Shown: piece by piece, positions 1 to 64,000 of the stretch | How the letters are laid out: the number at the start of each line of letters is the position of its first letter | Position numbering within the stretch: the first letter of the stretch is position 1 | Source: an uncultured Pseudomonadales bacterium | GTDB lineage: Bacteria; Patescibacteriota; Microgenomatia; UBA1400; PJMF01 | Assembly: GCA_964556485.1 (NCBI GenBank) | Contig: CAZKVV010000002.1 | Location: 74,291 to 138,290, forward strand | DNA length: 64,000 bases | Reading direction: 5' to 3' | Position numbers and translations under genes: made by a program | The notes under the pieces: generated by a model | The model's database searches: none | The model's input: only the letters and a program-made list of their open reading frames with translations | What the model was told of the DNA's origin: nothing

Positions 1-829
1 TTCCTACTGCAGCAATGCGCAATAGGCCACGAAAATTAGTGAGATACTTTCGATAGGTAACCAACAGGACAATTGCCATGGTGATTCCATACGCAGCTAG
101 TGAACTTTTCGAAGCTCCTGCAAGTAGCAACCAAATGCCAATTAGATGCGAAAAATGCAGTAAAAACCTGGGCCAAACCTGCTTAACACGTAATGCTGTG
201 GCAAAAAGAATTGGCAAAACTAATACTAAATAGGCTGTGAGATCGTAATGTCCGGCGAAAGTACTTTGAATTCGTGCAAATTCAGACAAATACAGTGCTT
301 CACCTTTGCTGTATTCTCGATTCATTGTTGAATAGAGTGGCCAATGTAAGTATTTTTGACCAAAACCATACAGACTTGCGAGCAGAACCGTTACTGCAAG
401 CACAACCAAAAAAGTTTTGAGATCTTTTTTTGTTTTGACAGCTGAATGAGCAAAAAACAAAAGTGCAAAATACTCAAGATATCTGACATAGTGTAAAGCA
501 CTTTTTCCAATATGTAGTAGCTGAGCAGGGATAGTTTGTAAAAGCAGTACGCCTGCGGTTACAGAGACGAATCCTACAATTGCATAAAGTGCTACCGCAA
601 CGAGCAGTGATTTTTGTAAAGGTGCTTTTTTTCTTACTACCTGCATAAACCAGACAAAAGCAGTACTGAGTACTAAAAAGTCCTCCACTCTGACACGGAC
701 AATATAGCCCGGAAGTGCATCAAACAGTGGTAACTTGGGGAACAAAGGGATAAACGCAAATATAAAAGCCGTTAAAATCAGTAGAACATGTTCATCTAAC
801 CATTTAAGACTTTTCAACAACTTTGGCAT
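1..829 (-). CDS. Partial polytopic membrane protein, O-antigen ligase/polymerase-like (Wzy_C-type); N-terminal ~276 aa, 3' end lies beyond the window edge
   Basis: Not in ORF track because it is truncated. Reverse translation from ATG (complement of 827-829) gives MPKLLKSLKWLDEHVLLILTAFIFAF... with at least 7 hydrophobic helices. It carries an R-x3-G-HYDLTAYL and GASKSSLAA stretch resembling the conserved Arg/His and GSR region of Wzy_C/WaaL proteins. The start lies 7 nt after the stop of the upstream Wzx-like gene. Confidence 0.4.
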   Translation of the reverse strand, partial: MPKLLKSLKWLDEHVLLILTAFIFAFIPLFPKLPLFDALPGYIVRVRVEDFLVLSTAFVWFMQVVRKKAPLQKSLLVAVALYAIVGFVSVTAGVLLLQTIPAQLLHIGKSALHYVRYLEYFALLFFAHSAVKTKKDLKTFLVVLAVTVLLASLYGFGQKYLHWPLYSTMNREYSKGEALYLSEFARIQSTFAGHYDLTAYLVLVLPILFATALRVKQVWPRFLLHFSHLIGIWLLLAGASKSSLAAYGITMAIVLLVTYRKYLTNFRGLLRIAAVG

Positions 830-836
830 TATCACT

Positions 837-2090
837 CTATTGTACCTCAGGGCTGGCCTTCTGTGTTTTCCTAAAAAGATAGTAGAAAAGCACACTGCAG
901 GTAAAAAGTAGTATCGTTGTTTTGACGCCAACTCGAGTCCAGGCACTTGCAACACTGCCGTATTGTGGCACCAGTAATGCATTTGAGATAAGTGTTAGCA
1001 CTAACTGAATAATGCCACTAACTGAAAAATACCACTCAGCTTCTTTTAGTGAAAAAAAGAGTGCAACTATTGGAGTAGTAAAAAGTGTTATGAATGATGC
1101 AAGCAGCAAGATTGAGAGCAAAGGTGCAGCAGGTAAGTAATCGGCACCGATACTGTATAAAATGAGTGGTTTAGTTAAGAACAGTACAACTATTGCGGCA
1201 AGACTAATTGCGCCACATAACAAAAATGCCTTTTGACTATACTTAATAACGTCTTGCTTCTTTTGGTACCGTGCTACTCTTGGATTGAGTACAGTACTTA
1301 ATGAATAAGCTGAGAGTGAAAATAATAAGGCAATTCTACTGACGCCTCCAAATAGCCCCGTTTCGTACTCACTTCTAAATGATTGAATGAAAAGTACATC
1401 AATATTTTCTGTGATTCCTAGTGCTATAAAGCCAATTGCTGCATGTTTTGCCATGGCAAGCAGTGCAGATTTTTCTGTAGAGACAGTTTGTTTTGTGGGT
1501 TTATATTTTTGAAGATATGGAAGCAGCACAATGCCAGGAATAAAACTGTAGGTCAGAAAAGCGATGATGATATGGGTGGGCGCAATAAATGCCAGTGAGA
1601 GTGACAGCACCAGCTTTAAACTTGATTGTGTTACAGATGCAATCACAGAATGCGTAAACTTATGTAGTGACTGTAGCATTGCTTGCAAATGATCGTAGAG
1701 TGCAGTAATAACATTTCCGGCAAAGGCAATGTATAAAATTGCAGGTTGAGAAATGTTAAGTACCGTACTAAGCCAAGGAGCAAGCAACACGCCTATGCAG
1801 AGGATGCCTAGAGATACTGCAATTTTTGTGTTAACTGTGTACATGAAAAGCGCATGCTTTGTGCCAGTATTTGCTATTTTTGGAATGTACTTGAGCAGGG
1901 CCTGGGTGAAACCGAGGTCACTCATTTTATTAAGTAAAAGTGTGAGTGAAAAACCGACAGTGAAGAGTCCAAATTTTTCTGGTCCAAGAGATCGAGATAA
2001 AATAATGATTGCGACTGCAGAGATGCCATTAGCAAACATATTACCCGTAACGGTCAACAGTGATTGGAGTAGTCCACTATTTTTTTTCAT
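837..2090 (-). CDS. PST-family (Wzx-like) polysaccharide/oligosaccharide flippase
   Basis: 417 aa, about 12 predicted TM segments. The N-terminal signature SRSLGPEKFGLF matches the Polysacc_synt (MOP/PST) hallmark ARxLGPExFG. Confidence 0.65.
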   Translation of the reverse strand: MKKNSGLLQSLLTVTGNMFANGISAVAIIILSRSLGPEKFGLFTVGFSLTLLLNKMSDLGFTQALLKYIPKIANTGTKHALFMYTVNTKIAVSLGILCIGVLLAPWLSTVLNISQPAILYIAFAGNVITALYDHLQAMLQSLHKFTHSVIASVTQSSLKLVLSLSLAFIAPTHIIIAFLTYSFIPGIVLLPYLQKYKPTKQTVSTEKSALLAMAKHAAIGFIALGITENIDVLFIQSFRSEYETGLFGGVSRIALLFSLSAYSLSTVLNPRVARYQKKQDVIKYSQKAFLLCGAISLAAIVVLFLTKPLILYSIGADYLPAAPLLSILLLASFITLFTTPIVALFFSLKEAEWYFSVSGIIQLVLTLISNALLVPQYGSVASAWTRVGVKTTILLFTCSVLFYYLFRKTQKASPEVQ

Positions 2091-3690
2091 GTAGTTGATA
2101 GATAGTACAGGTGGAAAAACATCCAGTGTGTACCTCTTCTAAATCAAACGTAGTTTTGATATTTTCAAAGACTGCTTTAAAACCAGAGGTTGCTGAAATG
2201 CCATACGTTGAAACAAAGACAGAAGATTCTTTGACTTTTTCTGCATACAATTCAAGTAATGGTTTTGATTCTGAAACACCCCAAACATTGTATCGAAAGT
2301 TGTGAAAGTCTTGCTCTGGATGCATGGGTAGTAGCTGGTATTTATTGCTGTAATAGTAGTCATGCAAAAATGGTGCAGCAAGCGTAATCAAATATGGTTT
2401 GGTATCAGTTTTTTCAAAATAGGTGTTTGCTTCAACTACTGAGAGTTGCCACCATGGAGTTTCGGCATACTTTAAGTTTAGTGACACCTGTGATTTAAGT
2501 CTTTGAAAGTTGAGTCCCAAATACATGGTAGTAAAAATCATGAGTGAGATAGCAGTTAGTACCATGGATTTTTTTAAAACAGTTTTGGAAACGAAACTGA
2601 GTAGAAAGCCAAACCCTAAGAGTAATATTGGTAAAAAGTGAAAAACATATCGGATATCAACAACATAAAAAGTTGATATAAAGAGTAACTGCACCAGCGC
2701 GGCTAAAAGTAGATATATCCGTAATAAGACGTGTTCTTTTTTCCACCCGAGCAAGTGACCTAACAGTGATGGCAGTGCTAAAAATGTAGGTAAAAGTGGG
2801 AGGGTGCTCCAAAGAAATTTTTCTGGTTTTCCAATAAGTGATGATGCATATCGAGCAAGATGGGAGCTGAGATATGTGATAGAAAAGTAGCCAGGGTTTT
2901 GTGTGGCATTCTCTGAAATAGCAACCTTGATGCTAGGTTTAAACAGTGACTGGGCAAAAAAGAGCACATTTTGTATATCAAATAACAAAAGTCCAAATCC
3001 AAAAAGTGGCAGGAGGAAAAATAAAACCGTACGGTATGAAGCATTTTTTCTGGTTCTATGATTTTTCCACAACTTATATGCATATATACAAAAGAACACA
3101 GCTGAAAGTGGGATATACGCATATTTAGCGGCATAAAAGGCCGGCACAACCATGCCAGCTATGAAGGCATTTTTTTTAGTGATTTTAGTCTGAATCAACA
3201 ATACACTCAGTAAAAACAGCGGAATGAGAATATTTTCTGCCATAGCCAAGGTTGGATACCAATAGGTGTAGTAATTGGTTGCGTATAAAAGTAGCAACAC
3301 TGCAACTATCAGATTTTTTTTCATTGCCTTTTTTGAGATGAGGTAAAACAAAAACATGCTCAAAGTTGAAAGAATGATATTAGTGAAATAAAAGCTTCTA
3401 GGATCTCTTAGAAGGGTAAAAATGGGCAACATACTTATTGAATAAAGTGGCCCTACTACAGACTCAATTCCTTGTAATTCTGGATTATGAAGCCGGCACA
3501 TTTTCCATCCGTCACCTTGCAAGAAGCAAAGTGGGGTTGTTACATAATAAAATGCATCTGGAAATGGTTCGAAATTGGGGATCAGAGTTCTGTTTGAGTA
3601 TGGGTTGCGCAGCAGTAATGCAAAAAGAATACACAGATTAATGAGCAATGGCCAATGACTTTGTAATAGTTTTTTAATCTTTTTTTGCAT
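2077..3690 (-). CDS. Polytopic membrane protein with C-terminal soluble domain, GT-C-like glycosyltransferase candidate
   Basis: 537 aa. N-terminal two thirds are multi-TM, C-terminal ~150 aa hydrophilic. The architecture resembles ArnT/PMT-type GT-C enzymes but lacks the SFGDYKLP motif seen in the clear paralogs. Confidence 0.4.
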   Translation of the reverse strand: MQKKIKKLLQSHWPLLINLCILFALLLRNPYSNRTLIPNFEPFPDAFYYVTTPLCFLQGDGWKMCRLHNPELQGIESVVGPLYSISMLPIFTLLRDPRSFYFTNIILSTLSMFLFYLISKKAMKKNLIVAVLLLLYATNYYTYWYPTLAMAENILIPLFLLSVLLIQTKITKKNAFIAGMVVPAFYAAKYAYIPLSAVFFCIYAYKLWKNHRTRKNASYRTVLFFLLPLFGFGLLLFDIQNVLFFAQSLFKPSIKVAISENATQNPGYFSITYLSSHLARYASSLIGKPEKFLWSTLPLLPTFLALPSLLGHLLGWKKEHVLLRIYLLLAALVQLLFISTFYVVDIRYVFHFLPILLLGFGFLLSFVSKTVLKKSMVLTAISLMIFTTMYLGLNFQRLKSQVSLNLKYAETPWWQLSVVEANTYFEKTDTKPYLITLAAPFLHDYYYSNKYQLLPMHPEQDFHNFRYNVWGVSESKPLLELYAEKVKESSVFVSTYGISATSGFKAVFENIKTTFDLEEVHTGCFSTCTIYQLHEKK

Positions 3691-5228
3691 TATCTTTTGT
3701 TGAGTAATTCTGTAAAACGTTCTTTAAACTTTTCCCTGCTAAAATAGGTGCTTCTTTTTACTGTCTGCTTACTGTATTTCTGTAACAGTTCTGGATCATT
3801 AATAAGTGTAATCGTATGGGCAATAAGATCCTTGGGTGTTTCCCAACAAAATCCTGACTCTGGAGTAACAATTTCTTTTTGACCGCCTGCATTAATAACA
3901 ACTGGAACGCAGCCACTTGCCATTGCTTCAACAGTGGTAATGCCAAAGTGTTCAAACGCTACTGGATTACTCTCTTCTTCTTCACCAAGGCCTGTTGCAT
4001 GCCAATAAATTTTAGCCTCAGAGAATAATTCACGAAGTTGGTCAAATGACATTTTGTTATGAAACTGAACAGGATATCCTGCTGCTTCTTTTTGTACCAT
4101 ATTAAAATACTGGTGATGGTTTTCACCTTCTTCAACACTTCCAACAAAATGCAGCTCCCAGTTTTCTAATCCATACTTGCCAACCATTGTTTTAAAAATC
4201 TTGACTAACTCTAATTGTTTTTTTGAATGCCCGGTAATGAAAAATCTGCCCACATGCAGAATATAATTCTTTTTTTGTTTTGCACTGAAAAAATTCTCTG
4301 TATTTACTGGGGGATACAAGATGTCACTTTCTAGTGACCAATAGTTTTTAATCCATTTTTTGCAAAAATCTGAAATGGTCACAATTTTGTGATATGACTC
4401 TAAGTCTGAGGTTCGTGTAATGCCAGGACCTCCATGTAATCTCATTTCCCAGACAGGAAACGCTTTTTTAAAGAGATTGTAAAGAATGTAGCGAATGTTA
4501 GGAATGGTGAGTGAAGTGAGTGCAATTCTTTCCGAATACTCATTGTCAGGTAGCTTTACAGTCCATTTCTGTACTAATTTTGGGCATGAAAAGGTGTACA
4601 CCACGACATTAGAATTTTTATCTATTTGTCGAGTATAGTCGTGAACTTCTTCATCATCGAAATAGAAATGTATTGAATCAAGAACTGCTAAAGATAACGT
4701 TTCAAAAGATAATGTAATACTAAACTCTTTTACCCTTTGTTTGAAAACGATGCTTGATTCTTTCGAAAGCCATTTGTAAATTTTTCCTTTAATTTGTTGG
4801 TCGTAGGCAAAACCCTCGTATCTGGAAGGGTAAATAAATAGTCTTCGAAATGATGGAACGAAAAGAGCACGTTTTAAGTATTCATAGACACTTAGTTTTA
4901 AAATACCAGGAAAAAAGACTGAAAGTACGCCAAATTTTGATCGATTAGCAAAATAATCTAGATGAGAGGTGTTAATAAACACATCATATTTTTCTGAAAT
5001 GCCAGAAAGTGTTTGGCTCGAAGCTTCCATAAGGTATTCAATGGCGATATCTTCAAGAGAAATCCCCATTTTTGTTTCAGCTTCAACAACATCAACTTTT
5101 TTATGGGTTAACAAGGTAACAGTGTACCCAAGATCCTTTAAGGTTTGAGCATAGGCAAATGCAACTTGTTCACCGCCACCTAAAGTTGAAAGCCATCGAT
5201 CATAGATTGCTGCAGTCTTTTTTTGCAT
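3690..5228 (-). CDS. GT4-family glycosyltransferase (GT-B fold) with N-terminal extension
   Basis: C-terminal block YWHATGLGEEEESNPVAFEHFGITTVEAMASGCVPVV is the GT4 E-x7-E donor-binding region. It is paralogous to 48605..49696. Confidence 0.8.
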   Translation of the reverse strand: MQKKTAAIYDRWLSTLGGGEQVAFAYAQTLKDLGYTVTLLTHKKVDVVEAETKMGISLEDIAIEYLMEASSQTLSGISEKYDVFINTSHLDYFANRSKFGVLSVFFPGILKLSVYEYLKRALFVPSFRRLFIYPSRYEGFAYDQQIKGKIYKWLSKESSIVFKQRVKEFSITLSFETLSLAVLDSIHFYFDDEEVHDYTRQIDKNSNVVVYTFSCPKLVQKWTVKLPDNEYSERIALTSLTIPNIRYILYNLFKKAFPVWEMRLHGGPGITRTSDLESYHKIVTISDFCKKWIKNYWSLESDILYPPVNTENFFSAKQKKNYILHVGRFFITGHSKKQLELVKIFKTMVGKYGLENWELHFVGSVEEGENHHQYFNMVQKEAAGYPVQFHNKMSFDQLRELFSEAKIYWHATGLGEEEESNPVAFEHFGITTVEAMASGCVPVVINAGGQKEIVTPESGFCWETPKDLIAHTITLINDPELLQKYSKQTVKRSTYFSREKFKERFTELLNKR

Positions 5229-5234
5229 ACATTT

Positions 5235-6659
5235 TTAGTACATGAGTGTACTCATTTCTTTTTTGCTTCTTTTTTCGCTCTGCTCCAACACTTTGCTGGT
5301 TTTATATATTTGCACTGCATGCTTGTAGAGACCTTGAAGTGCAAGTTTTTTACTGTCAGCTTTGGTTGAGAAAATTTTATGGTAGGTACCATAGTACTTG
5401 ATTTTCTTAAGCATAAAAATAACAACAATATCTAAGCTAAATTTAAGCATTAATATGAAAAATTGAATAATAAATGCTTTCAAGCTAAAGTGAGTAAGTA
5501 AAATGAATAAATGATTTTTGATCAGCATTGCATGAAAAAAGACGCTGCTTTGCTTATTTGTAGTAGCTCTATGTTTATGATAGGCGATGGATTTTGGTGC
5601 AAATGCAATATCCCAACCCATTCGCCATGCTTTCAAACTAAGATCAACATCCTCATAGTACATAAAGTAAGCGGGGTCAAACAAACCGACTTGATTGATT
5701 ACCTCTCTTTTAATTAAACAACTTGCTCCGCACATCGAAAGTAACTTAGCTGGTTGACGATAGTAGTCACTATCATAGTCATAGAATTCAGAAACTTGTT
5801 TTTCTGTCCGTTTGATGATGCTGCCTCTATCTCTGCTATATCCATCCTTAAATACAATATTTCCAGCATTTTGTACAACATTTTTAAATTGATTCTGTAC
5901 TGTATCTCTGGCAATAGACAGATTGAATTGTTTTACTTCTCTTGAATGGATTTCATCCTCAAGTACTAATGTTTCTCCAATATAAAAGGATATAGGAGTA
6001 CTAGCATTCTGGGTATGTGGATGACCGTGTACAGAGATTGAGTATTTTTCTACTTTTTTATCTGCAAAAGGTAAGAGTACTTTTCCATTGCCATTGGTCC
6101 ATCTGCTTCTATAGTTCGATTCAACTGGTGGGTAAAATCCAGTTTGATACCAAACTAGTTTTGAGTTCTCTTCTTTTTGGCAATGAATATCTTCCACAAT
6201 CACTCCCAAAGGAGAAAAGTCATCGACATTATAAATATTTGATTTTAATTCCACTGGCGTTTTGATAGTGAGCTCAATAAAAGGTACATCAAAATACAGT
6301 TTTGAAGAGACTATGCCGATCGTTTCTGGTTCTGCTGCGGCCACTAGCTCTGTTAACCAGGTAGTCTCAACCCTAGTATCTGTATTGAGTAGCACAATGT
6401 ATTCACCTTTGGCATGAGCGAATGCAGCATTATTTCCGCCTGCGAACCCTTGATTCTCGGTGAGTTCAACAATGGTTACTGTTGGGAAATTAGTCGAAAC
6501 ATAAGTAACTGAGTCATCCTGCGAATCATTGTCGACAAGAATTACTTCGAATTTCTCTGGTGGATAATCTTGTAGAAAAACAGATTCAAGACAGGTCTTT
6601 AGTAGTTGTCTACCGTTGAAATTGACTAGAAGGATTGAAACAAAGGGTTTAGTAATCAT
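5235..6659 (-). CDS. GT2-family glycosyltransferase with ~150-aa internal insertion and C-terminal TM helices
   Basis: N-terminus SILLVNFNG...VILVDNDSQD...GFAGGNNAAF...LLNTDTRV is a classic GT-A/GT2 signature. The C-terminal ~80 aa are hydrophobic. Confidence 0.75.
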   Translation of the reverse strand: MITKPFVSILLVNFNGRQLLKTCLESVFLQDYPPEKFEVILVDNDSQDDSVTYVSTNFPTVTIVELTENQGFAGGNNAAFAHAKGEYIVLLNTDTRVETTWLTELVAAAEPETIGIVSSKLYFDVPFIELTIKTPVELKSNIYNVDDFSPLGVIVEDIHCQKEENSKLVWYQTGFYPPVESNYRSRWTNGNGKVLLPFADKKVEKYSISVHGHPHTQNASTPISFYIGETLVLEDEIHSREVKQFNLSIARDTVQNQFKNVVQNAGNIVFKDGYSRDRGSIIKRTEKQVSEFYDYDSDYYRQPAKLLSMCGASCLIKREVINQVGLFDPAYFMYYEDVDLSLKAWRMGWDIAFAPKSIAYHKHRATTNKQSSVFFHAMLIKNHLFILLTHFSLKAFIIQFFILMLKFSLDIVVIFMLKKIKYYGTYHKIFSTKADSKKLALQGLYKHAVQIYKTSKVLEQSEKRSKKEMSTLMY

Positions 6660-6661
6660 AC

Positions 6662-8392
6662 TTAATTTAGGCTAACTACTATCGATTCTTTAGTATTAGA
6701 AAGAACTTTTAGATTAGGATATGACTGTAGCAGAGTGAGTGCAAATTCAACTTTTTCTTGAAACAATTCCTGTTTATTGAGTTTAAAGAGACTCACACCC
6801 CTTTGATTAATGAGCTTTTTAAAGGAAACTTCATCCATTTCATTCACAGCCTTTGTAAGTTCATGTTCAAACCTTAAGTAGTCATCTGGATCATAACCTG
6901 CATAGCCATTAATTAAATAGCACTTATGATGGATATTTGCTAACAATTGTGTTGTTCTATATGAAAGATTTGTTGCGACATTCACGTCCGCAGTATCTTG
7001 ACTAAGCGGATATTCCAGCAGCACTGTTTTTTGTTGCTGGCATATTTGTTCTATAGCCTGGTATGCAGAATTATAATATTCTTTCTTTTTCACCGTAGTA
7101 GTAAATGATACAACTTCGTAGCAGTATAATCCAAATAATAACCCAACAATCACATATTCATGTACTTTAGTTCTTTTAAGTATTTTGGTAAGTCCAATGC
7201 CGGCAAAATAAATGATTCCTAGATAAAATATGAGTGCCCATCTTCCAGTAGCTCTTATGGGTTCAAATAAAGGCACAGTTTTAAGAAAAATCACATATGG
7301 TAGCGGTAAGCTTGTGAAACTGCCATTGATTGTTAATTTTGGTCCTAGTGAAAACAGAAAGCCGACAATAATGGCAGAAAAAAATATGATTTTCAGGGTA
7401 GATTTTGGAAAGATGATCTGTAACTCATTTTTTGTTTGTTTAATCAACACTGCTCCAATGAGCACGAGTAATGTTAAGCTGATGCCAGTAGATCCCATTC
7501 TTTCACCGGATGAGTGTAAGTTATAGTTATTAATTTTTTGAAATAATTGAGTTTTAGAAAGTGCACTACTATATACATTATTAAATAAGTAATCGGTTGG
7601 CTGGGCAGCATATAAGACATATTCTCCATAAGATCTGGTAATACCATAAGCATTCTTGATTTTAAGATATGACGACAGTATCGGCCCAGATGTAATGGTA
7701 AAAACTACTGCCGACATAACTGTAAAAATGAACAACTGCTTTTTCCGTGTATTGTCTGCAGTTAGGAAACTGACAACACCCCATATAGCAATCATAGTTA
7801 ACAGAAATACAGCCAGATATACACTTGCCAAGAACTGAAGAGTAATGATTAATCCAAGAGCAATCCCCCATTTATAAGAAAGACTTTTTTTAAATAAAAT
7901 GCCTAGACCAAAGTACATAGGCCACATTGTTATCATTTGGAAATGACCTATCTGTAAAAACAGGAAAGGAAACGCACTTGTCACCATGCAAACAAACCAA
8001 AGGACCGTTTTTTTGGTAAAAATATTTTTCCACAGATAATAACTTGCAATATTATTAAGAAAAAGTGTTGTAAAAAAGGTCAAGTTAAAAACTAAAATTG
8101 GATTACTGCTAAAAAAACTAAACATCAAACCAATGATGCTCTGTGGAAGCAAGAGATCAGAAAATAACAAAGTATCTTTAAGTGGATAAAATGCGTTTGT
8201 CGAAAAGAAATCACTGAAGTTCAATGCTGCAAGCTTGCTGATGTTTTGGTACATGGTCCACACATAGTAAGGATAGTCATACCAATCAAGTAATCCTGTT
8301 GTGAGTTGTGCCAGAAGAGAACGAAAAATGGTTAATGTGAGAGCACAGGTAGAAAGTACTATTACAAAAAAAGTCTTTTTATCTTGCGACAT
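6662..8392 (-). CDS. Large polytopic membrane protein (uncharacterised; possibly distant GT-C-like)
   Basis: 576 aa. The N-terminal ~400 aa are multi-TM with an aromatic-rich first loop (LLDWYDYPYYVWTMYQ ... NAFYPL); the C-terminal ~170 aa are soluble. There is no clear family signature. Confidence 0.35.
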   Translation of the reverse strand: MSQDKKTFFVIVLSTCALTLTIFRSLLAQLTTGLLDWYDYPYYVWTMYQNISKLAALNFSDFFSTNAFYPLKDTLLFSDLLLPQSIIGLMFSFFSSNPILVFNLTFFTTLFLNNIASYYLWKNIFTKKTVLWFVCMVTSAFPFLFLQIGHFQMITMWPMYFGLGILFKKSLSYKWGIALGLIITLQFLASVYLAVFLLTMIAIWGVVSFLTADNTRKKQLFIFTVMSAVVFTITSGPILSSYLKIKNAYGITRSYGEYVLYAAQPTDYLFNNVYSSALSKTQLFQKINNYNLHSSGERMGSTGISLTLLVLIGAVLIKQTKNELQIIFPKSTLKIIFFSAIIVGFLFSLGPKLTINGSFTSLPLPYVIFLKTVPLFEPIRATGRWALIFYLGIIYFAGIGLTKILKRTKVHEYVIVGLLFGLYCYEVVSFTTTVKKKEYYNSAYQAIEQICQQQKTVLLEYPLSQDTADVNVATNLSYRTTQLLANIHHKCYLINGYAGYDPDDYLRFEHELTKAVNEMDEVSFKKLINQRGVSLFKLNKQELFQEKVEFALTLLQSYPNLKVLSNTKESIVVSLN

Positions 8393-8398
8393 GTGGGT

Positions 8399-8404
8399 AT
8401 TCTA
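8399..8404 (-). promoter_or_regulatory. Candidate -10 hexamer (TAGAAT) 6 nt upstream of ATG of 6662..8392; leaderless-type promoter
   Basis: Minus-strand sequence reads TAGAAT-acccac-ATG. Confidence 0.3.
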
Positions 8405-8481
8405 TCTTGCTTTATCTATATCTTGGAAATACTATACTACAAAATCAGTTTGATGATGGGTTAGTAAAGATAGTTGTGATT

Positions 8482-10578
8482 ATGAAACAGTTGGTTGCGT
8501 CATATTTCTTGTTTGTTTTCTTTTTTTGCATGCTTTTTTCTTCCGGATTTGTGGATTCACAAGACGGATTACTCTATCTCACAATCTCAAGGAGAATGTA
8601 CTACGACCATACCTTTGAGATGCCTGATGCTACCTTCCAAGATGGAACAAATATTCATATGAGTACAATGAAAGGTGGCGAAGGCAAGATGTATGCCATC
8701 ACTGGATTAGGATACTCACTTGCATTACTTCCGGCAGTATTTATCGAGGACGTATTCTTACAGCTCAGCAATCAAAAACCAATTGCAGCATTTCCGTTAG
8801 AAAATGATTGGCCAGTATTACTGTTTGCAAGTTTTACCAATTCTTTTTTTGGTGCTCTGTTAACAACGGGAATGTTTCTCTATCTTGTGAGTCTGTCTCT
8901 TAAGAAAAAGCAGGCATTAGTACTAAGTTTCATTTTTTTAGTTTCAAGTAATCTGTTTGTCTACACTAAACACACTTTTGCACACATGATGTTTATAAGC
9001 TTCCTTGTCTGGACATTTTACTTTCTGAAACGAGCGGTTCAAAAAAATAAAGATATATTCTATGTTCTTTCTGGTGCGTGTTTTGGTGTCGTGGTTATTT
9101 CGTATAACCAATCATTTATTTTTACACTGCCCGCACTTGCAACCTACTTTTTCTTGCTGCAGAAAAAAGAGTCATGGTTACCAAGATTGAAAAATTCAGT
9201 AAAGCAAGGTGTACGTGTTCTTCTTGGTGCTGCGCCATTCTTTGCAACCTATCTTTGGTTTAATCGAGTTCGGTTTTCTGGTACAGGTGTGGAAAGTTTT
9301 ATAGAGGCTGCACAGTTTGAGTCTACTTTTTTACCGCCTGCATACATTGTGTTTGAAGGGCTGTGGGGAGTTTTGTTCAGTCCTGGCAAAAGTGTCTTTC
9401 TCTTTTCACCCTTACTATTACTTTTAGTGTTGTTTTGGTTTAAGTTGGATAGAAAAAAGTTTTTTGCTGAAATTATTTCTTTTGTTGTACTCTTTTTAAC
9501 CTATGTTTGGTTTATCGGTACTCTCATGGGTGGAGTTGATAATCCGGTTTGGCACGGTGATTCAAGCTGGGGGCCTCGATATTTGTTGGCTACTGTTCCT
9601 TTTTTATTACTACTTGTTGGTACCATCGTGGTGAAACTCACTAAACGGCAGAAAGTTGTGGTATTTCTACCGTTATTTCTCCTTGGACTTTGGCTGAGTA
9701 TTGTTGGCACTTTTTTGCCATACCAAATACGATTTCAAGGTTTACAAACGAATGCACGGTTTAATGGCAGAGACTTTAATGTCTCTGAATACGGTAACGA
9801 AATACCTAGATACTCACCAGCATTCTCGCAGACCAAGCAGTTTGTAAAACGAGTGTTACATTTTCAAAGTCAGTATGACCATGGTGTGTATGATGTACGA
9901 CTTTTTGATGGATTTGATTATCCATTTGATCTGGGATGGATGATCTGGAGAGGTATGAAACCGTATGCACAAATCTCTTTTGATCGGGGTTCAAAACCAA
10001 TTGATTCGATTAGTTTTCAAATAAAAAATCACCAGATGGATCCAACCAGCAGCATATCTGCCCAGCTGCAGTTTATTTTAAACGGTGAAAAGATCGACCC
10101 AATTGTTGCAACAATTCTGCCTGTTGAAACTGAATTGGAATTTATACTCGAAACAAAAAATAAAACCTTAAAACCGTATGACAACAGTTTAGAAATTGAA
10201 TCAGAATTTATTGGTACGTCCTCTGCGAGTATAGAGAAAAAGCAAGTATTATTTTTACAAATTTTGAGAATAAATGGTGAAATTCAAAATATACATACAC
10301 TCGATTTCCCGTATATATCACCTGTATCTCAAGGGATATCAAAAATTGAGTATGGCTATTGGGGCGCGAAGCAGCAAGATCCTTGGGTTATTTGGCATAT
10401 GCATTCTGGAATTTTTGAGAAAACATTTGATATATGGTGGCTGAGACCCTATCATTATTGGGATTTGCCTAAAGGTTTTTTCGCAGTGCTTCTTGGCATA
10501 ATTCTTACCAGTGCTGTATATTTTGGCATTAATACAATAGTGATATATAAAAAATCACTCAAAAAAAGTCCGAGTTGA
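8482..10578 (+). CDS. Large polytopic membrane protein, GT-C-like glycosyltransferase candidate
   Basis: The ORF-track start at 8407 is TTG; the first ATG (MKQLVASYF...) is at 8482. It has about 12 TM helices plus a ~300-aa C-terminal soluble domain. The first loop contains acidic residues (SQDG...YYDHTFEMPDATFQDG). Confidence 0.4.
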   Translation: MKQLVASYFLFVFFFCMLFSSGFVDSQDGLLYLTISRRMYYDHTFEMPDATFQDGTNIHMSTMKGGEGKMYAITGLGYSLALLPAVFIEDVFLQLSNQKPIAAFPLENDWPVLLFASFTNSFFGALLTTGMFLYLVSLSLKKKQALVLSFIFLVSSNLFVYTKHTFAHMMFISFLVWTFYFLKRAVQKNKDIFYVLSGACFGVVVISYNQSFIFTLPALATYFFLLQKKESWLPRLKNSVKQGVRVLLGAAPFFATYLWFNRVRFSGTGVESFIEAAQFESTFLPPAYIVFEGLWGVLFSPGKSVFLFSPLLLLLVLFWFKLDRKKFFAEIISFVVLFLTYVWFIGTLMGGVDNPVWHGDSSWGPRYLLATVPFLLLLVGTIVVKLTKRQKVVVFLPLFLLGLWLSIVGTFLPYQIRFQGLQTNARFNGRDFNVSEYGNEIPRYSPAFSQTKQFVKRVLHFQSQYDHGVYDVRLFDGFDYPFDLGWMIWRGMKPYAQISFDRGSKPIDSISFQIKNHQMDPTSSISAQLQFILNGEKIDPIVATILPVETELEFILETKNKTLKPYDNSLEIESEFIGTSSASIEKKQVLFLQILRINGEIQNIHTLDFPYISPVSQGISKIEYGYWGAKQQDPWVIWHMHSGIFEKTFDIWWLRPYHYWDLPKGFFAVLLGIILTSAVYFGINTIVIYKKSLKKSPS

Positions 10579-10612
10579 TAGAGAACGCTGGTCAAAATTG
10601 TTGTAAACACTA

Positions 10613-10618
10613 TATAAT
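10613..10618 (+). promoter_or_regulatory. Candidate -10 hexamer (TATAAT) 6 nt upstream of ATG of the Wzm gene; leaderless-type promoter
   Basis: Plus-strand sequence reads TATAAT-gaatct-ATG. Confidence 0.3.
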
Positions 10619-10624
10619 GAATCT

Positions 10625-11404
10625 ATGTTCCAGTTATTGATTCAACCATTTGTAACTCATAAGTACTTACTGTTACAGTTGGTTCAACGAGAGATTAAAG
10701 CCCGGTATAAACAATCGATAATCGGTTATTTCTGGGTAGTTCTGAATCCGTTAGCCCAAATGTTGGTCTACACGTTTGTTTTTTCAATCGTTTTTCGGTT
10801 TCCATCAGAAATTCCCTATCCTTTATTTTTATTTGCAGCACTTTTACCATGGACACAGCTCCAGACTACAATCTCAGCTGCGACAAACTCACTAGTTAGT
10901 AACGACGTTTTGTTAAAGAAGGTTGCATTTCCAAGAGAAGTTATTCCTTATTCTGTAGTTATTTCAAAATTACTTGATTTCATTTTTGCTTCCCTGATTT
11001 TTATTATCATGATGGTTCTATACAAACAACCGTTTTTGTTGAGCAGTTTGTACTTTTTTGCACTCTTTTTTGTGCAAATTATTCTAATGACAGGTATTTC
11101 ATTATTACTTTCCGCACTTAATTTGTTTTATCGAGATATTCAGTATCTAACGACACTCGTGTTAATGATTTGGATGTACATGACACCAGTTGTGTATCCT
11201 CTCAGCTTAGTTCCAGCTGAATATATTTGGATATATAAACTTAATCCAATGGTAGGTTTGATAGAAGGTTATCGGTCTGCACTTTTTGGATTTCCATTTG
11301 AAACAAGCATTATTTCTTGGTCAGTGTTTATTTCATTGGCACTGTTTATCATAGGTTTTGTTGTGTTTAAAAGAACAGAAAAAGTATTTGCAGACGTCGT
11401 ATAA
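10625..11404 (+). CDS. ABC-2 type polysaccharide exporter permease (Wzm/TagG/KpsM-like)
   Basis: 259 aa, 6 TM. It carries the ABC-2 signature KARYKQSIIGYFWVVLNPLAQMLVYTFVFSIVF. Confidence 0.85.
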   Translation: MFQLLIQPFVTHKYLLLQLVQREIKARYKQSIIGYFWVVLNPLAQMLVYTFVFSIVFRFPSEIPYPLFLFAALLPWTQLQTTISAATNSLVSNDVLLKKVAFPREVIPYSVVISKLLDFIFASLIFIIMMVLYKQPFLLSSLYFFALFFVQIILMTGISLLLSALNLFYRDIQYLTTLVLMIWMYMTPVVYPLSLVPAEYIWIYKLNPMVGLIEGYRSALFGFPFETSIISWSVFISLALFIIGFVVFKRTEKVFADVV

Positions 11405-11408
11405 AACT

Positions 11409-12152
11409 ATGTCAGAACCACACATCAGCTTTTCACATGTTACTAAAGAGTATTACCTTCAAGGTGACAGAACCATGAAGGAACTCATTCCAAGTTTAAT
11501 TAAAGGTAAAACCTGGGCAAAGAAAATTACAGCAACCCGAGATTTGTCTTTTTCAATTAAAGCTGGAGAAACAGTGGGTATTGTAGGCAGAAATGGTGCT
11601 GGTAAATCAACATTAATGAAACTAATAGCAGGTGTGACGTATCCTACCAGTGGAGAGGTTCAAAGCAGCGGTAGAGTTGCGCCTATGATTGAACTTGGTG
11701 CAGGTTTTCACTATGAGCTTAATGGGTATGAAAACATTTTTCTCAACGGTGCAATTCTAGGAATGCATAAAAAAGAAATCGAGTTAGTTCTTGATGAAAT
11801 TATTGAATTTAGTGGTGTTAAAGACTTTTTACATGAGCCATTAAAAAGATTTTCAACCGGCATGGTAATGAGATTAGCTTTTGCAATCGTTGTGCATACC
11901 AAGGCTCAAATCTATCTCATTGATGAAGTTTTGGCAGTTGGTGATGCTGCCTTTAGAGAAAAATGTTTAACTAAATTAAATGAGATAAAGCAAAAGAATG
12001 ACACCATTATTATTTTTGTCAGCCATGATGAAGAAGCAGTAACCTCCTTTTGTGAACGGGCTATTCTATTAGAAAAAGGTACCAGTATTTTAGAAGGCTC
12101 CCCAAAGCAGATTTTCAAAGAGTATAACCATCGACTAGCTTCACCAGCATAG
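11409..12152 (+). CDS. ABC transporter ATP-binding protein (Wzt/TagH-like, short form without C-terminal carbohydrate-binding domain)
   Basis: Walker A GIVGRNGAGKSTL, signature FSTGMVMRLAFA, Walker B IYLIDEVLAVGD. The internal ATG at 11409 (4 nt after the permease stop) is preferred over the overlapping track start at 11358. Confidence 0.85.
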   Translation: MSEPHISFSHVTKEYYLQGDRTMKELIPSLIKGKTWAKKITATRDLSFSIKAGETVGIVGRNGAGKSTLMKLIAGVTYPTSGEVQSSGRVAPMIELGAGFHYELNGYENIFLNGAILGMHKKEIELVLDEIIEFSGVKDFLHEPLKRFSTGMVMRLAFAIVVHTKAQIYLIDEVLAVGDAAFREKCLTKLNEIKQKNDTIIIFVSHDEEAVTSFCERAILLEKGTSILEGSPKQIFKEYNHRLASPA

Positions 12153-12154
12153 CT

Positions 12155-13690
12155 ATGGCAACTAAACAAGCTTCTCTTACTGAACAAATATTTAAAGGTA
12201 GTTTTATTGTTATTGTAACGAGTATAGTAGCCTCCCCTCTGGGATATGGCACCAGAATTTTGCTCTCGCGTTCTCTTTCGACTGAAAGTTATGGACTCTT
12301 TTATGCAGTCATTACCTTTTTTTTATTGTTTTCTTCATATACAGATTTGGGCCTTGGAAAAGCAGTTGCTTACTACATTTCTAAATTGTTCGCGAAAAAT
12401 GAAAAAGAGGAAATCTGGCTCATTTCTGTGTATGCACTTATCATGGGCATTATTAGCTCGTTGCTGATTGCTGCTGTGGTGCTCCTTTCAAGGAATTTTT
12501 TAGCTGAGAGTTTCTTTAAAAGTGCAGAAGCAAAATCGATTATACCTATCCTAACAGTCTTTTTTTTACTTGAGTGCATCAGTCTGATCTTTAAAAATAT
12601 TTTTGTTGGCTTACAAAAGGTACAGTACTATTCATTAATACAACCATTACGGTTGTTGTTAACTTTTTGCTTTTCAGCACTTTTATTTTATTTTAAAAGT
12701 TCTTCACTTATTTATTTTTCATTGGCATGGATGTTTGCATACATTCTGACCATAGGATTTTTTACCTATTTTACATTTCGCAGGTATTCTTCATTCTTTG
12801 GTCGAATATACTACGATAAGTCATTGCTTAAAAACTTAGGTAGCTATGCAGTACCAAATATTGCAACAGGAGTAGTACACCAGTTAAATAGCTATGCTGA
12901 CACTCTATTTTTGACGCTAATTAGGGGTGTGCAGTCTGTGGGGTTATACAACATTATTGTCCCTATTATTGACTTACCAAGCCTAGTATTAACACCACTG
13001 ACTAGAGTCTTTTTCCCAATGATTGCATCATTGCATGGTGAGGAAGAAGGAAAGCAAAAAATTGTCTATTTTACAGAATCATTTTTAAAAATTATTCCAC
13101 TGATTACCCTTTATTTTAATGTATTTATTTTTTTGTTTGCTAGAACAACCATAGCGACGCTTTTTTCATACAAATGGGTGGAATTGGCTGAAAAACCCCT
13201 TATTCTTATCTCCATATCATATTTGTTCACTACCTTAGTTATGTATCTAAGTATGATTATTGAGGGTATGGGGCTCTTAAAGCAAAAAGTTAAAATTACA
13301 ACCATTTTACTATTACTAAATATTGTGATTAATCCGATTGCAATTACCTTGTGGGGTATAAATGGTTTAATTATTGTTAATTCATTTTTGCAATGTATTG
13401 GTATGATTTTGTATTTATTCGTACTCTCTAAGAGAATTACTTTCGCTGTACCTCTTAAAATGTATGCCAAGTATTTCCTCTTCTTTGGTTCACTGATTAC
13501 TTTTGTTAAGCTGATTGGATATTCTCCAACATCGTTCGTATCATTTATTGTATCTGGAATGCTATACACTATCGTAGTTTCTGTTTTTGCATCAAAACAA
13601 CATTTATTAGATGCCGCAACAATTGAAATTATCTCAACAAAGCTTAAAGCATTTCCCGTTTTGAAAAAAATACTAAACTTTAGAAACTAA
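12155..13690 (+). CDS. PST-family (Wzx-like) flippase
   Basis: 511 aa, about 14 TM. N-terminal LLSRSLSTESYGLFYAV matches the Polysacc_synt hallmark. Confidence 0.65.
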   Translation: MATKQASLTEQIFKGSFIVIVTSIVASPLGYGTRILLSRSLSTESYGLFYAVITFFLLFSSYTDLGLGKAVAYYISKLFAKNEKEEIWLISVYALIMGIISSLLIAAVVLLSRNFLAESFFKSAEAKSIIPILTVFFLLECISLIFKNIFVGLQKVQYYSLIQPLRLLLTFCFSALLFYFKSSSLIYFSLAWMFAYILTIGFFTYFTFRRYSSFFGRIYYDKSLLKNLGSYAVPNIATGVVHQLNSYADTLFLTLIRGVQSVGLYNIIVPIIDLPSLVLTPLTRVFFPMIASLHGEEEGKQKIVYFTESFLKIIPLITLYFNVFIFLFARTTIATLFSYKWVELAEKPLILISISYLFTTLVMYLSMIIEGMGLLKQKVKITTILLLLNIVINPIAITLWGINGLIIVNSFLQCIGMILYLFVLSKRITFAVPLKMYAKYFLFFGSLITFVKLIGYSPTSFVSFIVSGMLYTIVVSVFASKQHLLDAATIEIISTKLKAFPVLKKILNFRN

Positions 13691-13700
13691 AGAACAAAGC

Positions 13701-14405
13701 TTATCTTTTTCTTGCAACAATACATGTTGTATACCCAAATGAAATTGGCAGCGTATATTCAAATGCAATTAGTGGTGCAACACATCTTCTAGAACATTTG
13801 CCGACTGGACCTAAAGTACCTTTTGTTCTAAATAGCACTTTATCTAAAGCATCGAAAAAGAATGATAATAAAGATGAAAATAATGGTGCGACAAACAAAC
13901 CTTTTTTAGTAGATGTTTCAATAGAAAAACCTAATCTAATCAAAACTTTTTCTAATACCTTTGACGAAAAATAGCGATGAGGAAGAAAAAAATGATACAA
14001 ATTGATTGCTCGGTAAACGAATGAATCTGTTGTTGTTGATAGTAAAATGAGACCGCCTGGTTTTAAAACTCTATGCATTTGCGTAACTAAAAAGGCTATC
14101 TCTTTGTTGGTCATGTACTGAAGCACTCCAACTAAAAAAATCGCATCCTGAGAGTTGGTTGCACCTAAATTATATGAATTTTCACCTTTAATTCCAGAAA
14201 ATGAAAAGTGAGGGTAGATTTTTTTTGCCGAATATATTGAATCAAAATTAACATCAAGTCCAATATAAGATTTGATGTGTATCTTCTCTTGAAGGTATGG
14301 TATTAAATCACCTGCACCACACCCAAAATCAACAATAGATACTTTTTGAGTAGTATCAACATTTTGTGTTAAGAGGTTAACGAGTAAGGTGTGTGTTGGT
14401 GACAT
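13701..14405 (-). CDS. Class I SAM-dependent methyltransferase
   Basis: Motif I VDFGCGAGDL, post-I acidic residue IGLDVN, motif LKPGGLILL. There is a 29-nt overlap with the upstream FkbM gene. Confidence 0.7.
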   Translation of the reverse strand: MSPTHTLLVNLLTQNVDTTQKVSIVDFGCGAGDLIPYLQEKIHIKSYIGLDVNFDSIYSAKKIYPHFSFSGIKGENSYNLGATNSQDAIFLVGVLQYMTNKEIAFLVTQMHRVLKPGGLILLSTTTDSFVYRAINLYHFFLPHRYFSSKVLEKVLIRLGFSIETSTKKGLFVAPLFSSLLSFFFDALDKVLFRTKGTLGPVGKCSRRCVAPLIAFEYTLPISFGYTTCIVARKR

Positions 14406-15285
14406 TTTGTAAATATGGTAGCACCCGTTTCATTGCTGAAGGGTGTTTTTTAACTGCTATTAGATTACTCGTTTGAGTGAATTGCTTGTTATGTGAAACA
14501 AGTTGCAAAAAGCCTGTATCATTAAATTCAAAAATGAAATACTTTTTTGAAATGAGCTGTAATAATTGTTTTGAACTCGAACCAAAATGAGTAATATTCT
14601 TATTCATTTCAAACATGCAGATGTCCACAGAACCTGAACTAAGCATCTTTTTTGCTCCACTAAATACAAGTGGCTCAGCACCTTCAACATCAATTTTAAG
14701 AATATTGATTTGAGCAATTCCCATTTTCTTGCAAAATGAGTCAATGGTTATTGCAGGTACTGTGATAGATTTTTCAGTTCTATCTTGCTGCCAATCTAGG
14801 TGGTTTACCTCAGACTGGCTGGAAATTGAAAATGAGCAGTTACCCACAGAATCTGACACAGCTTGCTGATATACCTCAACTCTTTTGGCAAAGTCATTGA
14901 GTCTAATATTCTGGTGTAGATACTTCAGCAATTGAGGCGTTGGTTCAAATGCATACACCTTACCTTTTGGACACTTATGGGCAGCAAGCACTGTCAATGC
15001 ACCGATGTTTGCACCAACGTCAAAGACAGTGTCATCATCTGAGATGATTGAATGAAAGAACATCATTTCAAAGTATTCTGGCATTTTACTGTAGACCACG
15101 AAACTTCCATAGGAACTCTGAGGATAACAAATCAGTTGCACGCCATCAACAAGTGACACAACTGCAGGTATTTTAAAAATTAACTGATTCATTTTCCACC
15201 ATGCTAGTAGAAAAATCGTATACAGTTCTTTAGATTTATTGTTAGGATGTGAAAGTACAGTAGTGAGTTGAGATAGCAATGACAT
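14377..15285 (-). CDS. FkbM-family methyltransferase
   Basis: FDVGANIGALTVLAA ... ILKIDVEGAEPLVF is typical of the Methyltransf_21 (FkbM) domain. Confidence 0.75.
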   Translation of the reverse strand: MSLLSQLTTVLSHPNNKSKELYTIFLLAWWKMNQLIFKIPAVVSLVDGVQLICYPQSSYGSFVVYSKMPEYFEMMFFHSIISDDDTVFDVGANIGALTVLAAHKCPKGKVYAFEPTPQLLKYLHQNIRLNDFAKRVEVYQQAVSDSVGNCSFSISSQSEVNHLDWQQDRTEKSITVPAITIDSFCKKMGIAQINILKIDVEGAEPLVFSGAKKMLSSGSVDICMFEMNKNITHFGSSSKQLLQLISKKYFIFEFNDTGFLQLVSHNKQFTQTSNLIAVKKHPSAMKRVLPYLQNVTNTHLTR

Positions 15286-16367
15286 TATGCGTACATTTCT
15301 TCAGCGAGTAGCGCATCGATAAAAAATTTAGTTGCCCAATTAATATATGCTAATCTGCAATATCCACGATTAGCTAAAAGATCTCCCCAAAGCGGATCAC
15401 TGCCTGCCATGCCACCTATTGTCTGGGGAACTAAGCTTTTTGTCACCTGCTTTGACTTAAGGTACCTGTTCATTTTCGTGCCAGCTTCCTTGAAGTACTG
15501 CTTCCCGGTTAGATGATACATCTGCCACCACATCAGAGAGAGTTGCGCATCACCCGTTAAACAGCTGTATACATCCTTAGATTGCCATTGAGAATCAAAA
15601 GTGCCTGGCAACTTGTTGTACTTTAAGAAATAGTTTAGAGGTGGTATCGCACCTTTGAGTGCAGACATTGCATATGGCTTTGAATTCAGAATGAGACTTG
15701 ACCACCAAAAGCCTTCGATAGCGTAAGAAATTGTATGGGTAAATGGCACCACACTATTTGGGGGCGGCAAATGATTAACAGCATACCAGCCATTTGGAAG
15801 TTGGTTAACAAGTGCCCAATCCAAATTTTTACAGGCACTATCTTTATACTTCTCAATGCCGGTTATTTCGTACACTCTCAGTAAGCCCCATGCTACTCTG
15901 GTGTGGTAGGTGTGTTTAGTTGAGCCATAAGTATTTTTAAGCCAACTTCCATCAGGTTCTTGAATCTCACAGAGAAAATCTGCAGCTCTCACTGCCGCAT
16001 CACGGTACTTATTTTCATGTGTTACTTCATACAGTGAGGTTAGTCCTAATAAATCTTGTCCAGTATTAAAAACAGTCGGTGGAGAGGGATCTTGCTGCTC
16101 TGCGACTGCAGTTCTAAATCCACCACCTGCTACTTCTTGTGTGAGTAAAAAATCTCCCATGTGAGCAGCTCTATTTTGAAGGTCTGTTGAACCATATATG
16201 CGTGCACAATCAAGAAAAGTATTAATAATATACCCAGTGGTTTCGATGTATGAATGAGACCAACCAGAAACTAGTGAGTACCATGCCGAAACACCCCCCT
16301 GGTTGGTTGTGTCTTGTGCACGTTTTAGCCAATTGAGAGCTAAAAAAATGTGATCTCTGTTAGTCAT
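15285..16367 (-). CDS. Alpha/alpha-toroid repeat protein (QxxDGSW / QxPNGWY repeats, terpene-cyclase/prenyltransferase-like or (alpha/alpha)6 glycan-processing fold); function unknown
   Basis: 360 aa, soluble. Repeats EIQEPDGSWLKN and NQLPNGWYAVNH recur about 45 aa apart, with WGLLRVYE / WALV helices. It is translationally coupled (TAATG) to the FkbM gene and overlaps the wecC-like gene by 8 nt. Confidence 0.35.
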   Translation of the reverse strand: MTNRDHIFLALNWLKRAQDTTNQGGVSAWYSLVSGWSHSYIETTGYIINTFLDCARIYGSTDLQNRAAHMGDFLLTQEVAGGGFRTAVAEQQDPSPPTVFNTGQDLLGLTSLYEVTHENKYRDAAVRAADFLCEIQEPDGSWLKNTYGSTKHTYHTRVAWGLLRVYEITGIEKYKDSACKNLDWALVNQLPNGWYAVNHLPPPNSVVPFTHTISYAIEGFWWSSLILNSKPYAMSALKGAIPPLNYFLKYNKLPGTFDSQWQSKDVYSCLTGDAQLSLMWWQMYHLTGKQYFKEAGTKMNRYLKSKQVTKSLVPQTIGGMAGSDPLWGDLLANRGYCRLAYINWATKFFIDALLAEEMYA

Positions 16368-17616
16368 ATAGTACTGGTGTTCCCAGTTTATATACTAAAG
16401 CGGTCGCGCCTTCAAGTGCTTCCTTTGTAAAACAGTTTCGACTATCATAAATCACTTTGAGGTTTGGATAGTTTTTAAAGTGTAGTGATGTATATTCATC
16501 GTGATCTGTCACCAATACTAGGGCATCAGCAGTTGTAAGGGCTTCTTCTAGGGTTGAAAAACGAGCATCACTGACATATGGATCAGTGATGATTATTTTT
16601 GCAAACTTCGAAAGTTTTGTAATAAGTGCTGCAGCTGGAGTTTCTCTTGTATCATCAACATTTTTCTTGTATGCATAGCCCAATATTGCAATAACTGGTT
16701 TTGGTACGTTTTGCTTAGTGAGTGCAGCTTGAACTGTTTGGCAAACATGGTCTGACATGTCTTCATTAATCTCAAGAGCCAGCTTAATAAGTGGCGCAGT
16801 ATTCTTGCGAACAAAAAACCATGGGTCAATGGGTATGCAGTGTCCACCAACTCCTGGACCTGGCTGATGAATTGAAACACGAGGATGTTTGTTAGCAAGC
16901 TCTATAGCTTCCCAAACATTAAAGCCTAGTTGTTCACCTAACTTTGCAAACTCATTTGCGAGTGCAATATTGACAGCGCGGTAGGTATTTTCCATTACTT
17001 TGCAACTAGCTGCAACAGTCACGGTTGTTTGATACAAATTACCGGTTACAAACTTTGCATAGACTGTTTGTGTGGCAGTTGCACTTTGAGCATCTACTGC
17101 ACCAATAATTCTGTCATTTCCAACCATTTCACTGAGAGTATTTCCCGGTATTGCTCGTTCTGGACAATGTGAAAACAGAAATTTCTTACCCCAGCTCGTA
17201 ACTTCGGGAATGAGGATGTCTTCACAATCTTTAGGCCCAACTGTTGATTCGATAATAATCAAGTTACCATCTACAAATACCGATTTAATGAGGTTTAGAG
17301 CAGAGAGTACATAGGTAAGATCTGCTGATGCCCCAAGACCTTCAGCAAGCATTGTATGTGGTGTAGGTACGGCTATGATAAATACATCTGCTGGTTTGAT
17401 TGTAGTAGTAAACTCAATCGACTTTTTTGCTTGTGCAGCTTTGAATAACTCTTGTAATCCTTTTTCTTCAAAATACAGTTCACCTTTAGTAAGTTTGGAA
17501 ATCTTTTGAGTATCAACATCAAAGCCGATGGTGGTAACGCCAGATTTTGCAATGAGCAGCGCTGTTGGTAACCCGATATACCCTAAACCTACTACACAGA
17601 CTTTTTGTTGTTTCAT
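16360..17616 (-). CDS. wecC: UDP-N-acetyl-D-mannosamine dehydrogenase-like nucleotide-sugar dehydrogenase
   Basis: N-terminal KVCVVGLGYIGLPTALLIA Rossmann signature characteristic of WecC/Cap5O/MnaB. Catalytic Cys region GGHCIPIDP. It is coupled (ATGA) to wecB upstream. Confidence 0.8.
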   Translation of the reverse strand: MKQQKVCVVGLGYIGLPTALLIAKSGVTTIGFDVDTQKISKLTKGELYFEEKGLQELFKAAQAKKSIEFTTTIKPADVFIIAVPTPHTMLAEGLGASADLTYVLSALNLIKSVFVDGNLIIIESTVGPKDCEDILIPEVTSWGKKFLFSHCPERAIPGNTLSEMVGNDRIIGAVDAQSATATQTVYAKFVTGNLYQTTVTVAASCKVMENTYRAVNIALANEFAKLGEQLGFNVWEAIELANKHPRVSIHQPGPGVGGHCIPIDPWFFVRKNTAPLIKLALEINEDMSDHVCQTVQAALTKQNVPKPVIAILGYAYKKNVDDTRETPAAALITKLSKFAKIIITDPYVSDARFSTLEEALTTADALVLVTDHDEYTSLHFKNYPNLKVIYDSRNCFTKEALEGATALVYKLGTPVLYD

Positions 17617-18680
17617 AGATAGCTCCGTACTACTTTGACAATTTTTTTACTGGCAGTTCCATCACCAAAGGTATTCATCCATTCAACATCTCCATCTTGA
17701 TACTTTTGCCATGCTTCATCAAAAAGCCGGGTATCTGCATGAATAATGAAGTTGGCGCTTAACGTTTCTGGTCGTTCTGTTGAGTCACGAAGTGTCATCA
17801 ATTTTTTACGTAGAACATATGCTTCTTCTTGTACGCCGCCAGAATCAGTCAAAATAAGCTCAGCATGTGATAACAGAGCTAACATATCAATATAACCCAC
17901 AGGACTACATACAGTGCATTTTTTTGGCAGTTCTATTTTCCATTTTTGTATAGCTTGTTGCGTTCTAGGATGCATAGGCCACAGTAACATTTTGCCCACT
18001 TTTTTTTGAGCATGAGCAAGTAGATCAACCAATGCTTCTAATTTTTGTTTTTCATCAACATTTTCTGCTCTATGAGCAGTTACTAAAATGTACTCACCAC
18101 TAGAAATTGAAAGTGTATCTAAGATATTTGATTTTTTTGCTAAATGTACATGTTGCAAAACCGCATCAACAACCGTATTTCCAGTGACTACCACTTTTTT
18201 ACCAAAAATTCCTTCACGCTTTAAGTTTTTTTTAGCTGTAGCTGTAGGTGCAAACAGTACATCACTAATTCTATCAACTAAAATTCTATTAATTTCTTCT
18301 GGCATTGCGTAATCAAAACTACGTAATCCTGCTTCGATATGTCCAACATCAATGTGTAGTTTTTTTGCTGCTAGTGCACCTGCAAGTGTGGTATTGGTAT
18401 CGCCATGAACGAGTACCAACTTAGGTTTGTATTCTAGGCAGAGTTTTTCGACACCTTCCATAATTTTCCCCGTTTGCACAGCATGACTTGCTGAACCAAC
18501 ATTGAGATGAAAATCTGGTATCGGCAATTGTAAATCAGAAATAATTAGACCGTCCATTTCATATGAGTAGTGTTGACCAGAATGAACGAAGATAAAGGGT
18601 ACATTTTGCTTTTGCAATTCATGTATTATTGGAGCAACTTTAATCAACTCTGGGCGTGTTCCCGTTAAGACAAGTATCAT
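17613..18680 (-). CDS. wecB: UDP-N-acetylglucosamine 2-epimerase (non-hydrolysing)
   Basis: MILVLTGTRPELIKVAPII...HSGQHYSYEM...VLVHGDTNTTLAG is a canonical WecB/MnaA signature. The internal start (MILVLTG) abuts the upstream stop; the track start at 18728 would overlap it by 52 nt. Confidence 0.9.
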   Translation of the reverse strand: MILVLTGTRPELIKVAPIIHELQKQNVPFIFVHSGQHYSYEMDGLIISDLQLPIPDFHLNVGSASHAVQTGKIMEGVEKLCLEYKPKLVLVHGDTNTTLAGALAAKKLHIDVGHIEAGLRSFDYAMPEEINRILVDRISDVLFAPTATAKKNLKREGIFGKKVVVTGNTVVDAVLQHVHLAKKSNILDTLSISSGEYILVTAHRAENVDEKQKLEALVDLLAHAQKKVGKMLLWPMHPRTQQAIQKWKIELPKKCTVCSPVGYIDMLALLSHAELILTDSGGVQEEAYVLRKKLMTLRDSTERPETLSANFIIHADTRLFDEAWQKYQDGDVEWMNTFGDGTASKKIVKVVRSYL

Positions 18681-19864
18681 TTGATCCTTTTTGCTAAACG
18701 CACATACTCCTGCGCTCTTTGCTTCCATGAAAACTTGGATTCAACTAGTGTTCTGCCTGAGATTCCCATTTTTGCTTTCAATTTTGGGTTAATCATAAGC
18801 AATTCAATTTTCTCTGCTAAATCTATCACATTTCCGACTTTATAGAGTAACGCATTATCATTTTGAATTCTCTCTCTTGCACCAAGAGTGTCATTTGCGA
18901 TAAATGGGATTTGACTTGCTGCAGCGTCTAGCATAGCCAATGATTCTTGTAGAGGCCAGACTGCAACGTCAGAAGCAGCATAGAATGCAGGAAGCTCTGT
19001 TTGAGGAAGCATACCTGTGATATGAACATGTTTTTTATACTTTTTGCACGCTTCGAGACACGATTCTTTATATTCACTAGGACCATCCCCTACCAATATT
19101 AATTGCAGATCTTTCTTTGCATATTTGGATTTTAAAACTGAGAATGCTTCGCAAAGTACATGTACTCCTTTACTTGGTATTACTTTTCCAGTGTATAGCA
19201 CAACGAATGCGCCCTCACTGATTTTCAATTTTTTTCGTAGTGATTTCTTTTGTTGTGATGAAGGCTTAAAAAAATCACAATCGGTGCCATGTGAAATAAG
19301 TGCACATTTTTTAGTCACACCATAGTACTTCTTGATAATAGGTGTGGTGTCTTCTTGAACAGCTATGGGAACGTCAAGGGAAGTATTGATGAGTTTTGAG
19401 AAAAAAAATCGAAATGCTGCATAAAAACTATTTTTTATTAGCTGGTTACCAGATTGAAATTCAGAAGGTAAGTGGCTATCCACTGCTAAAAATGTAAAAT
19501 GGTGCGATTTCTTAGCGAGTGCAACTTGCACACATGCGGGAGTAGAAATACCGAACACAATAACGACATCTGGATGATACTCAACAATTTTTTCTTTAAT
19601 TCCAAAGAATAGTGATCGAGCAAAAAACTCCAAGTAGGTTCTCTGACGCGTTACTGGTATTTTATGTAGTGTTGTTTTACCTACACCAACTTTCCTGGGC
19701 CCTAAAACAGCTTTTACCGTGCTGTCATAGTCGGGAAATGGGAAATAACTATCACCTGTAAGAATTTCCACTGTATGTCCGAGTGAAACCAAACTTTCAG
19801 CAATTTTTGATTCAGAGTATCCAAATTGTGGTTGGTAGTAATTACAAACAATCAGTATTTTCAT
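18677..19864 (-). CDS. GT4-family glycosyltransferase
   Basis: MKILIVCNYYQPQFGYSE N-terminus and C-terminal GT4 block (LILVGDGP ... SDVAVWPLQESLAMLDAAASQIPFIAND). Confidence 0.8.
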   Translation of the reverse strand: MKILIVCNYYQPQFGYSESKIAESLVSLGHTVEILTGDSYFPFPDYDSTVKAVLGPRKVGVGKTTLHKIPVTRQRTYLEFFARSLFFGIKEKIVEYHPDVVIVFGISTPACVQVALAKKSHHFTFLAVDSHLPSEFQSGNQLIKNSFYAAFRFFFSKLINTSLDVPIAVQEDTTPIIKKYYGVTKKCALISHGTDCDFFKPSSQQKKSLRKKLKISEGAFVVLYTGKVIPSKGVHVLCEAFSVLKSKYAKKDLQLILVGDGPSEYKESCLEACKKYKKHVHITGMLPQTELPAFYAASDVAVWPLQESLAMLDAAASQIPFIANDTLGARERIQNDNALLYKVGNVIDLAEKIELLMINPKLKAKMGISGRTLVESKFSWKQRAQEYVRLAKRIK

Positions 19865-20538
19865 GTAATAAGGAAGGTGAAGTTGAAGAAGGAAAGATAC
19901 TGCAATTGATACCCTGCTTTTTCTAACTGTGATACGAGTTTGAACATGCGCATAAATGATGTTGGCTGATCAATTTCAACACAAATACATTTCGGTCTAA
20001 TAGCTGTAGTTGTTAGCAAATCATGTATAACGGCGTGTTCAGCTCCTTCAATATCAATTTTAAGTAGATCAATGGCAGTGTGACGCAGCACCTGCATGAT
20101 AGTTTCCAATCTGTAACATTTTGCCATAAAGAAGTCTGAGGTCTTTTGCAGATTTACAATAGAATGTGACACTGCAGTAGCATCTCTTGGAGTAAAAAAC
20201 TTTTGTGTACTGTTGGCATTCCAGAGCCCAACAGGGAGAAAATAAAAAGAGGAAGGAGTTTCAATAGAATTTAAATATCGAATTGCTTTTGGTGTGGGGT
20301 CAAAGGCAAACACTGTAGCACTATAATCGTGCATAATTGCTAGATCAAAGCTGATGTCCTCACCTACTCCACCGGAGTACACTAATGGTTTATGTTGCAA
20401 AATAACTTTTGGAACCCACCAAGCAGCTCCTGCATTTCCTAGCATGACGCCTTGTGTTTCTATTTTTCCATTTCCCCATATAAGCCAAGAAAGTACTAGG
20501 TTGAGATAAAAAATAAGAGTGTTATATAACTTGTGCAT
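19861..20538 (-). CDS. FkbM-family methyltransferase
   Basis: VFAFDPTPKAIRYL ... LLKIDIEGAEHAVIHDLL. Confidence 0.65.
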   Translation of the reverse strand: MHKLYNTLIFYLNLVLSWLIWGNGKIETQGVMLGNAGAAWWVPKVILQHKPLVYSGGVGEDISFDLAIMHDYSATVFAFDPTPKAIRYLNSIETPSSFYFLPVGLWNANSTQKFFTPRDATAVSHSIVNLQKTSDFFMAKCYRLETIMQVLRHTAIDLLKIDIEGAEHAVIHDLLTTTAIRPKCICVEIDQPTSFMRMFKLVSQLEKAGYQLQYLSFFNFTFLIT

Positions 20539-21691
20539 ATATATCTAATAATCTATTTCCGATTGCTTCCATAGAATACTTCTTTTCAACAAATGCAGCA
20601 GCATTCGTACCAAATAGGGTCCTTTTTTTTGTATCTTGAAGAAGATCACGAATTGCCTTTGCAATTTTTGCAGGATTTGGCGCAACGACTAATCCAGCTT
20701 TCTGTACAGTAACTTCTGGAAAGTGACAACCCTCGGTAAGTACCAGAGGTAAACCTACTGCTGCCGCTTCTAAAATACCCAAGGAAAAACCTTCAGAATA
20801 AGATGGATAGACAAAAACGTCTGAGGCTTTAAACAAAAGTGCTTTTTGCTCTCCAAAACATGCTGGTAGTAAGGTGATTTTTTTTGCAATGCCAAGATTT
20901 GTAATGCGATTTTTGAGTTCTTCTAAATAGCCATCGTCAGATCCAGCAATGACAACTGAAAATGACTCATCTTTAAGAAGTGCCACCGCCTCAACAAGCA
21001 AATCTAAGCCTTTTACTGCATGAATCCTACCTAGGAAAGTAACAAGCGGCTGCGAAGTTTTTAACTTTAATTTTTTTTTGGCAACTTCTTTAGTTACTTT
21101 TGTTTGAAATTCTGTTGCTGATACGCCGTGTCCAAGCATGGTGATTTTCTCTTTTGTAACTCCATGTTTAAGATAGTCAGCTTTTTCATTTTCCGAAGTT
21201 GCTATTACCACGGCTGCATGATGAAGTAGCTGCTTTCCGTAGAGTGAATAAAACAGTTGTTTGAAGACACTACGCTGGCCCATTCTTACTTCCTCAAGAC
21301 AACCGTGCACACTGAGAATATAGGGAATCTTGAAAATTCGAGCTAAAATGCCAATCCAAAAATTTTGCAATGTATAAAAATCGTGAATATGAATGCAATC
21401 TTGTTTCGGAACTTCTTGTAGGGCTTTGAGATACAAACCTGGTGTCAAAAATAGATTGTATACATATGCCAGTTGATTATGAATGTTCTTAAAATATCTA
21501 ACCGTAATACCATTTTTAGTAACATACAGTTCTTTAGGCATCCGTTTTTCTTTGTCATATCCGTCTGAGGTATACACAGTGACCAGATGGCCTTTTTCCG
21601 CAAAGTAACAGCTGGTGTCAAAGACAAGCTTAGCTGGACCTCCGTATGACCAAGCAGGATAAAAATAGGGAACGATTTGCAAAATTTTCAT
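20522..21691 (-). CDS. GT4-family glycosyltransferase
   Basis: MKILQIVPYFYPAWSYGGPAK; C-terminal block SDVFVYPSYSEGFSLGILEAAAVGLPLV. Confidence 0.8.
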   Translation of the reverse strand: MKILQIVPYFYPAWSYGGPAKLVFDTSCYFAEKGHLVTVYTSDGYDKEKRMPKELYVTKNGITVRYFKNIHNQLAYVYNLFLTPGLYLKALQEVPKQDCIHIHDFYTLQNFWIGILARIFKIPYILSVHGCLEEVRMGQRSVFKQLFYSLYGKQLLHHAAVVIATSENEKADYLKHGVTKEKITMLGHGVSATEFQTKVTKEVAKKKLKLKTSQPLVTFLGRIHAVKGLDLLVEAVALLKDESFSVVIAGSDDGYLEELKNRITNLGIAKKITLLPACFGEQKALLFKASDVFVYPSYSEGFSLGILEAAAVGLPLVLTEGCHFPEVTVQKAGLVVAPNPAKIAKAIRDLLQDTKKRTLFGTNAAAFVEKKYSMEAIGNRLLDIYAQVI

Positions 21692-22596
21692 GAATCTGTC
21701 CTTTGTAGCACTTCATCAACTGTTCTAGGTATGAAACCTAACAATCTGGTTGATTGTACTGCATTCAGACAGGCATAGGGTACTCGATAATCCGCAGCCT
21801 GTGTACCAAAGTAGTCATTCATATTTTGTGGGCTAACCAATTGTGGGTTAAAGGAATTGAATTGAGCAATTTTTTGAGCAAACGCAAAAGGTGTGAGCGT
21901 TTTTGGATTGACTACATGTACTATGCCTGGAATTGATCCATGAATGACAGTTGAGATGCCTTTCTGTAGGTCAATGAGTTCAGTTGGCGCAATAAGCTGA
22001 TCATCAACAGCAAACCATGGCTTGCCAGTTTGAAATGATCTATACATTTTTGCGTACATCGTTGAGATTGTTATATCAGTAGAATAGGTAATGACCGAGC
22101 GAATAATGGTTGCATTAGTTCCGATTGACTCAACAATTTCCTCTCCTTTTGTTTTTGTAATGCCGTACCAACTTTTTGCATTGCGTAGTGCTGTTTCTTT
22201 TGGACAGGTAGCGTTGTTTGAACCAAAAACACTTTCTGTCGAAAGGTAAATAAAGCGCGCATCACTATTCTGAGCTTGAGATACTAAGTAGCGAGTTGCT
22301 TCTACATTTAGTTTCCAAACACTTCCCTTTTCACCGTTTTTTCTATCTTGTTCACATGCATCAACATGTGTTGCTGCAGCCATATGCAAAATAACATCTG
22401 GTTTGATACTTTTGACAGCCTTTTCTACAGCGCTTTGATCACATATATCAACTGAGATGGATTGGTTTGCAGGTATTGTCGAACTAGGTTTAGTGTGGAA
22501 AAAATCATAGATCTCCCAACTGTTTTGGTCGAAATGATGTACCAAATTGCGTCCAACCACACCAGAAAGCCCAGTAATAATCAGTTTTTTTCTCAT
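21688..22596 (-). CDS. RmlD-like NAD(P)H-dependent dTDP-6-deoxyhexose 4-reductase family protein
   Basis: ITGLSGVVGRNL Rossmann motif; HMAAATHVDACEQD ... IYLSTESVFGS matches the RmlD_sub_bind pattern. It is the second RmlD-type gene in the window. Confidence 0.6.
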   Translation of the reverse strand: MRKKLIITGLSGVVGRNLVHHFDQNSWEIYDFFHTKPSSTIPANQSISVDICDQSAVEKAVKSIKPDVILHMAAATHVDACEQDRKNGEKGSVWKLNVEATRYLVSQAQNSDARFIYLSTESVFGSNNATCPKETALRNAKSWYGITKTKGEEIVESIGTNATIIRSVITYSTDITISTMYAKMYRSFQTGKPWFAVDDQLIAPTELIDLQKGISTVIHGSIPGIVHVVNPKTLTPFAFAQKIAQFNSFNPQLVSPQNMNDYFGTQAADYRVPYACLNAVQSTRLLGFIPRTVDEVLQRTDS

Positions 22597-23648
22597 GATT
22601 TCAGAAGTTTTTTCACACCAGTAAAATAACTCTCTAATACTGGATTAACAATATGCTTTACTACAGAATTTTCAAACGCATCAAAGGTTATTTTTCCTGT
22701 GAAGTTGTTGAGTAGTGACGCATCACTTACTTTTCTTAGAGCCTGTACTTTCTTTCTGGCAGCTATGACTTTTGGTGCAAGTGCTAACAAAGAAAAGTAG
22801 CTTTTAAGCTTAACGACACCCCATCCTGAAATAAAGGCAAAAAATGTCATGCCAACTTCCATAAAAATTGCAGCTGGTAAAAACAGTATGATTGATTTGA
22901 GTGAATAGTTCTTAAAGAATGTAGCAAGTCTATTTCGTTCAATTAAAAAAAGTTTTCTATGTAAACTTAAATAGTTCTCTTTAGGAATGTATTTATAATC
23001 ATGATACAAGACACTTTCTTTGACAAATCTAAGTGTGTATCCAGCAAGTAAACATCTCCAAGAAAAATCTGAATCTTCATAGTACATAAAGAATTGTTCA
23101 TCAAAACCACCAAGTTTTAAAAATACGTCACTCTTCACACACATACCCGAGCCACTGCATGAGTAGATTAACCCAGAATTTGGAATGGATTTGGTTTTGT
23201 AGTCTCTGATCCAGTCGAATCCTAAAAAATGAGTGGTCTTGCCAGTTAAATTGATGGTTTTTTTATCAAATAAATACACTAATGGTTGGGTAACAGCCAC
23301 AGATAAATCATTTTCCATTGTTTCAATAAGCGGTTCAAATACAGCTGGTGTGACTACTGTGTCAGGATTGAGAATAAATAGATACTTCCCTTTTGCAATC
23401 TTAGCAACTTGATTGTGTGCGGCTGCGAAACCTACATTGGTTGCATTTTCAATTAGAGTAATTTTTTCTGATAATGAGACTGATTTAATGGTATCTATAG
23501 TAGTATCACTAGAATTGTTGTCAAAAATAATAATTTCAATAGCTAAGTATCTTACTTTGAATAGTGATTTGAGACAGTCACCAATATATTCAGCGGAGTT
23601 GCACGTTACAATACTGATACTTACTAACGGTTGTGCTGACTGCTTCAT
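22593..23648 (-). CDS. GT2-family glycosyltransferase (rhamnosyltransferase-like)
   Basis: VSISIVTCNSAEYI ... IIIFDNNSSDTT ... FAAAHNQ ... ILNPDTVV. Confidence 0.8.
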   Translation of the reverse strand: MKQSAQPLVSISIVTCNSAEYIGDCLKSLFKVRYLAIEIIIFDNNSSDTTIDTIKSVSLSEKITLIENATNVGFAAAHNQVAKIAKGKYLFILNPDTVVTPAVFEPLIETMENDLSVAVTQPLVYLFDKKTINLTGKTTHFLGFDWIRDYKTKSIPNSGLIYSCSGSGMCVKSDVFLKLGGFDEQFFMYYEDSDFSWRCLLAGYTLRFVKESVLYHDYKYIPKENYLSLHRKLFLIERNRLATFFKNYSLKSIILFLPAAIFMEVGMTFFAFISGWGVVKLKSYFSLLALAPKVIAARKKVQALRKVSDASLLNNFTGKITFDAFENSVVKHIVNPVLESYFTGVKKLLKS

Positions 23649-24667
23649 AGATATCCATGCTCAAGATACCAATTCCCTGTGATACGCGTTCCTTTTTTGA
23701 ATGAAATTTTTGGTGAATAGCCAATCTCTTTTTTAGCTTTGGAAATATTATAGTAATACGGTGTAACCATGGTTCTAACTCTTGATGGAAAGAGTGGTAA
23801 ATGCAATCCAAACAAACTATTAAACACTGCACATACATGTGCGATTGGTAAAGCTAGTACTAGTGGTAAGCGACCTTTTGGAGCTGCTTTTGAGATACTT
23901 GCACTAACACAAGTTACCACTTCGACCAAGGTTGGCGCATCTACACCACCGATAATATACTCTCCATTTGGAATTTTAGATTTTGCAGCCAAGATTGTTG
24001 CATCAACGAGATCTTGCACATACACATAGTGCATTTTATTTTTTCCGTTACCAACTTGTAAAAACATCCCGCTCTGAATGGCTTTGTACAAAGCCAATGT
24101 TGGCCCCTTTTCTCTTGGACCATACACACTCGCTGGTCGAATGATTGCATATGCTAATCCAAAATCTTGATGTGCTTTTCTAACTCTTTCTTCAGCTTCC
24201 CACTTGGATTGACCATAAAAATTGGTGAAGGTTGGTTTATGTGTTTCATCCCAGTTTTCAATTGGCCCAGTGGCAGCAGGAAGTCCGTAGATACCAATGG
24301 TGCTGTAGAGAACAAACTTTTTTACACCATGTTTTTTACAACCATCGATCAAATATTGTGTTCCAAGTGCGTTTACATCTTGGTACTCTGCATAGGTAGG
24401 TCCATCAAAATCAATTCTTGCAGCCAAATGATATACGGTATCAATATCTTTAGTGATGATGCTCATTAGCTTTTTATCTCTAACATCACCCCTGACTATC
24501 TCAAAATCAGAAGTTGGCAAATTGGTTGATGGTTCATCGTTCCAGAGCAAAATACGAATATTTTTAGCCTGCACTCCTTCTGATAGTAGTGTGTCAACAA
24601 GATGTGATCCTATAAAACCACCAGCTCCAGTAATAAGTATTTTTTTTTGCATAGAAACAATGTTCAA
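23645..24667 (-). CDS. NAD-dependent sugar epimerase/dehydratase (extended SDR)
   Basis: KILITGAGGFIGSHLV Rossmann motif; catalytic YGQSKWEAE (YxxxK). Confidence 0.75.
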   Translation of the reverse strand: MNIVSMQKKILITGAGGFIGSHLVDTLLSEGVQAKNIRILLWNDEPSTNLPTSDFEIVRGDVRDKKLMSIITKDIDTVYHLAARIDFDGPTYAEYQDVNALGTQYLIDGCKKHGVKKFVLYSTIGIYGLPAATGPIENWDETHKPTFTNFYGQSKWEAEERVRKAHQDFGLAYAIIRPASVYGPREKGPTLALYKAIQSGMFLQVGNGKNKMHYVYVQDLVDATILAAKSKIPNGEYIIGGVDAPTLVEVVTCVSASISKAAPKGRLPLVLALPIAHVCAVFNSLFGLHLPLFPSRVRTMVTPYYYNISKAKKEIGYSPKISFKKGTRITGNWYLEHGYL

Positions 24668-24691
24668 GTTATTCTAATATATAGCAGATTT

Positions 24692-25399
24692 TTACTGAAA
24701 TTTAAGCAGAATACCAAACTTAAGTATGACCCAGACTGCTCTAATTGCGTCTTTAAATCCAATTTTTTTGCCATCTTCATACGTTCTGCCATGGTAGGAT
24801 ATTCCCACTTCATACATACGAACCTTCATGTGAGCAACTTTTGCTGTTAATTCAGGTTCAATGCCAAATGAATTTTCTGTAATGGTGATTTTTTGCAAGA
24901 CCTCATTTCGAAACATCTTGTAGCCAGTTTCCATATCAGTGAGGTTAACGTTATTAAAAATGTTTGATAAAAGAGTCAGATAGGTGTTGGCTAGATAGTG
25001 CCAAAAGTACACTACTCTATGTGCACGCGAGCCCATAAATCTGGTTCCATACACGACATCGGCTCGATCATCTAACAATGGTTGAAGGAGATGTGGTAAA
25101 TCATGAGGATCATATTCAAGATCTGCATCTTGAATAACCACATACTTACCAGTTGCTTTTGCAATGCCATCTCGGAGGGCTGCCCCTTTTCCACCATTTT
25201 TTTTTCGTAAAATGCAGATGTCTATTGAAGAGCTTAACTTTTTTAGTAATGCCCGCGTACCATCTGTGGATCCATCATCAACAACAATAATCTCTATGTT
25301 AGAAATGCCAGCATATCTGACAGAAGTGATGATCTCTTTTATTGTTTTTTCTTCATTAAATACGGGAACAACGACAGATAAAAGTGGTTGTTTACTCAT
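24692..25399 (-). CDS. Short GT2 polyprenyl-phosphate glycosyltransferase (DPM1/GtrB/ArnC-like)
   Basis: 235 aa, soluble. LSVVVPVFNEEKTI ... IIVVDDGSTDGT ... GGKGAALRDG ... VIQDADLEYDP ... VVYGTR is the Dpm1-type signature. Confidence 0.75.
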   Translation of the reverse strand: MSKQPLLSVVVPVFNEEKTIKEIITSVRYAGISNIEIIVVDDGSTDGTRALLKKLSSSIDICILRKKNGGKGAALRDGIAKATGKYVVIQDADLEYDPHDLPHLLQPLLDDRADVVYGTRFMGSRAHRVVYFWHYLANTYLTLLSNIFNNVNLTDMETGYKMFRNEVLQKITITENSFGIEPELTAKVAHMKVRMYEVGISYHGRTYEDGKKIGFKDAIRAVWVILKFGILLKFQ

Positions 25400-25745
25400 G
25401 TTTATTTTTTTCTAACTTCTCAAGTCTAGTAACTAATGCTTTTCTTCGCACAAATTGTTCTATCTTTTTTTCAAGTATCTTGATTTTGAAGTAACTAAAA
25501 AATAACACGACTGAAAGAATCATGAAGGCAATGACTACGAGGAGATCAAAAACTCTAGCAAAGTTAAGTAATCCTGTGATGCCTAAGAGAAGATGCGGAA
25601 AAAGCGCGATTACAATAAAAAGTATCCAGACAGAAATCCATGCCCACGTTTCAATTTTTGTTAAATTTTGTTTTTTATGATGAATGGTAACGACATAAAT
25701 CATGAAAAGTGCAAAAAATGCTGAAGCTATTTGAAATACGGTCAT
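25392..25745 (-). CDS. Small 3-4 TM membrane protein with charged C-terminal tail (DUF2304/GtrA-like; candidate polyprenyl-P-sugar flippase partner)
   Basis: 117 aa, sandwiched between two DPM1-like GT2 genes and overlapping both (8-nt and 4-nt overlaps). Confidence 0.45.
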   Translation of the reverse strand: MTVFQIASAFFALFMIYVVTIHHKKQNLTKIETWAWISVWILFIVIALFPHLLLGITGLLNFARVFDLLVVIAFMILSVVLFFSYFKIKILEKKIEQFVRRKALVTRLEKLEKNKHE

Positions 25746-26431
25746 AATGTTAACCTCCAGATTACCACACTCTGCATGAAATCAAGAGTATTAAGAATGG
25801 TCATTCCCTTGTCATAATCATGGTAAATAGTATCAATTGTTACTACACCAAAAGGGATTTTAAAACGGGAAACTCTGCAGGCAATTTCCATTTCAACTTG
25901 GTATCCCGGTGAAACCCAAAGTATTTTTTTTAGTACTGACTTTTTGAATGCTTTATATCCAGACGGAATATCTGGAATTAATGGTCCACCAAAAAATACT
26001 TTCACAACAACTGAAGCAAAATAATTAGTGACTCGTTTAACTAATGGCATAGTTGCATCGAGTGCTCTAACACCAAACACTACATCGTATCCTTCAGACA
26101 ATTTCTTTTCAAAAAGATGTAGTTCTTCCGGTGAGTGCTGATCGTCAGCATCCATGACAATCACTGCCTCTGCCCCACAATATTCAAACGCATATTCGCA
26201 ACCAGTTTTGAGTGCAGCTCCTTTGCCTAAGTTAATTTCATGAGAGAGAACATGCTTGGTATATTTGGATGCAATGAGTGCAGTATTATCTATAGAACCA
26301 TCATCAACAAAAATGACATGTTTTGTTTTTTTAACAACTTTTTCGAGCACTCTTGCTATGTAGGTTGATTCATTGTAGCCAGGAATCACAACCCAAATTG
26401 AGTCATCTAGTGTCATGTAGTTTTTTTCCAC
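25742..26431 (-). CDS. Short GT2 polyprenyl-phosphate glycosyltransferase (DPM1/GtrB-like)
   Basis: 229 aa. IWVVIPGYNES ... IFVDDGSIDNT ... GKGAALKTG ... VMDADDQHSPEE ... VVFGVR. Confidence 0.75.
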   Translation of the reverse strand: MEKNYMTLDDSIWVVIPGYNESTYIARVLEKVVKKTKHVIFVDDGSIDNTALIASKYTKHVLSHEINLGKGAALKTGCEYAFEYCGAEAVIVMDADDQHSPEELHLFEKKLSEGYDVVFGVRALDATMPLVKRVTNYFASVVVKVFFGGPLIPDIPSGYKAFKKSVLKKILWVSPGYQVEMEIACRVSRFKIPFGVVTIDTIYHDYDKGMTILNTLDFMQSVVIWRLTL

Positions 26432-27339
26432 AGATCTACAAAGTAGCGAACAGTTTCAGCAATGCCATCTTCTAGTGAAATTTCTGCTTTCCAGCCCATT
26501 TGTTCATGAGCTTTCTGAGCGCTTGCATACAGCTGACGAGGGTCTCCAGGTCTATCTGGATGATTGACTACACGAGCTTTCTTGCCTAAGCATTTTTCGA
26601 TAGCAGAAACGAGGTCTAAAACTGAAGCAGGTTTTTCAGTTGAGAGATTGAAGTAATGGTATTTACTTTGATGCTCTGAAGAAAAAGAAATTGCAGAAAG
26701 ATGACCAGCCACTATGTCTCGGATATGAATGTAATCTCGAAGATGGCCCCCATTTCCCCAAACGGTTACTTCTTGATCGGAATAAATCTGTTCTATAAAT
26801 CGGGGTAGTGCATGTGTTTCAGGTTCATGATGCTCTTCTGGGCCATACAAATTGAAATATCTGAGTGCGACTCCAGTCATTCCAAAAGAAGCTACATACG
26901 ATGAGATCAAGCCTTCCATTGCAAGTTTGGTCATGCCATAGGGATTAATTGGCAAGGTTCGATCATCTTCTGTAATGGGAATGGTTTTTGGTTCACCATA
27001 TATTGCTGCACTTGAAGAAAAAATGAATGTAGGAACATTATTCTTTCTCATAGCTTCAAGTACTGAGACTGTGCCACTAATGTTGTAATCAACAAATTTT
27101 TGTGGAAACTTCACTGATTCACCTGCTTCTATCAGTGATGCTAAGTGAAAAACTAAATCAACATCTTTAATTTCAGCTTCCATCTTTTCTGCATCACGAA
27201 CGTCAGAAATAATCGTTGGAAATTCTTTACTCTCACGTAAATCAATGTTTTTAACTGAGTGCCCTTGCTCTACTAACGCCCTGAGCAAGTGAGTGCCTAA
27301 AAACCCTGAACCACCAGTAACTAGTATTCGTTTTTGCAT
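26413..27339 (-). CDS. UDP-hexose 4-epimerase-like extended SDR (GalE family)
   Basis: RILVTGGSGFLGTHL; YGMTKLAMEGL catalytic YxxxK. Confidence 0.75.
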   Translation of the reverse strand: MQKRILVTGGSGFLGTHLLRALVEQGHSVKNIDLRESKEFPTIISDVRDAEKMEAEIKDVDLVFHLASLIEAGESVKFPQKFVDYNISGTVSVLEAMRKNNVPTFIFSSSAAIYGEPKTIPITEDDRTLPINPYGMTKLAMEGLISSYVASFGMTGVALRYFNLYGPEEHHEPETHALPRFIEQIYSDQEVTVWGNGGHLRDYIHIRDIVAGHLSAISFSSEHQSKYHYFNLSTEKPASVLDLVSAIEKCLGKKARVVNHPDRPGDPRQLYASAQKAHEQMGWKAEISLEDGIAETVRYFVDLWKKTT

Positions 27340-27348
27340 ATCAACTCC

Positions 27349-28542
27349 TTATGCTACCCAATATCCTTGAACAAACAGTATCGTGTTAATGACAAGTAGT
27401 ATACCCGAAATAGCTAACCATATAATCGGCCAAATTTTTTTCTTGGATAGTTGTAATGATAGGTAGATAAATACTGGAAAGCATGCCAGTACATATCTTG
27501 GAATACTTGAGAAAGAACCGGTGAGTGTTGGAATAAGTACTGCTAAAAGTGAAAAGACTAGGTAAGACGCTCTTACCTTATTTCTACTCATTACTAATAC
27601 GGTTGTAGTAGCGACAAATAACAGAAGATCTTGGAAATATGAAAAGTATTTCCAATCAAATGGTCTATATGTTAGTAAAATGCGGATTTGTCTATAGATT
27701 ACCTGTGGAAGGACAACGATGCTTTCTTGTCTTCCAGCTCCAAATTCAGATTGAACATGAAAAAAATAGAGTGGATCTGAAAAGGTGAAGTGCAGATAAC
27801 CCATATAGATAATCAGCCCACTTGAACTGAGTACCAGCAACAAAAGTTTTTCTTTTTTTTCATACATTTTAATAAGTACTTTTTTAAGTCCAGCTATAGT
27901 GAACTGCGCTTTAGAAATAATTTTTTCTTGAAGTAACAGTTCAATAAATAATGCAGGTACAAGTGCTATGCCTACAACTTTGGTAGCACTAGCTAAACCA
28001 GCAAATATAACGGCTAGTAACCATCTCTTTTTTCGTGCAAACAAAAAACTACTTACTACTAAAAATAAGAAAAGTGATTCAGCGTACACTGCAGCAAAGT
28101 ACAATGACGTTGGGAATAGTAAAACTGCTACACAAACAAGTTTAAAATCGATAGTATAACCATCAGTTATAGCTAGCTTATGCAAAATAAACAGAAAGAG
28201 CCCAAGAAAACAAAGTGAAAGCAACTGGCCAACCAAAATAGGTGAGATTATATTGAAGGAAAAAACCAAAATTAACACTGGGTATAAAGGGAAAAATGCT
28301 TGTATTAATGCAGTACCAACATACCCCCTTTTAACAATTGTGAGGTAATGGACGCCATCGAAATTGGCAAATGAATAAATTGACTTGGGTAAACCTGAGC
28401 TTTTAAGTAGATCATTTGAATAGGGAAAACTTGGTTGATAGAGTAACACAGAATCACTAGCTATAGTTATAGTGTGTAATGCAATTCGCCAAAAAAATAC
28501 TATTGCTACAAAGCTTAAAAAAATTAAAATGTTTTTTTTCAT
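27349..28542 (-). CDS. Polytopic membrane protein, GT-C-like (PIG-V/DUF2029-type candidate)
   Basis: The internal start MKKNILIFL (1-nt overlap with upstream stop) is preferred over the track start at 28602. About 11 TM. First loop FANFDGVHYLTIVKRGY. Confidence 0.4.
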   Translation of the reverse strand: MKKNILIFLSFVAIVFFWRIALHTITIASDSVLLYQPSFPYSNDLLKSSGLPKSIYSFANFDGVHYLTIVKRGYVGTALIQAFFPLYPVLILVFSFNIISPILVGQLLSLCFLGLFLFILHKLAITDGYTIDFKLVCVAVLLFPTSLYFAAVYAESLFLFLVVSSFLFARKKRWLLAVIFAGLASATKVVGIALVPALFIELLLQEKIISKAQFTIAGLKKVLIKMYEKKEKLLLLVLSSSGLIIYMGYLHFTFSDPLYFFHVQSEFGAGRQESIVVLPQVIYRQIRILLTYRPFDWKYFSYFQDLLLFVATTTVLVMSRNKVRASYLVFSLLAVLIPTLTGSFSSIPRYVLACFPVFIYLSLQLSKKKIWPIIWLAISGILLVINTILFVQGYWVA

Positions 28543-30182
28543 TAACTCTGTTTTTGTACTTTCCTCTTTGATACAAGTACCATCATACCAAGTGCAATAC
28601 ATCCTAAGATACTGAGACTATTACCTATCACTCTAGGCATGGTTTTTTGTGTAAATATGGTTGTTACGCTATGTTTTCCTGGCACTAATCTAAAAGCTAA
28701 CCTGCCTTCAATTATCTCATCGTCTGTATATACCATCTTTTCGCCATTCGCGGTTGTTTCCCAGCCAGGAAATAGCATGACTGGTTCAACAATCGTAACC
28801 TCAGTTTGAGATTCAACAGTATATTCATGTTTTATAGTAGTCCAAAAGTTTGTAGAAATAGTTCCATCGCCCTCAATAATTCGAGCTGAAGGTTGCCAAT
28901 CACCAATTCCTAAATAGGTGAAATTAGATGGTACGTTTTCATTCTGAGTTGATGTGCTTTGTGTGTAAGCGTCATAATCGATTGTTGATTTATGAAAATA
29001 ATCTACAGGCTTAATGTTTAGTACGGAATAGATAGCTACGAACATTAGAAGAATGAACAGAAGTCTGGCATATTTTTGTAAACTAACACCAACGTGAGCA
29101 GCTACTGGAAGTAGGAACACAAAAAAAACCAGTGAAAGTCTCCAAGGAAACTGGATGAATCTGAGAATGGGTACTAGTTTCCAAATCAGTGCCGACATTT
29201 CAATCTGCAAAAAAATAAGAAACACACTGATTGTAATGAAATAGTGCAGACTGTGCTCTGTGTACTGTTTTTTTATAACTACATACCCAATTGAAATTGC
29301 AATAAGAATGAAAGGGATCCAACCAATGCTTAAACCTAGCGAATCAATCATGCCAGAGTATGAAAATCCAAATGAGAGAGGAGCAAACAGCAACTGTTGC
29401 ATGGTGGCAAAATGATCGGTAATTGCTGATTGGTTAGCACTGCGTGTTACTACCGTTGCGGATGCCTCAAATACTGCTGGCAGCCAAAACCAAGCAGAAA
29501 GGATGAATGCCCAGAAAAGCATGATACTAAATCTCAGTATCGCGACTTTATTTTTACCAAAGGTTCCAATTCCTAACAGTATGAGCAGTGGTGTTACCAC
29601 GAGCACTGTAGAGTTGTGAGAAAGAAAAAAGAGTGTCCAGAAAATGACTTGAGAGACAAATGTTCGAGCGGTAATTTTTGATTGTAAAAGTATTTGAATA
29701 CTTCTGAGCAACCATGGAAGTAAACTGTAGGCAAAAATTTCACCAATGCTCCCTCGATAATACATCGTGGTGAGGATAAACGGATTTGTAAACCACAGTA
29801 ATACGACTATTCCTTGAGCAGTCAGTGAGTCACCATACTTTTTAGTACATAATAGTGCTCCAAAGCTTCCCCAGAGCAAACTAAGAAGTACTAGTATCTT
29901 AAAGGTAGTTTCGTAGTTAATTTTAGCTAAACTAAAAGGCAAAGATAAAAGAGATGGTAGTGGGTAGTTGTAATTGAAAACTGGATACCCATACCTATTA
30001 AAAAGCGTCGGTGCGATTCTAGGGGGAAACTGCCCTTCTTTTAGTGCTAATTTATAATTTGCAAATCGAGCTAAGTGATTTTCTCCATCATGAGTAAAAG
30101 GAATACCTTCATGAAAGTACAATCTACCCACAAAAAGCGTTAACAACAGTGCAAACAATGAAATGAGTATCCGATTTTTCAT
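28542..30182 (-). CDS. Polytopic membrane protein of uncharacterised HD-x-H-x-AR / GQFP / GYP-F family (paralog 1 of 3)
   Basis: 546 aa. N-terminal loop FTHDGENHLARFANYKLALKEGQFPPRI...YGYPVFNYNYPLP is conserved in 36828..38540 and 53852..55624. It has more than 10 TM plus a C-terminal ~150-aa soluble beta-rich domain and a final TM. Confidence 0.5.
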   Translation of the reverse strand: MKNRILISLFALLLTLFVGRLYFHEGIPFTHDGENHLARFANYKLALKEGQFPPRIAPTLFNRYGYPVFNYNYPLPSLLSLPFSLAKINYETTFKILVLLSLLWGSFGALLCTKKYGDSLTAQGIVVLLWFTNPFILTTMYYRGSIGEIFAYSLLPWLLRSIQILLQSKITARTFVSQVIFWTLFFLSHNSTVLVVTPLLILLGIGTFGKNKVAILRFSIMLFWAFILSAWFWLPAVFEASATVVTRSANQSAITDHFATMQQLLFAPLSFGFSYSGMIDSLGLSIGWIPFILIAISIGYVVIKKQYTEHSLHYFITISVFLIFLQIEMSALIWKLVPILRFIQFPWRLSLVFFVFLLPVAAHVGVSLQKYARLLFILLMFVAIYSVLNIKPVDYFHKSTIDYDAYTQSTSTQNENVPSNFTYLGIGDWQPSARIIEGDGTISTNFWTTIKHEYTVESQTEVTIVEPVMLFPGWETTANGEKMVYTDDEIIEGRLAFRLVPGKHSVTTIFTQKTMPRVIGNSLSILGCIALGMMVLVSKRKVQKQS

Positions 30183-31240
30183 TTGTGTACTACTGACTTG
30201 TATACATCAACAGTCTTACTTGCAGCTTTCTCCCATGAAAAAGTTTTTTCCCAAGCACTGGCATGACGAATAAACTCGAGTCTCTTGGTTTTAGACCACA
30301 TCAAAACGGATTCAACTGCTAATGCAAATGCTTCAGCATTTGGTTCTGTGAGTAGAGCAGCTGTACCGGCAACTTCAGGTAAAGATCCGCCATTGCTTGA
30401 TATAACAACTGTTTTACATCTCATTGCCTCAAGAATTGGTAATCCAAAACCTTCATACAATGAAGGTTGCACGTAACACAGAGCCCCAGTGTAAAGTGCC
30501 GACAGTTCTTTGGTTGAATCAACTAAGATATCTGTGAGGAAATGTACTCGCTGTTCTACATTGGATAATGCCATCTGTTTTTCAATCCACTGCCATTCTG
30601 GAATTGGTTGTGGAAAGAAATGTTTTCCTACACATACCAAATGCACGGGTTCAGGCAAAAACTTCATCATTTTTATAAGTTGGGGAATATTTTTATTGTA
30701 GTTTATATCACCTACATATAAAACGTAATTTTCAGGCAATGAATGAAATTTTTTAACCTCAATGACGATATCTTTTGGTTGTGGTGCTAATGCATCAGTA
30801 GCAGCTAATGGTACGACATGAATTTTATCTGGTTTTATTTTCAGATAGGTTGAGATATCTTTTTTTGAACATTCAGAATCTGTAATCAATGCATCTGCAC
30901 GTGACAATGCTACTCTTTGTCGATAAAACGCAAGCGATCCTTTCATTCCCGGCTTGTACTCTTCTGGATACAATAAAGGAATAACATCATGAACGGTAAC
31001 TATGGTTTTACCTTTAGATATGAAAGGTAGACTGTTAAAGAATAAATCGAAAAAGGGATAATGTGTGATGTCTATGTGAGGATGTTCATTTTTTTCTAAA
31101 ATGCTTGATCTATACACTAATAGATCGGGTGTTTGTTCAAGCTCAGTAAGCAAGTTTCGTGTGTAGCTGCCTACTCCACGTATAACATGACCTGATCCTA
31201 ACGGACGTGTATCTAACAAGACGGTGAGTAACTTAGACAT
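30179..31240 (-). CDS. GT4-family glycosyltransferase
   Basis: C-terminal CYVQPSLYEGFGLPILEAMRCKTVVISSNGGSLPEV. Confidence 0.8.
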   Translation of the reverse strand: MSKLLTVLLDTRPLGSGHVIRGVGSYTRNLLTELEQTPDLLVYRSSILEKNEHPHIDITHYPFFDLFFNSLPFISKGKTIVTVHDVIPLLYPEEYKPGMKGSLAFYRQRVALSRADALITDSECSKKDISTYLKIKPDKIHVVPLAATDALAPQPKDIVIEVKKFHSLPENYVLYVGDINYNKNIPQLIKMMKFLPEPVHLVCVGKHFFPQPIPEWQWIEKQMALSNVEQRVHFLTDILVDSTKELSALYTGALCYVQPSLYEGFGLPILEAMRCKTVVISSNGGSLPEVAGTAALLTEPNAEAFALAVESVLMWSKTKRLEFIRHASAWEKTFSWEKAASKTVDVYKSVVHK

Positions 31241-32006
31241 GATTTTGTAACTCCCAAAGCTTCAAAAAGGCAACTGGATGATGTAATCCACTCATCACTG
31301 CAAAAACAAAACCTGGTATACCATCATAAAAGCCTTTATGCCTTAAAAAAAGCTTAAAGAAGGTCATTACTGGTTTGTATATGCAGAGGGAAAATCCAAG
31401 AAAAATGGTTGGTTTTATTTTCTTTTTCGACATTTCTATTGCCGTAAATGTGGTGTAGGTATTAAATTTTCTAATATAATCAGAAAAAGTTGGATTGCTG
31501 TAATGAATGATATGACCTTTAACTGTACTAACTGGACCAGTCGCAGTCATTTGTTCATGCACATCTTTTTGTGGAAGTGCAGCTTTACCATTTCTATATA
31601 AACGAATGACCATATCAGGATACTGGCCACCTTTTGTTAAAAAAGCTCCTAAAAAATAATTCTTCCTTGGAATCCACCAAGCACTGATTTCTTGATTAAC
31701 GTCAACTTTATTTTGCTCAATTGAAACGATATATTTTGCAAGTTCATCATCAACAACTTCATCTGCATCAAGCTGAAGAACCAGATCACCCTTTGCAGCA
31801 TCCATAGCTATTTGTTTATTGATATGAAAATTTGATTTATTGGTTGTAACAATAATTTTTGCACCAAATTCTTTTGCAATACTCACGGTTCTATCTGTTG
31901 ATTCTCCATCTACAACAATAATTTCATCTGCAATCTTTGCAATTGATTGTAAACACTTACTGAGATTTAATTCCTCATTATGAACCGCAAGCACAACTGA
32001 TAACAT
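31233..32006 (-). CDS. GT2-family glycosyltransferase
   Basis: LSVVLAVHNEE ... IIVVDGESTDRT ... LQLDADEVV. It is related to 49678..50517 and 51460..52356. Confidence 0.75.
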   Translation of the reverse strand: MLSVVLAVHNEELNLSKCLQSIAKIADEIIVVDGESTDRTVSIAKEFGAKIIVTTNKSNFHINKQIAMDAAKGDLVLQLDADEVVDDELAKYIVSIEQNKVDVNQEISAWWIPRKNYFLGAFLTKGGQYPDMVIRLYRNGKAALPQKDVHEQMTATGPVSTVKGHIIHYSNPTFSDYIRKFNTYTTFTAIEMSKKKIKPTIFLGFSLCIYKPVMTFFKLFLRHKGFYDGIPGFVFAVMSGLHHPVAFLKLWELQNHV

Positions 32007-32008
32007 AC

Positions 32009-33586
32009 TTATTCCTTAATTTCCCAGTAGTTATCTTCCCATGATATCAATGTTTTCTCAACGGTACTTCTATCTGATTCTTTACCGATAAAATGAAAAC
32101 GATCTACTCTTTCACCATATCTAAATCCAATCCGATCGGGATTTTGTTTAATTATTGTTTGATAAAAAACATCTGGTGGTAACTGTAGATACCAAGCAAC
32201 TAACACATAGTGATACCCACCAACGTCTACAAATGCAATTTGTTCATCTGGGCGCTGCTCAACATTCTCTAAAGTACTCTTTAAACCGCCTTGGTATAAA
32301 GATCGCATTTGTTCAGGATATTTGGTGAAATATGTGTAAATATAGCTACTAAAAATGAGGATTGTGCTACTCAGAAATAATGTGGAAAGCATGAGCACGC
32401 TTTGTGAATTCTTAATTTTGCTAACTGCCAATTGTAATCCTCTTGTACCCACTAGTATCAATACAAAAAAGAAAAACAGACTTCGAGTTGTGTGTGGTGA
32501 ATCGACAGTGATACTTGCCGGGAGCAAACTAATTACCACCAATGCTAATAAAACTAAATCAGACTTCACTATCTTAAACTCTAGCTTCTTTTTTTGGATT
32601 AGTTTTATTCCAACTTCATAGATTAAACTAACAATACCAAGCATGCTGAAAAGGTACGCAGGTAACAAAAGATTTCCCCAATTGGGTAGTGTATGCCAAG
32701 GGTGTGATCCACCTCTAATAACAACAAAAGTTGGATCAAAACTTTTTACTAATGATTGAAGAATTAATCCTCCAAAATAGACATACTTATTTCCGATAAT
32801 TGGTTGTAATGCAGTAGGTAAAGAAAGCCGGTATTCGATCAAATTGGTATTTGTTAATTCGTCACTAAAAATAGTTATTGAGCTTTTTTGAGCAGTAAGT
32901 GAAGAAAGTATTGTGAAAAAAAAGATAGCCGCACCTGTATATAAACTTAGAGTAATGATCCATCTCTTCCAGTTTTTTATTCCATGCCAAAACACTAAAA
33001 CAACACTGATAAATGGAATATAGAGAAGTGGTGTGTTGTAGGTGGCACATGCCGCAAACATACAAAGACCAGCAAGTACTTGGAACCACCATTTTTGTTT
33101 GGAGATATATGCAAAATAGATTGAAACAACTAATAGTGCTAATCCAACATTAGCTTCAAATGCAATTCTGGAGTAGAAAAAAAACACTGGAGTGGTAGCT
33201 ATGAGAAAACTAAAAAGTAGTTGCCACTTTTTTTCTAACTTAAAATTTCCTGCAAAATAATACCCAGCAATAATCAGAATCATTCCTGCAACTGCTGATG
33301 GGAGTCTAACGACAGCATCACTTACACCAAAAATGCTGAAAAATGCTGTTAAAAGAAGTGGATATCCCAGTAATTTGTAATCTCCGAATGATTCCAATGC
33401 CATTGGCCACTTTCTTCCCCACTCATCCATCCCTACTTCTTTGAGTAAGTATCCGTTATATGCCAAAGCTGCTTCATCTCGATTGAGAATACTTTCAACA
33501 CCAAAATCCAACCAAACAAACCTCAAAATAATTGCAATACAACAAACACTTAGCAGGAAAATTTGATAGATCTTATTCATATGCAT
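32009..33586 (-). CDS. ArnT/PMT-like GT-C glycosyltransferase (GT39/GT83-type), SFGDYKLP subfamily
   Basis: First loop NRDEAALAYNGY (DE motif) ... ESFGDYKLLGYP ... VRLPSAVAGM. About 12 TM plus C-terminal soluble domain. Confidence 0.7.
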   Translation of the reverse strand: MHMNKIYQIFLLSVCCIAIILRFVWLDFGVESILNRDEAALAYNGYLLKEVGMDEWGRKWPMALESFGDYKLLGYPLLLTAFFSIFGVSDAVVRLPSAVAGMILIIAGYYFAGNFKLEKKWQLLFSFLIATTPVFFFYSRIAFEANVGLALLVVSIYFAYISKQKWWFQVLAGLCMFAACATYNTPLLYIPFISVVLVFWHGIKNWKRWIITLSLYTGAAIFFFTILSSLTAQKSSITIFSDELTNTNLIEYRLSLPTALQPIIGNKYVYFGGLILQSLVKSFDPTFVVIRGGSHPWHTLPNWGNLLLPAYLFSMLGIVSLIYEVGIKLIQKKKLEFKIVKSDLVLLALVVISLLPASITVDSPHTTRSLFFFFVLILVGTRGLQLAVSKIKNSQSVLMLSTLFLSSTILIFSSYIYTYFTKYPEQMRSLYQGGLKSTLENVEQRPDEQIAFVDVGGYHYVLVAWYLQLPPDVFYQTIIKQNPDRIGFRYGERVDRFHFIGKESDRSTVEKTLISWEDNYWEIKE

Positions 33587-35249
33587 ATAAAGCGTATCCT
33601 AAGTTGGGATAACTCTCAATTTCTTTTAATGACTCCTCAGAAAAAACTGATTTTACATAGCCAGGTTCACCTAAGAGTACCGAAAACTGCTTATCTCTCC
33701 TTAATGTATCTGCATTAAAGTGGATGTTTCCCATTTCTTGAGAGATTGGCATTCTACTATAAACCGTACCTGTGGTATTGAATTGTTTGACTTCATCTGC
33801 TGAGTACTCATACAGCAACAACCATAAGTACACTCGAGTATCAGGTGGATGAGCATACACAGCTTGATGCGATTTGCTGAGTTGGGCAACTAGTTGAGCG
33901 AAATCTGGGTATTCGCTTTGCCAAAAGACCTGACTCTTTTCAGGGTAGATCTTATCGTAGTGATGTAGAAATTGTGTAAAGAAAAAACTGCTAACCAGTA
34001 CTAATCCTATACCCAAAGCGGCACCAACGAGTTTATATTTGAATGATTCACAAAAAATAAGTATCTGATACGTGCCTATACCTATGATACTACTCAGAGG
34101 TACTAGAGCAAACAGTGAGCGTTGGGCATTTGGAACATCAAGTGGTATTGAGGCTGGTAGTATTCCAACAATTACCCATGTGAGCAAAAATAAGCCAAGT
34201 TTTTTTGATTTTGAAAACAGCCATGACATTCCTACTAACAATGGCAACAGCATTGTTAGGTTGAACAATCCTGATACTCCTGACCCGTGTCTCATGTTGC
34301 TATCACCGGTGAAAAAAAGGTAACGAGGATCAAGATGAGAAAAAACATTTTCTAGTAATTGCCTCAAGATAAATACACGTCGATTAAATAAAATGCTATC
34401 CAATTTAGAGGTAGCAACTGTTTGTACCTCATTTGCAGTTTGTACAAAAGTTGTAATATCTAGAACTGAATCTGTACTCATGCGAACAATTTGACTTGAT
34501 GTAAAGTGTTCAGAAAAATACATTGGTACAAGTGCTACATAAAAAAGCAAAAGCACACCTACTGCAGTTCCAATGCTGCTCATTATTTGTTTTAGCGACT
34601 TATTGCTTACTTCCAAAATACACAGCATCATAAAGATCACTGACCAAATATATTGTGCTGCATAGTAGGTATATGATGCGGCTATACCAAAAAAAAGCGC
34701 AACAGCATACCAATATGCTTGTTTGCGTATAAACCCTTGTAAGAGAGATGCTATTGAAATCAATACCAATGCTTGAGCAAGCATACTTTCAAATCCAACT
34801 AATGAAAAGTGAAATGCCCAAGGTGAGATACCAACCACAAATGCAGTCGATACCATCAGTTTCAGTCTATGAAGTTTAGGAGTTTGAGAGCCATATCTTT
34901 TTGTAATGACAAATGTAAGATATGCAGTTAGACAGATTGTTAGTAATCCTGATACTAAGCTCGGAATACGAACGAGCCAATCATATTCAGGTAACAATCG
35001 GTATAAGAAACTGACGATAATAATCAGACCTGGAAGTTTATAGTCTCCATAGGATGGATACAGTGGCTGTAACCAATGATTTCCATGAATATCATGGCCA
35101 AAATGAGCTACTGATCGAGCATCGACTGCAATTGCAACTTCATCCCAATATAAGGAGAGATTTTGACTGGAAAAAAATGCAACCCTAGCGATAATGCTCA
35201 CAAACAAAAGTAATGACACAACTACCCAGATAGAATGTTTGTAAAACAT
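33573..35249 (-). CDS. ArnT/PMT-like GT-C glycosyltransferase, SFGDYKLP subfamily
   Basis: YWDEVAIAVDAR ... PSYGDYKLPGL ... VRIPSLVSGLL. Confidence 0.7.
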   Translation of the reverse strand: MFYKHSIWVVVSLLLFVSIIARVAFFSSQNLSLYWDEVAIAVDARSVAHFGHDIHGNHWLQPLYPSYGDYKLPGLIIIVSFLYRLLPEYDWLVRIPSLVSGLLTICLTAYLTFVITKRYGSQTPKLHRLKLMVSTAFVVGISPWAFHFSLVGFESMLAQALVLISIASLLQGFIRKQAYWYAVALFFGIAASYTYYAAQYIWSVIFMMLCILEVSNKSLKQIMSSIGTAVGVLLLFYVALVPMYFSEHFTSSQIVRMSTDSVLDITTFVQTANEVQTVATSKLDSILFNRRVFILRQLLENVFSHLDPRYLFFTGDSNMRHGSGVSGLFNLTMLLPLLVGMSWLFSKSKKLGLFLLTWVIVGILPASIPLDVPNAQRSLFALVPLSSIIGIGTYQILIFCESFKYKLVGAALGIGLVLVSSFFFTQFLHHYDKIYPEKSQVFWQSEYPDFAQLVAQLSKSHQAVYAHPPDTRVYLWLLLYEYSADEVKQFNTTGTVYSRMPISQEMGNIHFNADTLRRDKQFSVLLGEPGYVKSVFSEESLKEIESYPNLGYALYAYE

Positions 35250-35255
35250 AGTGAA

Positions 35256-35261
35256 AGTATA
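35256..35261 (-). promoter_or_regulatory. Candidate -10 hexamer (TATACT) 6 nt upstream of ATG of 33573..35249
   Basis: Minus-strand sequence reads TATACT-ttcact-ATG. Confidence 0.3.
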
Positions 35262-35275
35262 ACCTATTTCCTGTG

Positions 35276-35281
35276 TATAAT
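35276..35281 (+). promoter_or_regulatory. Candidate -10 hexamer (TATAAT) 9 nt upstream of ATG 35291
   Basis: Plus-strand sequence reads tgtgTATAAT-ggagttacc-ATG. Confidence 0.3.
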
Positions 35282-35290
35282 GGAGTTACC

Positions 35291-36823
35291 ATGAAACTTC
35301 GATGGCTTGTGTTACTTATTGCAATTTTTTCACTCAGTTTTAGATTTTGGTTTTATGCAACTCACATTGTCGTTAATAATGACACTTTAAGAGATGCTCA
35401 GATTGTGGAAGAACTTTCCAGATCTAATACATTTTTCCCAGCTTATGGACCTAAGGCAAGTGTGGGAAATTTTTATTTACCTCCTTTGTACTATCAGATT
35501 CATCTTATTTTTTCTGTTGTTACCAACCATCATCCTTTGACAATGAATATCATCAATACTTTCATTGAAGCGCTGACACCCGTGTTACTGTTTCTACTTT
35601 TGTATGCAGCAGTAGAAAAAAAATTTGCTTTTGTGCTTTCACTCTTATATATAGTTGCACCACTACCTGTTATTTTTGGAACTAGAGCTTGGAACCCTAT
35701 CACTATTCCATTTTTTACTACACTAGCTTTGTTACTGTTTCTTGAGTATTTCAAAAATAAAACTGCTCAATTAATCCCTCTGATGACTCTGTCTATCGCT
35801 GTTGCCCTGCAACTTCATTATCAAACAGTAGTAGTCATTCCATTCTATTTTGGTGTTTTCTGTTGGAGCTTTTTAAAGAGAAAAGATGATAGAAAGTATT
35901 GGTTATTGGGCATTCTGCTTAGTTTGGCTACATTTATACCGTACTTTTGGGGTGAGTTCCACAATAATTGGAAAAACAGCATGGCAATGTATTCCTATTT
36001 TTTTGGAGAACATGCAAATTACTATGATAGAGTTTCAAAACCTGAATACCTTTTAACATTTTTACCTAGTTTTTTTGAAAGAATTCTGACAAATACAGTT
36101 CAGCCATCAATGTGGCTGGGCAGATTATTGATGATTACTGCAGTTGTTGGTTCTGCTCTAGCTGTAAAAAAACGGAAACAAAGTTTCAAAAAAATGGGAA
36201 TTTTATTGTTGTATGTAGCTAGTATATTTTTTGCCCTCAGAATGTATAAAGGCGACAAAATTGATTACTACATGAGTACCTTATTTATTGCACCAATTTT
36301 GTTTTTGGCAGTACTTTCACACATCAATGCAAAAGTTGCATGGGTGTTAACAGGACTGCTTATATTTGTAGCCGCAAGTGCATCTACATCCATCCCACAC
36401 TTTAATTCCTATCAAGATTTAAAAGTTGCGGTGCAAGACTTATCACAAAATTCAAGCAATGAAGGGTATAGATTTTTGTTTTATGATTTGAGACATGCTA
36501 ATACCATAAGTTACATTTTGTATAAAAATCCTGAGATACGTATCAATCAAAAGAGTAGTATGTTAGTCGAAGTTTTTGAATCAAATGCTACAGTACCAGA
36601 CTGGATTGACACCTGTGAGTCGAATGAAAAAGCAGCATCTTCTAATGGGTCATTTCCGGTTTTTAAATGCACCTATGAATATCAAGTACTGTCAGAAATT
36701 AAAAAATATTCTGATATGAGCTTTCAGTTTGGAAAGGTGAATGAGAAAGCTCGTGATATTGAAACGAAACATAGTGTTGATTCATCCCATGGTACGGATA
36801 TACTGCTAACAGAACTTTTTTAA
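35291..36823 (+). CDS. Polytopic membrane protein, GT-C-like candidate
   Basis: The track start at 35273 is GTG; the first ATG (MKLRWLVLL) is at 35291. About 12 TM, loop DTLRDAQIVEEL, C-terminal ~130-aa soluble domain. Confidence 0.4.
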   Translation: MKLRWLVLLIAIFSLSFRFWFYATHIVVNNDTLRDAQIVEELSRSNTFFPAYGPKASVGNFYLPPLYYQIHLIFSVVTNHHPLTMNIINTFIEALTPVLLFLLLYAAVEKKFAFVLSLLYIVAPLPVIFGTRAWNPITIPFFTTLALLLFLEYFKNKTAQLIPLMTLSIAVALQLHYQTVVVIPFYFGVFCWSFLKRKDDRKYWLLGILLSLATFIPYFWGEFHNNWKNSMAMYSYFFGEHANYYDRVSKPEYLLTFLPSFFERILTNTVQPSMWLGRLLMITAVVGSALAVKKRKQSFKKMGILLLYVASIFFALRMYKGDKIDYYMSTLFIAPILFLAVLSHINAKVAWVLTGLLIFVAASASTSIPHFNSYQDLKVAVQDLSQNSSNEGYRFLFYDLRHANTISYILYKNPEIRINQKSSMLVEVFESNATVPDWIDTCESNEKAASSNGSFPVFKCTYEYQVLSEIKKYSDMSFQFGKVNEKARDIETKHSVDSSHGTDILLTELF

Positions 36824-36827
36824 AAAT

Positions 36828-38540
36828 ATGAGAATCAACAAACATTTTTTCAATGCTTTTAGAAAACATATCATTTATATCGTTTTGATTTTAGTTGCAG
36901 CAGTCATGGGATCACTGCCATTACTGCACAGTGGACTTTATACTGCTCACGATATCTGGCATCAGGTGGCTAGGCTGTATCATTATTCAGAAGCAGTTTC
37001 GGATGGCCAATTTTTTCCAACCTGGATTAGCACCCTGTCCCAAGGTCATGGATATCCACTCTTTCTTTTTTCGTACCATTTTCCATGGATACTCGGAACT
37101 CCTTTAGTATTGATGGGGGCAAGTATTGAATTTGCCTTAAAGTTTCTTTTCTTTGTTGCATATCTTGCTTCCGGTTGGGCGATGTATGCATTAGCTTGGC
37201 ACATAACAAAAAATAAAACGGCTTCACTTGGAAGTGCTGTCTTGTACTTATTTGCTCCATATCACTTCTTAACAATGTATGTCAGTGCTGCTATTGGTAC
37301 ACAGTTTCAGTTTGCAATCTTACCACTGCTCTTTTTGGGAGCTGCTTGGATTTTGGACAAAAGGCCTAGATGGGGTTTTATTCTTTTAAGTATTTCAATT
37401 GCCACAGGAATTCTCACTCACCTCATAACCTTTGCATACTTTATGCTGGCATTGCTGCTGTATATTGCATTTATACTCTCGACCACGCACATTGCGGCTA
37501 ACAGAAAGCGGAAAATAGTTGCGTTGCTTTTTTTAAGTTTATTTCTTGGTATCTTGCTCTCAAGCTTCTATTTAGTTCCATTTGTTGCATACAAAAATGA
37601 AATCATTGCTTCTCTACCTGGAAATGGTTTTACAGATATATATAAAAGTAATTTTGCATCACTCCGTCAACTCATTTACTCAAAATGGGGGTTTGGCCCA
37701 ATAATTAGTAATGCTAAAGATGGTGAAATATCGTTACAAATTGGTATTGCACAATGGCTCGGTGCATTTTTTGCAACATTGCTTGTAATTACTTCAATGA
37801 TTTTTCGTAAAAAATTTAAAAATGAAAATGTGTTCTTTTTGTCTTTATTTGGACTAAGCATATTTGGAATGCTTAGCATATCCGAACCTCTTTGGAGTTT
37901 TGTAACTAAAATTGTTTCGTTTGATTATCCTTTTAGACTTTTGTTGATTAGTGTATTTTCTGGTTCACTGTTAGCTGCCTTTGTTATTACTTCAGTAAAA
38001 AAGTATAAACTCTTTTTATATGGTGCTTGTGGCTTTTTCATTATGATTGCGATGTACACAAATAGAAACCATATTAAGGTTAACTTATATACTGATGTTC
38101 CGCTCGATTTGTATGTAAGGTCTGAAACTACAACAAACACCTTTCATGAATATTTGCCGCTGGGTGCTAGTTCTCAGTTACTTTCAAAAGATGCGCAGTC
38201 TGTTGCAATTTCAGAGAATAAAACTTCAGTTCCAATTGTAAGTAATCTTGCACAAACAACTAACTCACTATTTTTTGATGTAGAAATCGCTACACCATCA
38301 GCCATTTCAATTAGTCAATTCTCTTTTCCTGGACAACGACTGTATGTTAACAAAAAATTTGTGGAACATAGTGTTGATGGCAGCGGTAGAATACAAACAA
38401 GTTTAACTGAAGGAAGACACAGTGTTCTCGTACAATATGAAGACACTACGCCAATATTATTTGGAAAAGTCTTAACAGTACTTGGAATGGTTTTTTTAGT
38501 AAGGTTTTACATTGCGGAAAGCAGAAAAGATGAAAAATAA
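36828..38540 (+). CDS. Polytopic membrane protein of HD-x-H-x-AR / GQFP / GYP-F family (paralog 2 of 3)
   Basis: TAHDIWHQVARLYHYSEAVSDGQFFPTWI ... HGYPLFLFSYHFP. Same architecture as 28542..30182. Confidence 0.5.
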   Translation: MRINKHFFNAFRKHIIYIVLILVAAVMGSLPLLHSGLYTAHDIWHQVARLYHYSEAVSDGQFFPTWISTLSQGHGYPLFLFSYHFPWILGTPLVLMGASIEFALKFLFFVAYLASGWAMYALAWHITKNKTASLGSAVLYLFAPYHFLTMYVSAAIGTQFQFAILPLLFLGAAWILDKRPRWGFILLSISIATGILTHLITFAYFMLALLLYIAFILSTTHIAANRKRKIVALLFLSLFLGILLSSFYLVPFVAYKNEIIASLPGNGFTDIYKSNFASLRQLIYSKWGFGPIISNAKDGEISLQIGIAQWLGAFFATLLVITSMIFRKKFKNENVFFLSLFGLSIFGMLSISEPLWSFVTKIVSFDYPFRLLLISVFSGSLLAAFVITSVKKYKLFLYGACGFFIMIAMYTNRNHIKVNLYTDVPLDLYVRSETTTNTFHEYLPLGASSQLLSKDAQSVAISENKTSVPIVSNLAQTTNSLFFDVEIATPSAISISQFSFPGQRLYVNKKFVEHSVDGSGRIQTSLTEGRHSVLVQYEDTTPILFGKVLTVLGMVFLVRFYIAESRKDEK

Positions 38541-39264
38541 AGATCAGAAAGTTATTGCTGTAATGCCTGCATATAATGCAGCCAGAACTCTCAAAAAAAC
38601 GGTAGCAGATATTCCAGCAAATACCGTTGATAAGGTTATTCTTGTTGACGATCATAGTTCAGATGAAACCGTTAAGGTTGCAAAAGAACTGAACTTAACT
38701 GTTGTTACTCATCCACAAAATAGAGGCTACGGTGGTAATCAAAAAACATGTTACACGCTAGCCCTTTCTGAAGGTGCTGATGTAGTCGTTATGATTCATC
38801 CTGATTATCAATATGATAGTTCATTAACTGCTGAGATGGTTAAACCTATTTTAGAAGGTAAATGCGATGTTATGCTGGGTTCTCGCATACGAACAAGAGC
38901 TGAAGCACTTGCTGGCGGCATGCCAAAATATAAGTACATTGGTAATCGTTTTTTAACGTTAGTTGAAAATACTGTGCTTGGCCAAAATTTATCTGAGTAT
39001 CACACTGGGTTTAGAGCATTTAGTAAAAAATCATTAGAAAATTTGCCGTTTCACACCTATTCTGACGATTTTGTTTTTGATTCTCAAATATTATTTGGTT
39101 GTATTGCAAATAATGAAAGAATTGGTGAAATCTCAGTTCCAGTTAGATACTTTGAGGAAGCATCATCAATCAATTTCTGGAGAAGTTGTATTTACGGCTT
39201 AACAATCTTAAGAGATTTATTGATTTATTCAGTTACAGGTGGTAAATACTTCATTAAACATTAA
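38530..39264 (+). CDS. Short GT2 polyprenyl-phosphate glycosyltransferase (DPM1-like)
   Basis: The track start at 38512 is TTG; the ATG at 38530 is preferred. KVIAVMPAYNAARTL ... ILVDDHSSDET ... GYGGNQKTCY ... DVMLGSR. Confidence 0.75.
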   Translation: MKNKDQKVIAVMPAYNAARTLKKTVADIPANTVDKVILVDDHSSDETVKVAKELNLTVVTHPQNRGYGGNQKTCYTLALSEGADVVVMIHPDYQYDSSLTAEMVKPILEGKCDVMLGSRIRTRAEALAGGMPKYKYIGNRFLTLVENTVLGQNLSEYHTGFRAFSKKSLENLPFHTYSDDFVFDSQILFGCIANNERIGEISVPVRYFEEASSINFWRSCIYGLTILRDLLIYSVTGGKYFIKH

Positions 39265-40970
39265 TTATCGCTACAACTGCTTTCAGTAAGCAATGAGTGT
39301 GAATCATAGACATACACATAGGTATGTACTCCGTTTGACGCTTTTCCTTGGTAGAGCTGGTTAGCTTGTTCTATCTTTTGATCAGTCACATAGACCGATT
39401 CTTGATTATTCTGCTGTGCTTTACAACCCACTGCTTCTAAGGATTCACTAGAAGCCGTCACTCTTCCCAATTCGACAGTGTGTTGAAAGCCTGAACTTTC
39501 TAACTCACCTAACTTTGCAAGTTGTTGGTATTGTTTTGGCGGTAGCTTAGTATAAAAAGCATAAAACATAATAGGGTCAGAATAAAAAGGTTTGAAGTGG
39601 ATCTGAGTTGACTCAGGCAGGGTTTGTAAGTATGAATGCAGATCTGGAAGGTACGATTGATAATAATATTCATTTTTTGTGGTATGAACCGCAAAGTACT
39701 CGGTGAAATACAAAACACTGTAGCCAGCAAGAATAAGAGATAGAGATATAAGCAATAGATTTCTCATTCTCTTGTGCGCGAACTCTAACACTATTTTTAT
39801 ACCAAATATGATCACAATTAAGACAAAGGGATACCACATTGAAAGTCGGACTTTTTGTGGATCTCCAGAGAGAATTGTAGGAATTGGTGATAGCAGTAAA
39901 CCAATTAAAACTACCAGTCTTTGGTGAGTGGACATGTTTTTTCCAACCATGAAAAGTCCAACTAACCCAATGACAAAAAAAGGATACACAATTGGGTAAA
40001 ATTGACCAAATCCATCTTGTGATAAGAAAATGAGATCATCTTCACCAGATGAGACTAAGTAATTTGGTGAAAAAGCAGCAAGGTATCTCTGTGTAAGCAT
40101 CCGGGAAACGAGCACTGGTTTATTCCAGACGGCATCGCAGAGAAGTCTGGGATACTGCATATCACAAAAGGTTCTACTTTCATCAATTTTGAGCACAAGA
40201 CCTGGATCTGAAAAGATACCTACTTGATGTAATCTGGTGCCGTTTACACCGATGACGCTAGGTGCAAAAAATGGTACGATCAGCGAGAGAAAACTGAACA
40301 AAAACACTGCAAGATGTTCTCTCTTTATTTTTTCAATAAAAAACAGCCAAAGTAGTCCAAAAATCCAAAGTAAGGCAGTGATTGGTCGGTAAGCGATGTA
40401 GCTATACCAGGTAAGTGATAAAGCAACACCAGACAACAAGAACCAATACCAGTTCCTTTGTCGAACTGCTCTAAAATAGGAAGCTAAACCTACTAGAAGA
40501 CAAAAGAGAGCTATGTTTGATTCAAAACCAAATCGACTTAGGAAAAATGGCCAAGGGCTGAGAGCTGTAATCAATGCACCAAGGGTGCTCAGTTTCTTGC
40601 CAAATGAAAACTCTCTGAGCAACCAATACGATGCTAGTATTGATGCAACACCAATGAGAAGTGATGGCACTCTTATTGCAAAAATACTCAGACCCCAAAG
40701 AGCGACGGGAAGAATATCAAGGTATGCCATTGCAGGTAATTTTTGATCACCAAAGCCTTTAAAAATGAGTGGCCATTTTTGGTTGTGCTCGTCTGCCCCC
40801 GTTTGCAACAGTGACTGAGCTATATATCCAAAATGGAGCTCATCTATCAGTGCCCCCTTAGGGGCTCTATCTATCTGCCAGATTCTCACACAAAATCCCA
40901 GCACTACTATTAACAGTAGCACGAGGATGGGATACAATGATTTGAGTGTCGTTTTTGTATATTTTTTCAT
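39261..40970 (-). CDS. ArnT/PMT-like GT-C glycosyltransferase, SFGDYKLP subfamily
   Basis: The track start at 41012 is TTG; the ATG (MKKYTKTTL) is at 40970. LIDELHFGYIAQ ... KGFGDQKLPAMAY ... IRVPSLLIGV. Confidence 0.7.
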   Translation of the reverse strand: MKKYTKTTLKSLYPILVLLLIVVLGFCVRIWQIDRAPKGALIDELHFGYIAQSLLQTGADEHNQKWPLIFKGFGDQKLPAMAYLDILPVALWGLSIFAIRVPSLLIGVASILASYWLLREFSFGKKLSTLGALITALSPWPFFLSRFGFESNIALFCLLVGLASYFRAVRQRNWYWFLLSGVALSLTWYSYIAYRPITALLWIFGLLWLFFIEKIKREHLAVFLFSFLSLIVPFFAPSVIGVNGTRLHQVGIFSDPGLVLKIDESRTFCDMQYPRLLCDAVWNKPVLVSRMLTQRYLAAFSPNYLVSSGEDDLIFLSQDGFGQFYPIVYPFFVIGLVGLFMVGKNMSTHQRLVVLIGLLLSPIPTILSGDPQKVRLSMWYPFVLIVIIFGIKIVLEFAHKRMRNLLLISLSLILAGYSVLYFTEYFAVHTTKNEYYYQSYLPDLHSYLQTLPESTQIHFKPFYSDPIMFYAFYTKLPPKQYQQLAKLGELESSGFQHTVELGRVTASSESLEAVGCKAQQNNQESVYVTDQKIEQANQLYQGKASNGVHTYVYVYDSHSLLTESSCSDN

Positions 40971-40991
40971 TTTAAACGTCTCTTCTATCAG

Positions 40992-40997
40992 TATTAT
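40992..40997 (+). promoter_or_regulatory. Candidate -10 hexamer (TATTAT) 5 nt upstream of ATG 41003
   Basis: Plus-strand sequence reads TATTAT-cacat-ATG. Confidence 0.25.
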
Positions 40998-41002
40998 CAC
41001 AT

Positions 41003-42796
41003 ATGCACACAAAGAAAAACATAACTTTTTTACTACTGCTCTTTTTTTTCATTCTAACTAGCAGACTTTATAAAATATCCAGTGTTCCCAGCGTTATTAG
41101 TCATGATGAAAATTATTATCCAGTGCAAGCAAAAACAATTGCTGTAGCATTTACCGATCCGTCTGGCACTTGGAATCCTCTTAGCCTTACTGCTGCTAAT
41201 CCGCTCTATGCTGAATTGCCGGGTTTGATTATGGCACCCGCGAGTGCATTCTCCAATCCACTACTTGCTGCAAGATTTACTCATGCATTACTTGGTAGTT
41301 TGTTGGTTTTAGTTTTGGCTGGTATCGCTCACACTGTCACCAAGAATCGAATATTTTTCTTGTCAGTCTATCTGATTGGTTTCCTTAACCCTTGGCTTTT
41401 TCAATTTTCACGAATGAACTTTGATGCCCTTTTTAGTCTCTTTTTCTACTTTACAGGAATTTTTCTATTCCTGCAAAAATCACCCCAAATTAAATTACTT
41501 TCAGTTTTCTTTTTCTTAGTTGGCTTCTTCCAATATCAGGGACTCAAAATTGTACTTTTGCCACTGACTGTAGTTCTGTTACTTTTTGAATACGCTTGGC
41601 AAAGTAGTATTAAAAAGCGTTCTATTAGCAACTTTTACCCTAATATTGCTTTGGGTTTAGGTGTGGTTCTAGTTACTGTATATTTTTTGTTAACCTTATC
41701 TGGACAAAGTGCGAGCAGCAGAGCAAGTGATACCATTTTTTCTGACCCCACTATTGCTGCTCAAGTACAAGTGCAGCGACAACAAACTATTGTTAACCCA
41801 GTAGTGCAACTATTTAATAACAAGTTCACCGTTGTAGGTCAAACTTTTCTGAGCAACTATCTTGCTAGTTTTAATATCAATCAACTTTTTAATACTGGTG
41901 AATCGCTACGGAATCCTTTTTCAGTGTGGTCAAAAGGTATGTTTTATCCACTCGATTTAGTTTTGATTGTAGTAGGTTTCTTTGCTCTCTATTCTGTTAA
42001 AAAAACTAGACCATTTGCCATTATGTTGTTATTACTTATTTTGATCGCACCTCTACCATCTGCAATTAATGCAAAAGGATTATGGATCATGTTTAGAAGT
42101 AGTTTATATGTGCCAGTTTTCGTTTTGCTTGCTGGTGCAGGAGTATCCTACTTGATTACAAAACACAAATTAATTGCTCTCCTTGTTATGACTATCTATA
42201 TGCTGTTTGTTTCCAGTTTTTTTTATGAATATTTTTTCCGTTATCCAACCATCGGCACATCTGGAAATTATTTTTCAGAAAGGATTGTGGCAAGCTATCT
42301 CAAAAGAAATGCAGGTCTCTCAACAGTTGTTTTAGTTGACGAAAAACAGTTTGTGTACAATGCACTACTGCACTTTAATCAGCTTATCTCACCGGCAACT
42401 TTGGGAGAAATTAAAAAAAGCTATCAGTCAGATACGTATAGTATTGGCAGTATTAGCATTGACAATCGTTGTGTATCAACAACAGAGATTTTATCGGGGA
42501 CAACTGTGATAGCAGCGGCACATATTCCCTTTTGTGTTGAATCACACTCACCGATAGTTGAAGTTGCCCCTTTCACATCGGCCATACAATCACTCATTGA
42601 TAGTGGTGAACAGTTTATCATCTACAATGATCCTTTGTGTAGCAGTTATCAACTTGGTTCCAGTTCACATGTTACAACTGACGTTTTTGCCATTGAATCA
42701 TTATCAGATAAAGAGTTTTGTGAGAACTTTTTTGCACAAACATCGGTGTCAAAACGAATTATCCCAACGGTCATGCAATCAGATTTAGTGATCTAA
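41003..42796 (+). CDS. ArnT/PMT-like GT-C glycosyltransferase (divergent paralog)
   Basis: SHDENYYPVQAK (DE motif) in the first loop. About 12 TM plus a ~170-aa C-terminal soluble domain. Confidence 0.55.
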   Translation: MHTKKNITFLLLLFFFILTSRLYKISSVPSVISHDENYYPVQAKTIAVAFTDPSGTWNPLSLTAANPLYAELPGLIMAPASAFSNPLLAARFTHALLGSLLVLVLAGIAHTVTKNRIFFLSVYLIGFLNPWLFQFSRMNFDALFSLFFYFTGIFLFLQKSPQIKLLSVFFFLVGFFQYQGLKIVLLPLTVVLLLFEYAWQSSIKKRSISNFYPNIALGLGVVLVTVYFLLTLSGQSASSRASDTIFSDPTIAAQVQVQRQQTIVNPVVQLFNNKFTVVGQTFLSNYLASFNINQLFNTGESLRNPFSVWSKGMFYPLDLVLIVVGFFALYSVKKTRPFAIMLLLLILIAPLPSAINAKGLWIMFRSSLYVPVFVLLAGAGVSYLITKHKLIALLVMTIYMLFVSSFFYEYFFRYPTIGTSGNYFSERIVASYLKRNAGLSTVVLVDEKQFVYNALLHFNQLISPATLGEIKKSYQSDTYSIGSISIDNRCVSTTEILSGTTVIAAAHIPFCVESHSPIVEVAPFTSAIQSLIDSGEQFIIYNDPLCSSYQLGSSSHVTTDVFAIESLSDKEFCENFFAQTSVSKRIIPTVMQSDLVI

Positions 42797-44449
42797 GTCG
42801 AAAAAATACCAGGTATCAGAACCGATTTCACCCTCATTTGATTCAATAACTAGATAATCTCTAGCAAAATCTTTGTTACGGCTCACCAATAATCCTGTTT
42901 TTGTGGAACTATCTGCAACCAATGGAACTTGAGCAAAATCATAGTAATACTTGCCAAATGATGCTACTTTTTTGTATCCAATTGAGTCTACCCACACAAC
43001 TGATTTTTGAAAATCAGCTGGTTCAACCTGAGAATAAAAGGCCTGAAAAATATACGGTGAGTCTATTGTTCTATTTCTATTGCTGGTACCGTTTGGATCG
43101 ATGAAGATGTAATCGTACTTCGATTCCAATTCGTGAACGCGTTGGGCAACCTTTCTATATCCAGGTAACCATAATGGATCAAGATTCCATTGATGAATGA
43201 AAAAGTATCGAGCAAAAAAGAGTACATAACTAGCTGAAAAACCTGCTATAAGCAGTGATAACACTATTTTTTTCTTTTCAGAAGTCCACAAAGTGAATAT
43301 TCCTATCGCCGCAAAAATGGTGATGACAAAATGAAAATCGAGCAATCTATTTGTAACCGGTGCATCAATGGTAAGCGCATCTGGAATTGGTGAGAGTAGC
43401 AAATATGAAACAAGAAATAGCACCGTTTTCTTAGACTTTAATGAACCTGTAACCGCAGAGTATGCACCATAGACCGTCAAAGGCAAAATGAACCATGACA
43501 AATTCCCAAAACCTATATTTGAAAGCGAGTGCCAACCATTACTTCCTCCTTTTACAAACAAATACACAGGATTAAAGGCTGCCAAATACCCATTGATAAA
43601 ATCTGTGGAAAATTCGTACAGCGGAGTTGCAATAATTTGTCTGATTCGATGTTGTTCTACAGGTGTTTGTAAGAGTAAGAAATAGTAGTCATTGTATGAA
43701 TTAGCATATTTTGTTGGATCAATAATAGTGGCTTCTAATTTTCCAGTTGTTACGGTACTCATCAGCATGTAAATACCAATTACGAGTAAAAAGAGAATGC
43801 AAAACCCAACGCGTGTTTGTAGTTTGCCATTTTTAAAGTATTCTGAACGAAAAATGAGTATCAAAGATAAAAACAGCGGTGGAGATAGTAGCAATGCTAC
43901 ATTGTAAAACAGATAACTTAGTCCAAGTGCAATTGCAGCAAAAAAGAAATAGAACCATTTTTTTCTAGCTTTTAATAGAAAGGTTAACCCTAGTACGAAC
44001 AGTGTCAGACTCGCAATTGGTTCATATGCCGTTCTTGAGAGAAACGTGTGCCAAACTGAAAATGTAATCAAAACAGAAGTGATGATTGCAAGTTTTTTTG
44101 AATTAAAAAGTTCTTTAACAAATAGGTATGAAATAGGTACTAAAAGAGTCCCAAGAAGCGCTGTCCCAATTCTTGCTGCAAAGGGAGTAAAACCAAAAAT
44201 CTGGATGAAAAATGCCGTAAGATACACTAATCCTGGAAGTTTATAATCACCGAACGATTCGAAAAAAAATGGATATGGACCTGCTCCATGTTCATCATAC
44301 CCAGTTTTTAAAACCGAGTATCCAGAATAGGCAATACTTAACTCGTCACGATGCAGTTCTTTGGGTGTGTTGGATAGTGATGCAGTCCTCGCATACAGTG
44401 CAAAGATAGTTAAAAGCGCAAGCAGAAATGGGATCAGAAATCTTTTCAT
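42785..44449 (-). CDS. ArnT/PMT-like GT-C glycosyltransferase, SFGDYKLP subfamily
   Basis: HRDELSIAYSGY ... ESFGDYKLPGLVY ... ARIGTALLGTLL. Confidence 0.7.
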   Translation of the reverse strand: MKRFLIPFLLALLTIFALYARTASLSNTPKELHRDELSIAYSGYSVLKTGYDEHGAGPYPFFFESFGDYKLPGLVYLTAFFIQIFGFTPFAARIGTALLGTLLVPISYLFVKELFNSKKLAIITSVLITFSVWHTFLSRTAYEPIASLTLFVLGLTFLLKARKKWFYFFFAAIALGLSYLFYNVALLLSPPLFLSLILIFRSEYFKNGKLQTRVGFCILFLLVIGIYMLMSTVTTGKLEATIIDPTKYANSYNDYYFLLLQTPVEQHRIRQIIATPLYEFSTDFINGYLAAFNPVYLFVKGGSNGWHSLSNIGFGNLSWFILPLTVYGAYSAVTGSLKSKKTVLFLVSYLLLSPIPDALTIDAPVTNRLLDFHFVITIFAAIGIFTLWTSEKKKIVLSLLIAGFSASYVLFFARYFFIHQWNLDPLWLPGYRKVAQRVHELESKYDYIFIDPNGTSNRNRTIDSPYIFQAFYSQVEPADFQKSVVWVDSIGYKKVASFGKYYYDFAQVPLVADSSTKTGLLVSRNKDFARDYLVIESNEGEIGSDTWYFFDLDH

Positions 44450-46116
44450 TTTTCTTCAGCAACAAGTAACTGCCATACAACTGTATCTGATAAATTAGAA
44501 ACAGTTTTTAACGGAGTAAACTGATAATCCGGATTGAGACTCTCAAACTTTGAAACTTCTTCTGGAGCTGCTGCAATGATACTTGACTCTGATAACTGGG
44601 GAATTTCTCTGTAAAAGCTTTTATTTTCAAATGTCAAAAACTCACCTTGATCAAACATGGCAGTCTTGGATGCAGTTTGCACTCTTCTTGGATCTGTTTT
44701 TGAATAAAACCAGTAGTACATTGCTGGTCGACCTTCAATTCTTGATACGTACACTGGATATTCTGGCAGTTCTCTCTCGAGGGAATTGAGTTCGCTAATC
44801 ATCTGAGTGTAACCGTACTGCCATTCATCATTAGACACCTTTGGATAGATTAAAAAATAATATCTTAGGTATTGTAACGAGCTGATTGAGTAGGCAAAAA
44901 TCAAGAGAACCACTGCATGGTTGGCAACTTTTTTCTTGCGAGCTATCTCCAAAAATGAGGTAATTCCTGCAGTAATATACAGGATGAACACTGGCATTGA
45001 TGGGAGTGTTCTGAGGGCATGTGGTACAGCTTTAGTGAGAGCTGCAGGAAAGAGTGTCACAAGTAACCAAATGAGTAAAAAGACACTCGCAGCTTTGTTC
45101 TTATTCCAAAGATAGATAAAACCTAAACCTAAAAATACTGATTCAAAAATATAAAAGAGGCCGGCAAAATGAGTTGAGTGTCTGATGTTTTCATCCCCTC
45201 TCAAGAACATGTAGGTGGGTGAAAAGTGTGAAACAGCATTTTCCAGTATCACCTGAGAATACAAAACATATCTGTGGTAGATAATTCGGGAAAACATAGT
45301 CATATCACTTTGTTCTCTCAGTGCGTTACTCATTTCAATTATTGCAGCATCACCAAAAATGCTGGTTTCTTGAAATCTGTGAGATAGTTCTGGACTTGAG
45401 GCTTTTAAAAACAGTGGTACATACAAAATAAAACAGGTACCAAGTATAATTCCAGAAATTTTAATTGTTGCGGAAAACTGACGTACCACCAGATCTCTAT
45501 ACACAAAAATAACGCTACTCAAGCATAAAATGGGGGCAATAACTCTTGCTGCATGATAGGTGTAACCAGCTGCTACAAAGAGTAAAGCGCTACCAACAGC
45601 AGCTAAAATCCAGGTTTTTCTTTTTAGTTTCCATTGATGCTTGGCTGTAAAAACACCAATAACTCCCCAAACAAGCAGTGAGGTTGCAAAATTAGCTTCC
45701 CACATGCTCCTGCTAAACTGAATTGCCCATGGGGAGATAGCAGCAACTGCCAATGCCCACAGTCCATTGAGATGTAGTTTTCTTGCCAAGACAGCAACTC
45801 CAATAACTATGAGTACTCCAGCTAGGGCGTTTGGAAGTCTAACTGCAAAATCGGATAATCCAAACAGAGCTAAAGATGGCAGTAATGCATAAAAATAGCC
45901 AGTAGGTTTCCAGTCACCAAACGACTTGATTGCAATAATTGGCCAAACAGCATCATGATGATCCTTGCCCGTTTTTAACAGTGAGTAAGCATCATAGCCT
46001 ACTGCAACTTCTTCCCAATATAAGCTTGGAGGGACGTTTGTAAGCTGATACAGTCTTAAAAAGGCTGCGACTCCAAAAATGAAAATAATGAGCAGAATGT
46101 GTAATTTATTGTTCAT
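44446..46116 (-). CDS. ArnT/PMT-like GT-C glycosyltransferase, SFGDYKLP subfamily (EE variant of DE motif)
   Basis: YWEEVAVGYDAY ... KSFGDWKPTGYFY ... VRLPNALAGVL. Confidence 0.7.
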   Translation of the reverse strand: MNNKLHILLIIFIFGVAAFLRLYQLTNVPPSLYWEEVAVGYDAYSLLKTGKDHHDAVWPIIAIKSFGDWKPTGYFYALLPSLALFGLSDFAVRLPNALAGVLIVIGVAVLARKLHLNGLWALAVAAISPWAIQFSRSMWEANFATSLLVWGVIGVFTAKHQWKLKRKTWILAAVGSALLFVAAGYTYHAARVIAPILCLSSVIFVYRDLVVRQFSATIKISGIILGTCFILYVPLFLKASSPELSHRFQETSIFGDAAIIEMSNALREQSDMTMFSRIIYHRYVLYSQVILENAVSHFSPTYMFLRGDENIRHSTHFAGLFYIFESVFLGLGFIYLWNKNKAASVFLLIWLLVTLFPAALTKAVPHALRTLPSMPVFILYITAGITSFLEIARKKKVANHAVVLLIFAYSISSLQYLRYYFLIYPKVSNDEWQYGYTQMISELNSLERELPEYPVYVSRIEGRPAMYYWFYSKTDPRRVQTASKTAMFDQGEFLTFENKSFYREIPQLSESSIIAAAPEEVSKFESLNPDYQFTPLKTVSNLSDTVVWQLLVAEEK

Positions 46117-47767
46117 CAGTTAAAAAGAATAAAAATCTAATACTATCATCGGCACCTTTAATAACATGCGTTGCTCTCTCTCTGGGAATATCCAAGTCTG
46201 AACCGCTAGCAACAATAAGTGCATTTGAACGTTGGAAATCAGCAATAGAAATAGGATCAGTAAAGTGGTAAGTACTGAGCGATCCACCATGATATGCAAT
46301 TGGGTTAGTCTTTCTAGCAAATAAAGCAAAAATATATGGTTGTCCGTACTCTGAGGTGAATACTATCTTGTCAACTTTTCGTTTTCCATTTAATCCGAGC
46401 TCATATTCTCTTGCCAACTGAAAGGCTTCAACATACCCTTCTGCGTAATCTTGAGTTGCCAATTTGGGAAAAACAGAATAGTAGTGATGCTGATATGCAA
46501 TAAAAAATAAAAAGTATAAAGCTATGATCGTACCAATAAATGCATGCACAATTCCGTTTTTTTCATCATGCGAACCTAAAAGCTTATGGTTGGTTTGCGT
46601 TTGTCCTAAATACGAAACAACATATTGAGCTGCTTGTACTGCAGCCAGCAAAAAACCAATGCTTGCAAGCAATCCTCTATTTGAATGTGGAACATCAGTT
46701 GTAATTATGGCTGGTATCAATCCTGCAAATAAGAAAGTAAGTATAATGATGTCTGTTTTTTTAAGTACTAATTTTCTTTTTGTTGCAATAATAAAAATGA
46801 TTCTAATAAAGTATATGCACACCAAAAGATAGGTAATTGGATTTAGAACCCCCCATTTGCCATCAGAATGTCGCAGGGTTGTTGTTGCACCTTGTATGAG
46901 AAATGCTGGTGAAAGATGCAGTGCAAGGTTTTTTCCAACACTCACAACTGCTGTTGAAAGATTTTGGTTGGAAAAGAGTGTCACATTGGCTCTTGTTAAG
47001 CCAGATCCCCAAAATGAGTCGTACAGCAGCGGAATGAGCAGGATTGTAGCTAATAATACAGCGATGCCCACCGGTTTGTATAACGAAATAATTCTTTTTC
47101 CATACAGAAACAAAAAGACTACGAGAACAAACGGAATTACGATTTTTGCACTATGGTATGCATACAAAGCTAAGACAAAGCTAACACCAGATGCCAGCAT
47201 TGAAAAAAAAACTTGCTTACTAAGCGCACTTCTCAATCCATAGAGCAAGAAGTACAGTCCCCACACATATAAAGTTAATGCTAATCCAGATTCAAATGCA
47301 CCCCTACTAAAATGGATATGCCAAGGTGAAAAAGTGAGTAAAGCAGCAAAAAGCAGACTGAGTTGTTTTCTTTTGGGATCAGAATAAAAAAGTTCGCTTG
47401 CTAATAGGCAACTACCTAAAATTGTTGCAACACCTGCTAGCACAAAAGGCACTCGCACCGCAAAGACAGTTAATCCCAAGATTGCAGTAAAAAAACTACT
47501 CATGTAGATTGCGAGTGGTGCTTTATAATCACCGAAAGATTGAAACGAAATCGGCAGCTTATGTAACCATTCATCTCTTCTGGTGTTCCAAATTGCAAAA
47601 CCGTTATAGCCTATTGCAGTCTCATCCCAAGTTAAACCGGCTGGAATAGCTGTAAACTGATAGCCTCTTATCAATAAACTGATGAGAAGTAGTAGTACTA
47701 CACCCACCCAGTACCAATTTTTAGCCAACTGGGATAAAAACTTAGTCATAGTATTAGTATACGCCAA
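46106..47767 (-). CDS. ArnT/PMT-like GT-C glycosyltransferase, SFGDYKLP subfamily
   Basis: TWDETAIGYNGF ... QSFGDYKAPLAIY ... VRVPFVLAGVA. Confidence 0.7.
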   Translation of the reverse strand: MAYTNTMTKFLSQLAKNWYWVGVVLLLLISLLIRGYQFTAIPAGLTWDETAIGYNGFAIWNTRRDEWLHKLPISFQSFGDYKAPLAIYMSSFFTAILGLTVFAVRVPFVLAGVATILGSCLLASELFYSDPKRKQLSLLFAALLTFSPWHIHFSRGAFESGLALTLYVWGLYFLLYGLRSALSKQVFFSMLASGVSFVLALYAYHSAKIVIPFVLVVFLFLYGKRIISLYKPVGIAVLLATILLIPLLYDSFWGSGLTRANVTLFSNQNLSTAVVSVGKNLALHLSPAFLIQGATTTLRHSDGKWGVLNPITYLLVCIYFIRIIFIIATKRKLVLKKTDIIILTFLFAGLIPAIITTDVPHSNRGLLASIGFLLAAVQAAQYVVSYLGQTQTNHKLLGSHDEKNGIVHAFIGTIIALYFLFFIAYQHHYYSVFPKLATQDYAEGYVEAFQLAREYELGLNGKRKVDKIVFTSEYGQPYIFALFARKTNPIAYHGGSLSTYHFTDPISIADFQRSNALIVASGSDLDIPRERATHVIKGADDSIRFLFFLTDEQ

Positions 47768-48608
47768 CGTGACGGATACGTCTCAAGAACCAATATGGTT
47801 TATAAATGAAATGCCAAAACAGTTGTGTAAACGTCCCATTCTTCAGAACAAATTTTTGAGCGTTTGTCCAACTCATAGCATCAATTGAGCGTGATCCAAA
47901 GGCTGTACTGTTTGTCGTTTCATGTTTATGAATTACGACAGCATCTTCACAAAAAAGCACTTTCCATCCATGTTTCTTTGCTTTAAATGACAGATCAACG
48001 TCTTCCCAATAGGCTGGATAGTATCTAGTATCAAAGCCTTCAAGTAAGATCCATTTTTGCTTATCAAACAATCCACTTCCTCCACTCACCCATGCAGTAG
48101 GACCACTTTTCATATTTGCAGCTTTTGAGTGCATGAACATTCCTTTTGCAAACCAAAGAGTATTTTTTCCAGATACTTCTCCACTTTTTGATCCAATGTA
48201 CTCTTTACAACCGACAGCAAACACGGTGGTATCTTCAAAATAGCTCGACAAGTGAAAGAGCACATCTTTTTGTGGGCTAACGTCATTATTCACTAAGAAT
48301 AGTAAGTCATGCATCGCTACTGCAACACCATTATTCACTGCGGCAGCAAATCTAACGTTTTTTTCCATTACCATTAATGAAACAACGATTTTTTTCCCTT
48401 TATTAACGTACTTATTTTGAAAATAATGATCATGAAGCTCTTCCAACTTGTACTCATCACACAAGTAAGAAACAGATGCATCAGTACTCATATCATCGAC
48501 AATTAATAATTCATCACCATCGCGTAAACAATCAATTACAACAGGAATATGTTTTTTGAGTAAATGCAGGCCATTGTAGTTTGGTATGAGCGTTGTAATT
48601 GGTTTCAT
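47754..48608 (-). CDS. GT2-family glycosyltransferase
   Basis: TLIPNYNGLHLL ... LLIVDDMSTDAS ... FAAAVNNG ... LVNNDVSP. Confidence 0.75.
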   Translation of the reverse strand: MKPITTLIPNYNGLHLLKKHIPVVIDCLRDGDELLIVDDMSTDASVSYLCDEYKLEELHDHYFQNKYVNKGKKIVVSLMVMEKNVRFAAAVNNGVAVAMHDLLFLVNNDVSPQKDVLFHLSSYFEDTTVFAVGCKEYIGSKSGEVSGKNTLWFAKGMFMHSKAANMKSGPTAWVSGGSGLFDKQKWILLEGFDTRYYPAYWEDVDLSFKAKKHGWKVLFCEDAVVIHKHETTNSTAFGSRSIDAMSWTNAQKFVLKNGTFTQLFWHFIYKPYWFLRRIRHVGVY

Positions 48609-49696
48609 AGTTCAAAAAAATGTAGTACTCTTTTAACAAATGCTTCTTCTCCAAAGTGCTTTGCTCGTTGTCGGGCCAAACTTGCAACAGAATGCATCAA
48701 AATAGGTTGACGCAGTAACTGAGCAGTGATAGCAATGCATTCTTCTGGTGAGTTCCATAAATAAGTTGAGAGCTTTTCACCAAGTACTTCTGGTTGACCA
48801 CCTTTTTTGTGTACTACTGGCACCACTCCATATGACATCGCTTCTAAAGTGGTAATGCCAAAATGTTCAACATTTTCAGGATTTTTTGATTCATCAACAC
48901 CAAATCCTGCTGCATGCCAATATATTTGTGCATCTTTATACCATTGTGTTAGTTCTTTTGTAGTCGCATTTGGGTATATCTCAACTTGCAGTCCTTTTGA
49001 CATAGCTACAACTTCATCAAAGAACTGTTGATTTTCAACATTACCAACTAGTACTAACTTCCAACCTTTACTTTCTTTTGGAAAACGTTCACACAGTTTT
49101 CTAAAATTTTGTACAACTACATCCTGTCGTTTTGCATGAAGATGGGTGAAAAATCTCCCAACCGAAAGAATAACTTTTTGTTTACGTTCGGATACTCGTT
49201 TTGGAAGTATGACCATTGGATAATGAATATCTTGAACAGAAGTGTTCCAAGACTTTTCGATTACTTTTTTGGTAAAGGCTGAATTTGTGTTTTTATACTT
49301 CCAATGAGTTAACTTTAGTCTTTCGATCAGTGAAGTTTTGGTTTGTGAAAAAGGAATCTGAATATGAGCTAACCTTTTTTTTGAACCAGTAAAGAAAAAA
49401 CTACCGTCAGTCACGTAATAAATGACATCGAACTGTGCAGTCCAAGCTATTTTGGTTAGTATGGTACCTTTTGCTAAAGGGCTACTCACAAACGTAAGCT
49501 GAGATAAGGAAGTACCTAAAAAAGTTTGATACTGTTCTTTCACAGCTTCTGCATCTGAATCACTGGGTAGAGCAATAGTAACTGAATGCTTAGTTGCTGC
49601 AGCAATGGCGGTATCAAATAAATGCTTTTCTCCACCTCCAAAATGTTTAGGGATGTAGGGAGAATAAAAACAAATGTTCATCCCTTTGACTTCCAT
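48605..49696 (-). CDS. GT4-family glycosyltransferase (paralog of 3690..5228)
   Basis: YWHAAGFGVDESKNPENVEHFGITTLEAMSYGVVPVV. Confidence 0.8.
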   Translation of the reverse strand: MEVKGMNICFYSPYIPKHFGGGEKHLFDTAIAAATKHSVTIALPSDSDAEAVKEQYQTFLGTSLSQLTFVSSPLAKGTILTKIAWTAQFDVIYYVTDGSFFFTGSKKRLAHIQIPFSQTKTSLIERLKLTHWKYKNTNSAFTKKVIEKSWNTSVQDIHYPMVILPKRVSERKQKVILSVGRFFTHLHAKRQDVVVQNFRKLCERFPKESKGWKLVLVGNVENQQFFDEVVAMSKGLQVEIYPNATTKELTQWYKDAQIYWHAAGFGVDESKNPENVEHFGITTLEAMSYGVVPVVHKKGGQPEVLGEKLSTYLWNSPEECIAITAQLLRQPILMHSVASLARQRAKHFGEEAFVKRVLHFFEL

Positions 49697-50517
49697 TTTT
49701 TTTGCAGTTCTTTTTCTAAGATTTCATATCGATCTGAGATGCTTGGTTGTTGTTGCAGTTCCCAAACTTGAATATAGACCCATACTCTATTCATAGCCTG
49801 GATGAGTGCTTCAACTACACCTGACATTCCATCCTTGTAGCCTTTTTGCGCAATAGCTCTTCTAAAAAATTCCATGCCACCTTTTCGAAAAAGGGTCATG
49901 GCTGTAACAGGCTCAATTCCGGCTTTAATAAATGCAGCCGCTTCCATTGGTGTCCACTCAATACTCTTTTTTAAATTACTCACCACTGAACGATGAGTAA
50001 AATGGAGTAACGGAGAATTAAGTAGCTGCGAGGCACCAGTGTACCGAGCGCTTTCGTGAATATCTCCATACCATCCCTCTAAATTAGTCATTTGAAAAAC
50101 CCTAGTTACTTGATCATTCTGCCAGCCTCCATAAGAGACCTCATGACCAAAGAAGTAGTTTTTTCGAAGCAAAGTAAATGCCGAAGCAACATTAGTTTCG
50201 ATTTTAACACTCAGTTCTTTTGCCAATGATGGAGAAACTCGTTCGTCAGCATCAATGTAAAAAACCCAGCCTGTTTTGACATACTTTAGTGCTTCTTCTC
50301 GTGTTCTGGCAAATGAATTTGACTTAATTGCAACAACTGTTGCGCCAGCCATTTCTGCAATTTCACTCGTTGCGTCAGTAGATCCATTATCAATTACGAG
50401 AATAGCCTCGCACCATTTTAAGGTATCAATACAATTGAGAATCATTGCTTCCTCATTTCGGGCAATGATAACTGCTGTGAGATTGTTCTTTTGCATGTTT
50501 ATTCCACTATTCGACAC
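49678..50517 (-). CDS. GT2-family glycosyltransferase
   Basis: LTAVIIARNEE ... LVIDNGSTDAT ... FYIDADERVS. Confidence 0.75.
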   Translation of the reverse strand: MSNSGINMQKNNLTAVIIARNEEAMILNCIDTLKWCEAILVIDNGSTDATSEIAEMAGATVVAIKSNSFARTREEALKYVKTGWVFYIDADERVSPSLAKELSVKIETNVASAFTLLRKNYFFGHEVSYGGWQNDQVTRVFQMTNLEGWYGDIHESARYTGASQLLNSPLLHFTHRSVVSNLKKSIEWTPMEAAAFIKAGIEPVTAMTLFRKGGMEFFRRAIAQKGYKDGMSGVVEALIQAMNRVWVYIQVWELQQQPSISDRYEILEKELQKKWKSKG

Positions 50518-51427
50518 TTAGCACCACTGGTTGTTTACCAAATCTACGTAGTGCAAAATCAATTGCTGCTTGTTGTTCTAAGCTACTTGCAGAAAGTATG
50601 TAGGTAACCCACACTCTTAAGGCTAACAGTTTATTCCTTAGACTACCATGCTGAAATGAAAATAATAGTCTGTTTCTAGCAATGTAATAATTGTGAATTT
50701 GAGAACCAGATCCTCCGCTGGATTTTGCATTTTTGTGCCAAATATGTGAACTAGAACAAAAACCGAGTGTATACCCAGCATCTTTAATTCTCGCGCTTAA
50801 ATCAACATCTTCAAAATAGAGAAAATAGCGTTTATCAAACATTCCGACTTTTTCTAGAGCTTCACGTTTAATAAGCATACAGCAACCTGTGGCAAAGTCA
50901 GTTGTTTGTAGAGCATCAAAATGACCTCTGTCTATTTCATCAACTCCTCGGTGAAAAGCTGAAAGACTCGTCCAATCAATACTTCCACCAGCATACCAGA
51001 GAACATTTCCTCTATCACTTCTGGAGTAACTATCATGGTACTCATCTCCAGGATAAAAATAGATCTTGGGACAAACCACGCCATGTTCAGGTGTTTCTAA
51101 ACTACACTTTACAAGATTGGTCAAAAATGTAGCATCAACCGTTGTGTCATTATTGAGCAGCAATACATACTCTGAATTATGACGTTCAATTGCATTATAA
51201 ATACCAAGATTGTTTCCCCCGGTAAAACCTAAATTTGCCTCACTTCGTAAGACTTCAAAATGAGACGTATCAATGCCAGCAGGTAATGAATACTGCTCCA
51301 CTGAGCCATTATCGACGACAAGCGCATTCCACTTCAAATCTTTTGATTTAATTATACTCAGTGATGCAATGCAGTCATCAGTTTCTTTTTTCGAATTGTA
51401 GGTTACAACAATTATTGATATGTGCAT
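50507..51427 (-). CDS. GT2-family glycosyltransferase (rhamnosyltransferase-like)
   Basis: ISIIVVTYNS ... ALVVDNGSVEQ ... GFTGGNNLG ... LLLNNDTTVD. Confidence 0.8.
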   Translation of the reverse strand: MHISIIVVTYNSKKETDDCIASLSIIKSKDLKWNALVVDNGSVEQYSLPAGIDTSHFEVLRSEANLGFTGGNNLGIYNAIERHNSEYVLLLNNDTTVDATFLTNLVKCSLETPEHGVVCPKIYFYPGDEYHDSYSRSDRGNVLWYAGGSIDWTSLSAFHRGVDEIDRGHFDALQTTDFATGCCMLIKREALEKVGMFDKRYFLYFEDVDLSARIKDAGYTLGFCSSSHIWHKNAKSSGGSGSQIHNYYIARNRLLFSFQHGSLRNKLLALRVWVTYILSASSLEQQAAIDFALRRFGKQPVVLSVE

Positions 51428-51459
51428 GTATCTAATGTGATTATATCGTACCCTCTTAA

Positions 51460-52356
51460 CTACAACTTACATTTTCTTTTAAATCGCGCAATCAATGCTC
51501 TAAGTGGTGAGCAATGTGACACCTCCCAATCAGCAATCCAATAATTTAATTCTCTCTGAAACTGACGCAACTCAAAAACTATTTGCTGCTGATCAGCTTG
51601 TGTTGGCTTGCTTCCTGCAAGTTCCCAACGCTTCATGGCCAATACTACTTCAGAAAAAGCCTGTAAATAACTTAGCCCTAAACCATGAATTCCCTCATCA
51701 ATACCCTGTTTAGCAAACAATCGCGTAAGTAATTCAGCTCGAAATTGAGCAAGTACTGTTGTCACAGCATTATTTGAAAGCGGACCACTTTCTTTTGCCT
51801 GAATGCTTGTATAGTTATTCATTCTTTCAACATATTGTGTGAGTGATGTGTAGTTGGTATGAACCAAACAGGCTTCAAAACTTTGTGGCAAATATGCACT
51901 AGATCCGCGTAAGGTAGGAACAGAGTGTATCTTGTCAGACCATTCAACCATTCCTTTCTTAAACAATCTCAACTGGTAGTCTGGCCACCAGCCACTATTT
52001 TCAATTGACTTACCAAAAATGAGATTACGTCTAGGAATGAAGTAGGCATCTGCCTGCGCTGCCTCAATTATTTTCTGTATATCTTCTATTAAACTAGGAG
52101 TCACAACTTCATCTGCATCAACTAACAACACCCAATCTGTCGTAACTTTAGATAGTGCGAAGTTACGAGCAGGCTCAACATATCCAACATCATCAAACTC
52201 AAAGGTGTTTTTAGTATACTTTTTTACCAACTCTAACGTGTCGTCTGTGCTATGCATATCAACAACAAGTGTTGAATCTGCAAATGCTACCGATTTGAGT
52301 GCCGCTTCTACTGTACTGCTGGAATTTTTAGTATGAATAATTGCCGTTAACTGCAT
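51460..52356 (-). CDS. GT2-family glycosyltransferase
   Basis: LTAIIHTKNSSSTV ... LVVDMHSTDDT ... LLVDADEVV. Confidence 0.75.
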   Translation of the reverse strand: MQLTAIIHTKNSSSTVEAALKSVAFADSTLVVDMHSTDDTLELVKKYTKNTFEFDDVGYVEPARNFALSKVTTDWVLLVDADEVVTPSLIEDIQKIIEAAQADAYFIPRRNLIFGKSIENSGWWPDYQLRLFKKGMVEWSDKIHSVPTLRGSSAYLPQSFEACLVHTNYTSLTQYVERMNNYTSIQAKESGPLSNNAVTTVLAQFRAELLTRLFAKQGIDEGIHGLGLSYLQAFSEVVLAMKRWELAGSKPTQADQQQIVFELRQFQRELNYWIADWEVSHCSPLRALIARFKRKCKL

Positions 52357-53864
52357 TATCGTAAACTCCTAATCTCTTGTACCAGTTTAGCACGACCAAC
52401 AATCAGAACTGCGATGACATATACAACTACCATTACAACTCCACCCAGCATGAAATGCAAAATGCTTTTTTGCCAAATAGGTATTCCCACCCAACCCACA
52501 ATACACATCACAATTGCGGCTACTGTCTGTCTCCAAAGCGCTTCACCAAAGGCAAGTGGCACCACTTTATTGACAAAATAGAGTGGAACAAAAGAGGTGA
52601 ATGAGATACAAAATGCTGCAACAGCGACTCCATTAAAACCAAACACCCAAATGCATATTGGCGTTACGATCCAGGTTAAAATAATCCACATAACCATTAA
52701 CCACAACGTCGTGTTAATTTTGCCAATGGCTGTAAGTGCGTTAGTAAGTGGTGTTGAGATTGCGCTCCAGCCTATACTTGCAGTAAACAGAATTAAACTT
52801 AGGATAGCTGGTTGCCATTTTGCATAGACTGGTAGAACCAAAACTAAAGGGCCACTTAACACTATCATTCCAGCTAACATAGGAAAAAGAATGATAGTTA
52901 TAAAAAAGAGTGATTTTTCTATGGCCTTTTTTAGTAACTGCGTATGACCCTGTAACCGCGAAAAAGTTGGAAAGGTAATTGCCATAACATTCTGCACAGT
53001 CAAACTGTACGGATACATAGACCATTGTTTAGCCCAGTTAATATATCCAAATTCTTTATTTGATAACGTTAGGCCAAGCACTAAATAGAACAGCTGATCT
53101 TTTACCCTAGCAAGCAAATCATTAACTTGAAACTTTGCTCCAAAACCAAGCAGTGACTTTAATGCTGGTTTATCCCATGCAAAACCAATTTTCCAAGGCT
53201 GTAGATACATCATTACTACCGTACCTACAATAGATCTGATTATGATTGCATACGCAAATGAGAGTACCCCTTTGCCATTTAGTACCAGGTACAAAAGTGT
53301 TACCTGAAATACAATTTGTTCAACAATTTGCGGCAGTACCAGTTTGGAAAAATTGAGTTTCCTTTCCAACATAACAGAAGAAACAGTCTTAATGGTAGCA
53401 AGTGGAAATGAAAGTGCAGTTGCCACTAAAATCCAAAATCCTGCATCTCCTGCTTTTTCTTTGAATAGTGGCGATAATCCAATTGCTGTTGCCGCAATTA
53501 CGATCACCCAACTAAGAATCTGTTGTAAAGTAAAGGCGGTTCGGTAATCTGCTAATTTTGGTGTCTCCTTTTTTTGTATTAATGCTGCGGCTAAACCAAC
53601 ATCTGAAACAAAGGTGAGTAAACCAATGATTTGCAACACTATGCCATATACTCCAAAGTCTTCTGGTGAAAGATACACGCCGAGAATTGCTGCAGAAATA
53701 AACCCTATGACATTGATGAAACCTGTTCGAATAAAATAAGAAACAGCACCCGAAACAGAACGTTTTTTAATTTTTTGTAACGTTTCTGCTTCAATTCCAT
53801 CACCGTCACCAACTGAAACGAGTTCATCCTCACTTTGAGTAATCTGTGATGCTACTTGGGCCAT
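52356..53864 (-). CDS. PST-family (Wzx-like) flippase
   Basis: 502 aa, about 14 TM, LGVYLSPEDFGVYGIV hallmark. The N-terminal ~40 aa form an acidic cytoplasmic tail. Confidence 0.65.
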   Translation of the reverse strand: MAQVASQITQSEDELVSVGDGDGIEAETLQKIKKRSVSGAVSYFIRTGFINVIGFISAAILGVYLSPEDFGVYGIVLQIIGLLTFVSDVGLAAALIQKKETPKLADYRTAFTLQQILSWVIVIAATAIGLSPLFKEKAGDAGFWILVATALSFPLATIKTVSSVMLERKLNFSKLVLPQIVEQIVFQVTLLYLVLNGKGVLSFAYAIIIRSIVGTVVMMYLQPWKIGFAWDKPALKSLLGFGAKFQVNDLLARVKDQLFYLVLGLTLSNKEFGYINWAKQWSMYPYSLTVQNVMAITFPTFSRLQGHTQLLKKAIEKSLFFITIILFPMLAGMIVLSGPLVLVLPVYAKWQPAILSLILFTASIGWSAISTPLTNALTAIGKINTTLWLMVMWIILTWIVTPICIWVFGFNGVAVAAFCISFTSFVPLYFVNKVVPLAFGEALWRQTVAAIVMCIVGWVGIPIWQKSILHFMLGGVVMVVVYVIAVLIVGRAKLVQEIRSLR

Positions 53865-55624
53865 GATTTCTTTCTAAAATGCTCTACTCTTTTTGACTCT
53901 GAAAAAACAATAAGTATTGAGAGTGTTACCACTATTGAGACAGCAGTCGCCCAATCGCTTGCTAATCTGATTGGAGTTGATTGAAGTTGTATTCCAACCA
54001 TATGTATGCCTTGTGTCAGCGCCACATCAATGGTTCCTGTAGTGCTCACACTATGACTGACTTCTTCGCCATCAATCTCAACTACCCAACCCGGAAAATC
54101 AGAAATAGCAAAAGAAATTGTCACATCTCGATCGGCCTCGATGGCATATAATCGTTCATGAGCTCTTTCAACCAGAGGTGTGATTGTTCTACATTCTGTT
54201 TCACATATAAGTGTAGAAACTGGTGGGACTTGAGAGTTTTCAGGATCAAATTTTGAAGGAATAAAGTCAGGTAAAATACCACTCATATCTTTTTGAATAC
54301 GAGCTGGTTCTTCGTAATACAAACCCGCAGCATCATCTAAATGGCGTTCAGGCTTAAAATACAGTGTATTAAGCGTTACCAGCAAGCCAAGAATTGAAAA
54401 AAAATAGATCATTTTGGCAACTCGCTTTTTAAGTAAGAAGAATGGTACACCTGCAAGCATCGCTAAGAAAAAGCTAGCTACACTTAAAAATCTCCAAGGA
54501 AACTGAACGTACTGAAGTAACGGTATGTGTTGCCATAGTGAATATGAACGCTGCAGCGTCATGAACAGTGAGGCAAAGAAAAAAACCAGTAAGCTGAAAA
54601 AGAGTAAGTATTTTTGTAAAAACACTTGAACAGATGCTTTTTCTGGTTTCTTCAAAAATTTTCGAGAAAATTGGATCTTTTTCTGCAACAACATTACTCC
54701 GGTAATAATAAGTCCAAACAGCTGACCAAATCCAAGGAAAAAGGAAAGTTTGTCATCAGGGCCCCACTCAGATCCGCCATATGCCCATTCAAAATCAAAA
54801 AACTGACGGATATATAAAAAGTGGAGTGAATAGTTGAAGTAATCATCTAAAATTGCTCCACTCATCTGGGTATAGCCTTTTTCGAGAAATGCAGGGAAAA
54901 GATAAAATGCTGAAAGTCCAATTGCGAGCAGGACAGCTCCAAAGCCATAGATACTCATTTCGATAATGACTTGTGTACGAGTTTTCTTCAGAATTTCCAC
55001 AACAATCATGAGCACAAAAAAGAGCATTAAAAATGGAAGTGCAATTAAAGTGGTTAGATTATGACTTAGGAAAAGTACTAGGCAACCAAACAAGATTGCT
55101 AAAAATCCTTTTTTACTTGAAGTCTTTACAGCAAAGAAACCATACATAATCCAAGGCAGAGCCATCATCCCCCAGGCTTCACTGACCGCACCTCGAATAA
55201 ATAGGTTTAAAGCTCTGTAGGGTGCAAATGCTACTGCATAGGCTACTAGTATTCCAGCCCACCTACTTTCAAAGACACTTTTACCGAGAAAATAGCCACC
55301 AATGACCGTTCCTAAACTTGTCAGTAAAAATAACAATTTAACGCTAGTCACGAGTGGTAAGCCAAGCAAGTAGAAAAAGGCACCAACATAGTATGGAAGA
55401 GGCGCATAAAACTCAAAGAGTGGCATTCCATACCCATATCCAAAATTTGCGCTCCATCTAACAGGAATTTGACCTTGTGAGATACCTGCAGCCATCTCTA
55501 CAATCCGAGCACCGTGTACAAAGTCATGAATCGCAAACATGCCAGGTCTAAGTAGCGGCCAAGATGTTAAGAAAACAGCAACAGCTAAAAAAAGAAAAGA
55601 AAAATAAGATATAATTTTTTTCAT
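53852..55624 (-). CDS. Polytopic membrane protein of HD-x-H-x-AR / GQFP / GYP-F family (paralog 3 of 3)
   Basis: The track start at 55630 is GTG; the ATG (MKKIISYF) is at 55624. AIHDFVHGARIVEMAAGISQGQIPVRW ... YGYGMPLFEFYAPLPYY. Confidence 0.5.
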   Translation of the reverse strand: MKKIISYFSFLFLAVAVFLTSWPLLRPGMFAIHDFVHGARIVEMAAGISQGQIPVRWSANFGYGYGMPLFEFYAPLPYYVGAFFYLLGLPLVTSVKLLFLLTSLGTVIGGYFLGKSVFESRWAGILVAYAVAFAPYRALNLFIRGAVSEAWGMMALPWIMYGFFAVKTSSKKGFLAILFGCLVLFLSHNLTTLIALPFLMLFFVLMIVVEILKKTRTQVIIEMSIYGFGAVLLAIGLSAFYLFPAFLEKGYTQMSGAILDDYFNYSLHFLYIRQFFDFEWAYGGSEWGPDDKLSFFLGFGQLFGLIITGVMLLQKKIQFSRKFLKKPEKASVQVFLQKYLLFFSLLVFFFASLFMTLQRSYSLWQHIPLLQYVQFPWRFLSVASFFLAMLAGVPFFLLKKRVAKMIYFFSILGLLVTLNTLYFKPERHLDDAAGLYYEEPARIQKDMSGILPDFIPSKFDPENSQVPPVSTLICETECRTITPLVERAHERLYAIEADRDVTISFAISDFPGWVVEIDGEEVSHSVSTTGTIDVALTQGIHMVGIQLQSTPIRLASDWATAVSIVVTLSILIVFSESKRVEHFRKKSWPK

Positions 55625-55634
55625 CGGCACTACT

Positions 55635-55640
55635 ATTCTA
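55635..55640 (-). promoter_or_regulatory. Candidate -10 hexamer (TAGAAT) 10 nt upstream of ATG 55624
   Basis: Minus-strand sequence reads TAGAAT-agtagtgccg-ATG. It lies back-to-back with the plus-strand hexamer 25 bp away. Confidence 0.3.
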
Positions 55641-55664
55641 TCAACAGTTATATCAGATTAGAAA

Positions 55665-55670
55665 TAGAAT
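55665..55670 (+). promoter_or_regulatory. Candidate -10 hexamer (TAGAAT) 6 nt upstream of ATG of the LCP gene
   Basis: Plus-strand sequence reads TAGAAT-taactc-ATG. Confidence 0.3.
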
Positions 55671-55676
55671 TAACTC

Positions 55677-56807
55677 ATGAAGCAACAAGTCGCAACAGAA
55701 CACAAGTCTGAATTATCCTCTGATTCACCTGCAGAACGCACTCAAATGCTAAGTGGAACACAGTTATTTCTTAAAGCTACAGGACTCTCACTTATCATAA
55801 CGGCAGTACTACTGCTCATTACAGCTGTAGTCATTGCTGCGTTTGCAGCTACTACATTTTCAACTTTTTTAAAGACTGCAGGCGTATCATATTCTGAGTT
55901 CAGTCAACAAATTTCAGTTGGACTGAAAAGCACAAAATATGGTGAGAGTAGTTCCATTGTTTTCTTGTTACTTGGACTTGACACACTTGATTCAAGACCA
56001 GGAAGTCCAGCATTAAGTGACACCATCATGTATGTCGTTTTAAATAAAAATACTGGAGTTGTAACCACTATAGCCATTCCTAGAGATTTATGGAGTCCTG
56101 AGTTTAAAACTAAAGTTAACGCACTCTATCACTATGGTAAAGAAAGATACCCAGAACGACCAGAACAATTCCCCACCGAGGTACTTGATGAACTTACTGG
56201 TCTCAAAACAACACATACAGTAGTAATAACGATGGATCTGGTTGCGGAAATTATTGATACCTTAGGTGGTATTGATGTTGCTGTTCCTGTTGCCTTTACT
56301 GATACAGAGTTTCCACGAAGTAATGTTGATGTGACAAAAGTTACAGATCCGGCACTATTATATGAAACAGTTTCATTTTCAGCAGGGACCGAACTCATGA
56401 ATGGTCAAAGAGCTCTGCAGTACATGAGAAGTCGTAAAAGTGAAGATGATCAGGGTACAGATACAGCTCGAAATGTGAGACAGCAGTTGGTAGTTGAAAG
56501 TCTAGTAACCAGGTTGAGATCATCTAAAGTACTCTCCAGTCCCAAAATTATGGGAAATCTCTATGGTTTGTATGCTAAAAAAATTGCAGGTTCAGTATCA
56601 GTAAGTGATGCTGTAGCCTTGGGAAAAATTCTTTATCCTCTCAAGGATTCACTGACTATACAGTCACACCCTCTTTCTATTTTTCCGGAATCACCCGAAG
56701 GACTGCTTGTGAATCCACCTATAACAAAGTATAAACAATGGGTATACGAAGTACGTGATATCGACACATTTAAACAAGCTTTTACTACTATTGAGTCAAC
56801 AAAATAA
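55677..56807 (+). CDS. LCP-family (LytR-CpsA-Psr) glycopolymer-to-peptidoglycan phosphotransferase
   Basis: N-terminal TM anchor, then SDTIMYVVLNKNTGVVTTIAIPRDLW ... KVNALYHYG ... EIIDTLGGIDVAV, the LCP catalytic-domain signature. Confidence 0.8.
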   Translation: MKQQVATEHKSELSSDSPAERTQMLSGTQLFLKATGLSLIITAVLLLITAVVIAAFAATTFSTFLKTAGVSYSEFSQQISVGLKSTKYGESSSIVFLLLGLDTLDSRPGSPALSDTIMYVVLNKNTGVVTTIAIPRDLWSPEFKTKVNALYHYGKERYPERPEQFPTEVLDELTGLKTTHTVVITMDLVAEIIDTLGGIDVAVPVAFTDTEFPRSNVDVTKVTDPALLYETVSFSAGTELMNGQRALQYMRSRKSEDDQGTDTARNVRQQLVVESLVTRLRSSKVLSSPKIMGNLYGLYAKKIAGSVSVSDAVALGKILYPLKDSLTIQSHPLSIFPESPEGLLVNPPITKYKQWVYEVRDIDTFKQAFTTIESTK

Positions 56808-57025
56808 TGATGCTACCTGCCTTACCACTAACAACTACTTTTAAAATTAGAATTCTGTTATTTCTGGTGGTATTACTCTCAATTGCTGCTGGAATTTACA
56901 AAGACAAAGCTACTACACAAGAAAAATTGTATAATAAGCTTGAGGATAGGTATGTACGTGTCAGAAGTCAGTTAGGAGTTGAAGAAACACAACGACTTAT
57001 AGACGAAAGTTACAACAAAGAATAA
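56807..57025 (+). CDS. Small single-TM protein (hypothetical), translationally coupled to LCP gene
   Basis: 72 aa with one hydrophobic helix. Its ATG overlaps the LCP stop codon (TAATG). Confidence 0.3.
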   Translation: MMLPALPLTTTFKIRILLFLVVLLSIAAGIYKDKATTQEKLYNKLEDRYVRVRSQLGVEETQRLIDESYNKE

Positions 57026-57032
57026 AGGATCT

Positions 57033-58061
57033 ATGGCAGATTTAGGAAAAAAGATACTTGTTACTGGTGGTGCAGGATTTATAGGCGCCAACTTCGTTTT
57101 ATATTGGATGGAAACACATCCTGAAGATTCCATTATTAATCTCGATGCCCTCACGTATGCTGGTAATCTTACTAGTTTAAAATCGGTAGAAAACAATCCT
57201 AACTATGCTTTTGTTGAAGGCAACATTTGTGATCATGAGTTAGTAGATACCGTGATGTCTGGTGTACATACAGTGGTTCACTTTGCAGCAGAATCACATG
57301 TTGATCGCTCGATTTTGAATCCCAGAGCCTTTGTTGAGACAAATGTTTTAGGCACACAAGTACTTTTGGATGCTGCTCTCAAACACAAAGTTGTACATTT
57401 TCATCATATTTCTACAGATGAAGTTTTTGGCTCACTGCAAATTGGTGCTGATACCAAATTTTCTGAAAAAACACCGTATGATCCTCGAAGTCCATACTCT
57501 GCAAGTAAAGCTGGATCAGACCATTTAGTTCGTGCATACGGTGAAACCTTTGGTCTGCCTTATACCATTACAAACTGTTCAAATAATTATGGTGAATATC
57601 AGTTCCCAGAAAAACTTATTCCTTTAGCTATCACCCACAGTATTGATGGCATAAAAGTGCCTATTTATGGAGAAGGCAATCAAGTTCGTGACTGGTTGTA
57701 TGTCAAAGACCATTGCCGAGCAATTGATGCAGTTTTGCAAGCTGGACCTACCAATACCACCTATGTGGTTGGGGGTTTGACAAAAGATATTCCAAATAAG
57801 CAAGTCGTAGCAACCATTTTATCAACTATGGGAAAAGATCAATCCATGATTGAACACATCACTGATCGTGCCGGACATGACGTCCGCTATAGCGTTGATT
57901 GGTCGTTCATACAAAGCTCTTTAGGCTGGAAACCTTCAGTAACTTTTGAAGAAGGAATACAGAAAACAGTTACTTGGTATTCTGAAAATCAAGACTGGTG
58001 GAGACCTCTTAAGAACGCTGCTGCTGATTTCTTTGGTAAAAATTACAAAGACAGAAAGTAA
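57033..58061 (+). CDS. rmlB: dTDP-glucose 4,6-dehydratase
   Basis: KILVTGGAGFIGANFV ... YSASKAGSDHLVRAY, with the characteristic RmlB length and motifs. AAAGGA precedes the ATG. Confidence 0.9.
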   Translation: MADLGKKILVTGGAGFIGANFVLYWMETHPEDSIINLDALTYAGNLTSLKSVENNPNYAFVEGNICDHELVDTVMSGVHTVVHFAAESHVDRSILNPRAFVETNVLGTQVLLDAALKHKVVHFHHISTDEVFGSLQIGADTKFSEKTPYDPRSPYSASKAGSDHLVRAYGETFGLPYTITNCSNNYGEYQFPEKLIPLAITHSIDGIKVPIYGEGNQVRDWLYVKDHCRAIDAVLQAGPTNTTYVVGGLTKDIPNKQVVATILSTMGKDQSMIEHITDRAGHDVRYSVDWSFIQSSLGWKPSVTFEEGIQKTVTWYSENQDWWRPLKNAAADFFGKNYKDRK

Positions 58062-58109
58062 CTCCTGCACATTCCATTTACACTAACCGCTGAAGAGATC
58101 AATCAAAAC

Positions 58110-58676
58110 ATGATTGTTCCCATGCCTATCCCAGGCATGTTTTTTGTTCCTAGTAAAAAATTTCCTGATAATCGTGGATACTATAGTGAACTTTCAAGAA
58201 TTCCTGAGCTTGACGCTTTTTTACCACAACCACTCTTAGCAAAACAGATCAACCTGGCTCGATCAGAAACAAATGTAGCCAGAGGTATTCATGCCGAAGA
58301 CTGGAATAAGCTAGTTACAGTTACAAATGGCGTGTGTTTCTGCGCATTCGTTGATTTTCGCCCGGACTCTCCCACATTTGCTAACGCAGTCACTATTGTG
58401 CTGGGACACGGTGAAACAGCACTCTACGGTAGTGTGTATGTACCATCTGGAGTTGGTAACTCATTATGTGTATTAGAAGGTCCTGTAGATTATCTATATG
58501 TTGTCGACAGACTGTATAAAGATCGAGACCCTGCTGGCGATCAAGCTTTTTCACTTTTTGATCCCGACATTGCAATTCCTTGGCCAATATCTACAGAAGA
58601 AATGATCCTTTCAGATAGAGATAGAGCCAGCATCACACTTCGTGAAAAGTACCCAGAACATTTTGGAGAAAAATAA
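58110..58676 (+). CDS. rmlC: dTDP-4-dehydrorhamnose 3,5-epimerase
   Basis: 188 aa cupin. IPGMFFVPSKKFPDNRGYYSE matches the RmlC N-terminal strand and the D-x-RG-x-F-x-E motif. Confidence 0.8.
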   Translation: MIVPMPIPGMFFVPSKKFPDNRGYYSELSRIPELDAFLPQPLLAKQINLARSETNVARGIHAEDWNKLVTVTNGVCFCAFVDFRPDSPTFANAVTIVLGHGETALYGSVYVPSGVGNSLCVLEGPVDYLYVVDRLYKDRDPAGDQAFSLFDPDIAIPWPISTEEMILSDRDRASITLREKYPEHFGEK

Positions 58677-59554
58677 TGACAAAACCCGCACTAATTGTTA
58701 CAGGTTTAAATGGTCTGATTGGATCTCGCTTTCATCTCGATTACCAAAATAATTACACCATCACTAGTTTTGATATCTCAGATCCTGGGCAGCCAGTTGA
58801 TATAACTCAGAAAGAGCAAGTACTCAAAGCCTGCGAGGCAAGTAATGCCTCGCATATTATTCATTTTGCAGCCTACACGGATGTAACAGGTGCCTGGAAA
58901 CAAAGAAATGATAAAAGTGGTCCTGCATACCAAGTTAATGTTGTTGGCACACGAAACATTGTTGAAGCATGTAATCAAACAAACAAGCATTTAATTCACA
59001 TTTCAACAGCATATGTATTTGATGGCAAAAAAGAAGCGTTATACACTGAAAATGATCAGCCAAACCCAATTGAATGGTATGGTTACACAAAAACTGAGGC
59101 AGAAAATGTTGTCCAATCAAATGCAAAAGACTGGACTATTTTACGTATAGATCAACCTTTTAGATCAGACACCATCAAACGTCCTGACATTATCCGAAGA
59201 ATTGTTAATAGCATACGCAACAATACGCTTATGCCTCAGTTTACAAATCATACTTTTGGACCAACCTACATCAATGATCTCTCTAAAGTTTTAGATTGGG
59301 TCATCAGAACAAAAGCAACTGGTCTTTTCCACGCATCTAGTGGTGAAAAATGGACTGACTTTGATTTTGCTTCAGCCGTTGTTGAAACGCTATCACTACC
59401 GGCAGTTATAACTAAAGGTGATTTATTTGAGTATTTAAAAACGCTTGAAAGACCGTATCAACAAAATACTGCACTTTCATCTGAGAAACTGCAAAATGCA
59501 CTTGATTTTTCATTAATGTCAATTAGAGATGCTTTAAAAGAAGTTACTCTGTAA
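58676..59554 (+). CDS. rmlD: dTDP-4-dehydrorhamnose reductase
   Basis: ALIVTGLNGLIGSRF; HFAAYTDV ... IHISTAYVFDG; sits downstream of rmlBC. Confidence 0.7.
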   Translation: MTKPALIVTGLNGLIGSRFHLDYQNNYTITSFDISDPGQPVDITQKEQVLKACEASNASHIIHFAAYTDVTGAWKQRNDKSGPAYQVNVVGTRNIVEACNQTNKHLIHISTAYVFDGKKEALYTENDQPNPIEWYGYTKTEAENVVQSNAKDWTILRIDQPFRSDTIKRPDIIRRIVNSIRNNTLMPQFTNHTFGPTYINDLSKVLDWVIRTKATGLFHASSGEKWTDFDFASAVVETLSLPAVITKGDLFEYLKTLERPYQQNTALSSEKLQNALDFSLMSIRDALKEVTL

Positions 59555-60200
59555 CTCTTTTTTGTTTACGCCAAGTTTCAATTTCCTCATGATTTCCAGA
59601 GAGAAGTGCTGTAGGTACTTCCCAACCATTATATGTCTGAGGGCGTGTATATTGCGGATATGCCATGACTCCAGGTTCATCATGTGATTCACCAATGGTA
59701 CTTTCTTCATTGCCTAGCACACCTGGAATTAGTCGTACAATACTGTCAACAATGGCAGCTGCCGCTGGTTCACCACCTGTCATGACAAAATCACCAACTC
59801 GTACTTCTCTATCAACTAGATGTTCTTTGACTCGTTCATCCACACCCTCGTAGTGACCGCAAATAATAATCACAGCATCATAGGTGGCTAATTCACGTGC
59901 AGTTGATTGTGTATATGCAACCCCTTTTGCCGCAGTTAGCACTACTTGCACTGTTTCATGTGGCTCAAGTTGTTGTCGAATGCTTGTGAGAGCTCTATCA
60001 ATTGGCTCAACCTTCATTACCATACCTGGACCACCGCCAAATGGTCGATCGTCAGTTGTCTTATGAATATCTGTAGCAAACTCTCTCAGGGCAATGGTAT
60101 GTAAGCTTACCAGCTGTTTGGTTTGTGCTCTTTTGATAATTGAAGCAGTAAAGGGCGATTCAAAATATTCAGGGAAAAGGCTAATGCAAAAAATTTTCAT
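59544..60200 (-). CDS. trmD: tRNA (guanine37-N1)-methyltransferase
   Basis: MKIFCISLFPEYFESPF ... DDRPFGGGPGMVMK ... IICGHYEGVDERV are canonical TrmD motifs. Confidence 0.9.
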   Translation of the reverse strand: MKIFCISLFPEYFESPFTASIIKRAQTKQLVSLHTIALREFATDIHKTTDDRPFGGGPGMVMKVEPIDRALTSIRQQLEPHETVQVVLTAAKGVAYTQSTARELATYDAVIIICGHYEGVDERVKEHLVDREVRVGDFVMTGGEPAAAAIVDSIVRLIPGVLGNEESTIGESHDEPGVMAYPQYTRPQTYNGWEVPTALLSGNHEEIETWRKQKRVTE

Positions 60201-60207
60201 TACCCAT

Positions 60208-60213
60208 ATTCTA
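60208..60213 (-). promoter_or_regulatory. Candidate -10 hexamer (TAGAAT) 7 nt upstream of trmD ATG
   Basis: Minus-strand sequence reads TAGAAT-atgggta-ATG. Confidence 0.3.
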
Positions 60214-60247
60214 CAACATCTGCTTTAGTTGTTCGCGAAACATTGCT

Positions 60248-61345
60248 ATGATTATGCCAATGGCTACAACAACTGCCCCAACCGGGCCAACACTAACTCA
60301 TATTGCTACGACTAGTAGATTAGTTGTTAAGTTTGGTTCAATAACCATAGTTTCATTGATCATTGGTCGAATGATGCTTACATCGTTTGTCGCCTGGTGG
60401 AAAGCCACTCATCCACCTCCACCACCTCCACCAACTGTTGGTTTTGGTGTGTTACCTAAACTCACAGTACCGCAACAGTCTGATAGTGGTAAGCCTGTTT
60501 CATATAAGTTAGAAACTGCCAGTGGCACAACACCTGATTTTGGTGATAGAGCCAAGGTTTTTCTAGTGCTACATCCTGCACCAAGCCTGCTTGCAGATCA
60601 AAATGCCAAAAATATTGCATCAAAATTTGGTTTTGTTTTTGAACCAGATAAACTGCCAAACAAACTGTATCGTTTCTCAAAAACACAGCCGTTACAATCC
60701 AAGTTTCAACTAAACATTGTTTCAAACCACTTTTCTATAGAAAGTGATTATCTTTCTCACCCCGAGTTGTTAGCTGAGCCAAAACTACCTACTAATTTTG
60801 AAGCTGTAACCCAAGTAAAAGAACTTCTTAAAAAGGTTGAACTGTTAGGACCAGATATGGCAACTTCCTCTGGTGAAGTTGTGTACCTCAAATCACTTGG
60901 TGATGAACTCACACCTGCAGTTTCTCCATCTGACGCTGATTATATTCAAGTAGATTTAAACCGAACTCCAATTGATGGTAGATTTAGAATGTACACCCCA
61001 ACTGGTTTTGAAGGCATTGTTTCTGCAATTCTGACTGGTTCGCTAACCGGTACCGATAACATTCTGGAAATTAAATCTGGGTATAACCTCATTGACTATA
61101 CTCAAGTTCATACATACCCTATTCGTACTTCTCAGGCTGCTTGGCAACTACTCAAAGCTGGTGAAGGATATATTATTGAACCTGGTGAAAGTGAGACCGC
61201 TGTCATTCGTGAAGTTTCTATGGGATATTATGATTCACCCGATGATCAAGAATATTTGCAACCTATTTTCGTTTTTTATAATCCTGAGGATGGATTCCTA
61301 GCATACGTTCCAGCCATTGATCCAAAATATACCCAAACAGAATAA
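60248..61345 (+). CDS. Hypothetical protein: N-terminal TM anchor, polyproline linker (PPPPPPP), ~270-aa extracytoplasmic domain
   Basis: Hydrophobic helix IVSLIIGRMMLTSFVAWW, then THPPPPPPPT. No recognisable family. The start may be 60254 or 60260. Confidence 0.4.
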   Translation: MIMPMATTTAPTGPTLTHIATTSRLVVKFGSITIVSLIIGRMMLTSFVAWWKATHPPPPPPPTVGFGVLPKLTVPQQSDSGKPVSYKLETASGTTPDFGDRAKVFLVLHPAPSLLADQNAKNIASKFGFVFEPDKLPNKLYRFSKTQPLQSKFQLNIVSNHFSIESDYLSHPELLAEPKLPTNFEAVTQVKELLKKVELLGPDMATSSGEVVYLKSLGDELTPAVSPSDADYIQVDLNRTPIDGRFRMYTPTGFEGIVSAILTGSLTGTDNILEIKSGYNLIDYTQVHTYPIRTSQAAWQLLKAGEGYIIEPGESETAVIREVSMGYYDSPDDQEYLQPIFVFYNPEDGFLAYVPAIDPKYTQTE

Positions 61346-61369
61346 CCGCACTTTGGTTGGAGGTAGTAT

Positions 61370-62822
61370 AATGACTGACATGAATAAAATGCAGGTAAGA
61401 ACACGAATGGCCCCAAGTCCTACGGGTGACATTCACGTAGGTAGCATGAGCATATTGCTGAAAAACTATGCTTTTGCTAAAAAACATGGTGGTTCATTTA
61501 TCCTTCGAATTGAAGATACTGACAAAGAGCGTGAAGTGCCAGGTGCAATTGAGCGAATTTTAAGCTGCATTCGAGCGTATGGCTTGGATTGGGATGAAGG
61601 TCCAGAAAAAGATGGACCATTTGGACCATATACGCAATCGGAAAGACTCTCTATATACAAAGAATATGCGCAAAAGCTGGTAGATATGGGTAAGGCCTAT
61701 TACTGTACTTGCAGTTCAGAGAGACTGTTTGAAATGCGCGAGGCGCAAAAAGCTGCAAAAATTCCGCCAAAATACGATCGTCACTGTTTTTTAAATCAAG
61801 ATGAAATTAAAAAACAAATCGAAGCTGGCGAACCATTTGTGATTCGTTTAAAAACTCCAGAATCAGAAACAGTTGTTGTTAACGATTTGATTCGTGGCAC
61901 CATTGAGTTCGACTCGGACACCATTGATGATCAAGTGCTGCTTAAATCTGATGGGTACCCGACCTATCATATGGCAGTTGTTATAGATGACCACCTTATG
62001 GAGGTCACTCACATTCTGAGAGGTGAAGAATGGATTAGTTCAACACCTAAACACGTATTGTTATATAAAGCATTTGGCTGGATTGAACCTATTTTTGCTC
62101 ATATCCCAGTGTACTTAAATCCTGATGGCAAAGGAAAAATGAGCAAACGAAAAGGTACTGTTTCAGCTCAGTCTTTCTTGGACCGTGGTTATTTACCCGA
62201 AGCACTACTCAATTTCTTCATGATTTTGGGTTGGGCTCATCCAGAAGAAAAAGAGGTGCTTACACTCGCAGAATTTATTGAACATTTTGATCCCAAAGAT
62301 GTCAGTGCAAAATCGGTTGTGTTTGATCTACAAAAACTCAACTGGTTGAATGGTGTGTATTTACGAAAATTAAGTATCGATGAGTTGATCGCAGCATTAC
62401 GACCCTTCATTCCCGAATCATGTCCTCAAGAAAATTTGAAAGAAATAGTGATGTTAGTACATGAAAGACTTGAAACTCTTTCTGATTTTAGTGAACTTAC
62501 CTCATTCTTTTATCAAGATATTACTCAAAACAAAGCCTTACTGCTTAAGAAAGCAACCACACCTGGTGAAGTCAGTGAGCAATTAAAGATATCTGCAGCT
62601 GCTTTGCAAGAAATCGAGAACTGGAAACATGAAATCATCGAGCGGGTTTTGCGAGAACTGCAGGAAAAACATGATTGGAAGAAAAGCCAATACTTTATGA
62701 TGCTTCGAGTTGCAAGCACAGGAAAAACAGCAACCCCTCCGTTGTTTGAAACTATGCAATACATAGGTAAAAAGGCTATACTATCTAGGTTGAAGGCGGC
62801 GCAAGAAGCCACACAAACCTAA
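61370..62822 (+). CDS. gltX: Glutamate--tRNA ligase
   Basis: MQVRTRMAPSPTGDIHVGS (HIGH-class motif) ... KMSKRKG (KMSKS). GGAGG is 10 nt upstream of the ATG at 61370; the track start at 61317 is upstream of the SD. Confidence 0.9.
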
Positions 62823-62827
62823 CAACA

Positions 62828-63724
62828 ATGATTGCCCGCACACTGCCCACCACCCTCGAAATGCTTACTGCTGAACTTGAGAAAGCAGTATCTTTGTATC
62901 CCGCTGAGTTACAAACAATTCCAGCTCTTTTTGACGCGCAGGGCGTTTTTTTGGGCTTTGATTCTCTTTTCATTGATGAAGACACACCAAATCAAACCAC
63001 TAGTTCACCAACACAGTCGCTTGCCGTCACTGTTGACACTCTTATCGCTGATTCTAATGACTCGACTAACTTGTTTTCGAATATTAGTGTTGAAGAGCAC
63101 CAGTCAGTACTAGATAAAATGAAAGAGCTGCTTGAATACCCAGCTGGTAAGCTTGATTCTCAGTCAGAACTCTATTTAGAACAACAACTAACGGATATCA
63201 TTGGATTTGAAGTCACCAGTGAGCTAGATGGCAATCGGTTGCTGTATACAACTGGTAAAGTGAAAGCAATGCAGCATATTAAACGTCATCCAGGTGATAC
63301 CGCATCTTCTCATCACAAATATAGTTATGCCGGACTTCAAGAGCGGCGTAGCACTTTCGGCTGGTTTATGGACCAAGGTGTTGTTACAGAGTCACTGACA
63401 CATAAAGAAAAGTACTTTTTAAGTCTTCAACTCTATTACTTGCCAGAATGGAAAGATAACTACAAAGCACTCAAATCTTGGTATAAATATAAAAAAGTAC
63501 TGCTTATTAACCCTTTTGATCAAGTCGCAGTTGTCTGTGCGGTTGGTACCATTGGACCAAGTATTCCCTTTAAGTACCAATTTGGTGCATCACCCGAAAC
63601 AGTAATTGAGGGTAAGTTTTGGAGTAGAGCTGCTCGAGGTAAGGCACTTGCCATGTTTATTGATGATAAAACAGATTCAGTTCCACTCGGGCCTGTATCA
63701 CTGCAGAGGATGAATTATGCATAG
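62828..63724 (+). CDS. Hypothetical protein
   Basis: 298-aa soluble ORF, 5 nt after the gltX stop. No family recognised. Confidence 0.4.
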   Translation: MIARTLPTTLEMLTAELEKAVSLYPAELQTIPALFDAQGVFLGFDSLFIDEDTPNQTTSSPTQSLAVTVDTLIADSNDSTNLFSNISVEEHQSVLDKMKELLEYPAGKLDSQSELYLEQQLTDIIGFEVTSELDGNRLLYTTGKVKAMQHIKRHPGDTASSHHKYSYAGLQERRSTFGWFMDQGVVTESLTHKEKYFLSLQLYYLPEWKDNYKALKSWYKYKKVLLINPFDQVAVVCAVGTIGPSIPFKYQFGASPETVIEGKFWSRAARGKALAMFIDDKTDSVPLGPVSLQRMNYA

Positions 63725-64000
63725 ACCTCAGCTGCATACATTTGTTCTCGCCCATCTCATTGAAGAGACGCTCCTGTTTGAGTTACTAGATGGCGTACCT
63801 CCTGAAGAAAAAGATCAAGCATTAGCAACAATAGTTTCTTTAGTAACCCTAGCTTGCATCCAAAAAGTATATAACTCAATTGTTGAAACTCAGATTAGAC
63901 AACAGTATTTGAGTGATGTGACTGCTTTGCTTAGTAGATCAATGGATAAATCGATATTTTTTGATCGTTATCCTGGGTCTGAGCAACTGATGCAAGAACA
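63717..64000 (+). CDS. Hypothetical protein, N-terminal fragment (continues beyond window)
   Basis: The ATG at 63717 overlaps the preceding stop (ATGCATAG). The frame stays open to the window end (MHRPQLHTFVLAHLIEETLLFELLDGVPPEEKDQ...). Confidence 0.3.
   Translation, partial: MHRPQLHTFVLAHLIEETLLFELLDGVPPEEKDQALATIVSLVTLACIQKVYNSIVETQIRQQYLSDVTALLSRSMDKSIFFDRYPGSEQLMQE

Follow-up and report, generated by a model that had tools for sequence, protein, structure and literature searches.

Three paralogous PF10131 membrane proteins with a GT-C fold and distinct gene partners in a glycan island of a Patescibacteria-type genome

Three genes for large membrane proteins, here termed A, B, and C, are located in the window, i.e., the complete 64-kb stretch of DNA that was analyzed. 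Gene A (28542..30182, minus strand) encodes 546 residues, gene B (36828..38540, plus strand) 570 residues, and gene C (53852..55630, minus strand) 592 residues if translation starts at a GTG codon; the ATG codon two codons inside this open reading frame, at position 55624, gives the 590-residue product of the NCBI annotation. A preliminary description of this DNA had delimited A and B in the same way and C from the ATG codon, leaving out the GTG extension. Its proposal that the three are paralogs was confirmed by BLASTP, in which the proteins aligned over their whole length with 26% identity for A and B (E = 3e-31) and 24% identity for both A and C (E = 1e-25) and B and C (E = 4e-33). They represent three old, conserved orthogroups, with that of B being divergent, and each has its own translationally coupled partner.

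The partner of A is a gene for a second GT-C enzyme (27349..28542, minus strand; 397 residues from M21), which resembles PIG-M, ALG, and PimE proteins and has a GT-C fold. The start codon of this gene shares nucleotides with the stop codon of A in the sequence TAATG, and in about 10 relatives A-type proteins are fused to a second GT-C enzyme; one such natural fusion comprises 940 residues. A GT4 gene (30179..31240, minus strand) lies immediately upstream of A, preceded by a GT2 gene (31233..32006, minus strand), and downstream of the A/GT-C pair follow genes for an NAD-dependent sugar epimerase (26413..27339, minus strand) and a PpgS-like GT2 (25742..26431, minus strand). This arrangement, GT2-GT4-A-GT-C-epimerase-PpgS-like GT2, recurs as a conserved cassette (39/52 and 44/56 loci), and in 44 of 56 loci A is immediately preceded by GT4. 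The end of B is overlapped by a GT2 gene (38512..39264, plus strand), the product of which (approximately 240 to 245 residues) resembles AglJ, PpgS, and Dol-P-hexose transferase. This pairing of B with a GT2 of about 240 residues is kept in five of the six contexts inspected, three of which do not belong to a glycan island, and is present in loci L004, L086, L087, and L089. Because the GT2 neighbors score far below the NCBIfam equivalog cutoffs, their putative role as lipid-sugar synthases is one of resemblance.

C is coupled to a Wzx/MOP-type flippase gene (Polysacc_synt_3; 52356..53864, minus strand), the first 13 nucleotides of which are shared with the end of C; the pair recurs at locus L005, and 12 of 17 C-like loci have it. 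Divergent from C is a gene for a LytR-CpsA-Psr (LCP) ligase attaching glycopolymers to the wall (55677..56807, plus strand), and beside these two the dTDP-rhamnose pathway genes rmlB, rmlC, and rmlD are found (57033..59554, plus strand). The C ortholog in L005, which is 43% identical, likewise has an LCP gene nearby and adjoins rml-type genes (dTDP-sugar isomerase and epimerase/reductase type). C-type genes often occur in tandem arrays, and C-type loci with flippase and LCP genes contain no recognizable Wzy. Altogether, at least 13 GT-C enzymes are predicted in the 64-kb window. The window contains seven to nine separate PMT_2-like paralogs with only short, weak matches to A, B, and C, and two unassigned large membrane open reading frames at 2077..3690 and 6662..8392.

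The only Pfam match of all three proteins is PF10131 (PTPS_related), the family that had been tentatively suggested. With the Pfam gathering cutoff for the whole protein (26.4 bits) as the threshold, A (37.8 bits) and C (49.1 bits) are members, whereas B falls just below (23.5 bits) and yet is a full-length homolog of both; moreover, precomputed annotation assigns many orthologs of B to PF10131. In alignment A1, 20 of 40 members matched PF10131 at an E value of ≤1e-3. A search with the family profile yielded 23,157 cluster representatives at 50% identity, of which the best 150 were listed and 8,585 had E values of ≤1e-30. A, B, and C are new members of an already known family, which is described as one of unknown function and belongs to the GT-C clan (PMC7801869). 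No match to NCBIfam was obtained for any of the three, and none to PF09586 (YfhO) even at E ≤ 1, although some C-type orthologs carry a precomputed PF09586 match alongside PF10131. A soluble 6-pyruvoyl-tetrahydropterin synthase was rejected on the grounds that no further Pfam match exists and that the structural model shows a membrane GT-C fold with a β-sandwich; we read the PTPS name of PF10131 as historical.

Directly after the first transmembrane (TM) helix, the three proteins share a block of the form H-D-x2-3-[HQ]-x-A-R ... GQ[FI]P ... G[YM]P-x-F, as had been noticed before. It comprises residues 31 to 76 of A (29955..30092, minus strand; HDGENHLAR at residues 31 to 39, followed by GQFP and GYPVFNYNYPLP), residues 41 to 86 of B (36948..37085, plus strand; HDIWHQVAR at residues 41 to 49, GQFF, and GYPLFLFSYHFP), and residues 35 to 79 of C (55394..55528, minus strand; HDFVHGAR at residues 35 to 42, GQIP, and GMPLFEFYAPLP). 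In a six-frame translation of the 64-kb window, the core HD-x(2,3)-[HQN]-x-[AVST]-R was matched three times, only in A, B, and C. Absence of the motif from other genomes had been named as a possible refutation; that test was passed, since relatives encoded in other genomes retain the motif, with the core present in 455 of 467 related sequences. Among these 467 sequences (A numbering), D32, R39, and H189 are conserved in all, H31 in 98%, and G65, P67, P235, P346, and R348 in 99% each. Of a classical DxD or ExD pair, only the single aspartate is conserved. P346 and R348 belong to the sequence QFPWR (residues 344 to 348; 29139..29153, minus strand) at the outer end of TM10. B deviates from the family at several positions (H36 to Q, R55 to Y/T, E148 to I/T, E239 to Y, H257 to N, D280 to G, and QFPWR to DYPFR). 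The PF10131 model starts at approximately residue 70 to 85, so that the HD...R block is not covered by the curated domain; even so, conservation within the family is highest there.

AlphaFold was used to predict the structure of A, and the model was obtained with high confidence (pLDDT 94.8, pTM 0.94). It features 12 TM helices, a seven-stranded β domain at approximately residues 434 to 510, which forms a β-sandwich, and a final TM helix at residues 515 to 545; B and C can be aligned with A through this C-terminal part. The anticipated architecture of more than 10 TM segments, a C-terminal β-rich domain, and a terminal anchor was thereby borne out for A. The short loops predicted to be inside contain 11 lysine or arginine residues in 36 positions, versus 3 in 75 for the short outside loops. 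By the positive-inside rule, A is predicted to have an N-in/C-in topology with 12 TM helices, and the His/Asp/Arg cluster is placed on the first outside loop, in line with the sidedness proposed earlier. The polar residues conserved across the family all fall on outside loops or at the outward ends of TM helices, among them H31, D32, R39, H189, and R348, which are predicted to be exposed on the extracytoplasmic side. The His/Asp/Arg cluster may bind a metal or phosphate.

The fold of the membrane domain, by which the GT-C superfamily is recognized, is that of GT-C enzymes. Further traits of the superfamily are also present, namely 12 TM helices (within the range of 8 to 13), a cytoplasmic N terminus, and a conserved acidic residue, the invariant D32, on the first outside loop. 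A, B, and C have a GT-C fold, with a GT-C-A-like and YfhO-like architecture, and the suggestion of a GT-C variant held. GT-C enzymes carry a catalytic acidic residue on the first extracytoplasmic loop, and we propose D32, by its topological position, as the counterpart of their catalytic aspartate. Protein C and a 118-sequence profile served as queries in sequence searches of the PDB, which returned nothing meaningful.

The YfhO family (PF09586), which includes B. subtilis YfhO and streptococcal PgtC2, PgfM1, and PgfM2, belongs to the GT-C clan like PF10131. Its members resemble the model of A in having approximately 12 to 13 TM helices and an extracytoplasmic domain before the last of them (PMC5836110), and the pairing of CsbB with YfhO resembles that of B with its GT2, in each case with a GT2 lipid-sugar synthase or a candidate for one. 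In contrast, the outside domain comprises 389 residues in YfhO and about 125 here, the hosts here are Patescibacteria rather than Firmicutes, and neither an HD...R motif nor named catalytic residues are described for YfhO (PMC5836110). An analogy to D32 is offered by mycobacterial AftD, a GT-C enzyme (PDB 6wbx and 6w98), which depends on K39 and D41 of its corresponding loop (bioRxiv 10.1101/2019.12.22.885152); it differs in its size of approximately 1,400 residues, its three CBMs, and its ACP-binding bundle, and at 11% identity there is no sequence-level match. ArnT-, PMT-, and GacL-type enzymes of three-component surface-glycan modification belong to other Pfam families (PMT_2/PMT).

No experimentally characterized PF10131 member was found in the literature searched; we therefore infer activity, donor, and acceptor alike. 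On balance, A, B, and C probably transfer sugars on the extracytoplasmic side from polyprenyl-phosphate carriers to an acceptor, most likely a rhamnose-containing wall glycopolymer. The use of a polyprenyl-phosphate(-phosphate) donor on the outer face is suggested by the adjacent PpgS/AglJ-like GT2 enzymes and Wzx-type flippases. The small GT2 enzymes would make a polyprenyl (undecaprenyl-type) phosphate sugar on the cytoplasmic face, a flippase would move it outward, and A, B, and C would each take the lipid-carried sugar and pass it to the acceptor on the outer face. In this process the catalytic or acceptor-activating carboxylate may be that of D32, located where the first outside loop begins, the donor phosphate may be held by R39, R348, and H189, and the C-terminal β-sandwich may help to bind the glycan acceptor. 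The latter would most likely be a wall-linked, rhamnose-containing glycopolymer exported by the ABC or Wzx systems of the island and attached by LCP. A would work with the second GT-C enzyme, B and its own lipid-sugar synthase would make up an independent unit, and C would act with the Wzx-type flippase; the sugar or the acceptor is probably not the same for all three orthogroups. Precedents are provided by CsbB/YfhO of Bacillus (PMC5836110), by GacI/GacK/GacL side-chain addition in streptococci (bioRxiv 10.1101/180810), by the parts list PgfS/PgfE/PgfM1/PgfM2 (PMC12041528), and by three-component systems in general (PMC11127046).

With the same fold and donor, the acceptor might instead be a protein, which would make A, B, and C O- (or N-/C-) glycosyltransferases acting, like PMT, PgtC2, and PgfM1, on Ser/Thr-rich regions or on pili or S-layer proteins outside the cell; we regard this as rather unlikely, if still the foremost alternative to a wall glycopolymer. 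A different donor is conceivable as well. The best structural matches of the model include oligosaccharyltransferases, which use pyrophosphate-linked donors, and the fold is therefore compatible with a phosphate- or a pyrophosphate-linked donor. At least the C-type enzymes could use a pyrophosphate-linked oligosaccharide flipped by the adjacent Wzx, either as oligosaccharyltransferase-like en bloc transferases or as a polymerase or ligase that would stand in for a missing Wzy/WaaL in Patescibacteria, in which case C-type proteins would be GT-C-A enzymes in the role of Wzy/WaaL; in a related vein, the fusion of A with a GT-C enzyme would be a lipoglycan assembly line with two active sites. We consider these roles for C-type proteins and for the fusion improbable. 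STT3, AglB, and PglB themselves (PF02516, GT66) were rejected, as a regular expression found no WWD-type motif (WWDYG) and no STT3 Pfam match exists in A, B, or C, and the outside domain of A, a small β-sandwich with a TM anchor, is unlike the C-terminal domain of oligosaccharyltransferases.

The proteins might finally be no glycosyltransferases at all but transporters, flippases, or phosphotransferases that share many TM helices. YfhO might also flip its lipid-linked donor (Rismondo et al., PMC5836110), and a phosphotransferase had been put forward in the preliminary description. The latter found no support, and transporter and phosphotransferase readings were both rejected in view of PF10131 as the sole Pfam match and the GT-C fold; this is the most remote of the alternatives.

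The locus points to no novel type of mechanism; it gives the family a confident structural placement in GT-C. The invariant outward-facing residues H31, D32, R39, H189, and R348, none of which is highlighted by Pfam annotation, are targets for mutation. The three orthogroups with their different conserved partners offer handles for bench study, with B and its GT2 as a minimal two-gene module fit for heterologous reconstitution. Much of this small Patescibacteria-type genome region is given to extracytoplasmic glycosylation, a finding relevant to the construction and variation of the cell surface in these episymbionts.

The three open reading frames of the preliminary description are all present, at 28542..30182 (minus strand; paralog A, 546 aa), 36828..38540 (plus strand; paralog B, 570 aa), and 53852..55630 (minus strand; paralog C, 592 aa from a GTG start); position 55624, formerly taken as the end of C, is an ATG two codons inside the GTG-started frame and matches the 590-aa NCBI product P0121. 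The assumed paralogy was confirmed by pairwise BLASTP, in which the proteins were homologous over their full length (A and B, 26% identity, E = 3e-31; A and C, 24%, 1e-25; B and C, 24%, 4e-33). PF10131 (PTPS_related), a placement previously offered tentatively, was the sole Pfam match for each protein, with 37.8 bits for A and 49.1 bits for C, both above the cutoff of 26.4 bits, and 23.5 bits for B, slightly below it. A scan of the three against NCBIfam gave no match. PF10131 is a family of the Pfam GT-C clan CL0111, with its function given as unknown (PMC7801869), and a full-text literature search on the family name or accession turned up that paper and two gene lists alone, with no characterized member among them.

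AlphaFold2, run with a 118-sequence alignment, yielded a model of A with a mean pLDDT of 94.8 and a pTM of 0.94. In the model, 12 transmembrane (TM) helices are accompanied by a pair of short ones within the first outside loop and by a C-terminal seven-strand β domain (residues ~434 to 510) that precedes a final TM helix (515 to 545); of the architecture claimed for all three proteins (more than 10 TM segments, a C-terminal β-rich domain, and a final TM segment), the model thus bears out the part concerning A. Its structural matches, with scores in parentheses, comprise AglB (21.1), AftD (20.2; 459 residues aligned), ALG12 (19.8), Pmt4 and STT3B (19.3 each), AftA (19.0), ArnT (17.7), Pmt2 (16.2), DPY19 (15.7), PglB (15.5), and AftB (14.8). 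We consider it very probable that A, B, and C belong to PF10131 and are enzymes with a GT-C fold. Neither a transporter function nor the phosphotransferase alternative suggested earlier found support.

With the helices of the model as TM segments, there are 11 K/R among the 36 residues of the short loops of A predicted to be inside, versus 3 among the 75 of its short outside loops. Given a cytoplasmic N terminus, H31, D32, H36, R39, R55, R143, E148, H189, E239, H257, Q263, D280, W334, Q344, and R348 (A numbering) lie in outside loops or in the outer ~10% of a TM helix, and the motif is located on an extracytoplasmic loop, as had been predicted. The N-terminal peptides quoted previously are found in A, B, and C, and six-frame translation of the whole window contains exactly three occurrences of HD-x(2,3)-[HQN]-x-[AVST]-R, one per gene. 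Since the PF10131 model begins at residue ~70 to 85 of the three proteins, this block is outside the curated domain, N-terminal to it. In an alignment of 467 sequences, D32, R39, and H189 are 100% conserved, G65, P67, P235, P346, and R348 99% each, H31 and W334 98%, and Q263 and Y403 97%, with the core motif occurring in 455 of the 467 relatives; the motif, whose lack of conservation in homologs was to count against the preliminary description, is thus conserved. D32 is situated ~9 residues past TM1, where the first juxtamembrane helix begins. GT-C enzymes possess an essential acidic residue in the same first outside loop, as exemplified by PglB (D56) and the PMTs (DE motif), and D32 would be its positional equivalent, judged by place in the loop. 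In AftD, K39 and D41 of this loop are both required for function (bioRxiv 10.1101/2019.12.22.885152).

Against 1.84 billion cluster representatives, the family profile gave 23,157 matches at E ≤ 1e-3, of which 8,585 reached E ≤ 1e-30, and scanning genomes for the peptide [YF]G[MY]P[LV]F[NEQ][FY][YN] confirmed 549 relatives. Orthologs at 40 to 60% identity form a separate set for each paralog (at least 533 matches for A, 297 for B, and 1,214 for C), whose hosts, among the matches listed, are nearly all Patescibacteria metagenome-assembled genomes (Pacebacteria/Paceibacterota, Woese-, Gottesman-, Davies-, and Blackburnbacteria; several records mislabelled). A single 1.41-Mb contig holds one ortholog of each type (proteins P0073, P0320, and P0184 for A, B, and C), which marks the types as old orthogroups rather than recent duplicates. 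Compared with the A and C types, the B orthogroup shows systematic changes at secondary positions (H36 to Q, R55 to Y, P74 to H, R143 to S, E148 to I/T, N190 to L/I, E239 to Y, H257 to N, D280 to G, Q344 to D, W347 to F, and W474 to Q). An outward-facing polar set invariant in A and C types (H36, R55, R143, E148, N190, E239, H257, D280, and Q344) is lost in the B type (B and proteins P0242 to P0360), which retains D32, R39, H189, and R348. This coordinated loss suggests a different cofactor or substrate requirement, and the changes may reflect a switch of sugar, acceptor, or metal requirement.

Many public records of these genomes (loci L008, L006, and others) are titled "Pseudomonadales" or "Gammaproteobacteria"; isolate names such as HK-STAS-PATE-16, like the gene content, indicate Patescibacteria, and the titles look like mislabelling in the source records. 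Head-to-tail multi-copy members are predicted among metagenomic relatives (P0361, P0362, P0431, and P0363), with two copies in ~1,100 aa, four stretches in 1,670 aa, and six in 3,329 aa. Genuine fusion of the tandem arrays present at loci of Woese-, Davies-, and Gottesmanbacteria may explain them, as may read-through in gene calling.

More than 55 kb of the window forms a glycan island, which encodes numerous GT2 and GT4 enzymes, sugar epimerases, a UDP-sugar dehydrogenase, a UDP-GlcNAc 2-epimerase, methyltransferases, RmlB, RmlC, RmlD, and an LCP ligase, together with three Wzx/MOP-type flippases and a Wzm/Wzt-type ABC-2 exporter (837..2090, 10625..12152, 12155..13690, and 52356..53864). Among the island frames scanned, no initiating phosphoglycosyltransferase was seen, and none scored as high as Pfam requires of a Wzy polymerase. 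At least 13 GT-C enzymes are predicted in the 64 kb: A, B, C, the 27349 gene product, seven mutually homologous PMT_2-like (ArnT/PMT-type) paralogs within 32009..47767 (starts 32009, 33573, 39261, 41003, 42785, 44446, and 46106; BLASTP E 1e-18 to 1e-41), and two PMT_2-like singletons (8407..10578 and 35273..36823). Two large multi-TM frames on the minus strand (2077..3690, 537 aa; 6662..8392, 576 aa) have no Pfam match and, in profile comparison with the PF10131 alignment, probabilities of 0.4% and 15%, respectively; they may be extra unclassified GT-C-like enzymes. A 360-aa product (15285..16367, minus strand) with weak Pec_lyase and GH127-like (β-L-arabinofuranosidase) matches may be a glycan-trimming enzyme amid the biosynthetic genes.

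The gene downstream of A, of B, and of C differs in each case, and its start overlaps the respective paralog. The partner of A, listed as a 417-aa frame (27349..28602, minus strand), actually starts at M21, where its start codon and the stop codon of A overlap as TAATG; its product of 397 aa adopts a GT-C fold (PIG-M/ALG3/ALG12/PimE-like) and has no Pfam match. This protein type and A-type proteins are naturally fused in ~10 metagenomic relatives, which would place two GT-C enzymes in one polypeptide. Downstream of B lies a ~245-aa GT2 whose best resemblances, all sub-threshold, are AglJ, PpgS, and dolichyl-phosphate hexose transferases; the pair recurs at loci L004, L086, L087, and L089, three of them amid housekeeping genes, and at L088 the GT2 adjoins the B-type gene convergently. 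C overlaps a Wzx-type flippase, with an LCP gene divergent from C and rml genes beyond it, an arrangement also found around a 43%-identical C ortholog; 12 of 17 C-like loci have a flippase, and 13 of 17 have tandem arrays of two to four copies.

In three-component extracytoplasmic glycosylation, a GT2 loads a sugar onto polyprenyl phosphate, the lipid-linked product leaves through a flippase, and a GT-C enzyme finally passes the sugar on to a polymer at the surface (PMC11127046, PMC5836110). The parts of the island fit this scheme. Among the closest precedents are CsbB/YfhO for lipoteichoic acid (PMC5836110), the GacI/GacK/GacL pathway of group A streptococci for their rhamnose polysaccharide, in which GacK is a Wzx flippase and which, like the island, involves rml genes as well as an ABC exporter (bioRxiv 10.1101/180810), and PgfS/PgfE/PgfM1/PgfM2 for protein O-glycosylation, whose GT-A enzyme, epimerase, and two GT-C enzymes mirror the A cassette (PMC12041528). 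On the basis of this match and these precedents, we propose that A, B, and C would transfer sugars from polyprenyl-phosphate carriers at the outer face, with D32 as putative catalytic carboxylate, R39, R348, and H189 as candidate phosphate binders, and the C-terminal β-sandwich as a proposed acceptor-binding module. Of the elements of this proposal, fold, topology, conservation, and gene coupling are demonstrated, and donor, acceptor, and the parts played by single residues are inferred. We lean toward this full mechanism with a glycopolymer as acceptor. A protein acceptor is plausible, given the PMT-like structural matches, the Pgf analogy, and the B pairs outside islands. For the C type, the OST-like top structural matches, the coupling to Wzx, and a window without a recognizable Wzy have suggested pyrophosphate-linked donors and an en-bloc or polymerizing activity; however, the WWDYG motif is absent, the STT3 profile is unmatched, WaaL, Wzy, and SEDS structures are not resembled, and Wzx-type flippases have been proposed for monophosphate-linked sugars too (bioRxiv 10.1101/180810).

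PF10131 and the GT-C clan are already catalogued, and the mechanism proposed here is the standard one of the clan. New are the confident fold assignment, the set of invariant outward-facing residues, part of which is outside the Pfam model, and the split into three orthogroups, each linked to a different partner. A, B, and C offer a practical way into the study of a very large uncharacterized enzyme family and of surface glycosylation in Patescibacteria.

Follow-up and report, generated by a model that had tools for sequence, protein, structure and literature searches.

Why should one locus of a Patescibacteria (CPR, Microgenomates-like) genome carry a whole series of similar polytopic membrane proteins, and what would such proteins build? 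The question is raised by a 64-kb stretch of DNA, here called the window, of which about 55 kb are taken up by envelope glycan genes. A first-pass annotation had listed nine large ORFs between positions 32009 and 47767, and all nine are found at the coordinates given; the starts placed at 35291 and, elsewhere in the window, at 8482 and 28542 fall on ATGs inside somewhat longer ORFs. By all-against-all BLASTP and hhalign, seven of the nine are paralogs of one family in tandem (family A; genes are named below by their lower coordinate), set within a cell-surface sugar island of 60 kb. Six of these (32009, 33573, 39261, 42785, 44446 and 46106) are 24–28% identical to each other over approximately 450–550 residues (BLASTP E 1e-17 to 1e-41), and 41003 belongs to the family at a greater distance (BLASTP E 2e-20 to 44446; hhalign E 4.6e-47 to the family profile). 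Judged by these comparisons, the similarity among the paralogs is far beyond chance.

On the minus strand are encoded 32009–33586 (525 aa; family HMM 2e-128), 33573–35249 (558 aa; family HMM 2e-115; BLASTP E 2.7e-41 to 44446), 39261–41012 (583 aa as a mechanical ORF), 42785–44449 (554 aa; the copy with an AlphaFold2 (AF2) model), 44446–46116 (556 aa; family HMM 6e-155) and 46106–47767 (553 aa; family HMM 2e-116), and only the divergent 41003–42796 (597 aa) lies on the plus strand, opposite to the other family-A copies. The likely start of 39261 is M15, at approximately position 40970. Interspersed are three plus-strand genes outside family A: 35273–36823, 36828–38540 and 38512–39264. The strand thus switches repeatedly within the array (35273–39264 plus, 39261 minus, 41003 plus, 42785 onward minus), and the array genes overlap at their junctions by 4–14 bp in an operon-like manner.

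To which enzymes are these proteins related? The Pfam model PMT_2 (PF13231; GA 26.1 bits) is passed by three of the seven, namely 32009 (29.4 bits), 39261 (31.3 bits) and 42785 (39.9 bits), 44446 (20.5 bits) and 46106 (22.5 bits) are sub-threshold, and 41003 and 33573 are unmatched, the latter being without any Pfam match; PMT (PF02366) is passed by 42785 only (29.7 bits vs a threshold of 22.7). When the PDB was searched with the family profile, ArnT (5EZM) was the sole significant match; it was reached by the profile alone, a phmmer search of the PDB with the single sequence of 42785 having returned nothing relevant. In three dimensions there is similarity to solved GT-C enzymes, with AftA, AftB, AftD, PimE and EmbA among the significant structural matches. 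The GT-C identity proposed for the array proteins is borne out by HMM and structure comparison, with no other membrane family indicated, and among the GT-C glycosyltransferases the seven ORFs are most plausibly a diverged lineage of the PMT_2/ArnT/PMT group, with polyprenyl-phosphate-sugars as their predicted donors. Membership in two better known families was considered and rejected: ArnT (GT83), because its YxEKPP motif gives way here to GD[YW]K[LA]P and no ArnA, ArnB or ArnD domains are found among the window proteins (the ArnC equivalog model was matched in the window far below its cut-off), and the mycobacterial Emb/Aft/PimE families, because the seven paralogs have no Pfam match to arabinosyltransferase or GT87 families.

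Topology was taken from the AF2 helices, hydropathy prediction being inconsistent among the paralogs (8–11 helices), so that its charge bias is unreliable for some of them. The AF2 helices give 11 transmembrane segments (TM) with the N-terminus inside and a C-terminal domain of approximately 130 aa outside, and in this arrangement the short loops hold 15 Lys plus Arg residues on the cytoplasmic side and 1 on the external side. In this model the conserved acidic pair and the other conserved motifs face the outside, and the DE loop, the long first extracytoplasmic one, lies outside, as had been proposed, and not in the cytoplasm.

The acidic pair itself, a D/E-E located approximately 13 residues after TM1, is kept in all seven copies (RDE, RDE, WDE, IDE, WEE, WDE and HDE; EE replaces DE in 44446), exactly as claimed for the first extracytoplasmic loop, and is of the catalytic type. 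The alignment contains ten columns invariant in all seven (R21, E36, D52, R93, G100, S138, Y182, G315, P356 and R368 in the numbering of 42785); E36, D52, R93 and R368 do not vary among 75 family members either, D35 is kept in at least 90% of these 75, and K70 of 42785 shares an alignment column with the EKPP Lys of ArnT. A second motif, proposed as (E/K/Q)SFGD(Y/W/Q)K(L/A)P in six copies, is real, but the pattern was drawn slightly too strictly: 42785 (ESFGDYKLP) and 46106 (QSFGDYKAP) are accompanied by ESFGDYKLL in 32009, PSYGDYKLP in 33573, KGFGDQKLP in 39261 and KSFGDWKPT in 44446, so that the true consensus is [SG][FY]GD[YWQ]K. The divergent 41003 retains DE, D52, R93 and R368 and is without the GD-K motif. 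The helix described as VRLPSALAG is likewise present with an invariant Arg, its sequence in 42785 being ARIGTALLG. The six core paralogs share 34.5% identity in the first external loop (EL1), against 20.1% for EL4 and 16.7% for the C-terminal domain; that EL1 is conserved while EL4 and the C-terminal domains diverge agrees with a common donor chemistry and differing acceptor specificities.

Family A is not the only such group. In all, the window has 14 or more GT-C genes, which fall into about six families, and the ORFs that had been called GT-C-like by architecture only hold up as well. Of these, 2077–3690 (minus strand, 537 aa) has a GT-C fold and represents a conserved family that Pfam and NCBIfam models miss; 8407–10578 (plus, 723 aa) is of the PMT_2 type (33.5 bits, above GA) with a weak LA_3751/3752-family match; and 27349–28602 (minus, 397–417 aa) is Gpi18/PIG-V-like, itself without a Pfam match, many of its homologs (44–51% identity) carrying PF04188 and the name "Gpi18-like mannosyltransferase". 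The public annotation of 27349 likewise takes the start that yields 397 aa. Of the two ORFs interspersed in the array that were also thought to be GT-C-like, 35273 (516 aa, YLPPLYY motif) is a distant, weak PMT_2 relative (18 bits, below GA; prob 88%, E 3.3e-6 to the family-A profile over residues 6–225 by hhalign), and 36828 (570 aa, HD motif after TM1) is a polytopic protein of the PF10131 type (family B; 23.5 bits, just below GA). Two further family-B proteins, 28542–30182 (37.8 bits) and 53852–55630 (49.1 bits; BLASTP E 1.4e-4 to 46106), both on the minus strand, score above GA for PF10131; the three family-B paralogs find each other by BLASTP with E 1e-30, and the profiles of families A and B are remotely related (prob 84.7%, E 6.7e-6). 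The ORF at 6662–8392 stays unassigned, since it matches nothing in Pfam or NCBIfam, hhalign against families A and B and the family of 2077 gave nothing significant, and a metagenome scan returned no relatives; the partial ORF at 2–829 (minus) has no Pfam match.

A putative donor-synthesis module on the minus strand (24692–26431) consists of two short GT2 genes (24692–25399 and 25742–26431) enclosing a gene for a small DUF2304 membrane protein (25392–25745; 53.6 bits, above GA), and a third short soluble GT2 of 250 aa (38512–39264; Glycos_transf_2 75 bits) lies inside the array. The best NCBIfam matches are AglJ for 24692 (126.6 bits), PpgS for 25742 (106.9 bits), and AglJ (87 bits), PpgS (72 bits) and dolichyl-P-hexose transferase (55 bits) for 38512, so that the three may be called polyprenyl-P-sugar-synthase-like by best match, at scores far below every equivalog cut-off. 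Of 28 long related loci, 23 have a short GT2 no more than 10 kb from family-A genes, as counted with a GT2 HMM that does not discriminate the synthase subtype. Export could be served by an ABC-2 permease and ATPase pair of the glycopolymer exporter type (10625–12152, plus; ABC2_membrane 70.6 and ABC_tran 80 bits), by a Wzx-type flippase (52356–53864, minus; Polysacc_synt_3 171 bits) and by two further Wzx-like proteins (837–2090, minus, and 12155–13690, plus; Polysacc_synt 64.7 and 102.6 bits, respectively). A LytR-CpsA-Psr (LCP) protein of the type that ligates glycopolymers to peptidoglycan (55677–56807, plus; LytR_cpsA_psr 93.8 bits) is followed by candidate genes for RmlB, RmlC and RmlD of dTDP-rhamnose synthesis (57033–59554, plus), which are recognized by Pfam domains only (GDP_Man_Dehyd/Epimerase 268.7, dTDP_sugar_isom 100.4 and RmlD_sub_bind 164.5 bits), the putative RmlB from an SDR-type dehydratase match and its position. 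The island also encodes a UDP-GlcNAc 2-epimerase and a UDP-ManNAc-type dehydrogenase. Within the window, no GtrA-type flippase, RmlA or priming phosphoglycosyltransferase was found, nor any tRNA or Rfam family.

Taken as a whole, the island is best read as one in which family A decorates or extends a wall-linked glycopolymer on the outside of the cytoplasmic membrane, a reading that we consider probable, though by no means assured. The short cytoplasmic GT2s (24692, 25742 with its DUF2304 partner, and 38512) would charge polyprenyl phosphate with single sugars, the lipid-linked donors would be flipped to the outer face, possibly via the Wzx-like proteins, and each GT-C paralog would there move a sugar from its polyprenyl-P-sugar to a different position of the glycopolymer. 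To make the backbone, GT2 and GT4 enzymes of the island would draw in the cytoplasm on precursors that include dTDP-rhamnose and UDP-ManNAc(A); the ABC-2 or Wzx systems would then carry the polymer out, and as the last step the LCP protein would join it to peptidoglycan. It should be noted that the island may also serve several unrelated glycans rather than a single pathway.

The paralogs could instead be PMT-like (GT39) protein O-glycosyltransferases, which would transfer mannose or other sugars from polyprenyl phosphate to Ser/Thr of various secreted and surface proteins such as pilins, S-layer or adhesin-like proteins. We regard this as unlikely: the PMT threshold is reached by one copy of seven, the PDB match of the family profile is ArnT and not PMT, the array is embedded in an island of the wall-polysaccharide type (LCP, ABC-2 exporter, rml genes), and bacteria that have PMT usually have it in one copy. 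Less probable still is that the paralogs build a membrane-anchored lipoglycan (LM/LAM-like, or another glycolipid-anchored polymer) by stepwise elongation and branching on the outside, as do PimE, Mpt, Emb and Aft in mycobacteria. The mycobacterial enzymes among the structural matches speak for it, the 14 GT-C genes, with a Gpi18/PIG-V-like one among them, recall the mycobacterial repertoire, and there are three PpgS/Ppm1-like GT2s in the window; against this, the seven paralogs match neither the arabinosyltransferase nor the GT87 models of Pfam, genes for phosphatidylinositol mannosides are not seen in the window, and the LCP ligase speaks for a product linked to peptidoglycan.

How old is the array, and how special? 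A relative with 69% identity, from an independent assembly, shows identical synteny. Positional orthologs are 48–69% identical in the related loci L001 and L002 and 34–46% in L003, L004 and L006: 32009 has them in L003 (41%) and in L001/L002 (58%), 33573, 44446 and 46106 each in L002, L003 and L004, 39261 in six further genomes, and 41003, in identical position and orientation, in L002 (61%) and in L003, L004, L006 and L010 (41–43%). In a neighbor-joining tree (built with capped distances) every paralog falls into a separate clade with its own orthologs, so that the duplications must be old; as far as sequence comparison can tell, the seven copies are anciently duplicated and individually conserved. 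An assembly artefact or a recent duplication was rejected, because the copies are only 24–28% identical and the synteny is repeated in independent assemblies. That the copies are alternative, variably expressed cassettes for surface variation, only some of them active at once for phage or host evasion and not as a sequential pathway, is very improbable, for the strand switches and the 2 to 8 copies per locus among relatives would fit, but every copy is matched by a positional ortholog that is conserved even where orthologous proteins of the two genomes share no more than 35–69% identity, all copies are intact with their putative catalytic residues kept, and the junction overlaps are operon-like.

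Nor is the array unique. Scanning with a profile from a 19-sequence alignment showed that most related Patescibacteria loci hold 4–8 copies per 21 kb (range 2 to 8), so that, by these profile matches, such arrays are common in related Patescibacteria. The six genes had been said to define a subfamily by their SFGDYKLP loop; this is not upheld, the motif belonging to a very large metagenomic family (approximately 9,000 clusters at E ≤ 1e-30) whose members are already labelled GT39/ArnT-like automatically in the databases. In the literature, no paper was found that treats both CPR/Patescibacteria and GT-C, GT39, GT83, PMT_2 or ArnT. The enzyme type is well known; it is the density of GT-C genes in CPR that is undescribed.

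Patescibacteria are believed to live attached to other cells, and we know of no experimental work on their cell-envelope glycans. In cultivated Saccharibacteria glycosylation has been called "unexplored" (PMC11623550). That the seven-fold paralogy is old and has been maintained suggests a surface structure which is complex and of selective importance. It is conceivable, though we remain doubtful, that Microgenomates-type CPR bear on their surface a highly branched glycopolymer (or a coat of glycoproteins) of a kind not yet known, built largely outside the membrane by at least seven dedicated family-A GT-Cs together with other GT-C families, one of them without a Pfam or NCBIfam model. If so, no denser cluster of GT-C genes would be known, and it would stand in a genome that has otherwise shed biosynthesis; the coat would be a main determinant of how these ultrasmall, presumably host-attached cells recognize partners and phages or are recognized by them. 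The window in any case provides concrete biochemical candidates (donor synthases, GT-C enzymes and an LCP ligase). Since the enzyme class and the pathway logic are well established, this is a lead for CPR biology and not a new mechanism.

How do these parts compare with known systems? ArnT (GT83; 5EZM/5F15 from C. metallidurans) is only approximately 10–12% identical to family A and has YxEKPP where family A has GD[YW]K[LA]P, and the Ara4N pathway genes of the arnA/B/D type are absent from the window; Patescibacteria are thought to have neither an outer membrane nor lipid A. From PMT (GT39; Pmt1-Pmt2 6P25, Pmt4 9E61) family A differs in having no MIR domain and, as C-terminal domain, an unrelated small alpha/beta domain, in the failure of six of the seven copies to pass the PMT model and in having seven copies instead of one. 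The likeness to mycobacterial Emb/Aft/PimE assembly that had been suggested is indeed there, but the decoration by GacIJKL in Gram-positives and the PpgS/Rv3632/Rv3779 system are equally close. The streptococcal group A carbohydrate system (GacI/GacJ/GacK/GacL) and the three-component systems (GtrABV, CsbB/GtcA/YfhO) have the same kinds of parts as the window: a synthase-type GT2 (here by best match only), DUF2304, Wzx-type and GT-C proteins, an ABC exporter, LCP and rhamnose genes; that these parts also act together in the window is presumed from their co-location. For streptococci, GacI, J, K, L and DE and LCP have been linked experimentally to biosynthesis of the carbohydrate, and the DUF2304 proteins GacJ and Rv3632 act as stimulators of GacI and PpgS, respectively (10.1101/180810). 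Streptococci, however, have one GT-C per side chain, whereas here the GT-C genes number 14 or more and represent about six families, and no GtrA-type flippase was found in the window. Mycobacteria, with PpgS (Rv3631)/Rv3632/Rv3779 and Emb/Aft/PimE, likewise have many GT-Cs acting outside on polyprenyl-P-sugars, as is predicted here, and in both a PpgS-like GT2 adjoins a DUF2304 protein. Yet the mycobacterial envelope GT-C genes are scattered and belong to other families (GT53, GT85, GT87 and others), whereas here seven of one family stand in tandem in a genome of probably approximately 1 Mb.

The nine large open reading frames (ORFs) that the first-pass annotation had listed between positions 32009 and 47767 of the window were all recovered in a mechanical ORF list, which additionally contains a 250-amino-acid ORF at 38512-39264. 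When the 52 ORFs of this list with 150 or more amino acids were compared all against all by BLASTP, the proteins starting at 32009, 33573, 39261, 42785, 44446 and 46106 proved mutually homologous over nearly their full length (24–28% identity; E = 1e-17 to 1e-41). 41003 is related to them more distantly (E = 2e-20 versus 44446; E = 4.6e-47 versus the family profile in hhalign). This bears out the proposed array of seven paralogs, here called family A. An alignment of the seven sequences revealed ten invariant columns, an acidic pair (D/E-E) in all seven approximately 13 residues past TM1, and the arginine-containing start of the VR...G helix that had been noticed previously, with R93 (numbering of 42785 throughout) being invariant. 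An SFGDYKLP-type motif is indeed present in six of the seven copies, but the pattern originally proposed was slightly too strict, the true consensus being [SG][FY]GD[YWQ]K. Within a 75-sequence family alignment E36, D52, R93 and R368 are invariant, and D35, E53, G67, D68, K70, R139 and E143 are conserved to at least 90%. The array genes mostly overlap at their junctions by 4–14 bp. The divergent paralogs 39261-41012 (minus strand) and 41003-42796 (plus strand) have mechanical ORFs that share 10 bp at their 5′ ends; if the minus-strand gene starts at M15, as is likely, the start codons are still only about 32 bp apart, so that there is almost no space for two promoters, and this arrangement is kept in the related loci L001/L002.

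Family-A paralogs belong to the GT-C superfamily; every testable feature agrees with this. In Pfam, 32009, 39261 and 42785 exceed the gathering score of PMT_2 (the last also that of PMT), 44446 and 46106 match PMT_2 at sub-threshold scores, and nothing matches 33573 or 41003. NCBIfam matches of the paralogs are weak and all sub-threshold. Searched against the PDB, the family profile found one relevant sequence, that of ArnT (5EZM/5F15; E = 4.5e-6). The profile alignment spans TM2-TM6 and places K70 on the lysine of ArnT 'KPPFHMW', which we take to contact undecaprenyl phosphate. 42785-44449 was modelled with AlphaFold2 from 75 sequences (pLDDT 92.7, pTM 0.93), and the top 39 Foldseek matches of this model in the PDB are all GT-C enzymes, among them STT3, AglB, PglB, ArnT, Pmt4, DPY19, ALG9/12, AftA/D and PimE; profile and structure comparison thus point to GT-C rather than to a non-glycosyltransferase membrane family. 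The model has 11 TM helices, and with the N-terminus placed inside its short loops carry 15 Lys plus Arg on the cytoplasmic versus 1 on the outer side. The loop with the acidic pair is thereby predicted to be extracytoplasmic, as had been suggested, rather than cytoplasmic. The loop-borne motifs (D35-E36, D52-E53, GD-K, R139/E143 and the TIDAP segment) all lie on the outer side, as does the C-terminal alpha/beta domain; R93 is found at the outer end of TM2 and R368 at that of TM10. Judged from this model, the paralogs are outward-facing GT-C enzymes.

Several further ORFs, previously regarded as GT-C-like by architecture only, proved to have relatives of this kind. ORF 35273-36823 is weakly related to PMT_2 (18 bits; hhalign probability 88%) and 8407-10578 is above the PMT_2 threshold; 27349-28602 itself has no Pfam match, and many of its homologs (44–51% identity), which one source names Gpi18-like mannosyltransferases, carry PF04188. 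A second family consists of 36828-38540, 28542-30182 and 53852-55630 (E about 1e-30 among themselves in BLASTP), with PF10131 above threshold in two of the three and just under it in 36828 (23.5 bits); a profile-profile comparison shows its remote kinship with family A (probability 84.7%, E = 6.7e-6). Counted with family A and the GT-C-fold protein 2077-3690, there are therefore at least 14 GT-C genes in the window. Possibly another unrecognised GT-C is 6662-8392 (minus strand), a 576-amino-acid polytopic protein with a 'DWYDYPYY' loop after TM1 and a C-terminal soluble domain of about 144 residues. It has no match in Pfam or NCBIfam, profile comparison with the GT-C families of the window gave nothing significant, and a metagenome pattern scan found no relatives. 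The N-terminal 276 residues of a polytopic membrane protein cut by the left end of the window (2-829, minus strand) have no Pfam match; the protein could be Wzy- or ligase-like.

Nearly the whole window consists of envelope-glycan genes, with TrmD and GluRS marking the edge of the island. Encoded are three Wzx-type proteins, an ABC-2 permease/ATPase pair, several GT4 and GT2 enzymes, methyltransferases (FkbM-type and others), a UDP-GlcNAc 2-epimerase and a UDP-ManNAc-type dehydrogenase, several SDR epimerases/dehydratases, candidates for RmlB, RmlC and RmlD (by Pfam domain) and an LCP ligase. For the short GT2s 24692 and 25742, and for 38512 within the array, the best NCBIfam matches are to the polyprenyl-phosphate-sugar synthase models AglJ, PpgS and dolichyl-P-hexose transferase, all far below cut-offs. 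Between 24692 and 25742 lies a gene for a 117-amino-acid DUF2304 (GacJ/Rv3632-type) membrane protein (25392-25745, minus strand; 53.6 bits), too short for the ORF list. Both GacJ and Rv3632 are DUF2304 proteins that bind or stimulate a synthase, GacI (for GlcNAc-P-Und) and PpgS, respectively, and what these synthases make is used by the GT-C enzymes GacL and Rv3779 (10.1101/180810). The position of the DUF2304 protein between GT2s suggests a GacI/GacJ-like polyprenyl-phosphate-sugar synthase complex. Distinct from the PpgS/AglJ-like GT2s are three paralogous GT2s of 257–298 amino acids on both flanks of the array (31233-32006, 49678-50517 and 51460-52356, minus strand; E = 1e-20 to 1e-31). All three share a C-terminal tail that is conserved and amphipathic or hydrophobic. 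The island also encodes a 360-amino-acid protein (15285-16367, minus strand) with weak matches to Pec_lyase/GH127/prenyltransferase-like alpha-alpha toroid repeats.

Family A is large, and multi-copy arrays are a clade-wide trait: a profile search of 1.84 billion representative proteins yielded 9,007 clusters at E ≤ 1e-30 (24,653 at E ≤ 1e-10), and among 35 loci from GTDB species representatives nearly all long ones contain 4–8 members per roughly 21 kb (family HMM). In related loci, 68 of the 113 full-length members have the motif [SGA][FYW]G[DN].K. Homologs with organism names are mostly from Patescibacteria (Gottesman-, Woese-, Levy-, Beckwith-, Collier- and Pacebacteria), and existing database labels are 'GT39 family', 'phospholipid carrier-dependent glycosyltransferase' and 'ArnT-like'. 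Several GTDB representative genomes with the same CPR-type arrays are titled 'uncultured Pseudomonadales/Gammaproteobacteria/Rhodobacterales bacterium' (L002, L003, L005, L008, L009, L020, L022-L024, L026, L030, L031, L034 and L036), and the Pseudomonadales label is also found on one NCBI protein (1.08-Mb contig); since these records carry the same array, such titles are probably placeholders or wrong.

In the L001/L002 relative (69% identity) gene order and orientations are identical to those of the window array. Positional orthologs of each copy share 48–69% identity in L001/L002 and 34–46% in L003, L004 and L006, versus only 24–28% between copies within the window. In a neighbour-joining tree of 107 family members each of the seven paralogs is in its own clade, joined by genes from 1–10 other genomes, and all seven copies are intact with the invariant residues kept. 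We propose that the short GT2s would make polyprenyl-phosphate monosaccharides which, flipped to the outer face, would be the donors for the family-A GT-Cs. Each GT-C would attach a sugar to a different site of a glycopolymer, for which the ABC-2 or Wzx systems may serve as exporter and the LCP enzyme as the ligase that joins it to peptidoglycan. Rival explanations are that the paralogs are enzymes of protein O-glycosylation or of lipoglycan assembly. That they are variation cassettes is disfavoured because the orthology of the array copies is conserved. Among the six core paralogs extracytoplasmic loop 1 is most conserved (34.5% identity), and loop 4 (20.1%) and the C-terminal domain (16.7%) are least so, a pattern that would be expected for shared donor chemistry and different acceptors.

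Two points stand out: how densely GT-C genes are packed in this reduced genome, and a GT-C family without Pfam match (2077-3690, minus strand). Literature searches on CPR with GT-C, GT39 or GT83 enzymes retrieved no paper linking them. The family-A paralogs are not ArnT orthologs, since they share neither its YxEKPP-type motif nor its pathway context; with respect to PMT/GT39, 42785 is the one of the seven above the Pfam PMT threshold. Nor are they members of the Emb/Aft family. As far as can be read from the genes, the system would work like GacIJKL-type or mycobacterial extracytoplasmic glycosylation.
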